Shown in pieces: positions 1 to 64,000 of a DNA stretch of 64,000 nt. Under the pieces are notes generated by a model. It saw nothing but the letters and a program-made list of their open reading frames with translations, was not told where the DNA came from and searched no databases. Source of the DNA: Klebsormidium nitens (taxonomy: Eukaryota > Plantae > Klebsormidiophyceae); assembly GCA_000708835.1 (NCBI GenBank), contig DF237000.1, positions 4,166 to 68,165 on the forward strand, read 5' to 3'. The position numbers were made by a program, and so were the translations under genes. The first letter of the stretch is position 1, and each line of letters starts with the position of its first letter.

Positions 1-1197
1 TAAACTTCAGCAACACTTGTTTCGGGCTTTCCATGGAAAGCACACCGCAACTGTGACCGGCTCTTGTCAATTGCGCTACATCCATTAATGTGGAATTGTG
101 CACGGTTTACGAGGAGCTATTATCGATTTGAGAAGAGTCTCAACACATTAGAAGACGCTGTCAGGAGTCACTCAATGTGGAAAGTCGGAAAGCAGTGAGG
201 AAGTCTGATTCTGTGCTTGTTGAAGATCCACGGTACTCACAACTCTGACTGATCATGCCTATGGCATGAATAACGAAAAGTCGAAAAGTCCGAGTCCGAT
301 TCATTTCTTGCAAGGACCTTGCAAGGACCATAGCTTATGGTCCACCACCCGGCCATACGGCTTCTACAAGAAGTGTACCCATTTTTGAAATCAGGGTTGC
401 CCATGCCACCATTCCGCTAGGAAACCTTCTCGTGCACCCGAGGAAGGGCAGAATACATGCGTCAGGGTACAAGTTTTCGAAATTACAAAATGGCTACTAG
501 TACTGTATCGAATGAGGAACAGAAGCCTGATGCTTTTGAAGCCTGGGTTGGGGGGTGGGGAGAATTGGAATAATCTCAAACAAGCTCAAGGCAGTAACAC
601 GAGCTCGGAGCTCGACGACAGGTGTCGGCGAAACGAGCTCGATTGGAAACACAGTGTCCGTCCGATGGAGCTTGGACGGCTCGATGAACAGTAATTCGAT
701 ACCTACCGGTCACGGCCGCCGAACCCCAATAGGTCGGTACCGTAACCCAACGATGTGCACCGCGTTTATGTCATCGGAACGGTTTCAGGGGGTTTAGAGT
801 ACCCGTCAATACTGCCCCTTCCAAGTAAGGATTCGAGCAATTCGCCACATGCAGCTGGCGGAACTTGCTCGATGGTCCATCGAGCAGCGATACAAGTTCC
901 AATTCTCCCCACCCCCCCTCCCTGGAACCTGGAAAGACACAGAGTCAAAGAGGTCATGGCTGTCCTGAGGCTGAGAACAGCAAGTATCACCAGTATCACC
1001 TTATGAAAAGAAGGAAGACAGAGCGTTGTAGCGCCGCACACGTAGAAGCTTTCATAGGGCCGCGTGCTGATCTCTCTTGCTCAGCAAGTTGCTGGAGTCT
1101 GCCCGGAGAGGGCGCAGAAAACATAGGAAGGCAGGTCAGGAGCTGACCCCGTTCTTTGTACCCAGTGTGGCAGGAGAATTGGCCGCAGCCCTCAACC

Positions 1198-4100
1198 ATG
1201 GACGAGAGCTGGCACCGCCGCAGCAATGACACCACCAGCTCCTATGGGCAGACGTTCAAACGGTCCAAAATGGTTTTAAATACTGGTGATGATCTGGTCC
1301 ATTTCAACAGCAGCCCTCTTGATGCATCCACTGGTCCAAAAAGCTGCTTCGAGCCTGGCAAAATTGGGGCAGCATTGGAGACCCCGTTGCTTGAGCAGTA
1401 CAGAAGTGCGCTCAGCGATCTGAACGGAAGGGCCTTCCCAAAAGAGAAAGGAGTCTCCGGGGGCTTTGCAAGGAGAAAGGAAAACCAGGAGCCTCATTTC
1501 CAACCCGTCAGCTCCTTCAGGGTACGCAGTCAGAAATCCTTTCCTGCCGAGCCTTCCCGACAGCACTACAACCATCTGGCTGGCAGTTGCGCTGAAGCAA
1601 GTAACTGTCAGGACGGTGATCTCAAGCTGCTCTCGGCGCATCCCCCAGTATCTCCTGTCAGCTTAGACTGGCAGGATTCCCAAGTCAAGCTCTCCCAGTC
1701 TGAGACCCGTTGCTTAGGTGAACCAAATGCAGGACCTGCGTACAAGGGAGGGTGCACAAACTCTGAGACATCAGACGAAGAAGAAGATGATGCCGACCTG
1801 TTCTACGACTGGAGAGCAGCCGCAGGTGCGGCCACACAAGAGGACAGTGCCTCCGAGAAAGCTCATGCAGAGTCAGGAGCAGCTACTGACAGGCCTTCCA
1901 AGCAGGGTTTTGAAGCAACTCAATGCAGCAGAAACGGAGCCATTTGGGAAGTCGGCGTCACTGTCCAGAGCCTTGGAGGTCAGTGTTGGAGTCAGAACGA
2001 GTCTCTCCCGAGTTGCCAGGATGCTAAACAAGACCCTGAGGAGCAGAAAGCGCAGGCAGATAGTGACCTGGAGAATGACAGTCAAGAGGGGGCCCTTTCT
2101 CAGCTGCTCGAGATGGTGGACGAGGATGTACTCAAGCCTGGCAGTGACATAGAAGCAGACTGCGTTGGTCCCAATACTGAACCAGAGTTTATGAGAATCA
2201 GTGACGTAAACTCTGCGCGGTGTGAACTGCCGTTGTTGATGGAGAATACGTCAACTTCCGGTCAGAAAGGGAGAGTTCTCAGCAGAGAGGAGCGGAGCCG
2301 GTTCATTCTGGAGGCATCTCAGGCGGTGCTGACAGACTCTGGGGATCAGAGTGGGGGCGAAGAATCAGAGGGGGAGGATGACGAGGCGCTGGAGTGTCCA
2401 GTGTGTGGCGTCAGTCTGAAGCAGATGGAAGCGGCCAGTCGGGATGCGCACACAAACCGGTGCTTGGATGGAGCGGAAGGAGAGGTGAGATGACAACTTC
2501 GGACAGGCCTTGTTTCGAGGTTGATGGTAGCAGGAAGAGGTTGCTTCTGATCAGCGGGGCAAGCAGGGCCCAAAAGTATGCGGATGGGTTCCCTACTTCG
2601 AGCCATTAACTTTGTGTTCCAAGAACAACTCGATGCTTTGCAGAACAGTTTATCCTGACGCGGCAACTGCAAATGCAGAAATTAAGCGAAAATGGAGACT
2701 TTGATGGACCTTTCTCTTGCTTGCATAAGCTTCCTGACGAGACTGTAGATGTTACAATCCCTCAATTCCAACCCAAGAAGTTGGCTTCGTGGATTTCAAC
2801 TGCTTGCGCTCAAGAACAAGGAAGCTGCCTTCGCTCGTGAAGCTCTTGCGCTCAGACGTCACCACTAGCAAAGAGAACACACCTCAGCCGATCCCACCAG
2901 TAATCTACGTCCACAGCATGATCTCCCTTCACTTTTCTCAGGACGACCATCACGCTGACTCAGCCAAGGCCGCCTCTCCCCCGGACCCCTCTGCCACAGA
3001 CGTAAACCGTTGCGGCCTCGACAATGCCCCGCTCGTTGCGTGGCTCGACAGACTGCAGCTGGGACGATATGCGGAAGCTTTTGTAAAAGAAGAGGTCGAC
3101 TTCGACGCTCTTCACTGTCTAAAAGAGGAGGTGGGGTTTCTTCGCGTCTGCTTTGTGAGAAAACATCTCTGGTATGTGCATATAAGGCTCTGCTGTAGCA
3201 TATTCCAGCAACAAGAACTGGGATGCATCTGCTAGAAGTTCCTTTGCTACAAGTTTCTTTCTCAGTTCTCTTCTTCCAGCTTGCTTTTGCCGTCTCTTCT
3301 TGGCTGTTTTGGACGTTGAAGCTCGTTATCCTCCTATGCAGGACCTGGAGTCGATGGGAGTCGTTACATTGGGGCCCAAACGGAAGCTGCTGGCTGCTAT
3401 CGAGACGCTCAGGAGGCGGTCGGAAGGGGAAAGCACACCAGCCGGATCTGCTCATCAGGTTCGTGCTTCCAACTAAAAACCTGGATCAACGATCTTCTGA
3501 TTGGAGGAATCTGGATCATCAAGCTGCTTTCGTTTGCTCTCAAGCACATGTAGTCTGACGTGTTCCTCAAGCAGCAAGAATGTGCGTCTGGCGAGCAACA
3601 ACATTAGAAACCAAGAAATGTCCAGCTGACTGAGAGGAGCACGGTGCCAAGTAGTACTCTGCGGTGCCTCTCGACTTCGTATCCTATTCGTCCAGCTGGT
3701 TTGAACTGCGGCTTCAATATGGAGAGCCGTCATTCCCATGAAACGCCTCTCAGTTGCTAAAAGGCGGCTAAGCAGCTGTGTAATATTGCTCTCGAACCAA
3801 AGGCTTGTTCAGCGTATGCATTTCCCCCGACTTTACATGACTTTTCTTGCTTTTAATTGATATTCCCCCCCATCATCGTGTCAATTTGAGTAGTCATCCG
3901 CTTCTCAGTCCTGCAGGACGCGGCAGCAGACGCACCGCCCGTGCACAAGCCTGCCGCCGCAGCCAACCGCCAAATCACGGACTTCTTCCCGGCGCCTTCC
4001 GGAGGGGTTTCCGCCACCGCCGCCTCTTCCAAGGGCCTCATCACCAACTTCTTCACCACGCCCGATGGCAAACGTCTGCCGCCGCCCTCGCCAGCTGTCG

Positions 4101-7100
4101 CCCCAGCAGCAGGTGCGAATTGCGGTAATTTGCATTTGGAGGTCGTGGGCTCTTGACACGTGTCAGACTCACTGTGGCACTTTGCCCGGCGGCATGACCC
4201 GGGTTGGCTTGGTGCCCTTGCTAGCTGTCGCCCCAGCAGCAGGTACGCATAGTTCGGCCACGTGCCGCGGGGTTGGTGGTTCTTTACTTCGTGTCAGAAC
4301 ACTATCGCGGTTTGCTCAGTCCGGTGCCCTCGCTGGATCGTGGCCCCAGCAGGTGCGCAGCTGTGATCATCTGCCGTAGGTTTGGTGGGCTCTTGACATG
4401 CGTCGGAAGCACTGTCGCTTTTTGCCTGGCGGCATGACCTGGGTTCATTCTTGTCGGAAGCACTACCGCTTTTAGCCTGGCGGCATCACCCGGGTTGAGT
4501 CGGTGCCCTCGCACAAATTATTGTTCAGCAGCAGGTGCGGGATGTGGCCAAGCTTTCTAGGTTTGCTGGCCTCTTGATACGTGTCAGAAGCACCGTAGCA
4601 GTTTGCCTCAGATGTGTCCACGTGAATCAGTTTGATGGGTGCCCGTAGGAAGGTTTGAGATCATTGAGCACCCGATCACGAAATCAGGGCAGCAGGAGCT
4701 TTGTGGTTGGCTCAATTCCATTGTAATGTAGCGCCCAGTCTTGCAGGTTTGTGCGACTCTAATAGATGGCCCTCCTTCAGAAACGCTTGGTTTCCAAAAA
4801 AACTCTTTTGTCCGAAATTTGCAATTTGAGTGTACGGTCTGAGAATGAGGCAGAAAGAAATTGGGGGACATCAATCTTCCGTATTGGCGCGGAGCAAAGG
4901 CCTCTTGCTTTTTTGCGAATTGCATTCCCTGTTTCTCTTTCGTTTTGAGCTGTAAGGGCTGAGCAGATTGATCAGACCCACGTGTTCTTTGCTTGACTGA
5001 AAAGCGGACGGGGCGCCTTCGTTGCGAAATAGGGCAATCCTTCGGGCAAGCGCGCGGGGGTTCCTGGAAGCAGGGTTTGTATCATCAGAGATTCATGTTG
5101 ACAACTTTGTACAACTAAGCTCAATCTCCTTGTTGCCAGGTAGGGGCCGGGGCGCCTTCGTTCCGAAGAAGGGCAATCCCCCGGGCAAGCGCGGGGGTGC
5201 GTGGAAGCAGATCTCCGGGGACCCACACGAGTGGCATCTGGTGCCCGGAACAGACTTCCGGGTTGACGGCTTCCGCTTCCAGAGCCCGCACTGCCGCTAC
5301 TGGTTCCTTTCTCACTTCCATGCCGATCGTAAGTTCGCGTTTCTTTCAACTTGCTTCCCTTTGAGCGATACCTGGGTTTTTATGGAAGTCGTGGTAAGAG
5401 AGTCGACTTCTAGCTCGGTGAAATGTCTTAAAAATACTCGCTGCCATGGCTGCTTCTCTTACCGTGTTTCCAACGGCTGCTTGCAAAGCTTAACAACAGT
5501 TCTTACCTTCAGCAGGGCGAAAACCGATACTCGTCTTGCATTTTGTAACCTGCCTGTAGCGCATTCCCGGAACCCTTCGCATTGAAAGACCAGGCATTGG
5601 ATAGGAAGGAGACATACGTTTCCCCTAAGCGATCTGAACGCGGGTAGCGTCGAAGCCAAAAGTTTGTCGACTCTAAGAGCTCGTCAAGCCTTGTGCCCTG
5701 CAAACTACTAGGGCCTGACCCGCAACTTCCGGCACGGCGTCATCTTCATCCGTGACGAAACTGTTGTCGACGCTGAACTCTTAGCCAGTCTGATTCTCCT
5801 ATTACGAGTATCACTTCCTGTTTAAGAAAGAACGAAAAGAAATAAAAGCACTGTCAAATTTTGCCCTGCTCACCAGGCTGCCAGGGCCTGACCCGCAACT
5901 TCGGGCACGGCGTCATCTTCCTTCATGACAAAATTGCTTCCGATGCTGAACTCTCAGTCATTCTGAATCCGATATTACGAAGACCACTATGTTTCATTAG
6001 AAGAAATGAATCTACATAGACATTCTGTGCCCCACAGACTACCAGGGCCTGACCCGCAACTTGCGGCACGGCGTTGACTTCACTCACTGGACGAAAGTGT
6101 TTCCGACGCTGAACTCTGCTCGAATCTGGCAATCGGATTTCCAGATTGCCAAAGCTGATTGTTTCAGTGCAAAAACGAGGGAAAAAAACAAAGAAAGCAT
6201 TCTGTGCCCCACAGACTGCCAGGGCCTGACCCGCAACTTCCGTCCCGGCGTCATCTTCATTTACCGAACGAAAGCGTTTTCGACGCTGAAGTCGCCTTCA
6301 ATCAGAACCCCAAATCACGGAATATGATAATTTCTGTTAGAACAAAAGAGCTCAAAAGAAAAGAAAAGAAAGAAGCATCCTGTGCCTCACAGACTACCAG
6401 GGCCTGACCCGCAACTTCCGGCACGGCGTCATTTTCTGCACGCCCATCACGGCGCGCCTGGTCCACATGAAGCTGGGCGTCCCGCTGGAGAAGCTCCGCC
6501 CGCTGCCGCTCAACGAGCGCACGCGCGTCGACAACTGCCACGTCACCCTCCTGGAGGCCAACCACTGCCCGGGGGCGGCCATGATGCTCTTCGAGCCCGA
6601 CGGCGCCAAGGTGACGTCAGCATAATTTCTTAGAGAAGGGGAGTTGCGTGGATTGGAGGTGTCATTGAGGGAGATTGTCTGTTCGAGCGAGAAAGCTTAC
6701 TTCGATGAGTGGAATTCACAGTCAGCTTCACGAACTTTAGAATCGTGATGGCATCCCCGTCACTCTGGCGGGATCCTCGCAATGCATGAGGAGTAAAGGC
6801 GTCTTGACGCAACACTTTGCATTGCGAACCTTCTTCGTCTTCCCAACCCGCTTTGCACAGCGTCAATGTATTACTCAGAAGAACCATACGAAATTCTAAA
6901 ACAAAAAGATCTTGCTCCGATTTCCTGCTGCCACAAGCCGACGTTCAGCCCAGCCATTTCTCCAATTTTTCTACGCATCCAAATCTCATAAGTAAGCACT
7001 TTAATTGAGAATTTCTGCTTCTTGATTCGCAGCCGACTCTTCACACCGGCGACTTCCGCTACTGTCCCGCCATGGCGCGCTACCCCGCGCTCCGAGCAGT

Positions 7101-9966
7101 GGAAATCGGCACCCTGATTCTGGACACCACGTACTGCGACCCCCAGTACGACTTCCCGGAGCAGGATGCCGTCATCCAGTTCGTCATCGATGCGATCCAA
7201 GCCGAGACGTTCAACCCCAAGACGCTCTTTCTGATCGGGGCTTACACCATCGGTGAGTCTCAGGGTCATTCAGTTCAGTTTTATAGTCATTCTGTCTCAA
7301 TTTTCATCATCAACTTTTCTAGACACCCAGTTTGTCGTTGGCGCATCTTGAGCAGAGACATTCAACCCCGAGACGCCCTTCCTGATCGGGGCCTAGACTT
7401 GATCGGTGAGTTTAGGGTCACCCACTTTGGTTTTGGGGTCAGTTTCAGTTTCTGGTGTCAAGGTTAAGTTACCCAGTTCGGCAGCGGCGCAGTACAGGCC
7501 GAGGTGTTCAATCCCCAGACGCTGTTCCTGGTTGGAGTCTACACGATTGGAAAGTGTGCCAGAGCGGTGATACAGGAGAAACGGAAACATCGTCAAGTGG
7601 GGCACCAAACCAGGCCCTTTGTTGGATCTTTTTTACCACGTTTCCAAAGCAGGCTCTCGCCGAAGGCGCTACGGAACGACACGTCTGCAACCAGGAACGA
7701 CACATCTGCACCCAGGCAACGAGTGCGTTTTTTCCGGGAGGTCGCTTGGGCGCTAAGAAGAAAGTGGGTAGCTATGACCGTTAACGGCCCGTTTGAATCT
7801 CCAGGCTCTCAGAACCGGAAACTTTGTTACGACTTGTCGCGCTCCAGATTAGGCTCCAGCTGAATGCGAGTTGGCGTCCGAGAACGGAGCAGCTAATTCT
7901 GCAGGCTCACTTCTTTGCCATTAAGCTCTCAAGGAAGACTCCCAACTAACGAACAGTTCGCATTCACGCATGGAGCGCGTGTGTTTGCAAAGTCGCGCGT
8001 GAGCTCAACACCAACTTCTTCGACAGTAAGCTCTCAAGGAAGCCTCCCTACTAACAAAAACCTTGCATCTAGGGAAAGAGCGCGTGTTTCTGGAAGTCGC
8101 GCGAGAGCTCAACACCAACTCCCCGACAGTACGCTCTCAAGGAAGGCTCTCGTCTAACGAAAAGTTTGCACTCAGGCAAGGAGCGCGTTTTTCTAAAAGT
8201 TGCTCGGGAGCTTAACACCAACTTCTTCAAAGTAAGCTCTCAAGGTAAGGCTCTCAACTAACGATAATTTTGTATTTAGGCAAGGAGCGCGTGTTTCTGG
8301 AGGTTGCTCGGGAGCTCAACACCAAGGTGTACGTCGGGGCTGCGCGGCGCAAGGTGCTCGCGTGCCTGGACCTGCCCGCCGAGGACATGGCGCGACTCAC
8401 CAGTGAGTGCCCACGTCATTTGTGACGTCACATAGACTGCGGTCAAACCCCGCCCCTTTTGCCCCTCTTTCCTCACGAATAGCTTCTGCGGCGTGGCGCA
8501 AGGTGCGTGTGCCTGGACCTGCCGGCCGAGGACATGGCGCGACTTACCAGTGAGTGCCCTTGTCATCTGTGGCGTCACTATTGTACTTCGGCCGACTCCA
8601 AATCCCTTTCTCCTAGTCGATTGGTGCTGCGCGGCGCAAGGCGCTAGCGTGCCTGAACCTGCTCGGTGAGGACATGGCACGACACACGAGTGAGTCCCGA
8701 CGTCACATGTGACGTCATCATAGACTGGGGTCAAACTCGCAGCTTTTCCCCCTTCTTTTTCATGAATAGCTTTTGCTGCGTGACGTAAGGTGCTCGCGTT
8801 TCCTGGACCCGGCCGCCGAGGGACCTGGCATGACACACGAGTGAGTGCCCACGTCAACCGTGACGTCACTATAAACCGTGGTCAAACCCGAGTACTTCCC
8901 CTTTCCCCAGTAGCCTGTGGAAGAGGAGTAGAGGGGTCGGACGGAAACTTCTGCATCAACGGTCTCTGGATCGGCATCGGCCCACGTTCTCTTGCATCGC
9001 TTGTCCGGAAAAGGTCGCCTCACTTGACAAAATGGGTGCAGGACTTCCGTTTTTGGCTCCATCGCCGCTTCCCTAGGATTGGCAGAACTGCGCCACTTTG
9101 CTTTTGGCTCACACGTGTTGCTCTGGTATGGGCGCAGCTAACGAGAATGAGAGCAACGTCCACGTGGTGCCCCTGTGGTCGCTGGCCAACTTCAAGCGGC
9201 TGACCACGATTGCTAAGCACTACCAGGGGCGGTACAACACCTTCGTCAGCTTCTCGCCGACCGGTGAGCGTTCCTTCAAAGGCCCGGGTTGATCCATTCA
9301 TACTGAAAGAAAGGTCGTATACCGGCAACAATGGTTTCTGAGGATGAAGCGTTTCGTTGTTAGAGGTTTGACGGTTCAGATTGTGTACCGAAATGTGGGT
9401 CAATGGTCGGCAAAAGCGGCGTTCTGCGTTTCTATGGTGCGTCCTGTTGTCTTGTCTGCACCATAAAACGGACGTACTCACATCCGCCGCCTGGATTGAG
9501 CAGCTTCACAGACGTTAATCTACGCGCCCAAGCTTGCACATCACTCCATTCCAGGGGAAGCTACTTCTCCCATCAGGATATGAGTGCACTGGATGTCTTT
9601 TGACGGTGTTTTCAGGCGGCAGCGGACATCATGAGTCAATCAAAGAGACGTCGTGGTCTTATAGACATCAGTTGTCATGAATGTCCGTCCAGATTTATTC
9701 CGTGAGGTTTGACAAAGCGCTCCCCCCGCGCAGGCTGGAGTTTCGGACGCGGCAAGAAGCGGACGACGGGCACGCGCCGGCAGCAGGGCACCATCGTCCG
9801 CTACGAGGTGCCGTACAGCGAGCACAGCAGCTTCAGCGAGCTGCGCGCTTTTGTGCGCGTGGTCAGGCCGGGCTACATTTTACCGCATGTGAATAACGAC
9901 GGGGGCCCAAAAGCCGAGGCGATGCTTCGGGAGCTGCTGAAAGAACGCGAGCCAGATGCCCAATAA
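1198..9966 (+). CDS. SNM1: SNM1/PSO2 (DCLRE1A-like) DNA interstrand cross-link repair metallo-beta-lactamase/beta-CASP nuclease with UBZ zinc finger and SAM domain
   Basis: Exons 1198-2484, 2942-3130, 3342-3458, 3917-4112, 5140-5328, 6393-6610, 7033-7252, 8280-8402, 9138-9263, 9734-9966, all GT-AG and phase-consistent. Motifs: VPGTDFRVDGF, LSHFHADHYQGL, EANHCPGA, LHTGDFR, LDTTYC, YTIGKERVF, PTGW, VPYSEHSSF. Also CPVC..H..CLD (UBZ) and WLDRLQLGRYAEAFVKEEVD...LGPKRKLL (SAM). The start codon and a possible extra exon in intron 1 are less certain. Confidence 0.93.
4093..4610 (+). repeat. Degenerate tandem array copying the SNM1 exon-4 end, donor site and intron start (~4 units)
   Basis: gccccagcagcaggt-like donor copies end at 4114, 4244, ~4354 and ~4536. 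The units also share ggctcttgaca(c/t)g(t/c)gtc, cggcggcatgacc and ggtgccct(c/t)gc. Confidence 0.8.
5690..6440 (+). repeat. Tandem array of 4 copies (~160-180 bp) of the SNM1 exon-6 acceptor and first ~45 coding nt
   Basis: agggcctgacccgcaact follows junction positions 5703, 5876, 6037, 6214 and the real acceptor at 6392. Confidence 0.92.
7923..8326 (+). repeat. Tandem array of ~104-bp units copying the SNM1 exon-8 acceptor and first ~47 coding nt
   Basis: Units start at 7923, 8028, 8131 and 8234 (aagctctcaagg..ctaac..gagcgcgt..gagct(c/t)aacaccaa). The last unit runs into the real exon. Confidence 0.92.
8337..8880 (+). repeat. Tandem array (~140-150 bp units) copying the SNM1 exon-8 3' end, donor site and intron start
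   Basis: The original and 3 copies of gcgcaagg..cctg(g/a)acc..gaggacatggc..gtgagt(g/c)cc..gtca..gacgtca. Confidence 0.88.
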
Positions 9967-10632
9967 GCGGGCGGCAAGACGCCCATTAATTGCGTTCGAG
10001 GAGAGACAGTGGGTGTGTACTGAAGCGGGGAATGGTTTCCAGCTTGCTTAAAGGTGCAGGAGGAGCAGGGCCCGAACTGATTTGAAGACTGTGTACAGTA
10101 CAACGAGCTCACGGCCGGTCAGCAGGAGAAAACGGTCACTGTGGAACGTACATCGTTGTATACCGTACAATAACACGGACCTGTGTCATGCATCATATCG
10201 CGTCAGCAGCCGCCATATGGGACGTCCATTCCGACATCTGGGGGTGCATACGGACGGTACAGCAGCGCACTTACGTACCGTCGATCTATTCGGCTAAGAT
10301 TTAAACGCATCATTGTAACTTCGAAACTGGCATATGCTGCATGGGTATTACACTTGCGGCATGTCAGTTAACTGTCTATGGTCGAGCGTGGCCACTGGCG
10401 GCCTCTAATTCAGCCATTGAAGCTCCGATGCATGCATGCAACTGGTGGACTGCTTTCCATCTAATTGTTGCTCTGACTGTCCTTTTGGGGTCGGCATAAA
10501 TGCGATTGCCAACACTCTTTGGTCACGCAATCCCAGGCTGTACAAGTAATAAAGTTGAATGTGCGAATGTTTACTCGACTCAGCCAATTTGCGCTACTCC
10601 TCAGCTCACAGTGGGCCGAACCAAGAATCTAA

Positions 10633-13600
10633 CTAAGTACTTACGAGTTCCTTGAACTTCCTCCGTAAAAGCCGCACAAACAGGGAGAAATCGTTCGTTT
10701 CGTTTACCATTGTTTGCAGCTCTTCGATACCAGAAACTTGCGGACTGCAATCTAGTACTGCACAAATGCAAACACGCATCGTTAGGATCCGTTCCGAAGT
10801 AGCAATTCCTGTCCGGGCCAGGTCAAAGTATTCATCAGCAAATGGTAATTCAACGACCGACAAGCTTGATTGTTGAGAAAATGAAGTACCATCGAAGCTC
10901 GGACCGTACGAAGTTGATCGTGCAGGTTGAAACCTTCGAAGCGAAGCTTTGCCTGGACGCGCGTCGTACAAAAACCTCCGAGATGAAAACCGCTCCAATC
11001 CCGTGATCCGTCAACTCTGCATACCCTCGTAAGTCTGGATAATTACGAGTGAAAACAAGCTGTAGCAGACATCAGCTTTGATTTTGACGGTGACATCAGG
11101 ACGGCCTTAACGTGACTTGCTTACATTGCAAATCTGCGGACTCCTCAACAGGAAGACTCTAAGTCGATGAAGCTTGTAAACCAAAAAAGCAAACAACATT
11201 ACAATCCGCACCTGAAGACCTCATCTTTTGGAGACGGTAAAGTATCCAGGCTTCTAGAATAAGAAGCGACGAAGAATTCTGCCTCACCCGTGTATGTTGA
11301 GGTGACGTGCAGCTGACACGAGAACTCCCGCTTCGTATCCCTTGGGTCAATCTGTGTGAAGACAAGCCTGAGAAGATCCCCTGCAGACGAAGAAAGAAGA
11401 AGGTGAAGGCGATTGATGGCGAGAAAAGGTCACCAAATCAGTACTGTTTGATCAGGGTGTTTTGAGCGCTGGACAACTAGCGAAGTTATATCTGCTGCGC
11501 CTGACTGGATCATACAGCAATCCAACCTGCGGAGTGCCAGCAGACTTCCGTCATTGACGATGATAAACCAAAAGCAAGAACGCAGTTACTCTACGAGGAT
11601 CGAGCAATTACCAGTATGTTCGAGGTTTCGGGCCGTGTTGAGACCACAGGACTTTCGGTCGAGAGATTGTCGAGAGTGTGAGAGGAGCCCAAGAAAAGTT
11701 GCAAACGGAGAGAAATGCTTTGCTCCATTGGTTTGTTTGAATGCCGCGGTTCAAGGTCTTCACTTGGAGACGGTCGCTTCATCGACGTTCACGTTGCAGA
11801 TGCTTTCCTCGGCGCATTGTTTCCTTCCAAACAAACGGTTCGCATGGCAGCAACTCCGCTCATAGGTGCCCACTGCCGCTTGGGATAAGAGCTGGCCGCT
11901 ACTCAGCAAGGAGCGGCGTCGACGGGGACTCAACCTCGTCCAGATACTTTTTTTTCCGGGTTTGAAACAATTTCAGAGTTTTCGAGGCTTAGGTCATAAC
12001 TCAAGACCCTGAAACTCACTCGGCGTGTGCTCGAAGCGCAGTCCCAAGTGCTTCCGATACAGTTCGTCCCCTAAGAGCAGCGCCTCGGCCTTTGACTCCT
12101 TCACGGCCCCTTCGTCCTCCAGCTCTGCACCGGAGAAGCCCGTTCTCGTTTTTTTGTTTCTGAAACAGTCTACAGAATCCTAATTCACATGTCTAGCAAG
12201 AATCCTCGGGAAAGCAGGAGAGATTGAGACTGAAGAGGCATTCTTGAATTGTGGTAGGGCTAGTGGCGACCAGGTTTGCCACTAGGTGACTCCCGCTCAA
12301 CTCTTACGGTTTCCTTCATCCTTTGGCTCTGCGCCAAGGAGGAGGGACTTCGTTTGTTTCCGGGCACCTGAGTGGAAAGCTTGTATTTGATAATGTGGAC
12401 ACTTTCTGGAAATCATATGCTGCCTAACAACGTGATCCCAGTTTTGACTTCCGTCTTCGGTACTATTTCTTGGAATGATTCCATGCCTTGTCTGGTTCCT
12501 TGAAGTATTCAGAAGAGCTCACCGATGATCTCCTTGTCAATCTCCTGCTTTTCCTTGCTGACAGTGTCCTCCAAATCTGCCAGCCGGGGCGGAAGGCTCG
12601 CCTCCTCCTCCCGGATATCCGCCAACTCCTTCTGGTAGTGCTCCAGGCTCACGCGCTGCTCCTCCAACACTGCAGAACGAGAAATGAGGACTTGGACCCT
12701 GGAGACTTCAAATTTACAGGGATTGCACAGAAAGCCCCAGTGTGCTTGCAAGGCTAACAGTCCCACAGATCAGCGGCCCAAGATGCTTGCAAGGCTAACA
12801 GTCCCACAGATCAGCGGCCCAATGTTCCGAGCCACAAACTTATCGTGACTTGCACACCCAGGAGTGAAAACGATCAAACAATCAGCCAGCCTTGTCAGAG
12901 GGGCTAACATTAGTTGGGAATGTTGACAAGCTGTATGGGTAACCCAAGACTATGGAACGACATGGGGCAAACGTAAGTCTGCTGGAAACAGGGCGAAAGC
13001 AGAGCGTGTTGTCCAGAAAGTACAGCAGCTTTCTTAAGCAGCACAAACAGGCGTGCCGCAGGGCAGGACCCCTCTAGATATATTGAGGTCAGGCTTGCTG
13101 CTTTGCATTATAGTGGTCTACTCTTGCCTTTACGTTTGGACTGCCCCATTGAATCTGACTTTGAGCCCCTGGCGAGTGGCGAGGCCTGAAAGATCCACTG
13201 GCAACTGGCTTCGGTCACAAGCACTCACATTTCTGCAGCGCCGCCGCCGTCTCATTCAGCTTCTCCTCCTCTTCGCTCAAGTCCTGGACCCTTCCTGCAA
13301 AGGAGAAAGTGATATCAACCACTCCAACATGGCCGTGACCTTTCCACCTCTGCACAACCATGAAGAAGCGCAAAAACGCCTGTTGTTTTATCCCTTGCAC
13401 ATAGTGACCCAGTCGCTCAGTGAATTTTGGATGGCCAAATGCTCCTTCATCTGGATAGAAGACGCAACCGCGCTCTCAGATAAAATTCTCAGATTCATCT
13501 GAATTCAGACGTCACAGTAGCACACAGCTCCAGCAGTGACATATGCACGGTTCCTGGTGGTAAAGTTCTTCATTAGGCGGGATATGAAACTTAAAGGCGC

Positions 13601-14164
13601 AGCAAGGTCAAAATTTTGGGTTAGCAGAACTTTCTGAGCTGCAAAGTTCTCTCTGACGAATGCGGTTTGCTGCTGACGAACGATGACAAACATGGCGAGT
13701 TCAGAACATGCTCCAATCTGCGTCAGTATCTAATGACTGTAAATACTACCCAACAAACGCTGTGGACTGCTTAAGACCAATGGCAAACACGGCGAGTTCA
13801 GATTGGGGCTCCTAAACACCTGCCACTGCCACAGCATCAAGTTTTCAGAGTTGAATCTAGCGAGAGGTCAATCACAACTTCAGTAAGCTTTCCCCCTTTC
13901 ATTCTACCGACATTTGAAGGATCTTTTACCGCACGAAGCACGAGATTGAAGTCACGCTGCCCTCCGCAGATCAGCAAACCTCAACTTGTAGAATTGGAAA
14001 AGGGATGATTTGGGAGGCTTACCATCTGCCTCCCGCATGAGGTCCACATGCTCCACCTTTGCGTCCTCCAACGCATTCAACCTCGCAATGGCCCACTTAT
14101 CAAAATGCGCCTTCGCTGCTGCCAAGTCTTCTTGCAGGGCAGCGATGGAAAACGGCGCAGTCAT
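10633..14164 (-). CDS. SPC25: Kinetochore NDC80-complex subunit SPC25
   Basis: Exons (minus) 14164-14023, 13294-13229, 12669-12523, 12124-12020, 11380-11288, 10757-10633, phase-consistent. An N-terminal coiled coil precedes an RWD-type C-terminus: YRKHLGLRFE, LRLVFTQIDPRD.KREF, CSPQVSGIEEL..VNETNDFSLFVRLLRRKFKEL. Confidence 0.9.
12743..12821. repeat. Direct tandem duplication (38-bp identical copy, period 41) in a SPC25 intron
   Basis: tgcttgcaaggctaacagtcccacagatcagcggccca at 12743 and 12784. Confidence 0.9.
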
Positions 14165-15286
14165 CCCTGATGTATCCTTTGATTGGTTAACTACTCGTTG
14201 CAGGTCAAAAGGCTATGCAGGTACCACTTCTGACGGTCTCAACATAGAAAGAGCTCTGGAGATAATTCAACAACTGGTCAAAAACCATAGAAAGTCCCCC
14301 CAACAGGTGCGTATGAGTCACTATTGCGGAACCTCAACCCCACTTACTCCCTGGATATGTTTCCCAGCACTAACTTTTGAAAGGCGTGCCTCTTGTGATT
14401 TGCACCGGAATGACGACTAGCAAAAGGTGTCGCAAAAGAGGACTGAATGTGACTCTCCACAAGAGTCCGCGTCTAGCTACTTGATCCAATTAAGGCATCT
14501 GTATTCACGTAGGATACGCGACGTCCACATCTGGAAAATAAATTGCTAGTCTGCCCTTGAAGGATCCTTCTAACTGTTTCCAATCAAGCCCGCAGACAAG
14601 AACCTGCCCAGATTACCACTCTCGATGAAGTTGCAGGGATGCCTCAATGCTTCAATTTCGAAAGCAGGGATGCCTCAACGCTTCAATTTCGAAAGCAGGG
14701 ATGCGCCTTCTGTGTTGGAACTTTTAGACTGCACGAGTTCGAATTTTGCTCAAGCCTCAAGGCATTGAGAATTGGTGGTAAAGCAGATAAAAACGCAACC
14801 GTCGATCGTTTCTGAATCGTGGCGAAGGACGGCTCAGATCGGTCCGCGGAAGTTGCCGCCAAGCCAGGGGAGTGTGAAATTCAAGTTCAAACGTTCAACT
14901 TGGTTCAACTTCGACATTCTAATTTCTAGGAAAGGTGGTAGAGTCTAGACATGCAATTGGGCGCTTTGCGTCGCCCTCACTACAGTAGGTAATTGGCAGC
15001 AAGCAGGAAGCAAGCAAGCCCTTGATTTCTTTGCTGGGCCTTGGGGTCCTTGTTGAGGAGGATCGAGAAATTTCCGTGCCTTGCAAGAATAAGTGGACTA
15101 GGGCCAAGAGAAACGTTCAACGATCGGCCCTGCGGATTGTAGGTCCTGGCGGGTGAATTGGTTCTTGACGATTCTCTGGCAGCCAAGGATTGGCGATCCC
15201 TCATTTGACATGTTGCTTTGAGAATCAGAGTAGGTAAAAGGTGGATGGAATCACCCAGCCGGCCTGTCAGAGGCAGCTGCAAAAAC
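14165..15286. promoter_or_regulatory. Probable bidirectional promoter/5' UTR region shared by SPC25 and the CSM1-like gene
   Basis: Divergent start codons 1.1 kb apart. No specific elements were verified. Confidence 0.45.
14633..14704. repeat. 31-bp tandem repeat (2.3 copies) in the SPC25/CSM1-like intergenic region
   Basis: gcagggatgcctcaa(t/c)gcttcaatttcgaaa at 14633 and 14664, with a partial copy at 14695. Confidence 0.9.
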
Positions 15287-18200
15287 ATGAGTGACAGGGC
15301 ATTGAGGCAGCGCAAGGCCCCTGTCAATTACGTGGGGAGCCCCTTCCAGGTAAGATAATTGTCGACGTGTCCCGCATCATTGAATTTTCATCAATCTTCT
15401 CTTTCAAGGCTCATTCTTGAAGCTCTGATAAGTGATTGCTTCGCTTCAGCTTGGGTGTTCGCGATTGGATGTATAGCTTGAAGACACAGAGTGCCTTAAA
15501 AGTCGACACTTCCACCTTTTTCTCTGCCCCTGTTTTGACATATACAAGAAAACACGTCAGGTTAATGTACCATTGAAAGGCTTTTGCAGTGGCTTGCTTT
15601 GGCAGAGATTAGTCTGCATTGCCATCAGGTAATAGGAGAGATCCAGCTTTCTCTGCCTTCTCAAGCCGGACAGGAGCAATCTGGTCACCGGCACATGAAC
15701 AGTGCAGAATGTCAAAATAGGTGATTGTCCAAGTCAGACTCAGAAGCAGGTGCATCAGCATGTGGATATCCATCTTCTCACGATTGCAAGCTATCAATGT
15801 GCAGACACCTGAGAAGGAGCGAGAGCAGAAGTGGCCGACTGGGCGTCACAAGCGCAAGCTGGTGAGCAGCGATCAGGCAGCGGGGGACAAAGAGAACAAC
15901 CTCTTCAATGACCCCCCTTCGGTTGCTGTGGAAGAGCCTCGGCCCGAGGTGCAGCAAGACAAGAAGAGGGGAAAGGCCGCTAAGAAGCAGCTTGCCGATT
16001 CTGCCGGTGCACCAAATACCGCAGATCAGCAACCGCAAGCTGGCAGCCAAGAAGAGAAGGGCAAGGACCAAAAGGCAAAGAGGGGGAAGAAAGTGGCCAA
16101 TGTGGCACCCCTTGTTGATGCCACCCCATCTGATGGAGCAGCCAGTGAAGGCCATGGTCCAGGGGAAAATGAGTTGCAAGAGCAGAACGGAGTCACCGAG
16201 AAGGCAGTTGGTAAGCGAGGGGCCGCTAAGGGTGCGGCCAAGAATGTCAAGGGGACTGCTCTGGACAAGAAGAAAGTCAGCCAGCAAGTCGCTGCGGCTA
16301 CTGCGGCCGTTTTCAAGGCTCAGGGAAAGAAGGCTTCCTCTGGCAGCACTCGAGCAGCCAAGAAAGGGAGCTCCAAGGGCGGTAGAGGGGAGCCGGCGGC
16401 AGGCCCCGATGTCAGCCAAGGAGGGGAGACGTTGGCAGGCGCCAATGTCAGCCAAGAGGGGGTGATATCAGCGGGTGCAGCATCTGGCGAAGTGAGAAAG
16501 GGGGCAACAACAAGGGGAGCCCTTCAGGCGCAGAAACCAGTGGCCAACAGTAAGGCAGTTGCAAAGGAGAAGAAACCAGTGTCGGGGGGAAAAGGAGAGG
16601 GTTCAGGGGGAAGCCAGCCAGGAAAGGCTACCAGGGAAAGCAGAAAGAGGAAAGCGCAGGAGAGGGCCGTTGTGGAGATCGACGGGGGGGATGAGGCGGA
16701 TGCACTGCCTCCCGTGAAGAAGGCGGCAGGGCCAAGTACTGCACTGGTGCCGTTCATTAATGCCTCAAAGGTTGCGGCTGAGAGGCAGCGACAATCGCAG
16801 GGGAAGGGCTTGGCAGTCTCTAAAGATGCAGGGGCTTTCCTCAAGGTAGCAGTTCCTTCGTTGATTGCCTCGGATTAGGATGTGCTTTTGGAACTATATT
16901 GGTTCTGATGCGCAGCCCCAGGGCTCTCGTTTCTGTGGTTCTTATCAGGATTCCGAACGACCTTGATGTGCGTGTGACTCCTCAGTCAACGAGCATCGTC
17001 AGTGACATTTGAAGGCCCTTTGGTTGATCGGCAAGTCCATTCAAGAAATCTGCTGGAAACCAGACTTTTCTCAACAAGAGTCCATACGGTTGCAAGTTGT
17101 CTGAAGTGAGGTGTGCTCCTTTGTCTGCTGCAGTTGCAGGAGGCATACAGCAAGCTTCAGACCAAATACCAGGCCCTCAAGGTAACGTCCAGTTGTGATC
17201 CACCTTGCTCGACACCTATGGTCATAGATTACCTTTGCTTCTGTAGCCCTAAAAGGGTTTGCAAACCTTTAACTCTGCTTCCTCTGCTTACTCAGTTGTT
17301 TTAGAAAGGTTCTAAATCATCTTCGCAAGTTGCTGTAAGGCCGATAGAGACTGTTGATATCACACCAAGGCGCCAGATACCAGTGGAAAGGAGCCTGATG
17401 CAAGGAGTTACTTGGCGTGGGGCTAGACACTCCTCTTTCTAACTCGGCTCCATGTCTTCACCTCCTGATGTCTGGTCTCTTTTATGATCACACAGCAATT
17501 GCGGCTGGACGAGACAGAGAGTCTCTTTGACGCACAGAAGAAGGTGGTGAAGGATCATAGTGAAGGTGCGTCAAACTCTGCTCGTTTGGACCTTCCTCAG
17601 GGAGTTGCTCGCAAGCATGTCTGCTATGGATTCATGCAAAGACCAGTTCTTGAACTGATATTCAATCTGTCAGCATTCTTTCTAGTGACAAATGGTCCCA
17701 CCGACGTGCTTGTCCCCGACATTGACTGCTGAGTTGTGTTTTGGCAGTTGTGTTTTGGGGCAGCGCTTTGAATTTCAAAGAAGAACACCGGTCTTCAAGA
17801 AGAGGACCAATTCATTTGAGTTCCCGCCTGGCATTTACTTCAAGTTAAAGAAAATGCACTGATCTTCAAGCAGAGGACCAAGTCAGACTCGTACCCATCC
17901 AAGTGGTGAGCAGTGCAGTCTCATTTTCTCTAGCCTTCCATCCTTTGACTCGCCAACTTCAATGAATTTGCAGCCGCCAAAAAGCTCGTGAGCCACTGGA
18001 AAGAACAGGTGGCTCGCATACAGGAGGAAGAAGCGACCATTGTGGAGACAGCGAAGCGGTAAGGGCTTTTCCTGAAGGACTGCCGCGTATTGGTCTCGTT
18101 AACCAAGATACCTTGAGGTGTGCAGGACTCCCCTTGAAAAGGCATTGCATTAATCATAGGGGTGTGGAAGGAGCCGAGCTTCTTCCGATGAACACCCAAT

Positions 18201-21200
18201 CTACCGTAGTTCGCATGCTCCGCTAAATAAGTCGCCCCTATGCTTGGATAAGACACCTTTCCCACTTTCATCTCTTATCTCAAGCTTAATCGCAGGTCAT
18301 CAATTTCTGCAGGGCCAGGGATTTGAGGCAGGAAAACGACCTCCTGAAGATCAAGTTCATTGAGCAAGAGGAGAAACGTGAGTTGCGTCTCTGGTCTGCT
18401 CCTCTTGTGTTTCGTCTGGCGGCTGAGAGATTCAAATTGAAGGCTGAGCTGGGCTCAAACGAGTGCTCGATCTTGAAATGCATTTTAAAGATCTGCCAAG
18501 AGGGTTAGGAATGGTTGAGCTTCACAAGCCACAGACATGAGACCGTCACCAAATCTTTTACCAACCACTTTGCGCAGCCAACGAGCTGTTATTTGCGAAG
18601 ACGATGTCTCTTCGTATCCTCACTTTTTAAAATCCTCGGTTGCAAATCACCGCCCTATTCTTAGGTCTCCTCATTGAACACTGGTCCCCAGAGAAGGTCT
18701 CCCATCAACCGAAGCTTCCACGAACCATCTAACTTAGAGCATCTAACTAGTTGTTCTTTGCGGACTTGAATTTATCCAGATCTTCACACTTCCAGATCCT
18801 CAGTCGGATTCTTTCGCCCTTTTCTCGGATCTGCTGATCGAAGCCAGGTCCCCATGGAAGGTCCGGTTTCAACCGAAGCTTCCAATAACCACGTAGAGAC
18901 TCTAAAGACCTGTTCGTCGCAAGTTCGGTATTCCTCAAGAGTCCTCACCGCTCCTCGTTGAATCTTCCGCCCTTGTCCCAGATCTGCTGATTCAAGCCAC
19001 GTTCCCATGGAAGGTCCAGCTCCGATTGAAGTTTACATTAATCACTTAGAAACTCACGAGCTCGGCAAAAAAAAAAAACTGTATTCCGAGATGCATTGTC
19101 TCGTCCTCTCTCAGATCTGCTGATCGAGGCCCGTCTCCAAGAGCTCCAATCAGAGCTGCAGGATGCCACGCAGCACGCTCTTGAGTACGCGCGACCAGGC
19201 CCAGAGAACCGTGCAGCGGAGATTCAAACGCCGGCAGAGGACGTCGGAGCGAAGGGGGCTGCTGCGACAGACGTCCAGGTACGTTGCACCAGAAAAGATA
19301 CGGACTGCCAATGATTCTGAGACTCGCAATGGTTGACTTTTTTTGTGATCGTAAAGTTCTGTTTTGCTCGACTTGGTCTGGCACTAAGCTGGACATCGAA
19401 TCTGAGATGTTAGATTCACAAGCGAAACTCAAGAGCAAGGATTACGAAGGGCTCAAAGGGAGGGGAGTAATAAGAACTGTGAGGGTTTACTCTATGGCGC
19501 CCTTTCAGAACGGCTCGGTCCTACATCTGTGCTGCGCTTAGTGACGGGTTGCCAGCTTGACTCGATGCCGAAAGCAACCACGCTTTCTCCGAGCCATGCT
19601 CAACGCGTTGACTCCGGACCCTGCCGTGCTACAGTCTGATCGGCATCGATCCCTCAAACTACTGGCGCTACTCGTTCGTTTACGTATTAGTATCCTGTCG
19701 GCAAGTCCGGTCAACAATCAACAGACAGTCGCTCAGGGCGCCTTTGATTCCCTTGTGTTCTCGTCGTCTGGGAAGGCCCCTAACCGTAGCACATGCCGTT
19801 TCTGAATCGACACTTGATTCTCATGTCCTCTTTCTTCCACACACTGTGTCACCTTGTCGCGTCGTGTTTGGCACGTGTGTTTGATGCACTGCTTTCAGAA
19901 GCAACTTGATTAACAAGTCTTTCATTATTGCTGATAGTCGAAACACTGGCAATCTCAGCAACCAACTGCACCAGACAGACCCGAAAACCTCAACGACTCC
20001 TTTTGCAGGTCCAAGCCCCGACAGAGCCAGCCAAGCCGGACCATCTTCCTGTGGCATCATCAGCGGCCACTCGCGAGCTGCCACGTGGCTTCGTTGAGGT
20101 CCGCAAAGAGGACCTCTTCCCGGGCCAGAGCGCCGCCGCTCAAAGCTCTGAGCTCCCGGCACTTGATCGGGAGCAGTTGAAGCGCGAGGGTTTCGAGGAG
20201 GGTTTGAAGCAGGGGTTAAAGAAGGGTTTGGAGGAGGGACAGAAGCAGGGTTTCGCGGAGGGGTTGAAGGAGGGGTTGAAGAAAGGTCTGGAGGAGGGTC
20301 AGAAGCAGGGTTTCGAGGATGGGGTGAAGGAGGGTGTGAGGACGGGCTTGGAGGAGGGCTTGAAGCAGGGTGACGGGAAGGGTTTCGAGCAAGGTTTGGA
20401 GGAGGGACAGAAGCAAGCCATGCAGAAGAGCTTCGAGGAGGGGTGGGCGAAGGGCATGAAGGAGGGTTTGGAGAAAGGTTTGGAGGAGGGTTTGGAGAAG
20501 GGTTTGACGGAGGGTTTGGCGAAGGGCCCGAAGCAGGGTTTGGACAAGGAGTCGGAGAACGGTCTGGAGGACGATTTGGAGGTTGCAAACAAGGATCTGA
20601 AGGAGGGCGAGGGTGAGGGTTTCGAAGACGGTTTCGAGAAGGGTTTGGAGGAAGGCTTAGAGAAGGGGTTGGAGGAAGGGTTAGAGGAGGGTTTGGAGGA
20701 CGCTGACCCGACGGCGGGCCTTGGTGGGGATCCCGACGCGGACAGCGCCTGGCGCGAGCTGCTGCAGATCCTAACTGGGTGCTGCGCAGACGAGTGCGGG
20801 GAGAACAGGATCCGCTTCACGCACGAGCGATCAGGTGACTCCTCGGTCTCCTGTATTGCTTCAAAGGCCTTGTAATGAATCGGTCTCGGGAAGACTTTCG
20901 TCCTCAGAAAAAGGCGAGTCAGGAGTGCGGGGTTCGATTCACCTTCGCAAGAAGAGAATAAAATCGTACGGCCTCATCGACATCAATCTTTGACCATCCA
21001 TGATGCTTTCGCTTCTCTTTCAAGTTACAGGCGACCCGTGAAAAAGCGCTCACGGGCATGAGTAGGTCGATCACAATCGCCTTCATGGACTTGCCTCGTC
21101 ATAATTTCAAACTCCGAGACGCAACAGAAAATTCCCCAACATCGCCTCTGAACCCCTTTTAAATCCCCGTCGGTTCCGGTCGCTTTTTGTCCTTCTCTTC

Positions 21201-21656
21201 GCCACACAGACGTCGTCCTAGCTTGCGTCGCTGGATTTTTCGCTCCCGTTGACTTGACGTGCACCTGAATATAGGAATGGCAGGCCAGCTTTTCGTTCCC
21301 AGTCGCGTGTTCTCAAAGTCGCTCGCTTCAGACTTCCTGCTGCGTTGAACTCATTCAGCATGTCAAATTGTTTCTCATGCTTCACAGGTCTCGTGTTCTA
21401 CCTCACCGGCACGCCCCAGGACGATGACGTCACGGGTGACGTCGGCAGGGAGGTGGACACGCTGTCGCGCGCCTCGAGCTTCTTCGACGCGGACGCGGCG
21501 GGCAATGTGAGCTTCCTGTACGAACCGGAGGAGTTCGGCCTGCTGGACGATGACGTCAGGGAGGACAGCGAGCTGAGGCGTTCGAAGACGCTGACAATGC
21601 GGCAGGTGCCGCGGCTCGTGCACGACATTCTGGGGCAGACGGTACCCCTCTCATAG
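15287..21656 (+). CDS. CSM1/Pcs1/TITAN9-like monopolin kinetochore protein with long basic disordered N-terminus and internal (E/K)xG(L/F) repeat
   Basis: Exons 15287-15349, 15805-16845, 17140-17181, 17496-17565, 17974-18058, 18313-18377, 19115-19278, 20009-20834, 21388-21656, phase-consistent. Coiled coil YSKLQTKYQALKQLRLDETESLFDAQKK..SEAAKKLVSHWKEQ. The C-terminus WRELLQILTG..RFTHERSGLVFYLT..FLYEPEEFGLL..QVPRLVHDIL resembles the Csm1/TTN9 RWD domain. Family call is by eye. Confidence 0.7.
20186..20700 (+). repeat. Coding 12-bp-period repeat encoding (E/K/Q)-G-(L/F)-(E/K) tetrads
   Basis: EGFEEGLKQGLKKGLEEGQKQG...EKGLEEGLEEGLED, roughly 170 codons. Confidence 0.9.
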
Positions 21657-23217
21657 GCGTGTTCGAAAAGTGGAACTTAGAAAGTATACCCTCGTATTGA
21701 TGATTAGGATATTGTCGTGTTTGTTCTACGTCTGTTTGGTACAAAACGTATGCTCCCAGGGAGCCGCTGGCGAGCCCTGATCGGAATCCGCATTAGGACG
21801 TGAATGTTTCAGATTAAGTTAGCATCGGTCATCAAGTATTGGGCCACGAGGGAGACATATGGAGTCGGCGCCGTTGTCAGCTGTTTGGAGCATACTCTTG
21901 GGATGTGTTGGCCCCCCAGATATCTTGGTTTCTATTTTCAAGCAATCCTGCCAATGACAAGCAAGGGACAACTAAGTATGCAGCGACAAGCCATGCAGGT
22001 CTGATGATTTTGTCCTAGAGGGCTGCGATTCCACTTTCTTCCTTTCCCCGTCCAGATGTCTTTGAAAACGTGCAAACGTGTACATACTGGTCGCTTCATG
22101 GATTGCAACCGATGGGCGGTGGCATCCAGGCGTCTTCAAACTCATTGATGGTTCGACAACAGGCACCTGCCAGTGACTTCTTCGATTCATGTGCCTGAGT
22201 CCGGGCGCGACTGATACATGGCCAAATATTGAGTGAACCTAAGGCATGTTCCGGTCCATATGCAAATAGACTCACCAAAAGCGACCGCGTCTAGTGAATC
22301 CGTCACTAGCTGGCATGCATGCCATGACGCAAAGCCTTGAAGTGGGCAGGCCGAATCCGATCCATTCGTTTAGCTTGGCATTATCGATCATGCATACGAA
22401 CAGTGCCGCCACATATGATGCCAGCTCGCAAGTTGAAAATTGCATTGAACCCGTTCATCAAATCTATTATTTCAGTCGATGTAGGACGCATACATAGCAG
22501 CTTGCTGTGTCGGCGGCGGCGTGTTGCTTACGCACCGTGCAGCTGTCAAAGCTACAATTAGTAGGCTAGCCGTCGATCTTTCTTCGACTGCATGCATCGA
22601 TCATCACACGCTGCACTACGGCCGCGGCATGCCAGCGACCGTGCCAGACGGTGAGGTAGTAGCGGCCGCACGCACCAAAGTAGCTTACCTACAACTTAAC
22701 CCTGTCACCTTTTCCATATCATCAGTGCGCGCATTCAACGTCGGTGGGGAGACTAACGACCTAGGGCGTTAATCTCCCCAACTCAATGAAAACGAAGTAA
22801 TGGTTTCTTGTCTTAAAGCACACGTTCCAACTTTGCTCGACCGTTACGTCGGCCGGGCGTCCCAACTTGACTCCTCTAAATTACCAGGAAGTACAATTCG
22901 ACGCACAGAAGACCAGCTAGCTTGTCTTTCGACAGCTTTAAGGCACGACTAGTAGGAATACGCAAGTTCAGCGCCGCCGTCTAGCTTGAACCTTTCGTTC
23001 CGCGGCGTCCTTGCTCCTTGTCAAAGGGCAAACTATACAGCAACAGAGACCGATTCAAGCACTTTGAAGTAAGACCTAACGTACATCGAGCAAATTCTAT
23101 GTTAAAATGCCGACCCCACTCAACACTTCTGTACTTAAAACATGTGCGTTATAGCAGTTCATACTAGTGATATTAGACTACTCATTACATCTGACCCTAG
23201 ACCCCTCTCAAACGCTC

Positions 23218-26200
23218 CTACTTCATTCGACCGTAAGAGTACTGCCTCGAGACACCCAGCTCCACGGATTTATCGGCCTCTTCCACCTGTAGATCTTTCT
23301 GCGAAACTCCTGATTCGCCAGCCTCAAGTTGCGCCAGTGACTCAAGCCCTTCGAAACGTTTCTTGACCAGAGTCCAAAAGTGCGTCACCCCTTCATCCGA
23401 CTCAAACGCCTCCTTCAGAAGCAGGCCCACGTTGACCAAAATCCCGGCGAGAGAAATGGTGATAGACGACATAAACGTGACGTCGTCCACGTAAATCCTG
23501 GTCGCGCGGGAGCTGCCCAGAATGTAAAGCGCCGACTGGAAGACGGACTGGGGCAGCGTCTCGACGGCGATCTGCAATAAGCCGCGCGCCTCCTGGTAAT
23601 AGCGTATGCTCAGAGGCGCGCCCCGCACAGTGAGATGGCCCCCCAGGCGTCCGACCAGCGCCAGCAGATCGAACGCCACCGTTGCGATCACGCCAAACGG
23701 CCATAAGAGGACCGCATAAGCGAAGCGGCCGATGCCCAACGAATCGGCTCTGTCACGTGCCTGGACACTTGCCGGCTCGGGGGGCCATTTGAAGGCGAAA
23801 CCGAGCCCCCCGCTACAGCGAGGACCGCGAGTCCAAGCGATCGAGATCAACAGCCCGGAAATTAAAAAGGGCCCGACAATACAAGGAAGAAGGACCCACA
23901 TAGGCCAAGCACCCCAGACGTCGATCAACACCAGGATATTGAGACCGATGTGAACGGGCATAAAGAACGAAGTGGGAATGGCCGCCAGATCCTTGGAATA
24001 CGTTGCCATCGAAGCCCGGCAACCGGCCCTCTCTTTTGGGGGATTCGGGGTTTGGTTATCTGCCCCGCATGACCTCCATAGGGTTAAGCCGATGACCAAT
24101 ATGAGGAAGAGCATGCCAAACGTCGCCCACGTAACGGCCACCACAAGCTTCGCGTTGGCGTTACGGCACAGGTTGCGCTGCCGCACGTTCGTATACCCCA
24201 CGCCCACGTATGCGGCGCTCTCCGGGCCGAAGTCGAGCTTGTCCAAGAAGTCGGTGTCGTTAAGGTAAACCGGCGCGCCGTTAACCAGGAAATAGTCGCG
24301 ACCCTCGATCTCGAAAACGTTCAAAACCGACTGGAGGGCCGGCAATGCAGTGGAGCGCCTCTCCCGGTTCGAGGGGGTGCTTCTGCCCACTGGGATGTAC
24401 TCGGGGGACTCCCCGGATACGAAGACGGCAATCTTCCCGAGGCAAACCTCCTTCCGAGTCGCCCGGGTTAGCTTTGACCCGGTTCCTGTGAGGTCGAGAA
24501 CGCAGCCGTTGTCCGAAGAGCACGCGGGCCAGAAGCGGATCTGGGAAAGGGCCCCTCCCTCCAGGCGCAAGTACTGGCATCCGGGGGGAACCTTAGAGAG
24601 GTCCGGTTTTTCTGGCTGGCTCGGGTTGTAGCTGAGCCGGGCGTAAGCCAGGTCGGTTAGCGCCCCCAGTTCGCTCGGCAAGAAGCCCTCCAGGCTGTTG
24701 TTGCTCAAGGTCAGGTACTTGAGCTTTTTCAAGCCGGAGAGCTGTGGAGGGACCGGCCCGGTTAGGTGGTTGTTCCCCAAACTAAGCCGGGTTAAGGAAG
24801 TCAGGTTTCCGAGTTTGGGGGGGATGCCACCTGTTAGTCCGTTGTCTTGCAGGAGCAGAACGGAGAGGTTGGGCGAATCGGCGAGGGCGGGGGGGATCGG
24901 ACCGGAGAGGCGGTTCTCGGCGAGGGCTAGGAGGGTTAGGTTAACCAGGCCGCCGAAACCCGCGGGTATGGGCCCCTCCAGGTGGTTGCCTCGGAGCGAC
25001 AGAGTGGTGAGCTTTCCTTGGGAGGCCAGCGTTGGGGGGATCCCCCCCGAAAAGGCGTTATCGTCCAGCGCCAAGAAACGGAGTTCGGGGAGGTTTCCCA
25101 GGCACTCTGGGATCGAGCCGTTGAGGAAGTTGCTCGCGAAGGCCACGGATTGCAGCGCAACCGCCCCGCAAAGCGCGTTCGGCAAGGGGCCGGACAGCTG
25201 GTTCCCCTGAAGAAACAGGTACTGTAGTTGTGCGAGGCCTCCAAGCCCGGGGGGAATCTGGCCCGACAACCGGTTGCCCAAAAGCAACAGCCCTTGGAGG
25301 CTGGTCATGTTCGCAAGCGCCCCGGGAAGAGGCCCCGAGAGCTGGTTGTAACTCGAAAACCAGAAGACGAGGTTTCGCAAGTTGCCCAGTTCCACCGGAA
25401 GTGGGCCCGAGAGCTGGTTCTCCGATAGTTCCAACCACCCGAGGTTGGATAATCCTCCGAGGGCGCGGGGAATGGGGCCCGTCAGATTGTTGGCGTTCAG
25501 TACGAGGAACACCAGAGCCGAAAGGTCGCCCAACTCCTCCGGAATCGGGCCCGTCAGAAAATTGGCCGCGAGCGCGAGGGAGGTGAGGGAGGCGAGGCTG
25601 CCGAGCTCTCGGGGGATCCCTCCGGTCAGAAGGTTATAGCTCAGGTTGATGGCCCTGAGCTTCGGTAAGCGGCCCAGCCCGGGAGGGATCCCCCCGGTCA
25701 GCTCGTTCTCCTGGAGATACAGAAGGACTAGGTCGGGGAAGTTCTCAGGGGGGGGGATGGACCCGGTCAGGCGATTCGTCCCCAGCTCCAAATCCAAGAG
25801 GCGGCTGGGGGATCCCCCAAGGTCCGCCGGTATGGGGCCGCTCAAGTTGTTGTGGGGCGCGACCAGAAAACGCAGGCTGGTCAGCCGGTTGAAGCCCGCC
25901 GGGATCTGCCCGGAGAGGCTGTTGTTCCCGAGAAACAGCCACTGGAGGGTTTTCAGGTTGGACAGCTCCGGGGGGATCCCCCCGGCCAGGTTGTTGCTGC
26001 TCAGGTCCAGCCGTTCGAGCGCCGGAAGGCCGCCCAGAGCGCCCGGGATGGTTCCGCTGAGCGCGTTGGATGAGAGGTTCAGCCGTTGGAGCTGCAACGC
26101 GCCGCCGATCGACACCGGGATGGGACCGTCCAGAAGGTTGCCCGCAAGCGACAGGATGCCAACACGTGGCAGGGCGGCCACGCCAGGAGGGATCCCGCCG

Positions 26201-27045
26201 GTCAGGAGGTTGCTGCTGAGATCGAGGCCGACGAGGCTGGTCAGGTTTCCGAGCCCGGGGGGAATAGGCCCCGCGAACCGGTTGTTCGCGAGCGACAGGC
26301 CTTGGAGCAGCGAGAGCCGGCCTAGTTCCGCCGGAATCGGGCCGGAAAGCTTGTTCCGCTGCAGGAAGAGGCCGGTCAGCCTCGACAGTCGGCCGATCTC
26401 CGCGGGCAAAGCGCCGGTTAACAAATTGCCGGCGAGGTAAAGGAACCGGAGGTTAGGGAGACTTGCGAGTTGGCGGATGACCGGGCCCGAAAGTAGGTTC
26501 TCCCGCAGGTTAAGGTAAACCAATTTGCGCAGGTTATCCAAACCGAGCGGTATGCCCCCCGTCAAAAGGTTGTCCGACATGTCGAGCCCTTCGAGGCTCG
26601 ACCACGCCCCAATGCTGGCGGGGATCTCCCCCTCAATCAGGTTAAGGGAGAGGTTACAGTAAACCAGGTTTCGGAGGCTGCCCAGGTCAGGGAGGGGCAA
26701 GGTGCCGGCCCTGCTTTCGTTTGTGACCGGGTTTTCAAACCCGGTTAGCAGATTGTCGGCCAGAATGAGGGATGTGAGGTTGACCAGATTCCCAAGCGCC
26801 CGGGGAATCTCTCCGGTCAGGTTATTGCCCGACAAGTCGATCCCGGTGAGGAAAGTAAAGTCGCCCAGCTCCGGGGGGATCCCCCCGGTTAACCCCATGT
26901 CAAAGAGGTTAAGCTCTGGCGCGCCCAGGGTTAGGTTAGGCGTCAGCCGGTTGATCTCGTCGATGGTAAGCGCCTGAGCCCGGCCCGCCAGATGAAGGAG
27001 AGCCACCGCGAAACTGAGAGCGTAGAGCAGCTGGGTCGAAGCCAT
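23218..27045 (-). CDS. Intronless LRR cell-surface protein: signal peptide, ~31 plant-specific LRRs, ~160-aa juxtamembrane ectodomain, ~6 hydrophobic helices, no kinase domain
   Basis: Single 1275-aa ORF starting at ATG with a hydrophobic signal peptide (LLYALSFAVALLHLAGRAQA). It has about 31 LxxLxLxxNxLsGxIP 24-aa repeats and several hydrophobic segments in 24147-23430. Confidence 0.9.
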   Translation of the reverse strand: MASTQLLYALSFAVALLHLAGRAQALTIDEINRLTPNLTLGAPELNLFDMGLTGGIPPELGDFTFLTGIDLSGNNLTGEIPRALGNLVNLTSLILADNLLTGFENPVTNESRAGTLPLPDLGSLRNLVYCNLSLNLIEGEIPASIGAWSSLEGLDMSDNLLTGGIPLGLDNLRKLVYLNLRENLLSGPVIRQLASLPNLRFLYLAGNLLTGALPAEIGRLSRLTGLFLQRNKLSGPIPAELGRLSLLQGLSLANNRFAGPIPPGLGNLTSLVGLDLSSNLLTGGIPPGVAALPRVGILSLAGNLLDGPIPVSIGGALQLQRLNLSSNALSGTIPGALGGLPALERLDLSSNNLAGGIPPELSNLKTLQWLFLGNNSLSGQIPAGFNRLTSLRFLVAPHNNLSGPIPADLGGSPSRLLDLELGTNRLTGSIPPPENFPDLVLLYLQENELTGGIPPGLGRLPKLRAINLSYNLLTGGIPRELGSLASLTSLALAANFLTGPIPEELGDLSALVFLVLNANNLTGPIPRALGGLSNLGWLELSENQLSGPLPVELGNLRNLVFWFSSYNQLSGPLPGALANMTSLQGLLLLGNRLSGQIPPGLGGLAQLQYLFLQGNQLSGPLPNALCGAVALQSVAFASNFLNGSIPECLGNLPELRFLALDDNAFSGGIPPTLASQGKLTTLSLRGNHLEGPIPAGFGGLVNLTLLALAENRLSGPIPPALADSPNLSVLLLQDNGLTGGIPPKLGNLTSLTRLSLGNNHLTGPVPPQLSGLKKLKYLTLSNNSLEGFLPSELGALTDLAYARLSYNPSQPEKPDLSKVPPGCQYLRLEGGALSQIRFWPACSSDNGCVLDLTGTGSKLTRATRKEVCLGKIAVFVSGESPEYIPVGRSTPSNRERRSTALPALQSVLNVFEIEGRDYFLVNGAPVYLNDTDFLDKLDFGPESAAYVGVGYTNVRQRNLCRNANAKLVVAVTWATFGMLFLILVIGLTLWRSCGADNQTPNPPKERAGCRASMATYSKDLAAIPTSFFMPVHIGLNILVLIDVWGAWPMWVLLPCIVGPFLISGLLISIAWTRGPRCSGGLGFAFKWPPEPASVQARDRADSLGIGRFAYAVLLWPFGVIATVAFDLLALVGRLGGHLTVRGAPLSIRYYQEARGLLQIAVETLPQSVFQSALYILGSSRATRIYVDDVTFMSSITISLAGILVNVGLLLKEAFESDEGVTHFWTLVKKRFEGLESLAQLEAGESGVSQKDLQVEEADKSVELGVSRQYSYGRMK

Positions 27046-30000
27046 GCTGATCGGTGCTCAGTCGCCTGGAAAAAGAAGACGCAAGGTGACCGTCAGCCAC
27101 TCGAGCGATGAGTTGGATTTTGAGATGCGGACGTTGCAAAGGTAAGAAGTGCAGTAGATATCGTTCCCTTCTCTCCGGTCCCTTTGTGAAGGATATAAAG
27201 ATTGAAGATCTGGTCGGTAAAAGCTCTCGAAAGGGATTCCGAGGAAAGGGAGTACAAGACCTTTGGTGGGAGCCGCTTCGAAAGTTAGCTACTCTGCCCC
27301 AGGAAAAACTTCAGGATCGGACTATCGCCATTGGTTGTGCAACCAGGGCGAGCTGTCGAGACGACAACTCGCATCGTCAAAGATAGACCTCTGCAGACTT
27401 CGAGAGACCCAATTCCGATTACGACCTAAATCCTGAAAATGCACTCAAGTAATGTACAATAAAGCAGTCAAGAAGATGTACAAAGTCGAATATTCCGACT
27501 TGTTAGCAGATGCGAGCACCTAGGAAGCTTCCAATCGTCTGACGAAGGCCGAGGAATGACGAAAGGAAGGAATCCTAAATTAAAGTCAGTGTCAACTTCG
27601 TTTGACGTGATGGTTTCAAAGGTCGTCTTTGAGTGGCAGGACGATGGTTGTCGAAGCGTGCAGCGTCGCACCATTGATAAGCAGATACAAAGAGAATCAG
27701 AAGAAAGCAGAGCCAATTGCTCAAAAACGGAAGAGAGGGGCTCTGAAAAGAGAACGCAGCGCCAAAAAGTCCAGGGCCTCTCTTAGATCTGATCAGAGCC
27801 GGGTTTTCGAACTGCCAACTCGTTTTGCATGGCCTTACATCTTTCTTTCATCAAGTGACAAGAATGCAAGGAAGTTTCTTGACGTAACCCTGAACAATTT
27901 GTGTCTCTGACAGCAAACAACCAACAAATCCGCCCACATACGTTGGAGTCTCGAAGTTCAGTATGCGGCGGCGCTCAACCTAAGAACAATGTGCCAAGAC
28001 TTTTCTTTCTAGGACTAGCGTCAAGAAGATAACCGGATAACACGGTCCAAACCGGGAGCAATTCTGAGCAAAGCCTTTTAGACCCGAGTTTCCTTCCAAA
28101 CCAAGCCTCTAGAAATAGTCGAGGACACAATCTTAACATTATCCTGTCTTGCCTTAGCGTCCCACTTTTCAATTTGACTGCAGAAAATGCAACTCTGAAT
28201 TGCAAAAAGCTCAAGAGGCAAAACCAATAGATGACAGGATGGAATTGGAGATGTCCTTTGACCAACCATCATGGTAGAGCATGTGGCAAAAGCGTATGAC
28301 AAGAACAGCCAAGTAGCATGACTAACAGAACATACCTGTTTTTGATATATATCAGCACTAAGCTCGCTCCATAGAAATGTGTTCCCTGCCTTTGCAATAT
28401 TGCCCGTCAAACAGAGGCTGGTATAGACACTGGGCTTCACCAATTTAAGATTGTTGCAGAGTACCTGCAAAGACAAAGTCATAAAAATGGTCTTAGCCCC
28501 ATGTATTGATTATCTGGTTGCTGGTGTCTGTTTGAGTCAAAAGACGCCTGTCTTGAAAGCTCAGGCTCAGGTGGACCTTTTCACACCAACCTTTGAAAGG
28601 ACTGACGTTCGCCTCCCAAAGCAGAAGGCAGTTAGAGCCTCTGGATACGCTGCACGCTAATGAGCAGAGCAGCACCAGGTTTGGATGTGCTCAATTCAGA
28701 AACATCAGTCCCAGTAAAGCATAACAACAACGCCCTTACAGTTTTGATGGCTTATCAGAACAACGGTTTGCCGCATGCAATGTACGCTTGTATGGTTATA
28801 TGAGCTTGTTTTAAATGCATCAGTTGCATTACATCTCTCCGACTCAAAACAAACCTCAGGCCTTACATTCCAGCAGTTTGACATCAGCATCTTACAATCG
28901 TGACTGGAGCTAGAGTCTAATAGGACGGATTCACCAAAGCTGGCAAGCTAGCTATACGAACCAGCTGGGGATTACCTCCACTCGCTCACCTTGTGTAGCA
29001 CACAGGGTATGCACGCCGCCTCCAGAAAACCATCGTCATGAAGGCTGTCGCTGCATTGGGTGCTGTTTCTTCCCTGAGTGTATGATCTCAGCCGCCCTAG
29101 CTAGATGAAAATCCTGAATATTTGCACATTGAAGCACAACCTAGAGATTGCAGTGAAGCAATCAGTTCTGCCTCTCAATCGACTCTACACTAGGACAATG
29201 CCTAGGCCAATGCAATGAGTGGCTGGGGTTGAATAGCTGCTGCTCCTCACCGCCGCCCCTGCTTAAAAACAGTCCCATCATTGACAGTCCCATCCTGACA
29301 TGCGGCAAACCACCCTACTGCATGGTATTACCTATCATGACATCAGTACTACCTTCCTGCCATGTACCTTAAATAGTATGTCCGGCAAGCCGCTAGAGTA
29401 CATATGTAGGTATGCAGCATTGAAGATTGAAGAGCCGAAGTACGGACAGGGGGAGTTCTCTGCAAATATGACAACATGGATCGTGACGGGGCGCCCGGGG
29501 GAGTTCTCAGAAGTCAGGCGGCGGCTGCCGGCCGCGACGTCGGCGCTGACGCGGCCGCGCCTCCAGCAGCGCCGCGGCGCGGATAGCGGCCGCGGCGTGT
29601 TACCAGGCTTTTATCCTTTCATAGTTTATGAATTTAGGCTGCGCGGCATGGCCACCGTGACGCATGATGCATGAAGCACGCCGTGTAAACGTCGCTTGAA
29701 GCCATGGCGGCTGAGCCGCCCCGACCCCGCCCAACACGTCAATATTATCGATCGCATCATGTAGTTACATATACCATCCAACAACGGTCCACACAACTAT
29801 TGACTTCGTCAATGAGGCTCATGTGATCGACGTCTGATCAGCTCCATGGAACCCTTTTCACCAGGCTTGAGTGTGCTATGGTATAGACGTAGGACATGCG
29901 ACTGGATGATGCTACGTCGTCTATCTCAGAAACGGGCGCGGGCTGAGTTTTCGGAAATAGTAAGATATTTTTGTTCCCTTTTGAAAATAAGCAGGTTATA

Positions 30001-30851
30001 GTGGAGAGAATTTTGCCCATCCACGTCAATCGAACTCGAGCGAACATACTCACGAACTTGGAAATTTTGGAAGCTGAGTATCAGATGAAAGTGAGCCATC
30101 GATGCACCACTTGGCCGGCGGCCGGGGCCAATTTTATGACTGATTTGGAGAGTTGAGATGATGTTCGAGAGTGCGGCCGCACCCGCGCCCGTTCGCCCGC
30201 ATACCTTGCGGTCTTCCCACCATCCGCCAGAAACTCTCGACATCTTTTAGCTCGAATTGTGGCCGCCTCGGAAGCTCAGAGCATGTTTTCCCGGACCCAA
30301 GAGCCTACCGTTGTCCACGTGATTGTGCATTAGAAAGCGGGATTATCTGTTGATGATCATGATGATAGGGGTTGAAATACTATTGTCGGAGGCGTTTCTT
30401 GTGGGCACAAAGTTTGGCTTAGAGTGGTGAACGCACAAAATGCATTTGAGCAGAAACGCTCCGTGATATACGCAATTGGATCGTATGCTTTTCGCAGTGA
30501 TCGAAGTGGTACCGCCTTCTTGCAGCCTCAGGAAAGGATCATGTGTGTCGGACTCGAGTCCAAACCTTGGACTTCGGATGCCATACCACATCCAACCAGA
30601 TTTCCGGTGTTCACGCGCTGGATATCATTACACGACGGAACTCTCGAAACTGTTCCTGGCGCACAACAAAGAAAGTTCTCCCGGTGGGGGAGTAAGACCA
30701 CCCCGCTGAACGACTACACCTACATCGCATACAGGTCCATTGGAATTGCATACAAGCATAAGCACCGTATCACGAATGGTCAAAAATATACATCATGTAA
30801 CGGGTCTAGGAACTAAAAGGCTGCTGAATTTAATTAGTGGTCTTGACTGAG

Positions 30852-33549
30852 TTATGCCGCCGGGGACTTCGCAGACGTGTGCTTCATGGACTGCGTTTGC
30901 CCCTGCTTCTTTGCGTGCTGGCCGGCCCCGGTCATCGCGTGATAGTGCGCCGCGTACTCCATAATCTCGTTGGTCCGCCGGGGGTAGCTGAACATCATGT
31001 TCCGCTCCAGCTGCCAGCGGAATGCGGAATGGTCAGGGAGGTGAACGCGTCATCCTGTGCTTCTGGCTTTTGTGAAAGGAGGGTCGATGCAATTCAGTAC
31101 CTGTTCCTGATCCCAATTGAGAAGCACTTGAAGCGAGGTTTCTTGATAGTTTACGCTGCAGACTCTTGCAGAAAGGGCATTAATCAAGCTGCGGTTTTCG
31201 AAGTTGGTCGCCAGCAGTCCACATAAGAGATTCGGACCAAACTATGTGAAGTATGATTGAACCTGAGCGGCTGAAATGTAGCTCGCGGCAAAGGTGACAG
31301 CCGATCATCGGATGCAAACGTTGGAGTGACCGAAGGGGAGCATAAGTCAAGGTCAGACTCTCCCTACTCGAGGGAGAGCATACAGAGAACCCTTTTGACC
31401 ACAACTGCTCTGCGGCGGATCTCCCTTACGAATCTCGTGATTATTATTCTTGGGCGGATACTTCGAAGAAGGTCTTGGTTCAAAAAGTGGAAATGCAGCC
31501 CGCCATGCAAAGAGCTCTCTTGCGCAGTAGATTCTCGTTACCGCCAGGGCGTCAACGGCGAGATGTCATTCAGCGGAAGGTGAATCTAAAAGAGCTTTGC
31601 TGGATCTACCTGAGCTTGTTGTACCATCAATGCGTTAACAAGGGAAGAGAACGAGAATGATAGAAGAGACGGCAGTTCAGCCATCGGACGAGTCATTTCG
31701 TGCCGCAAACCGCAAATTACTAATAGTAGCAACTTCGCAGCAGGTTCCCGATCATACCGCCAACACAACGTCACCTCAAAGAAACACTGAACCAATCACA
31801 GAAACGTCTACCAGAGTCGATTCTGATGAGGACTTCGAGCTCAGACAGGCGGTTTCAGAGTGCTTTGGAAAGAAACACCCCATCAGATAAGACGTAGCGC
31901 TGAGAACAACAGCTCCCGCGCGCCTCACCAGCGGCTTAGTGACCCAGCCGTACTCCTGTGCGGACGTCTGCGGCAGCTCGTACTTTTCGGACGGCAGCAG
32001 GTGGTCGTCCTTGAGCGTACACATGGAGGCCAGCCGGCTCGTCGCGTTCTCAAAGTCCTCCGCCGTTACTGAGCGGAAGAACGGAACCGGAACGAATGTC
32101 AGTGTCTGACACCTACTTGAGAGCCGAGAGAATGTTGTTGGAGAAAGGGACCCAAGATACGCTACTACCTGCAGAAGCGACTGATTCGAAAAGCAGACGA
32201 CCGTAGGGAGCTTACTTGATGAACGACCTGACGACCATGGAGCGTGCAGACCTCTACTCGTTATTGTCTTCGTGTGTTCAAATAAGCCGAATCCTCTCAG
32301 AAACAATCTGAGCTTCAAAATTGCTACGACATTGGCCGAAAGACAAGCATATTAGAAAGAAGGCAAACCCGCTTCTCTCCTCGAAGCCTGGAGATACGTG
32401 CGAGACTTGTAAAGGCTGATTGGAGACTGGTTGTGAATATCATCTAGACGAACGCGAGACGAAGACAAGTAGAAGACGGAAAGCTCCGGCTGTCAGACGA
32501 GATGCACCCTCTTTCCAGTTTAGCGGGTTTCCGAACTTCCCATCACGCTGGGATCTCTCTGTTTCATTGAAGGAGCAAAGAGAGAAGCGTTCAAGAGATC
32601 AGTTTTAACGAAGCAATGGTAGAGAGGAAAAGCTTTATGGTAGTAGAGACCGACCGCTTAGAAAGGATCATGTAATCTCAAATTGGAAAAAAGGGAGAAT
32701 GGAAGAGCGAAAGTCAACGAAGAAGGTCTCAGGAACGGGGAACTCACTTTTGATGTGGGGATTCACCCGGTTGGGCTTGTCTGTTAGCGTCTCAACTGCA
32801 AGAACGAGGAAAAAAATTGGTCTTAAGATTTCCCAGCTAGGGCTTCCGTTTGTTAACCTCCAACTTGCTTCTGACACCGATACGAATGGGCTCATACTGA
32901 GCCCTTTCGTCACAGGAGGCAAGCTTTGGAGTAGGTCGTAGCTAAAAGCCCCGTTGACTCATTATCCGCTCTCTGAATAGTTGCTTCCCTTTCCAGGGCT
33001 CCGCGTTGACTCAATCACTCATTCCTTAATCATGCAGTGACGAGTACTTCTGTTGCTCCTTTTTCGAGGCACTGCTCCAGAATTGCATGCTCACAAAAGC
33101 TCGAGCTGCTTGAAGTCACACGACTTCAAGGATCTCACTTAGTCTAGGGTCTGGGAGATGATAGTCGGCCACAACGGTGGGCCTCTTCAGCTCCTTCTTG
33201 AGGTGCTCCCTCCATGTGGCGTTACGAGACACCTCATCGATCTGGGAGATAATCAAGCAGAAAGTTTTCAGCAGTTATCTCACTGTCTTCGGCTTGCCTG
33301 ATTCAGCACTTCGATGAATGGGAGGCAAACGTGTTTCCCAGACTCTTGCACGCAACATTTTCAAAGAAAACCACTTTTTGCTCTTTTTGGCAACCGACAT
33401 AGCTCAATCGGCGGGCAGCTTCGAGTGAGACACCGAAATCAATGCCCAGCGGACTATGCCCCTGCAAAAGCTCATAGGACATTGCGGTAACTTCAGCTTA
33501 CCTTATCTGCATTGGTTGTTCTGCTCGCATTATCAGCATGGGGCGCCAT
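30852..33549 (-). CDS. CFAP144: FAM183/CFAP144-family ciliary protein (~182 aa)
   Basis: Exons (minus) 33549-33502, 33241-33139, 32795-32748, 32558-32508, 32068-31929, 31010-30852, phase-consistent. Motifs: DEVSRNATWREHLKKE, ETLTDKP, PSEKYELPQTSAQEYGW, FSYPRRTNEIMEYAAHY. Confidence 0.8.
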
Positions 33550-35455
33550 GTCCCAATCACGCTCTCCGAAGATTCAGTCTCTGCTGGAAATTCAAACCTT
33601 CAGAGGTTGGTTGGCTGTAATTTGCTGTATATGATTGCAGCCACTCGTTTTGCCACTCACTTTGCTCCAATATAATCAATTTCCAACTTCGCAAGTGATC
33701 AACATGCCACTGCCCCCCTGTCGCATTCACAGCAGGGACCCTGCACAGTTCTACCACCTTCTTTTCAAAACGGTGCAATGCCAGCATCACAGTGTTTGAT
33801 GCGGCGCCAATCCTTGCAGCACTGCATGCAACGTCCTCTATGGCCTCTCTATGGCTTGATCTGACTTGTCCAGATTGCATGCAATACCACTTCCATGAAA
33901 GGGCCTTCCCACTGCGATTGGCAATGCTGGGATACATCGTCACAGTAATCTTTAATACTTGTAGCATAGCGTGAGACTCCAAACTAAAGGAAGTGCGGAC
34001 TTGGCACATCAAATTTAGGGTTTGGTAGTACTGGGGATGGGCGCGCCCCAGTCAACCGGCCGGCCGTCATCGAAGTCAACCTAGGACCGTTTTGTCCGCG
34101 GGCCAATTTTGTTTCGACGCCTTAAAATTTGGAGCGTAACATACCTGCGCGCTGCATTGCAGCGTTTTAACTTAGAGAAGTTTTAAAAACATACGTTATC
34201 GGACTCTGGCTGCGGCTAGGTAAGCTTCTGTTGCCGTGTTGGACATCCAATCAAACTTCAAAGCTATTGGCATTGCATGCGAAGTTGGAGCACTTTCAAG
34301 AGCCCTTTGCAACAGCGGTTCTTCTGCGCCTACATAAGTTCCCTGAGTTCCGAGGGTTTGAGGACGTTTGACATGTAGTACAGCTAGGTGAAGGAACGCT
34401 TGTATTGCAATCCTTGCATGAAAATCTTGGACTCGGACGCTCTAAGCAGCAAACCGTCTACGTCGTGTTCTGTTGAGTTGAAGAGCGTCAAGGGCTTCAC
34501 CAGATCCTGACTGTAGATCGCAGCATTGGGCTAACGGGATCCCTCCAAATTCTAACGGTGAACCCAGGCAGGCTGAAAGGGCCACATGCAATCTTGATCT
34601 GTGAGGGGATAACCAGCGCATCAAGCAGGCAAGGTTGTAGCAGTGCCAAGCATCTCCAAGTGCTGTCCAAACAGCATTGCAGACTCAATCAGGGAGTAAG
34701 CCTGGCTTCATAGCAGAATGGGCTACCCGATTGAGATACACTTTGGCCGCAACCTAGATCAGCCAGAGGTTAAGGCGAGCCCTCTTCCCCCTGCAGAGAG
34801 GGCTGTTGCGCGGCCCCGCGCTTTTTCTCACTCGCGCTTCTTGGCGGAGTTGACTGCAGACAGCGCGCTCCCTTCTGTGCTCAACAATAGCAATTTCCAA
34901 CATCTTGACATCTCCCCCCTGTTGATGTTCCTCTCGTCAAGGGAACTGGAGAGGGTGAGAGCGGGGAGGAGGGCGAATCTCTCCGCTGCCATTCAAGCAG
35001 CACCGTTGATAAGACCAGAGGGTGGAGAGGGAGAGCGAACCCTCAGCAGTTAGGCGGCGTTGTATATGGTCAGAGTTGCTGGGTGATAGTACTAGGGTTC
35101 GTAGATTCTGCGCAGGTTGCTGGTTGAAAGCCAGATCAGGATTGAGTCCAGGGCCTCCAAAAGGCGGGTTGCTCGCATTGCTGAGGTATTGTAACAGGTT
35201 CATACATGCAGATTGAGTTTCACATAGCTTGATTGAACTAAGGTCTAGACAGGACGCTGTCTCAAACAGGTACTAGTCAAACTATTTGCGTCCGTCGCGA
35301 CTGCGTTTGGTTTGGTCTAGTAGGAGGACAGGGTTTAAGCAGTATTCAGCTGAGCTATAGGAGAAGCTGCAGAGAAGCAGCAAGGGCCAGACTAGCTATA
35401 CTTCGAGCACAGTATCACTTATATTGGTTACAAACTTGAATAGATTGAGAACAGG

Positions 35456-37542
35456 ATGGACGCTTCGGTGAGGGGAAGTCCAAAGGCTGAGGACTACAGG
35501 GTCCCAGACTGTGTTCTGCAGCTCATTCAGGAGCGGCCGCATGGAGGTAAGGAAATTTTCCCAATCTGCATATGGAAGCAATGATTGACATGCAGGGCAT
35601 TGATGGAGGGCTCCGCAGGTTGTGGGCCATTTCAGATGTTCAGCTATTTCGAGCTTGAGCCCATTCACCTTCCAAAGCAGCACATTAAGAGTTGGAGGCG
35701 TCGTCATATCTGTGTGGCTACGCTCACTCAGCTCTGGTCCTGATCGGTTCGCTTGAGTAAGAAAGAGCATTGGTCTACTGTACCTTGCTTGAGGCTGGGT
35801 GTGAGACCGGTCGTCATCATTTGTTTGTGTGCTCTCCTCTTCTTATAGCTGCTAAATTGTTAATGAAAGCCATGCAATGTCGTCACAATCTGTTCATGTT
35901 ATCAACATCAATTTCTTTCCTCTACAGGCAAAGTGCGCCCCAAGTACGTGCCTCCAGAACCCTCTGGGTGGTCGGTAGTGGACACTTCAAGACTAGTCTC
36001 TGTATTGCAAGCTGCTCCTTCAGAACGTGATGCTGCCACTGCTCTTCTGGACCTAGCCTCGGTGTCTGGACCAGAGCCGCTTGGAGAGAGGTCTGAGTGG
36101 GCGCGCGCTGCTGCCAGAAGGACGATTGTGGCCGGGGGTTTGGGGAACGGAGCGGTGTCTGGCTGGCAGGTCAAGCAGCATCGGCAGGTGAGAGAAAGCG
36201 GTGATTCGTGTTGGATTTGGAAGTCAAGATTGCCTCTGTCAGCCCCGTCCTACAACCAGGAAGGATGGCAGAGGTGAGAAAGTCGAGAGTGTTGTTACCT
36301 GACCTTGAGCCAAGCTCACTCGTTGCAAACACGAGTTGATACTACTTCCTTGAAGTCGTAATCTCTTGTCTCCGGGGTAAGCTTTGATTGGTTTCCTGGG
36401 GTTCTGTGTACTGGCCTCCATTGCTCACTTCGCTTTCCACTCAAATCGGTGCCCAGTGTCACATGCCTCGCACCCCCTGAGAAACATACCCATCCGGATT
36501 CACGCTGCGAGCAACAGATTATACTAGAAAACCGGACCCATTATGTAACTCTGCCCCGCCACTCACACCCGCTGACTAAGACGTTCTTCTTCCCGCAGCA
36601 TACTGTCATACGTCAGAAAGTTAAGGCAGCTGCCACAGAGGCGCGGCTACAAAGCAGTGGCGATCCCTCCATTGCCCCCCCTCAGCCCCCAGCCAGCAAA
36701 GTCTTCGTAGCAAACTTTGTGGGTAAACAGCCGCCCCTCTCGTCCGGGTTTGGTCTGTCAATGGCAAGGTCGTTCGATTGGATTCCGACGGAGGAAGAAG
36801 GACCCCTGGAAGTCGAGGGGTCAGAACTCGTCACTAGCCCTGATGTTATGATTCCAATCAAACCTGCAAAGCCGAAACGGAGGGGAGCCCAGGGGCAAAA
36901 AGGCGGGGGAGACTGCCAACGGAGCCGAAGCCCGCAGCAGAAGCGAACGTCGTCTGAGGTCAGTCTCGCGGAGTTGTACTTACTGGTTACAGACAATTGA
37001 GGGTTCCAGCACAATGCCTGGAATTGTGGGACGTCGGAAACCGATGATATCGTGAGGGTGTTAGTCTCTCTTTGCCAGCAAATTGATTTATGAAGCTGCA
37101 TGTGTGAATCTCCAAACATTTCAGAGTATCTGGGGTACGGAGCCAATCTGCCTTTCACTTTCGTGACATGAATCTCGAGGAGAATGATTGTGCTTGTGTA
37201 ATTGTCGCCTGTGCTTTCAATCTGTTGGAATCATCAAATGAATCTTGAAGGTTCTGAGACAAATGTTTTTCCGATTCGTCTCGTGTCTCAAGCACATGAC
37301 ATAGAGTTGCACGATTGGTCACATTGGTGTCATATTGCTGACTAAACAGAGACCGCTGAGGACACTCCTGCCGCTCACAAGTGTTGCGATCGAGTTCCTA
37401 GTTTGAGATGCTGATGGGTAAACGTTGAACCTGAAAATTGAGTGGAATTTTGCAGGTTGTGGTGGTTCCATGGTCTATCACTGCTCAACAAGGCCGCATT
37501 GAAACAATCGCAAACGACAAGCCTCGGAAGTGCTGGGTCTAG
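35456..37542 (+). CDS. Hypothetical low-complexity protein (~265 aa)
   Basis: Putative exons 35456-35546, 35928-36187, 36599-36958, 37456-37542 join in phase with canonical GT-AG. Contains AATALLDLA (repressor-like motif) and a basic KPKRR patch. No family recognised. Confidence 0.5.
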
Positions 37543-39565
37543 GTAACGATTGAAACGTCGACCAAGCGTTCGCTCGATTGCGGATTCGAATGATCAATTG
37601 GAAATTTGTGATTGGAAATTTGTTGCGGCAAGTCAAGAAAGTCAAATATTCTCGCTCATGACCACTTCCCTTTGTAGATTAATTTTAAGAATTGGTCGCC
37701 GACAGCCAGATTCGATTCTTGGGTCCATTCATCGCGTACAAGCAACGCTTTCACTCCGTTTAGTACTAGCTCCGCAAGCCCTTGTACGATAGTTTTCAAC
37801 GGCATGCAACATAGCACAGACGCCATCAAATTATGTACGACTCCGATGAGAAGTTCTCGTTGCTAGGTCAATCGTACTATAGATATGTGCATGTCGCTCC
37901 ATCCTCGGCTGTTATATAAGTGTCCATCAGCTTACATTCACGTCTGCTAGCTAGCTCAACAATACCTGCGCCAATGATGATGCCTGAGGTGCCATGCTCC
38001 ACGTCACTGGGCCTCAAAATCTTATATATCGACAGGCTTGCATCACTAATACACATGCATTGATTCATGATCACTTTGTATATATCGATCTAACTGCTAT
38101 ATGTTGCTGAAGCTTTCAAAGCAACGGCTGCTAGCATGTGCGGCCGCCTAGCTGACCGCCTGAATTGCGCAAGCCTGGCGCGGCGTGGTTCCATACACGT
38201 TCCATACAATGTCCGATTGACACTAAGTTCAAGGTCATGCAGAAATCTGTTAAGTATGCAGATAGATTTCATGCAACCAGGTTCCATTCGAACCGCGGCC
38301 ATGCAGGGACTGGGTACGTCCGGGTTTTTATTAGTTCAACGGCAGGTTGGCTCAGTGTGCGCATGATTATATCCAGAGCCGGCCGGCGGGCCAGGCCGGC
38401 GCCCGGGCAGATGCTCATGCTTCATGGCATCATGAGCCTAGCTAGATTCCTCCTATAGATCATATTCATCGTGGCATTTGTTCAACATGAACTTAATGAA
38501 AACGAAGTCTGAAGATGTGAAGATCTCCAAAATACAAGGCTAGAAGACTAGAATGCCCCTAGAATGTACAGCGGTTTGCTTAAAACTTGTCCGCAGCAAC
38601 CTTGTCGCTTTTCTCCCGCACGCGAAGTTGAGAACTGAGTGCCATACGGTAGTAATCAGGCTTAGTACTTGCAAGCGTAACGTGTAGTGTCTCCAATTCG
38701 AGTCGCCCGCGTCCACTGCATCGAAGGCTGTTGGGGGGCTGTTGCTAGTGCAGCAATGGTACCGGTGCATGCTACCGCGCCTGTACATTGATGCCGGCCG
38801 GCCACGGGCCAACTCGTGGGAAACAGACTTTGCGCGCGAGCCGCCAGGTGAGACCACATGAGCATTTTCAACCGTCCGATGAGAATCATCGACGGCTGTC
38901 CTTGGGTTTTGACACAACTGCTGCTGCAGCGCAATGATGATTCTCATGCATGTGGTCGCGGGTCAAAGTTGAATCAAGCATCGGCACCATGAGCTTGAAG
39001 AATCAGAAGATCAGATTACAAGATCAGGGCAGAAGTTGAAGATGCATTTTCCATTGCTATTCAGAACTCAGAAGTTGATCGTGCAACTTGCACTAGAGTC
39101 CTCAGTGCTTCCGCAATTGTGGACCTGCCGACCGCCTTCTTCTGGCTTACCATCATCTGGTCTGTGTGGGTGTAGACATCTGCTGACGGTGTTCTCTCCT
39201 GATCTGATCATCCGGCCGGGCTTCAGTCTTTGGTGGAAACTTTTCTTACCACAGGTGCTGGATCAGGCCTCAATTCATGCCCAAGAAGAACAACTGGCTT
39301 CTTTTCAAAAATCAGGGCAGGAAGAGGGGCGTGTAGGCTTGCATAATTGAGCGGGGCACACAAGCGATCCGAGTACAAATGCTTCAGATCTTGGCGTGAA
39401 ATAGCAAGATCAAGTACATGGTTGCTTTGAGCAGAGCGCTAGGTGTCTTTTGATACAAAGCGCAACAGGAAAGCTTTTCAAGTGAAGGAGAAAGGTCAAT
39501 GAGAGGGCTTTGAGCAGAGAGCTACTTGTCATCTGGTACAAGCACAGCCTTTTGGACACTGCGCC

Positions 39566-42500
39566 ATGGCAACTACTGCAATGCTGTCCGCACGACAGTC
39601 AAGTGGCCTGCTGGCAGGAAGCTCGCTGAGGGAAAATGAAAGGCGTGGATCACAGCCAAGAATTCCCTCGAGGTTTGGGCCCAATTCAACGCACATCAGG
39701 GATCTCAAGGCACCGGCGCCAACCATCCCAGGGTAACTTTCCATCCTACCCGTAGTGCGTAGAGTTTTGTGCAGCAATTGTCTTTTTGGAAGAGTGGCGC
39801 CCTTATCCCATCATTCCTAAGACAATTTCAAACCAATAATTTAGGCTATGCCCAGTAAAGCGCATGATCAGATGCTGACATTCTAGTGCAAAGCTTAGCC
39901 ATGCTGGGCGAGCAGGTGCCTACGTTCCTTTCACAGTCATTTCCTCCCTCTGATGTGATTCTTTTTTCATTGTCCTGGTTGCCAACAAAGTTAGTGAACC
40001 GTCCACTGATGCCTTGTTGCAGGTTTCAAAAAACTTCTTCCAGAAGGTGCCCAAAGCCGTACAGACACCTGAGGGTGTCTTGTCTACAGCAGTCTGAAAG
40101 CAGTGGATTGAGATCGCCTTCTTACACGGCTTCTGAGGTAAGCGCAAAAAGCCTTGGATGTTGGAATCGCTTCAGAGGCAGCGTTTCTGTCAGAGACACA
40201 TCTGACTTGTCAGCAGAAATCGGAGGTTTGCAGGTGGGGTTGCCAAAGCATAGGCCAGCGGCTGCTCCGGTGCCTACACAACAATGGTATGATCGTTGGC
40301 ATGAGATCTGTTCCAATGGGCGCTCCCAGAAAGCATTGCGTAAAAGTGGTATGTGTGTGCTATTGCAGGCCATTAAAATCTCTCGGTGCCGATTCAAGGA
40401 GGAACTGTCAAAGAAGGATGAAGACATAGACCTTGCAAAGGTGAGATAGAACACCCCCGTTGAAAATGTTTGGAAGACTGTTGTCGACCTTGTTTGGAGA
40501 TGCTGGGTCATATCAGGGGAGAGTCCAGCAAAAGTCTGAAACCAGGAGTGGCCCATGGGAAGGGCACTCTAGATTGAGATGTCGCAACGTGCGGCGGTTC
40601 TTGGGATTTCGGACTTCAGCTTCCTCCCATGATGGGGACTGAGCACGCTTTGAGGACACTCGTTCTGCCTTCTCCAACGTTTGATTCGAATGCCTCGGTT
40701 GGGAACTAAGCAGTGACCATTGGCAAGTACATTCTTTCTCAGTTGTGATCTATCTGCTGCAGTCTGCTCTCCTGATAGCTGCTGAGGATCAGGCGCAAGA
40801 GGTCTGGAACTTCTGCAAAAAGCTCTCAGCCGCAATCAAGGAAGAGCGGGAACCTCCAGTGCTCCCCAGCACGTTCGCAAGTGCAAAACGGGATGTAAAT
40901 ATCGCCATCGGAAGTGACGGCCCACTGCAGCTTCGAGTTGGAGGCCACACGGTGAGTTAAATTTTAGGTTTGAAAACTATTGTTTTTGCGGTAGGAGCCT
41001 CTTTTACAAATCTCACAAGTGTTTCTTTCGGAAAGTCTCAGCGAGGCATGCAATCAATCGCAGCAATGACTCAGTGATCCGAGGCTCTTTTGCATTACTC
41101 TCGGACGTCAGAGACGAAGAAGTCGAGACGCTTTAGAAGCCATTTCATGAATCAGTTCTTGCTTTTACAGGTCGACTACTGGCTCGGCTTCTTGTCAGCA
41201 ATCGGCAGGGAGGTCGAGACCAGATTCTTGCACCAATATGGGGAGGACGCTGCACGCTCCCCTCTTCGAGTGAGTCTGCTTTCGCCCTCGTGAACGCTCA
41301 CATAGAAGTGGATTCTCTTACCTTCGAGGAAGTCCGATCAGTCTCTGCTCGAATAGCCTCTGAACAAGTATCAATGGTGTCAAGGGTGTCAGGAGTCCGT
41401 AAAAGGTGCGCATGTTTCTTTAGCGGACGTCTCCCCTGATCGTTCGAGACTTTTCCTGTAAGCAATTTGCTCGCTGTGCAGCTGATCACGCTCGTAAACG
41501 ACATCCTGTTCCGGGAGTTCGGCTTCAACGGCAACATTCGCTCGGGGGACGTTCGCAACTCGTACCTGCATCTTACGCTCCAAACAGGCAGGGGAACAGG
41601 TACGTCCGTCTCACCACAACCCATCTGCATCACGAAAGCTGATTCTTTCAGCTCGACACAGGAAATATCAACCACAAGACCAGTTCCCCTCGGCACAGAA
41701 CGTTTCAACCCAGTTCACTGAGTTCGCAAACCTCACGTTCCATTAAACCAAGCACAGACTTGATCCTTCTTTCTCAAGTAAGCACGCAGAACAAGATTGG
41801 AAAGCGATCGCGTGGGCCTTAGCGTCTTTGCCACTTTTTTTCTTGTAGCCACGATGATGAGCATCATTTACATCGAGGTCCTGAAGCGCGTCGGGCTGAA
41901 AATGGTGGGAGCCCCCATCTCAAGCGAGTACTTCCTGTGCTGGCCGATGATTGAGGGGGTGCAGGTACGTACCGCTTTAAAGCTCTTCGCGATTGCACTA
42001 GGCACTCCTCTCATGATATTCAAAATGTCCTCGTTGACATAGCGGAGTCTCCTCTTTGCTCTAGCACCATCGATGGCCTGGATGTCATATAGAGCTTCAA
42101 TGGAAGCGGCTCAGAAGTTGCCGAGTTGAAGCCTCCGCAAGTCAACAATTGATGCCACAGGTCGTCGGAAGTTCGAACCCTCAATAGGCTCAGCGGCTAC
42201 CGTTCTCTAGTAGTCTGCTTCCATTCCAGCAGGCCTCTGCAATCCGACGACTTCCGAACTGACAGCGCCCTGGAAGCTGAAACCTTTCAGTAGTTTCTGA
42301 TGTATATTTCCGGCGATCCCGTAGATTGCTTTCGACCCCAACCACAGCGGCCACGGCTACCTCCGCAACGACATCGAGCACATGTTCAGGAAGATGCTGC
42401 CCTACGGCGCGCGGATTGCCCCGCCGTCGTGTCTGGCCACACCTTCAGCGCCTGCCTCACCCCGGTCCCTACCGACGTCACCCCGGTCGGGCCCCACGTC

Positions 42501-43727
42501 ACCACGGTCCGGTCCCACGTCACCCCGAGGTTTTAGTACGAACGTCGAAGAAGTGCTGCGCGCGGAGACGGAGGTGGAGAATGAGGCGGTTGAGGAGGTG
42601 GAAGAGATGTCAATTCGGCCCGCCTCGAACCGGCAGATCGTGGCGAGCGTTCTGCGCACTCTGCGGGTAAGTCGTGCACGCCTTGAAGAGAGCGAGAGCT
42701 ATTGAAACGGGTGGACGTGGTGGATTTCAAGTCAGAGTGATTGCAGACAGGCTTGCCTGATACTGCGGACTGTGCGGGTCAGGGGCGCATGCGTTAAGAG
42801 AGTCAAGAGCTTTGGACTTCATTTATACGTGTGGGATGTGAAGCTGAGGCTGGTAGCAGACAGGCTTTGCCAGAACGGAGGTCGTCAGGTGTTATCCCGG
42901 CCTAATGATTGATACCAACCAGTTTGCGGCTGCGTCTTTACTTCGAGCTTGCCATAAAAGAGTCAAGCAATGGACGAGCATGGAGGTGGAAGCCAGAACA
43001 GCGATGAAGACCCACGAGTGCACTCCCGCACACTTGCTTCTCACCACTTACACGTCATCCGCGCACCGTGCAGAACATCTCCCTGGCGCAAGCTGTGCGC
43101 GCGCTGCGCGAGTTCGCCCTCCAAGCCCCCCTCGGCCGCGCCTCAAAGCACTTCCAGTACTCCCTGGCCCCCGCCGCCATGCAGGGGGTGTTAGACAAGG
43201 ACAAGATGCGACACGCCATCAGCCTCTCGGAGCGTCTTTTGCTGGTGACCCCGGAAGACGCGTCGGCCAGACGAGATCATGCCCTCATGCTCTACCATAA
43301 CAAGTGAGCGATCCACTCTCCAATGATTTTTCAATCGACATGCAGCCCTCCCTGTTTTACTGGCGGCTCGTTTTAAGGGGATGGTTCGAGATGTCCAGAG
43401 GTCGAAGGGCTTGCATCGTTCCGCTTCCGTTCTCTACTCAGAAGTGGTCCAACTGCACCTCCTCGGTTGCTCAATCGACAGCTTGGTTGTGCGAGAAGAT
43501 TTCTTCCAAAGTCCCCCGAAGAGCCTCCGGTTCGTCCTTCGCTCTAAACTACCGTAACTCAAAGCAGAACAATGACGAAATCCACCCTGTGCAGGCAATA
43601 CGGGCAAGCAAAATCGGAGCTAGAAGTCTACATGGGGATGGACATTACGGAAGGCGACAGAGAAGCGGCACAGACCCTGATTGAGAGGGTGTGCCTCATG
43701 GCCCTGGAGGAGAAACTCTGGAGCTGA
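39566..43727 (+). CDS. SirB1/transglutaminase-like (Transglut_core2) protein with TPR-like C-terminus and probable organellar transit peptide
   Basis: Exons 39566-39732, 40023-40137, 40369-40440, 40763-40951, 41171-41269, 41482-41599, 41849-41964, 42325-42666, 43074-43303, 43595-43727, phase-consistent. Motifs: DLAKSALLIAAED, VNDILFREFGF, NSYLHLTLQTGRGT..MSIIYIEVLKRVG, SNRQIV..LR, SERLLLVTPED...RRDHALMLYH. Confidence 0.82.
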
Positions 43728-45670
43728 GAGAGTATATCGGACAACTGCTGTTAAGACGGCGGCGTTACTGTAAGAATGAGGTGGATGCATTGTTTGCGCC
43801 CATCGTTGTGAAAGGTGCATCTTTATTTGCTACGAGTTGATTAGATCCAGCTTGCTGCCCCTTAATCAAGTGAGAAAGGGCGGCATACGAAAGGTACACC
43901 GACAAAACAAAGTGGATCCCCATACTGGGCTGACACACAACTGGAAAGTTCCCAGCCTCTGCGCAAGCTTAGTAGACAGTGCAACATAAGTTATTGGTTT
44001 GTTTGACGATATCTTCTATATAAACATTCAAAAGATAAGAGCGCTCTCTTGTTAGTACAAGCTTCAAGGCCGACCGCAAGAAGCAGCTGACTAAATTTCG
44101 ATGCCCAGCTGCGGGTGTAGCGCCGAGGTTCGCGATCTCAACCAGGAAATAATCTAGGAAGTTATTGGCAACAATCACCCTGGCTTCGGCCCGGTATTGC
44201 TCTCTTGCCAACTAAGTCGATCGGGGTCTCATCTGACAAGATGATAGAGCTGGCCCAATCATTGCGCCGTGAGCATGCAGCAATGTGGCTCTGAGATACG
44301 CACGTCACGCATGCAGCGCGGCCTACAATAGGATACTACGAAGCGACGGTCGCAAGGTGTAATGACCGAGAAATAAAGATGAGCTTCCTGCGTGAAACCC
44401 ATAGCTTAGCATTGAATCCAGTGCAAGCCGCTATGTCGTAATGATCCATGCAATATGAACGTCGTCACATGTTGTCCAGAATCAACCGTCTTAGCTAAAG
44501 GCCTTGGTTCGCCAAGCGTGTCGGAAGGATCAATGGCGGCACGCGCGTACGTATATTTCTTTGCGCGGCACCAAAGATTTGCTGACGTCAGCTTCTTCGA
44601 TATGTGCTTCTCACAAGAAAGCTGGCAGGTGGAGGCTCCAACTTAAGTGCTCTCAGTTCAACACACCTTGATCATTCCGGAAATTACTTTCTACCCCTTT
44701 GCAGGCTTGATATGGTAAGGACGAATCATCGTTTTTTTGGAACAGGCAATCCGATGATTAGATAGCTGCGGAGTGAAACCGTTTATTGGTCATAGCCGTC
44801 TGCAGATCATAGTGAGCGGGCCGGCAGGTAGCTTCAAGTCAGCCGTGTGAGGTGCAGTGATGTCATCGATCGAAACATGCTACATAGTGTCAGTCCTCCG
44901 CTAGCTTGTGCTTGATGATTATGAATCGAGACGTCCAAACCCGAAACTTCAATCATGAATAATCTCGGTTGTCATTTCGGACGCACGTTCGTACCCAGAA
45001 GCTTATCGCGTCCCAGACTTCACCAATCCAGTCTCTGTCAAAGCTCTGCGTATGACCTTGACGATACGCGTTAGCCGTAAGCATGCACGAGTGGGCAAGC
45101 TTGGCGCGCAAATATTTGATCAGGAGTGCGCTTGATTGAGCGGGAAGGGGTTTGAAAAAACTTGCAGGCAGCTGGAGGCGTCAACACTACTCAGCGGCAC
45201 TCAGCGGTCGCTTCTTCCGGCGTGCTGGCACACATCAAGAAAGCGTAATAGACTTGGCAGAGTTCTTGAAGGAGCTGAAGATAGAGGTTCCAGCGAGCAG
45301 CGTCCTTGTCACCGTTTCCCACCCGTTTGCCGACTTTCTCAGCTCGATGCGCTTTGAACATCTTAGAGGCCTTCACTCAAGCTGAGGATTTCGAGCTGGT
45401 CTAGAGCTCACGGCTGCCAGACAGAAGGTAGAAAGGGGCCAGCTAGGCAAGTCAGACAAGCTGTCTCCTTGAGCGTCGAACCCCCGACAGATACCTTGGG
45501 CGCTCCTTTCAGAAGCTCTGGAACAAGACGCATTAGAGAAGTCTTTCTTCACCACATTTGGCTCTGGTCTGAGCTCTGAGGGGAAGTAAGCTGGGAATGC
45601 GAGTCCTGTGACGAGACGAAATCATCTCAAGAAAGCTGCAGACAATCTGCTGATATCGGACTGAGCGAAG

Positions 45671-48600
45671 ATGTTTTACTCGCACCAGCTCTTGTCGAAG
45701 AAGGGACCTCTGGGTCAGATTTGGTGAGTGTGACCTTTTAACAACTGTGAGGAAGTTCCGCTTAAGGAACCAGAAGAGTAATAATTATCAGGACAGAATC
45801 AGATTGTTTGGACAAGGAGTCAGATAAATTGAGCCAGTGGTTCAGCTTAAGAAGATTTCACATGAATCGATGACTGTTCAACAGGAGCTCCATGAGCAAT
45901 GGAAGGAAGAACGATTCTCGTGACGCATATCTTGAAGCAGCCAAGGAATTTGAACGGAAGGACCAGTCTCAAAGTGTACGGCAAATGAGAACAGATCCAA
46001 ATATTTGGCTGTTTTCTGCCTCTTCTCTGGAAGGTAAGTGGGATTACACTTGTGAATGGAGACTTAATCCTAAAATTGGGTTTGCACGTGACACGTGTGC
46101 AGGATTGCGGCAACAATACAAGGGAAGATGAACAAGAAAAAAGTCGAACGGATTGATATCACGGAGATCTGGTAAGCAACTATTATGGGGTCCGTTTGCC
46201 GGTCAGAGCATAATATATGCTGCGAAGAACACCGTGTCACGATATTTATATCCCGGCAATCTTGGAACATCGACAACTACTACGCAGTGCTGCAATTAAA
46301 AAACCTCCATTTTCCACTCGCTAGACAGGATATGCTGACTCTCTTTCTGTTGAATCTCTTCCAGCACGCACATCATTGAGCCGCAAGTTCCTCTTGCCCT
46401 TAGGCTGTCAGGGATTTTGATGGGAGGCGTCGTGATTGTGTACAGTCGGAAGGTTAACATACTCCTCGGTAAGTTTCTTGACCCAAAACTTGGAATGGTG
46501 CAAGCGGTATCTGCTATCCTCTGGGCCTAACTTTACGTTCAATCACATGAATTCATCAGCTTTCAAGAGATTGCACCTCCTTTCGGTGTCTCATTCATAG
46601 CCTCTATTAAAGAGTTGTTTTGCCTTCCTGCAGATGATGCAAACGACTTCCTGGTGAGTTTGAAAAGCGCCTTGGCATCAATCTCTCGTGGTTCCCTCCA
46701 TCAAAAGCTGCAAAAATTTTCCTAGATAACTCGATTTTTGAACTTTCTGGAATGCTTCTGCAATTCTCATTTGCATGCAGATCTCAAACTCTGACTATCC
46801 TCGCGACTTGTTATTGCAGACAAAGCTCAAAAGCGTTATCGCTGCGAAGCCAGCCGATAACATCAATCTACCGAAGAATCGGCAGAGTGCCAAGTTCGAC
46901 GCCATCACTATCCAGCGTGTTGATCTAGCAGCCTTCGGAGACATCGAGAGGCTGCTTCTTCATCCGCATGGAACACAGACGCAAGAACCCCTGGTAAGCT
47001 GTCATTCTGATGATCACAAGTTGAACAGATAGGTCCCTAGGAAATCAAATGCTTATGGTGGAACTTTGCAAAGAGATAGCGCGCTCAAATTTGTCTCAGT
47101 CTGACTTCGTTTGGTGCCTTTGCGACAGGGCGAGGACTTCTTTGTCATGCCGCGTGTCGAGGCCGAGAAGGACACGTTGAGAAAACGCGAGAAGCATCAA
47201 GGTATGTGAAATTCTTCTGCGAGGCATGAAGTTAAAGTGATTCACGAGCAAAGCATCAGCCTAATGCCACAGTTTGATATACATAATGCCTCTTTCTTTT
47301 CCAGCGTGAACACGATATGATCATCTTCGCTCTTCATTTCCCTTTGCAGCTCGATCCGAAAACATCACACTCGACGAACGGCTGCCTGAAGATGCGAATG
47401 ACATGCTGAACAGGTATGCATCTCACTTTCATCTGCTTACAGCTGATGCATGTCAGCAATTTAGCACGCATTTGAAATGCAAATTTATCTTCTACGCTTC
47501 GAAGCAGGCGTGCTCTGACGAACTAAAAAGCAAGCTTATGAGATTTGGCTTACAGGAACTCACTCGAAAAGCTCAACATGCAGAGAAGAGGCAGACGACA
47601 TTCTTCCACCGCCTGACCCTATGGAGATGGACTTTCTCGCAATGCCTCAAACGGACTTCGCTGACCTGCCAGACATGCCGGACCTTCCCCTCCCCGGTAA
47701 GCAGCCAGAATTTCATGTCAGCTTCATCTGGTGCATACTCATCGCCAATCCTGTTGCCGAAATTAACAGGCGCTGTCACTTAATCTGGAGTGTAAAATTT
47801 TGCACCTTGGAATTTCACATGGGCACGCTCTTAACTTGCGCCTGAAAGCATTGCGTGCATCTTTGCAGATGACATTGCCTTTCCAGCTGGGGGACTTGAC
47901 ACAATCATGGAAGAGACGAAGCAGGAAGCGGAGGAAGAAGCAAGGTCCACGGTAATCGATGTCCCTTCTTGACACCCTTCAGTATACTCGCCATGCTAAA
48001 GCGGAGTGTTTCCTGTATCCCTGTTGGAAAATGTCCTGTTTACAATCCTTGCGAGGATCTTACAAATATCCTCAGATGGTGGCTGATGCAATTGCTGCGT
48101 CACTCTGATCCAACGAAGCTTATCCCATGCAGCCTCCTGACCTGAAGACTCCGACAAAGCCGAAGCGCGCCAGGCGAGGGAGGAAGCGCCAGGTTTTCAT
48201 CGACGAGATCACAGAAGTACCCGCTCCGGAGTTTGACAGGTGGCTGAAGGATTCATCGGAGTTGGTCGGGCGGGGAAAGAAGGTAAGAGACGGTGTCTTT
48301 GCTTGCTTCCGGAGGTTCCTGAGAAGACCTGACAACTGAAGCTTGTCTCCTTTCAGTGACATCTGTATATCTACGAAATTTCCGAGCTTGCACGATCCTG
48401 CTAACCTTCGCATATGTCTTTCAGAAGTTGCTGAATGTAAGATAGAAAATGCAAATCAAATCTTTGAACTTTTCACCATGCAGCGCCGCGTCAGGACCGA
48501 GCTGGCAACCATCAACAAGCTTTTCCGGCTGCCGTGCACCATGCTAAGAAGGAACATCCACGGAGAGCCGATCAGCGACTGGTCCCCCGAGCTGCTGACA

Positions 48601-51328
48601 ATCTTTGAAGAACGGATCAACACGAGGGATGCCGTCAAGCTTGAGAAGAAGAAGCGGAGCACAGGCGCAGGTGTTATGCAGGAGGAAGGCGAAGGTAAGC
48701 TTCGTTCATGTTTCCGCATACCGGGCACATACTTCCCTGCAGGGACAGAAAGAAAGGATCACACTCCATACATATGTTTGACCCATTAAACTTTCGTCAT
48801 CTGAGGCCTGTTCAAAATGTGCTGATGGGGCTAAGGATATGCTGAAATGTTTGATATTCCTCTTCTGCAGAGCTGGAGGAAGAAGCGCAGAACACACAAG
48901 CAAGAGCCGAACCAGAGACGTTCTTCGAAGGAGGAGACTTCGTCGACTTCCCAGCACCGGACATGCAAGACATCGACTTCGTAAGAGCGCGTTTTCTCAA
49001 AAGTTACTTCATTTACTAACAAAAGCGGACCAGAAAGCAAGGATAGCAATAGCTTTGTATTCGTAGACATGAAAGACTAACTGTGTCAGTGGAGAACCAC
49101 TCAAACGGGCGCGCTTTTGCAGCTTCCACAGTTCCGGCCCCTGCCTGCAAGTAACAGATTTCGGAATGAGATTACCAGCGGCGCGTTTTGTCGTGCAGCC
49201 CCTGCCAGACAACGAGGAGTTTGGCTCCGTCGAGAAGCTTCGTGCTGCGCTGAAGACTCCTGCCAGCAATCCGGACGACGGCTTCGGGGATTTCACACCC
49301 ATACGGCCTGGTGAGCCTGTCTCCGTAACCATGCATCATAAGGTGTCTGACCGCCTGCTGTATCCTGCTGGAAAACCGTTTCCTAATTCTCGTGCTCTTT
49401 GAATCTGGAATTTGCGCAAAGAACAAAGGAAAATTGTAAGTGATTTGGTATTTGGGTTTCGTTTCCTTGCGTGCAGGTCTCGGCCAAGTTGACGGCAGCG
49501 CTCGTTCAAAGCTGAGCAAGCAATCGGGCGCCTCATCGCGGTCTGGCCGGCTCGCCATGGACGACGACGTCGACGCTCCAACTACGGGAAAGTGAGTGCA
49601 GGCGCCTTTTGTAACTAGGTGAAGGGAAAAGATAGTCGGTCTTACTCGCTCGATCTCCCGGGGTTAGGCTTTCCGCGCGCTCTGGCTGTGCGTGCCAGCC
49701 AAGAAGGGTTAAGAAGAGGTGCTTTGCTTTTCAGGGTTTCTGAAAACCTTGTCCCACGCGTTTCTTTCCGTCTGTGCGTTCCGTTTAGAGTCTGGTGCAG
49801 ATTGAAGTCCTCATTCCCACTGCTTTTCCATTCTTTGTAACAAAGCTCTCTGTCCAAACCCTCTACGCAGGTCCAGACGAGCGCAGCGCCTGTCAGAGGT
49901 TCTCAGCCAAGCGGGCATCTCGCCTGCGCTCAACGGTCCGTTTGGGGGCGACATGCTACCTGACATCGACGGCGAGTCTCCGGGACAGCAGCGACTTCAG
50001 GAGGCACTTTCCATGCAAGCCAGTAAGTCGAAAAGCAGCCCTAGGGCATGTATCGCGGAGGTCCGACTCCAGGGAGTTGTCCGAAATAATCCAAAAGAGT
50101 TCTTTTGAAGGCTTGCTACCGACAAACGGTCGTTTTCACGTGTTTTGATGGGAACCTTGCAAGCTCACTGTTTTCTTTTGTTATTTTCTTTTTCTTTCCC
50201 AGAAAAAAAGTTGTCAGGGCGCCTCTCTGTATAACCTTGTTGAGTAAACAGCCTAGCTCGCTTCTGAAAAGGTGCCTCCGAAGCAAAGCCACCGACGTCC
50301 TCCTCGCAGGTCTGTTGGAAGAAACGGCACCTGTCACGCAGGCACGTTACGTCCACGATGCCATCGATCGCGTCACTTCAAACGTCATGAAGTGAGTTTC
50401 TTGCATTACGCGCCCGCTCAAACTGTCCTCTGGTATCCACGTTCCCGCTTTATTTTCCTAAGGAGATCACAACTAAGCCTCTTTCTGAGTCGGACAGCCA
50501 ACCACCTTCACTGACGCTCTCTTGAGGCACCTCTACAGTGATGCGCTCGCTTGCGTATTCTGGGTGCGATCAGCAAGCCAAGAAAGTACCTTTCCCTGCT
50601 GCAGTGACTCTGGGGAGCTTGAAGCCTCTTAAGAAACACGTTCAGCACCAACTAGAGTAGCCACTTTTTCACGGCTTGTCATGTATGTACTCGTTAAAAT
50701 CTGAAGCCGCGTTCTTCTCTTGGATCAGCTACATGCGCGAGCAGTTCGACGCAGAGCAGGAGAAGCAGGAGGAGCCCCACCTGTCCATGGATGAGATGAC
50801 CAGAGGCCTCGACCGAACCCAGGCCGCCCGGTTCTTCTACCAGGTCTGCGGTAGGTGACCGTACGTCGACAAGCGTCAGCTCTGGCTTGTTCAGCGTCCT
50901 GGCAATTCATCCAAAAGACTGCTCATTTCACTTGATAATAACGTCCGACAGCAGGAGCGTGTCCTAAACCAGCTTTGAATCTTTCAGTCTCCAACGATGG
51001 GGGATCTTGAACATGGTCAAGATGATAGTCACTACTGTGGAAATTGGCTGCTTCTTCATGGTAAAAAGCTGAGAAAAGCTCTACTGATAAAGTTGAACGA
51101 AAAGGATGTGGGTAGTATGCTCTCTACGTTTGACAGTCTCCCACCCCCTTGAGCGGAAACCGTGACAGATAGTCCTTGTAGTGGTCCTGCAAACGGACTT
51201 GAAGCTTGTTCATTCACTGACCTTGGCGCTCGTGGCACTCTGCAGTCATGACATCGAACCGCTTTCTCAAGGTCGAGCAAGCAGAGCCATACGGGGACAT
51301 CTTGATGCTTAGAAGTAGGTTGCTGTAG
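45671..51328 (+). CDS. REC8: Rad21/Rec8 kleisin cohesin subunit, REC8/SYN1-like
   Basis: 18 phase-consistent exons: 45671-45723, 46103-46171, 46365-46468, 46634-46653, 46820-46993, 47129-47201, 47350-47413, 47584-47696, 47869-47951, 48133-48282, 48484-48694, 48871-48980, 49199-49310, 49477-49591, 49871-50022, 50310-50391, 50729-50850, 51246-51328. N-terminus MFYSHQLLSKKGPLGQIWIAATIQGKMNKKK..PLALRLSGILMGGVVIVY. C-terminal winged helix AARFFYQVCV..KVEQAEPYGDIL. Also LLEETAP and SVEKLR (ExxR separase-like). Confidence 0.88.
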
Positions 51329-51968
51329 TGTTAGTCAGATTGCACACGCGCAGCTGGTTGAGGCTAGCTTTCGTGTCAAAACCACCTACTAAACGATTGA
51401 GAATGAATGGGTTACAGTACCGTACTGAAAGTGTTTCTTGAATCATGAGCAGGATGCTACCCAAAAGAGGGAAGAGAGAAAGCCTCCCTGACAAGTGCAA
51501 ATATTGAGCCAATGAAGTATAAATGCTACGCCAGCGATGGAGACTTCGATTCCACGCTTGATTCACACGTCTTTGGCGGATGTAATCCGGCCGGCAGCGA
51601 TGACAATCCACGCACTGAAATACTTCTCCCAGGACTTTGGCAAGCCTTGCCCGGCAGCGTCGGCTCTGCAGCGCGGGAGCCAGGCCGGAGCCGCTTCATG
51701 TCACTCAGCGTGCGGCCGCCCGCGCTTCTGCTAAGGGGGCCCGCGGCCGGACGCCATGCGCGCGCTTATTTTCTGATTGCCGAATCCGCGGCCGCCTCGG
51801 CGGTCGCGCCCAGACTTCGAAACTTTCATGAAGCTGCTGCAGAGTCCAGACTGCAGACTCAGTCTTCTCTTACCATTTCAATTTGCCAGCGTTTGATCAT
51901 TTGTCCTGTGCTACAAAAAGCAGCTACTTATAATTATCAATCCGGAGCTCCTGCAAGAGGAGGGGCTG

Positions 51969-54900
51969 ATGATGAAAGCTGAGGATGGCCCTGGTGGGGC
52001 CGCTCGCGCTTTCACAAAGCATGACGTGTCGGGTGGCGTGCATTTGGAAAGAGGGCCCAACTCAGCCCCTGCGGACAGCACGGACTTGCGATCAGAAGAT
52101 CTAGAACAACCAATGTACCCCAGGTCTTTTGAATCCAGCGCCGATGTTTCTAACCTCAGCAAACGAGCCCCCTGGTGGAGTAGATGGAGGACGTCTGGAA
52201 GCTGGCAAAAGGTATCCACTTCTGAAAAGGAACCGAGCCCTCAAGCCCGGGGACCCCACGGACCGAGCAGAGGGTCCAAGCTTCTCGCAAGCGTGGCGGG
52301 CGCTTCAGTCATTGTCAATCTAGTCTTGCTGATGTTGTTGCTGGTAGCTTCGGGGCTCTGGCATGTGACGTCCGGTGGGGGGATAGCTTTGCTCGGAAGC
52401 TGGGCGGTCGACGAAGCGAGCACCGTGTTGGCTGCAGAATCATTCGTTTGTTCGGGGCGAGGGGTGCGGTATGCAGACACGACCGGGGACGGCTGCGAGT
52501 GTGACCAGTGCTATCACGGCCTGGACTGCTCGGAGCTCATGTCAAACTGCTCCGTGGATCTCAGCAGGTATGCCCAAAGATCTCTGCATTGTTTTTGGAA
52601 CCTAAAATCCTTCTTTCAGTATCAGCTGGTATTTGCGCCCCACTGACTGTTGAATTACTGACTCTGGGTGGTTATAACCTGCCGGAACCCCGCAAAAAAG
52701 GGTTGAAGATAGGAGGAACTCTGGTGATGATGGAGGTCCATGTTGTGAATCACAAGCAGTGGGAAGGTGTTATGAGAAAGAAACAAACAATCACCCGTGC
52801 TTGGAAATAGAGTGATGCATTTACTTCTATTGTTCGGGCTTTACTTTCTCAAAAGAGATCTCTTCATCAGCTCGTTAGCGAACTTGACCTTCGTCTCTGC
52901 ACGTCGCTGCTCATGCCTCATCTTTCAGATCTTTGAGGTCTGTTGTTGACAGCGTGAATTGGTGCGCAATTCCGGTGGGTGCGTAAGCCTGGTTTCATGA
53001 AAAGCGCTCTGCCTGAAGTCATGGGTGCAACTATTGTCTGATCCTGCTTTCAAAGTACAAGACAGAAGGAGCGCATCCGTGATGGGCTGTAACAGGCATT
53101 CTAATCCCCCAGTTCATTGTCCACTCAGCCTAGTTGGAGCTCGGAGAATCTAGACAGGAACCAAGAGAGCAATAAAATATGAAAGCAGACTCTGAACCTT
53201 CCCAGGAAAGACTGAACGGAAACTGATACTACAAATGGAGACTCAGGCAAAAATCTACCCCTTCACTGCAGCGGCACCCCGACTCTGTTCCAAGATTACT
53301 GGACGGCAAACCTCGAAGCAAGCGCTGCCTTCATTCCGGGGAACTTCCGCCTCGGCTACTCGGACGGCAATCTGGAGGGGCTGGAAAGCGCGGTCCGAAA
53401 ACTGCATGCAACTGTGGGGAATGTCAACATGGACGGCCGACAGCTGGTGATGTCAGCGGGGTCAACACAAATGATCTTTGGGCTGCTGTATGCGATAAGC
53501 GCCGTGAACAGGGAGAACGGTTTCCAGGGGAAGACGGCGGTGACGTCAGCGCCACCATACTATAACGTGAGCGGTTTACAGTGTGTGTCCTCTTCTTCTT
53601 CCGCTCGAAGATGCGTGTCTTCTTTTTCCACGCCTTTCTTTACTGGAGTTTCTTAGCCGTTCTTTCTCTCCGTCCTCCTCCCATTTGACCAGTTACAAGA
53701 CCAGCATGACACTGATCAAAAGTAGGTTGACCATGACGTCAGCAACCCTGTACTATACTGTGGGAGGCAAGCGAGTTTGAGTCGAATTCTGCCTGCGACC
53801 GGCAATCACTTTATGCTCAGACAAGGAGTAGAGGCAATTCCAGGCTTTCAATCGGATCCCATATGACATCTGCCTGTATTGCGCATGTCGCAGTTGCCTG
53901 GCTTGTTTGCGCGTTGCTTCTCGAAGCCATCTTGGGCAGACTCAAATCAATGCCGTTGGTGCCTGACAAAAACGCATGTTCAAGGCTTGTCCCAGCTTTT
54001 GAAATGATTGCGTGGGCTTTTCTCAGGAAGTGGAGGCAGTCCAATCAGGAAGCTGAAGCGGACTCCTAGTTATCCAATTGGCCGCAAGTATCTCTTGACG
54101 AACTAAATTCTTGTTCTAGTGTGTGATAAAAGCTTCTGAAGGTTGTCGGGTCCAATAGATTTTAGTGGTGGCGACGAGCATGTACATTAGGAGACGCTAC
54201 TTTTTCTGTGGCTTCTTCCACCTCTTCGGTGTGGGTTTATTCCTCCTCCAGTATCCGTTTGTAAGAGAACAATGGGGCTTGAGCATCGAAGGCCGTGAGA
54301 GTTGCTCGACTCTTTCAAGGAAGGGCGAGTAGATTTGTTGTCGTGCTGCAATTTTCATTTTCAAGACCACGTTCAGGAGGGAAGGAATTCTGATGCTGGG
54401 TCCGCCGGAAACCACGCGTAAGGCCTGCTCCTAAATCAGCTGCCAGGTGCATCTGGCGCGACCAGTCGATTCAGCCGCTCTTTGTCTCAGCTTTCCAGTT
54501 ATCGGCACCTTATTTTGGACCTGACGCCCACCGACTGCCAAGGCTCGAACCACTTCAAGCTTTCTGCTGAACCCTGATCGTTTATCCGTCGCTTTCCCCC
54601 TCCCCAGCTGTACTCGTACGGGACAAAGATGGAGAGTTCCGAGCTCTTCGAGTGGCGCGCCTACGCTGACGTCATCAACGCGTCAGCACCCAGTATCAAC
54701 TTCGTCGTGAGCCCGAACAACCCCGACGGGCGCTTGGGGGATCCGGAGTTTCCGCCGCCCTCGGTTGCGATCCACGACTTCGCTTACTACTGGCCGCACT
54801 TCACGGCGATCACTGCGGAGGCGGATTATGACGTCATGCTGTTTACGCTGTCCAAGGTGTCGGGCCACGCGGGGTCTCGCGTTGGGTGAGAAGCAATCTC

Positions 54901-57278
54901 ACTTTCTTATGGTTTCAGGGTTTTAGAGTTTTAGGGTCTTTGGGTATTTAGCTATCTACTGGTTGCTTGTGACACACCTGAGGCCTGCCAAACCGGACAG
55001 ATGGGTTTTCAAAGAACTCCGATTGAGCAGGCTCGACGCGTTCAATAATTGCTAAGTCGAGTCAGATTTATGATGAACCATTTATACCTTCCTCTCAAGC
55101 CAACTGTACTCGACCTTATAGTGCAGATATTGTACGTTAAAGCTCGGTCTGGAGGCCTATCTGCGGTAGTCCCTAAGCGTCGGTACCTCCTTTCTTTGAC
55201 CGATGCACATCAGAAGAAACTTCAGGACTCGGCTTTTACCCGGAACGCCAGGGTAGCGGACTTTCTTTGACTTAGCCTTCAAGTTTCCCCGCATCATCTG
55301 CCGCTATACGCATAAGCTCCAAAACGTCACCTGAACCTCAAAGCTGACCTCAAACCCTTCGAACTTGCAGATGGGTTTGGCTAAGGAACGCCAGAATACC
55401 GGAAGTCCTTTGACTATACCTCTCCGTCTGCAGTATAACCGTGTCACGAGACTCCTCTTTTCCAGGACGTAAATGTATCCTTAACCAACTGCTTAATCCC
55501 TTACTTGACCGTGACCTTTGACGCCAATTTTGCAGGTGGGTTTGGCTAAGGGACGCCAGGTCAGCGGAGGTTCTTCGACTATACCTTATGATCCACAGCT
55601 TCACGATGTCACTCAACTTGTACGTTCTAGAATGTAACCTCAGTCTTAACCCTGACCGTAACCCATCCATCTTCGCAGGTGGGTTTGGCTAAGGGACGCC
55701 AGGTTAGCGGAGGTTCTTCGACTATACCTTATGATCCACAGCATTACTATGTCACACGAGTCCCAGTACCGCGCGATCAAGCTCATTTCCGCGATCACTG
55801 ACGGGTATGCAAGCGCCGCCGAGCGCACTGCGAGCCTCACGGGGTTCACGCCGCAAGCAGGTGAGGTTGACGTCAGCGAATGCGATGGAACGCATTGCTT
55901 TGTTTGCTACAGAGGTGTGCTTCTTTGCAAGTCGTCCTAGGGTCTGGGTATTCGAGCGCTTCTTAGCTTGACATGAAGGCAGGGGGAGTTCAGCTGCCGT
56001 TTTACGAAAATCAGTGGAATTTATTGGACTGCTTTCAACGAATTGATTCCACTCTGAACTCATCGCATCTAGACCTGACATGCGTCCCACTCCATCGTTC
56101 TTTTGCAATTTCGTTCCGGTTTCACCAACCTGCGGGCCGGGTACCTTTATCTGGCCTCTGTAAGCGATTCAAAAAGTCCTGCTTTGTAAACTACTATGCT
56201 AATCACTTAAACGAAGACTATTTGATGAAAGTAAACAACTCGGTGCTCTCATTATTGTGGGCGTTCCCCCTCCCCTGACCGCCACGTGTCGTCCTCCCAT
56301 TTGCAGCCGCTGCCGAGGGGCGCCTGTTCCACTTCGCGAAGCTCGTGATGCAGAATAGGTGGGACAGACTGCACTCCGTGTTGGGAACGACGGGGACCGA
56401 TTCTCAAACGAGAGTCACCATTCAGGCGTTGCCGCCCGCAGCTTCCTGCGGGTTCTTCCAGCAAACCGTCACTCCTTCCCCTGGTGAGGTTTAACACTTT
56501 TTCTGCGGGTTGAGTGTTGATCAAGGCATCCCCTTGGTAAGAAAGAACAGACCTTTTTCCTAGCAACCCTGCTAGTAAGGTGGAGGTTTGAGTCAGTTAG
56601 TTTACTGGAAATATTGAGTGGGATCCACTACTGTAATTTCGCTGGCTCTAAAGACCAGCAAGTGGCTCGGAAGTCAACCGTAGGTTCTTGTTGAACGAAC
56701 TGTCCACGGTGTTGAGAAGGGTACCTGCGACGAGATCTTAGTTCTATGCAAAGCTTGACCTTGGGTGATGACGCCCCGCCTAGTGCGAAATTCCAAGCAG
56801 TAGTATGGTCTTTTTACATGGTCCTGCGGTTGCCAGACAGCTAACGCTGACTTTGGTGTGGGCTTGGCAGTCGATGATCCGACGTTTAGGATCAGCCGAG
56901 ATTAATGTGGGTTCAGAGCCTTCCCTGTACGACACACCTCTATCGCCGATATTGAAAAGTAAACCCGCTTCGCCTTGTCTCACTGCTTTTGACCCCACCG
57001 AAGCTTCGCGACCAAGCCTTTCCGAAAGCACTAGCTCTTCCCGCTTATGACTTTCCAATACGTCACTCACAAAATTGTCGCTTGCAGCCTATGCGTATTT
57101 GCACTGCCGCTTGGCCACCGATCCAGACTGCTTCGAGCTTCTTCGCGCGAACGGGATCGTTGGACGTCCGGGTGTGGTTTTCGGAGGCGATAGTTCATTC
57201 GTACGGCTCAGCTTGCTCGGTCGAGAAAGCGACTTTGTATTGACGCTCGAGCGATTGAAGACCATTGCCGAATCATGA
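51969..57278 (+). CDS. Alliinase/tryptophan-aminotransferase-related (TAA/TAR family) PLP enzyme with N-terminal membrane anchor and EGF-like domain
   Basis: Exons 51969-52567, 53272-53566, 54608-54885, 55679-55860, 56307-56483, 57088-57278, phase-consistent. EGF-like CSGRG..CECDQCYHGLDCS. Motifs: LHATVGN, GSTQ, APPYY, SPNNPDG, HDFAYYWPHFT, FTLSKVSGHAGSRVGW (PLP lysine), PSPAYAYLHC, FGG..FVRLSLL. Confidence 0.92.
55360..55760 (+). repeat. Tandem copies of the alliinase/TAR exon-4 acceptor and exon start
   Basis: gcag|(g/a)tgggtttggctaagg(g/a)acgccag at 55371, 55536 and the real exon at 55679. Confidence 0.9.
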
Positions 57279-58339
57279 CTGTTTGATGCGCACTGAAATT
57301 GTAGACTTACACTATTGTACAAAGCTATCAGCCTAGGTTAAACACAGGCAATGTACCCTGCGGTAACTCCCCCTACAATAGTTGTAGTGTACACTCAGGT
57401 CATGCTGCAATATATAAGAGCCCGTGTAAAATTAAGTCCATCATTTGTTTGAAAGCATGATTGCAGATCGAAGAAGGTTATAGTCAGAAGCGTCTCGGAT
57501 GACCCTTAAGAAATTCGAGAACCATGGCTGGGTCGTTCGCATCTCGAGGCTAGAGGCCTACTTTCAAGTTTAAGGTCTTTCAATTGAGCCTCTATAATAT
57601 TAGCACCTGCTGTGTCGAATCAGCTTGTGCTTAATTCAAATTATTTGGGCAATGCTGATTCGATTCACTGAAAATGCATCGGAATGGAAGCAGATTCTAG
57701 AACTGACTCTGAGCTCATGGCAAGCAATGAGGCTGGGGCCGGGCTTCTATCACTTGCAATCAAGTGCTCGTTTCCCGACTTATGCATCCGAAATAACCAG
57801 CTTAATCAGTCGGAGCGAACTCTAGCAAACGTGAGGCCGCCTGCTATGCATGCCAGTGTGAATGATCGATGGCGCAGGCCGCATATAACAGCTCGCGCTA
57901 GAAGATGCTTTCTTGTCGGCTGGAGGGTAAAAGCATTTGAAGCACTTCAAACCCCAGTCCCCAAAACCTCACATTCACTTACGTTACAGAAAATTCATCC
58001 AAATCAAGCCACTCAAATCGCGCGATGAGCCGCGGGGCTCAGGCGCGCGCGCCCAAGTTGCTAGCCAATATATGGTGCCGCGCGATCGGGGACGGTGATC
58101 GACACTACAGGGTTACGGGCTTGCGAAACAGCCGCGGGTGCAACACACATATTCCATAGGATATCAGCATGTCATATGGCAGAGTAAGATCACTGGCCTA
58201 ATTATGGAACTGTCGATCACGTAGACCAATGAGCTGGGCCATACCGCGAACAGTAATCGGATCGCTTGATCCAGTTATACTAATTGATCTTAGTTTTAAT
58301 AATAGGTGACATAGTGACCAGTGATTAACAACCCCCTAA

Positions 58340-59060
58340 ATCCGTGGCGCACAAAAGTGGGCATACGGTAATACGGGCCTGCGAGCGCCGCACACCAGTG
58401 TGCGGCTGCCCTCGAAAAGTGCCGCACACTTTCTGCTGGGTTGAGCCAGAACGTGGCCACTAACTTGAGCCCACTGCCCAGGGTCGCTGAGGCTTGGTTT
58501 CGGCCGGGTCCATTTCTTAACCTGTCTAACCTGCGAGAAAAATGCGCCAGCTAGGATGCTTGTTGCGCGCACTTATAAGTAGCACGTCATAGCCTTCTGG
58601 GGTTTCCAAAGGCCTTCTGTACATATGTGCAAGCTGACGGTACATTAAAGCATGTGGGTCAGCACTATAAGCAGTGGCTTATTGCCCAGTAAGGGAAGCC
58701 TACTTATATAGCAGTTGTCTTCAAAGGCACGTCGATGTGGCTGTATATATTTGGAATATATACAGCCGCGAAGTAACTATCTGGGGGCGCTCGTTCATAT
58801 AAGGTAAGCTAAGCTGGACAGGGACCGGGGCCCGGGCACAATGCTCGGACGTAGATGAATTCTTTAAATCGAGGCCGGAAGTGCCCGGTAAAAGTTGCTT
58901 GAAGCCGGTTCAAGGCCGTCTTTGATGCATTTTGGTCAATAAGAGTCCGGTATTCCGGGTGCAGGCTTGCATCATAGGCGCACACAGTGTGCGGCTGTGT
59001 CCCAAATTCTGCCGCACAAAGGTGGGCGGCTGGCCTGCGGCCAGCCGCACTTTGTACCTG
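58340..59060. mobile_element. Possible non-autonomous DNA-transposon remnant with GCCGCACA/TGTGCGGC inverted sub-repeats
   Basis: The motif occurs in both orientations at 58387, 58399, 58421, 58988 and 59011, with a perfect 10-bp-arm hairpin at 59026-59048. No TIR, TSD or transposase could be delimited. Confidence 0.3.
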
Positions 59061-60733
59061 GCGCGTGCGCGGCGCGTTAAACACTGATAGTGACCGTCGC
59101 TTCAAGCTTGTCCATGAGTGTGAGCTTCGCCGAGTCGTACGTTCAATTTGCATGATGCACGGGACCGTACCGTACGAGTCCGGGGCGCCCAACCGCGGCC
59201 GCGCGCGCTGCCACTACGCGGGGGTTCCGAGCTAGCACTGCAGAGAGGGATCCCCGGGCGCCCTGGTCAACGACTGCACACTTCTGGCTTTCGATGACGA
59301 CACCGGAGTCGGACTCGCCTGTCGGAAGAGACTCGAGAGTTGACGGCCCATGGAGCGGCTTGCGGCTGCTCGTTGGCTCGTGTCACTGGGGACAATAGTA
59401 GCAACTAGTCAACAGTCTGAACAGTCAGGGGAACTCCCTGCAGTGCGGCGTGCGAACTACAATACTGTATTGGTCAATGGGCGACCCAGCTGGATTGCAA
59501 GAGTATCTCAGTAGCAATTGACTTCTTTCTTTTTACGTTCTTCCAAGCGTGGAACAATTAATTCCTCAGCTGCTCCAACCTTCAAGCTCATACTAGTACA
59601 AGGGATTGCAGTTTCAATCCTCTGGTGCAGCTGTCACTGCAGTGCCTGCGTGACCTTTGCAGTCAATGCAGTTCACGCTCACGTCTGGAGTGCCGCAGCC
59701 TGGGCCGAGTATCTCGTGAACAACCAGTCAACGACCTTTAACTTCAACCACTCAAAGGCAGTTAGATACCTAAGTGCTAGCGGTTACCCAGCAAGAGCCC
59801 TAGCATATATTCGCCTCCAGTCCACGGTTATACCGTAGATCAGGATTGTGACGAACTCTTAGTCATCATTGCGGGTACTCATGCAGTAAGTGTCCGATTG
59901 TCAGCTGCAGCCGTGTCGAGTCTGCACTGGATGAAAATTTCATACAGGTTGAAGCAGTCACATAGCTCATGCACGTGACTAGGCTGGAAAGTCAGCACAG
60001 CTACAAGCGAGTCTCTTCACTGATACTGTAGAGGTAATTCTAGGACTATATCAAGCATTGCCTGTTGCCATATAGATCAACACTTGAGTGTACTTATATG
60101 CTTCAGAAACGTACAGAAACGCACCATCCAGCTTGTCAAACTTCTCAAGGCCAAGACCTGAAGACAGCGCCCCTGATCAGCTGCCTCAATTTTTTCTTCA
60201 GTTGGATTTGAATACCTAGCGACCATTTCCCTGGATCTACAGAGCATATATTCGTAAGAAGCGTCCGAAGAACCGAGCTAGCCTCCTCAGCCCCCTTCCT
60301 TTGCCAACCCTTATAGAACAGCTAGTACTACCGTCTTCACTTAGCGCCTTCGACAAGCAGTGGAGGACCGGATTGTCCGACCAATCACAACCGAGGGCAA
60401 GACAGGTAAGATGACGGCGTCTGAGAGTCCGTTTAAGAATAAATATACTCATATAGAACGTGGTTTATGATGGTATTACAGGCTCATTGCTTGCATGCGT
60501 GATATCTCCAGGTCAGCCAGACAATATGCTCAAAATTCTTCGGTCGTAACGACTTGATGCCGCCATCCAAAAAGGAAGAGAGCAACGACGGACCACATTT
60601 AGCAAGCTCAAGATCAATCAGGATACGCATTCATTCTGATACCAAACACAGCACCCAACTCAGCATGCAGAAACGGCGGTCAGCTGGCTAACTTCCTTTT
60701 CCTCACGTTCACAGAACGCAAAAGCTTGAGGGG

Positions 60734-62697
60734 ATGGCGAAGCTTCAACTACGGTCTGGAGCTGTGCTGGCACTTCTGATCTTCGTTGCTGCACTAACAA
60801 ACGGTATCAATGCACAGCCGACGGGAACTGGTGGGTCGTCTCCTGTGCTCTTGCTTGACCTATTCCTATTTTCTGTGTGTCACGCTTGCTTAGATTCCTT
60901 CCCGGCTTTCGGCTTGCGTAAAGGAGTGTGGTCAGCAGAAAAAGCAGCGCCGCAACAGGTCTGTCAGATCACTTTTTCTGCGGTCGAGATCATGCAGGCC
61001 GTGCAAACCAAATGTCATAACCTTTCTCTGCTGAGTTGATAAGTGAACGAATTTCGACGCAAGCCTGATTGCGATTCGGAGAGGATCGAGATAGTACTAC
61101 TTCTAGGCAGGGGGATTGGTAAGAGGTGGTTCTTGATGTCGGAAAATGTGAGACTAGTCATGCTCTGCGTCTGGGACAGAGAAACTCTTATTAAGAAAGT
61201 GAGTGCTGAGTTTTGATGTGAAGCTTCTGACGTGCTTTCACCATCGCATTCACAAGGCTTGTTGCAACTCTCTTTTTTTCCTTTACCTTCCCCTTGAAGG
61301 CGTGAGCCGAATGATCGGTGCAAACGTACTCCACCCAAGCCAGAACAAATGCTTGATGAAGCCCTCGCTTCGGGTCAAGATCGTCCCCCGTCAGAGTCCG
61401 ACGATCTTCCTCGGCCCTTCGTTGAACCAGCACTAGTTGACGATTTAACCACTGTGACCGTCCTCTTGCAGGCTCTTTTCCAAATGGAACGCCGTCCTCG
61501 AATCAGCAACCGGCCGCAACGCACCCTCCGCAAGTCATAGTAACCGATCCTCCGAAGGAGACCGAGAAGCCAACCGAGAAACCCGCGGAAACCACCCCCC
61601 CTAACCCGACCGAAACCCCAAAGTCAACTGAGAAGCCAACGGAGAAACCTTCCGNNNNNNNNNNNNNNNNNNNNNNNNNNNNNNNNNNNNNNNNNNNNNN
61701 NNNNNNNNNNNNNNNNNNNNNNNNNNNNNNNNNNNNNNNNNNNNNNNNNNNNNNNNNNNNNNNNNNNNNNNNNNNNNNNNNNNNNNNNNNNNNNNNNNNN
61801 NNNNNNNNNNNNNNNNNNNNNNNNNNNNNNNNNNNNNNNNNNNNNNNNNNNNNNNNNNNNNNNNNNNNNNNNNNNNNNNNNNNNNNNNNNNNNNNNNNNN
61901 NNNNNNNNNNNNNNNNNNNNNNNNNNNNNNNNNNNNNNNNNNNNNNNNNNNNNNNNNNNNNNNNNNNNNNNNNNNNNNNNNNNNNNNNNNNNNNNNNNNN
62001 NNNNNNNNNNNNNNNNNNNNNNNNNNNNNNNNNNNNNNNNNNNNNNNNNNNNNNNNNNNNNNNNNNNNNNNNNNNNNNNNNNNNNNNNNNNNNNNNNNNN
62101 NNNNNNNNNNNNNNNNNNNNNNNNNNNNNNNNNNNNNNNNNNNNNNNNNNNNNNNNNNNNNNNNNNNNNNNNNNNNNNNNNNNNNNNNNNNNNNNNNNNN
62201 NNNNNNNNNNNNNNNNNNNNNNNNNNNNNNNNNNNNNNNNNNNNNNNNNNNNNNNNNNNNNNNNNNNNNNNNNNNNNNNNNNNNNNNNNNNNNNNNNNNN
62301 NNNNNNNNNNNNNNNNNNNNNNNNNNNNNNNNNNNNNNNNNNNNNNNNNNNNNNNNNNNNNNNNNNNNNNNNNNNNNNNNNNNNNNNNNNGACGCCCAAG
62401 CCCACCGAAGCCTCTCCTCAACCCCCGATGACGCACGCTCCGTCAACCGGGAGCCCGACCATCCCTACCGGGCCCCCAATGCGTACACTTCTCCCGGAGA
62501 CGTTCCCCCCGATATTCACTCGTCAACCGGAAACTTTTGCCCCGACTCCCACAGAAACTTCCCCTCCTCAACCGACTCCGACCCAGCCAACCGTGAAAAC
62601 GCCTAAGCCGACCCCTAACACCGAGTCCCCGCCCATTAACCCTGCTCAGCCGCCTCCGGCTCAGGCACGGCGACTGTCGCGGAAAGCCCTCATCTGA
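60734..62697 (+). CDS. Secreted Pro/Thr/Glu/Lys-rich (HRGP/mucin-like) protein, interrupted by an assembly gap
   Basis: The signal-peptide exon from 60734 (MAKLQLRSGAVLALLIFVAALTNGINAQ) ends in phase 1 at GT. An exon from 61472 reads SFPNGTP..ETEKPTEKPAETTPPNPTETPKSTEKPTEKPS up to the gap. After the gap it reads TPKPTEASP..AQARRLSRKALI to a stop at 62697. Small intervening exons are unresolved. Confidence 0.65.
61655..62390. other. Assembly gap (736 N)
   Basis: Run of n inside the TEKP-repeat coding region. Confidence 1.
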
Positions 62698-64000
62698 AAT
62701 AGTACATGATTGAGAAGGTTGCTCAAAGATCGCCGGTTCTTAACCCATTGTTTGCTCGATTGAGAGATTGAAAAGCAGTGGCTTCGTCTCCTCATCAGCT
62801 TATAGAACCGTACGAAAGAGTGTAAGATTGAAAGAATGGACTAAGCGGTTAAGTGTAGCGTCAAAGTGTAAAACAAGCTTAGCCACCTCCTAAATCCATA
62901 AAGTAATGCAGAAAATTTGATGTTGATTGATCTGAACCACTAATCAGAGGATAAGTTATCGATACAATCTTCCATCAATAATTTGTGACTCCGGATCACA
63001 GTCACATGGCCGGGCCCCGACCACCGCGTTTGAGAAACATCCGATCCACGGAGTAACTCTCGAAGTTGTAAGAGCAACGCCTGCATTGATTGTGTATTCT
63101 AACAGTAGGGATCATGGCAGATCTCTGTGGACTTTGCGCTTCGGCAGGCTGTACGAACAGGCAATTCAATGATCAAGTAGATTTATCGTGTCTAGTCCTA
63201 AATGACTGAGCCCGATCGGCCACACGTGACGTGATACTGTAGCCATGTATAATGATGCCAGAGGACCCAGTGACCGGCCGCTTGTACCATGGAGTGCGGT
63301 TGCCAGGGGCCCGCGCCCCGTTGGTGCCGCGGGCCTGCTAGCGCGCTGTACGGCTACGTTTTTACAGAATTTTGGCCCAGCTTGAAACCTTCATGCCAGA
63401 CATGCAAAACGTCTGATGCATGGAATGATCGAGGCAAGTTTACGTGTTGCAATTGTGCTCTTGTAATTTTGTTGACGTTATAAGAAGGTGCATGCACGAT
63501 TCAATATCTGTGTACACTAACTGATACAGTCTCTGCGACATAATGATTGAGGCTAGGGCAACCCAAATGCCGCTGGCAAGCCGGCCTGCGTGGTTGTGCG
63601 GTGCAACAAGAAGTAGGCTCAAAGTACAATGATCGAGCAGTGACTTACTAGTTAATGTGCTCTTATGATGCCAGGATTCCTTGCACGTGATTCGGACCCA
63701 CAGCTTTCTCAGTCTGGCAACCGACTTGCAGCTCGCCGATATGGGGCCAGCCTGGCGGCAGCGCGCCCGGTAATATGCAGTGCAAGTGGAGCCGCACGTC
63801 GCCATACCGCAGTGTGTACGTCGGCATTTTTATATGAGATTTTATATCGAGCTGGCGCAACACGCGCGCAGAGCTTGAAAGAGGAAGGTTAGTCATGCAG
63901 GCGAAAGAGAACGACGGCCCGGTTCACCTAGCAAGCTTTGAACAGGTAAAGCTCTTCTAGGCACTCCTTTGGCATTCCACGTTGTCTCTCCTGCGTAATG

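Follow-up and report, generated by a model that had tools for sequence, protein, structure and literature searches.

A transcribed kinase-less LRR receptor gene of Klebsormidium nitens whose predicted membrane end resembles a single repeat of the XK family

What does an LRR receptor of a streptophyte alga carry at its membrane end when no kinase follows the transmembrane helix? This question is raised by a gene in a 64-kb stretch of Klebsormidium nitens DNA (contig DF237000.1), referred to below as the window. A sequence-only reading had proposed that an XK/Xkr-scramblase-like multi-pass domain replaces the cytoplasmic module. The XK-related (Xkr) family, Pfam PF09815, includes XK/XKR1, XKR4, XKR8, XKR9 and CED-8. 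On the basis of transcript, profile and structural analyses we consider it probable that the gene codes for a kinase-less LRR receptor ending in one repeat of XK type that corresponds to the Xkr ND, and that its family has expanded in Klebsormidium.

Gene structure and transcription

The receptor is encoded on the minus strand by one ORF of 1275 aa (23218..27045, stop codon included in the CDS span), which contains no internal stop and is by far the longest ORF within the window; the segment 23218-24147 originally singled out is the 3' end of this ORF. Transcript evidence was obtained as contigs from four small public runs belonging to four studies and defines the following parts:

22803..27065, minus strand: last mRNA exon, with 20 nt of 5'UTR ahead of the CDS and about 415 nt of 3'UTR behind it (transcript contigs)
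23218..27045, minus strand: complete CDS, 1275 aa, one exon (ORF list and transcript contigs without gaps or joints)
27066..28335, minus strand: 5'UTR intron, GT..AG, junction ambiguous by the 3 nt CAG (loose ends of contigs and boundary letters)
28336..28368, minus strand: 3' end of the upstream non-coding exon (contig letters; the contig of run X1 runs on for about 390 nt)

The contigs of the receptor gene are confined to 22803-27068, the X1 contig spanning this entire range and the X4 contig 22823-27068, and show no joints, gaps or differences inside it. Contig depth is zero on both flanks, for example at 22000-22787, and the 3' end of the mRNA at 22803 denotes the furthest reach of a contig. 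Past 27068 all four runs share identical letters, which were placed 1.27 kb upstream at 28339-28368. These shared letters, together with the GT-AG boundaries on the minus strand (donor CAG/GTATGT, acceptor TTCCAG/GCGAC), identify the contigs as spliced RNA. The receptor gene is transcribed and its CDS is unspliced. Splicing to a downstream kinase exon, which the sequence-only reading had itself raised as a counter-possibility, was not seen: in the four runs the contigs stop near 22803, about 415 nt past the stop codon, without a joint, and hence the mRNA includes no kinase exon. The 1.27-kb GT-AG intron in the 5'UTR is the only one of the gene, the 3.8-kb CDS being intronless; one relative (locus L003, see below) is spread over several ORFs.

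Ectodomain and absence of a kinase

The N-terminal three quarters of the protein are organized as follows:

26971..27045, minus strand: signal peptide, approximately residues 1-25, with a hydrophobic core at 1-19 and the end AQA/LT (hydropathy and direct reading)
24646..26931, minus strand: about 30 plant-type LRRs of 24 residues each, residues ~39-800 (Pfam and LRR phase)
24160..24645, minus strand: Cys-containing extracellular juxtamembrane module, residues ~801-962 (Pfam scan and relatives)

A Pfam/NCBIfam scan of the 1275-aa protein returned LRR families only, at about residues 40-800. The 24-residue phase extends from residue 63 to about 796 and gives approximately 30 repeats, close to the 31 counted before, and 17 of the 19 NxS/T sites of the protein lie within the LRR region. 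The juxtamembrane module has no Pfam match and carries conserved cysteines in the motif series FWxxC..GC...VCLGKI...GVGY..NLC. It is also found in K. nitens GAQ81742.1 (P0037), in the JGI protein P0034 and in the L001 and L003 copies, and is, as judged from sequence comparison, family-specific. The last 327 residues gave no Pfam/NCBIfam match, PF09815 included, when the window protein itself was scanned.

The absence of a kinase is borne out by two kinds of evidence. No kinase domain was matched by Pfam in the 1275-aa protein, and the motifs HRDxKxxN and GxGxxG are missing from all frames of the window, which contains only two isolated and distant DFG[VS] strings. The receptor thus shares with plant LRR-RLPs and LRR-RLKs such as FLS2 the signal peptide, the 24-residue LRRs, the N-glycosylation sites and one TM helix after the juxtamembrane region, but differs from both in the family-specific juxtamembrane module and in the conserved multi-pass domain that follows the TM helix. 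Compared to LRR-RLKs it lacks the cytoplasmic protein kinase domain, and in contrast to LRR-RLPs, which end in one TM helix and a short cytoplasmic tail, it continues with four more TM helices and an inserted helix.

Fold of the membrane module

An AF2 model of residues 955-1245 was calculated from an alignment of 44 sequences (A5) and reached a pLDDT of 87.1 and a pTM of 0.83; an earlier model from a 6-sequence alignment was set aside as unusable (pLDDT 45). The assigned elements are:

24076..24150, minus strand: receptor transmembrane helix TM0, residues 966-990 (hydropathy and AF2; model helix 11-43)
23377..24009, minus strand: XK-ND-like domain, residues 1013-1223, which align with hXKR8 7-195 (AF2, structural comparison and Pfam profile)
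23920..24027, minus strand: helix 1, residues 1007-1042, carrying H1032..N1036, where the family consensus is D-x-x-T-D (AF2 and alignment)
23827..23907, minus strand: helix 2, residues 1047-1073, opening with a conserved WPMW (AF2 and alignment)
23647..23733, minus strand: kinked pair of helices at residues 1105-1133, with a short beta strand on either side (AF2 and alignment)
23518..23604, minus strand: helix 3, residues 1148-1176, the ETLPQSVFQ helix (AF2 and alignment)
23401..23484, minus strand: helix 4, residues 1188-1215, FMSSITISLAGILVNVGLLLKE (hydropathy and AF2)
23221..23382, minus strand: cytoplasmic tail with an amphipathic helix at 1222-1236, followed by an acidic tail of low confidence (AF2)

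Kyte-Doolittle hydropathy and the AF2 model concur in four long helices, a kinked pair and a C-terminal amphipathic helix after TM0, in agreement with the earlier count of about five further hydrophobic segments. ETLPQSVFQ, located at 23536-23562 as reported, corresponds to residues 1162-1170 of helix 3, which carries R1154, Q1158, E1162, P1165, Q1166, Q1170 and Y1174. In the kinked pair P1116 is conserved in 41 and D1126 in 37 of the 44 aligned sequences.

Xkr proteins consist of two related repeats, termed ND and CD, and each repeat combines four TM helices with a helix that enters the membrane only in part (PMC8298096, PMC12334663); the inserted helix of the ND has been described as IH1 (PMC8298096). 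The helix order of the AF2 model is that of the ND, namely TM1-TM2, IH1, TM3-TM4, and the kinked pair 1105-1133 is a candidate counterpart of the partly inserted IH1. Since the LRRs lie outside and TM0 crosses the membrane once, the ND-like domain is expected to start on the cytosolic side, which fits the topology of Xkr proteins. The predicted strands beside the candidate inserted helix represent a loose parallel only.

As an Xkr protein comprises two repeats of four TM helices and an inserted helix each, the algal domain corresponds to one of them. Its length of about 210 aa compares with 337 positions of the PF09815 model, and past helix 4 only 60 residues are left according to hydropathy and AF2. 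The domain therefore corresponds to one XK repeat, that of the ND, and not to a whole XK domain. It shares with the Xkr ND the four TM helices, a candidate helix partly inserted from the cytosolic side, the expected cytosolic start and, judged by motif spacing, conserved polar or charged residues on helices 1 and 3. It differs from Xkr proteins in the lack of a CD and hence of cavities between ND and CD, of an IH3 and of a caspase-cleaved C-terminal plug, and in the extra N-terminal TM helix that ties the ND-like domain to the big LRR ectodomain. With only half of the XK fold present, a monomer cannot form the C1 and C2 cavities that lie between ND and CD.

Relationship to the XK family

The resemblance to the XK family was assessed by profile and structural comparisons. 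When domain-only segments were scanned against Pfam, PF09815 was the top family, matched by 3 of 44 segments with a best E of 1.6e-4; it was the sole Pfam family below E 0.01, all others having a best E of 0.025 or worse. Two of the three matches were located in the profile and both fall within its first half: P0045 aligns collinearly to positions 3-174 of 337 (21.2 bits, E 1.6e-4), and K. nitens GAQ93027.1 (P0031) to positions 4-190 (17.3 bits). The Pfam gathering score of 24.8 bits was reached by no family member, 21.2 bits being the best value. With the AF2 model as query, an exhaustive VIA-align run over 48,161 PDB representatives placed all three representatives of the XK family on ranks 1-3, each aligned via its ND:

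Rank 1: rXKR9, 7p16_A, score 9.4, 152 aa, 3.6 A, residues 4-189
Rank 2: hXKR4, 9boj_B, score 8.2, 145 aa, 3.5 A, residues 106-364
Rank 3: hXKR8, 8xej_X, score 7.2, 148 aa, 3.9 A, residues 14-275

Other searches gave no comparable signal. HMMER with the C-terminal piece, the alignments A2, A4 and A6 or the P0045 domain found no Xkr chain in the PDB at E ≤ 10, and a word-index search with alignment A5 retrieved family members only and no canonical XK protein at E ≤ 10. Foldseek against the PDB with the AF2 model returned nothing significant; XKR8 appeared at rank 24 with a TM-score of 0.33, the best in the list. A feature search in the ESM-Atlas (score 0.82) included a cluster with PF09815 in 40% of its members, to be taken as a lead only, and the corresponding shape search yielded nothing but irrelevant rows of low TM-score.

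These mixed results have to be weighed against an alternative origin of the module as a lineage-specific algal domain without XK ancestry, in which four-helix packing and a P-Q motif arising by chance imitate the XK repeat. Such an origin would account for the lack of a match at the Pfam threshold, of an Xkr chain among the HMMER results in the PDB and of a significant Foldseek match. It is, however, at odds with the three XK representatives on the top ranks among 48,161 structures and their common alignment via the ND, with PF09815 alone falling below E 0.01 in matches collinear over the same N-terminal half, and with conserved polar residues on the very helices where Xkr proteins keep theirs, and we regard it as unlikely. 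The XK-like nature of the membrane module is largely supported by three independent routes, sequence and motifs among them. The original assignment thus holds for the type of domain, with PF09815 as the best though sub-threshold family, the motifs and the VIA-align ranks 1-3 on its side, but has to be narrowed to the first repeat; of the profile and structure comparisons made here, the collinear sub-threshold Pfam alignment and VIA-align agree with it, whereas HMMER against the PDB found no Xkr chain and Foldseek nothing significant.

A family of receptors in Klebsormidium

Relatives were sought at the level of both the protein and the domain. A word-index search with the C-terminal piece gave five relatives of 33-75% identity, and the same search with the full-length protein, scored on residues 960-1275, gave no match. 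A domain profile run against 1.84 billion representatives retrieved 85 homologues at E ≤ 1e-3, 25 of them at E ≤ 1e-30. The exact window protein is absent from the searched collection. Six K. nitens accessions belong to the family (GAQ78274.1, GAQ78110.1, GAQ93027.1, GAQ81742.1, GAQ84842.1 and GAQ78170.1), as does a transcript of K. subtile. In a Pfam scan of 56 homologues LRR_8 was present in 29 and LRR_1 in 28; many of the LRR-less entries are exon-sized fragments. Paralogues combining LRRs with several TM helices, for which a search had been suggested, exist; K. nitens holds at least six divergent paralogues of the domain family, and the LRR/ND-like family appears to be expanded in Klebsormidium.

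Each homologue contains one copy of the domain, 'two-stretch' matches being a single domain split in two; within the 64-kb window no second copy was found. In L001, a JGI metagenome contig, an ORF for LRRs, juxtamembrane module and TM helix (6011-7804) is followed about 200 nt later by an ORF for the multi-pass domain (8001-8699), and in L003 the LRR, juxtamembrane, TM and multi-pass parts are dispersed across several ORFs. The order LRRs, Cys-containing juxtamembrane module, TM helix and ND-like domain is, on this comparative evidence, a conserved family layout.

The family sequences are already public and annotated as hypothetical, 'L domain-like' or 'FLS2'. Two of them, GAQ78274.1 and GAQ78170.1 (P0016, P0030), bear the public name 'LRR receptor-like serine/threonine-protein kinase FLS2' yet end in an ND-like domain, and the Pfam matches at E ≤ 0.01 for alignment A3, which includes both, contain no kinase family. 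Their names seem to have been transferred on the strength of the LRR part and are misleading.

Conserved residues and the acidic cluster

Characteristic buried charged residues are found on TM1 and TM3 of the Xkr ND (PMC8500837, PMC8298096, PMC12334663). In Xkr8 the exchange of D26, D30, K134, E137 or E141 for alanine markedly lowers scrambling, R183A reduces both PS exposure and NBD-SM uptake, and Q145 is likewise named (PMC8500837); D125, D129 and E313 of Xkr4 are the equivalents of D26, D30 and E141 (PMC12334663). The algal family shows the consensus D-x-x-T-D on helix 1 and R-x3-E-x3-[ERNQ]-x-x-P-Q-x3-Q-x3-Y-x-x-G on helix 3, which agrees with the placement of D26, D30, K/R134, E137 and E141 in the Xkr ND, the residue equivalences being based on motif spacing and not on residue-level superposition. 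The key positions are occupied as follows:

Position 1032: D in 18/37 of the family; H in the window protein
Position 1036: D in 28/37 of the family; N in the window protein
Position 1154: R in 35/44 of the family; R in the window protein
Position 1158: E in 25/44 of the family; Q in the window protein
Position 1162: E in 15/44 and R in 12 of the family; E in the window protein
Position 1165: P in 39/44 of the family; P in the window protein
Position 1166: Q in 36/44 of the family; Q in the window protein
Position 1177: G in 44/44 of the family; G in the window protein

Of the E-x-x-P-Q signature emphasized at the outset, P and Q are widely conserved, but E is retained in a minority. Most family members keep D-x-x-T-D and P-Q. 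The acidic cluster equivalent by spacing to D26, D30, E137 and E141 corresponds to positions 1032, 1036, 1158 and 1162, three of which are non-acidic in the window protein (H, N, Q and E, respectively); in its closest relatives, as in the protein itself, position 1032 is H or S, 1036 is N and 1158 is Q, and E1162 is retained. Sequences with N or Q at 1036 have a residue other than Glu at 1158 in roughly three to four lineages, which are few independent events; this pairing suggests that both positions might form one site.

With the buried acidic cluster mostly neutralised (H1032, N1036 and Q1158, with E1162 kept), the window paralogue is less likely to be an Xkr8-like scramblase than a divergent or regulatory member. 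A scramblase activity of the window protein is hypothetical, and the absence of most of the cluster and of the CD argues against calling this copy a scramblase. The fold alone does not predict activity either, since neither Xkr8 nor Xkr9 showed scrambling in vitro once purified (PMC8298096, PMC12334663).

Possible modes of action

Beyond the architecture, transcription, family conservation and similarity of fold and profile to the XK ND described above, we infer a first scenario for the receptor. The LRR ectodomain would bind an extracellular ligand, and the signal would be relayed via the TM helix to the ND-like domain, which might either act in the membrane itself, by local lipid perturbation or scrambling of the sort proposed for the Xkr4 ND vestibule, or offer a cytosolic loop to a partner. 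Work on Xkr4 has ascribed membrane thinning to the vestibule of the ND. That the family as a whole comprises ligand-controlled, lipid-perturbing receptors, in which the LRR sensor drives an 'ancestral half' of the XK domain alone or in dimerised form, is an extension that we consider doubtful.

A more specific scenario is that of a ligand-gated scramblase, in which LRR-driven homo- or heterodimerisation joins two half-XK domains into an eight-helix XK-like unit. The two related repeats of the XK fold are arranged round a two-fold axis (PMC8298096, PMC12334663) and share their membrane orientation, so that the geometry could permit single repeats to dimerise in parallel; moreover, every family member contains one repeat only, and most retain the acidic cluster. 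On the other hand, the window copy carries H, N and Q at the equivalents of D26, D30 and E137, and the failure of purified Xkr8 and Xkr9 to scramble applies here as well; dimerisation into a scramblase appears improbable. A predicted homodimer of two copies of residues 955-1245 scored 0.20 versus a mark of 0.32, a value which bears neither for nor against binding. Finally, a GPCR-like or channel-like signalling domain, in favour of which stands the weak Foldseek list consisting mostly of GPCRs, is rejected as highly improbable on account of poor superpositions (TM 0.12-0.22, rmsd 16-26 A, probability ≤0.12) and of four TM helices and a half-inserted helix instead of seven TM helices.

The kinase-less receptor with a single XK-type repeat can be compared to other systems that link LRR domains physically to a multi-pass membrane effector, namely LRRC8/VRAC and Slo1-LRRC26. 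In LRRC8, however, the LRRs lie in the cytosol and follow a pannexin-like pore on its C-terminal side, and LRRC26 is a separate subunit. Within open-access text we found no paper that connects XK-related domains with LRR receptors, with Klebsormidium or with plants, nor one on LRRs plus XK in algae, in line with the initial impression that an equivalent had not been described in plants. What is new here is the use of a single-repeat XK-like domain to form the membrane end of a receptor with LRRs, not the component sequences as such.

The XK/Xkr structures used for comparison are all of animal origin and consist of two repeats; a single-repeat XK-like family in a streptophyte alga would widen the range of the XK fold and provide a candidate for its pre-duplication unit. 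The fusion to plant-type LRRs suggests a receptor output other than phosphorylation by a kinase in a lineage near the origin of the land-plant receptor kinases. If the lipid-perturbing reading were true, the family would represent a kinase-free route from receptor to membrane lipid in the streptophyte lineage and a living example of the pre-duplication XK form. Family members that differ naturally in whether they have the buried acidic cluster allow direct tests of the ND alone on membranes.

Neighbouring sequences

Downstream of the receptor gene two ORFs adjoin it on opposite strands. The first (19928-20875, plus strand) is a putative ORF of 315 aa consisting mostly of E/G/K/L-rich repeats (EGLKKGLEEGQKQGF...), and the second (19821-20588, minus strand), lying opposite to it, is proline-rich. 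At about 61500-62450 the window has a low GC content of 0.41 and overlapping minus-strand ORFs with GFSVGFSV-type repeats; a stretch of undetermined residues in the translation points to Ns or a gap in the assembly. In the metagenome contig L001 the family member is adjoined by a 742-aa ORF (9779-12007, minus strand) with many tandem 'SGLAAIATSGNASNLSGVLATSNLPTIPTSQL' repeats, and an HNH_3 gene is located nearby.
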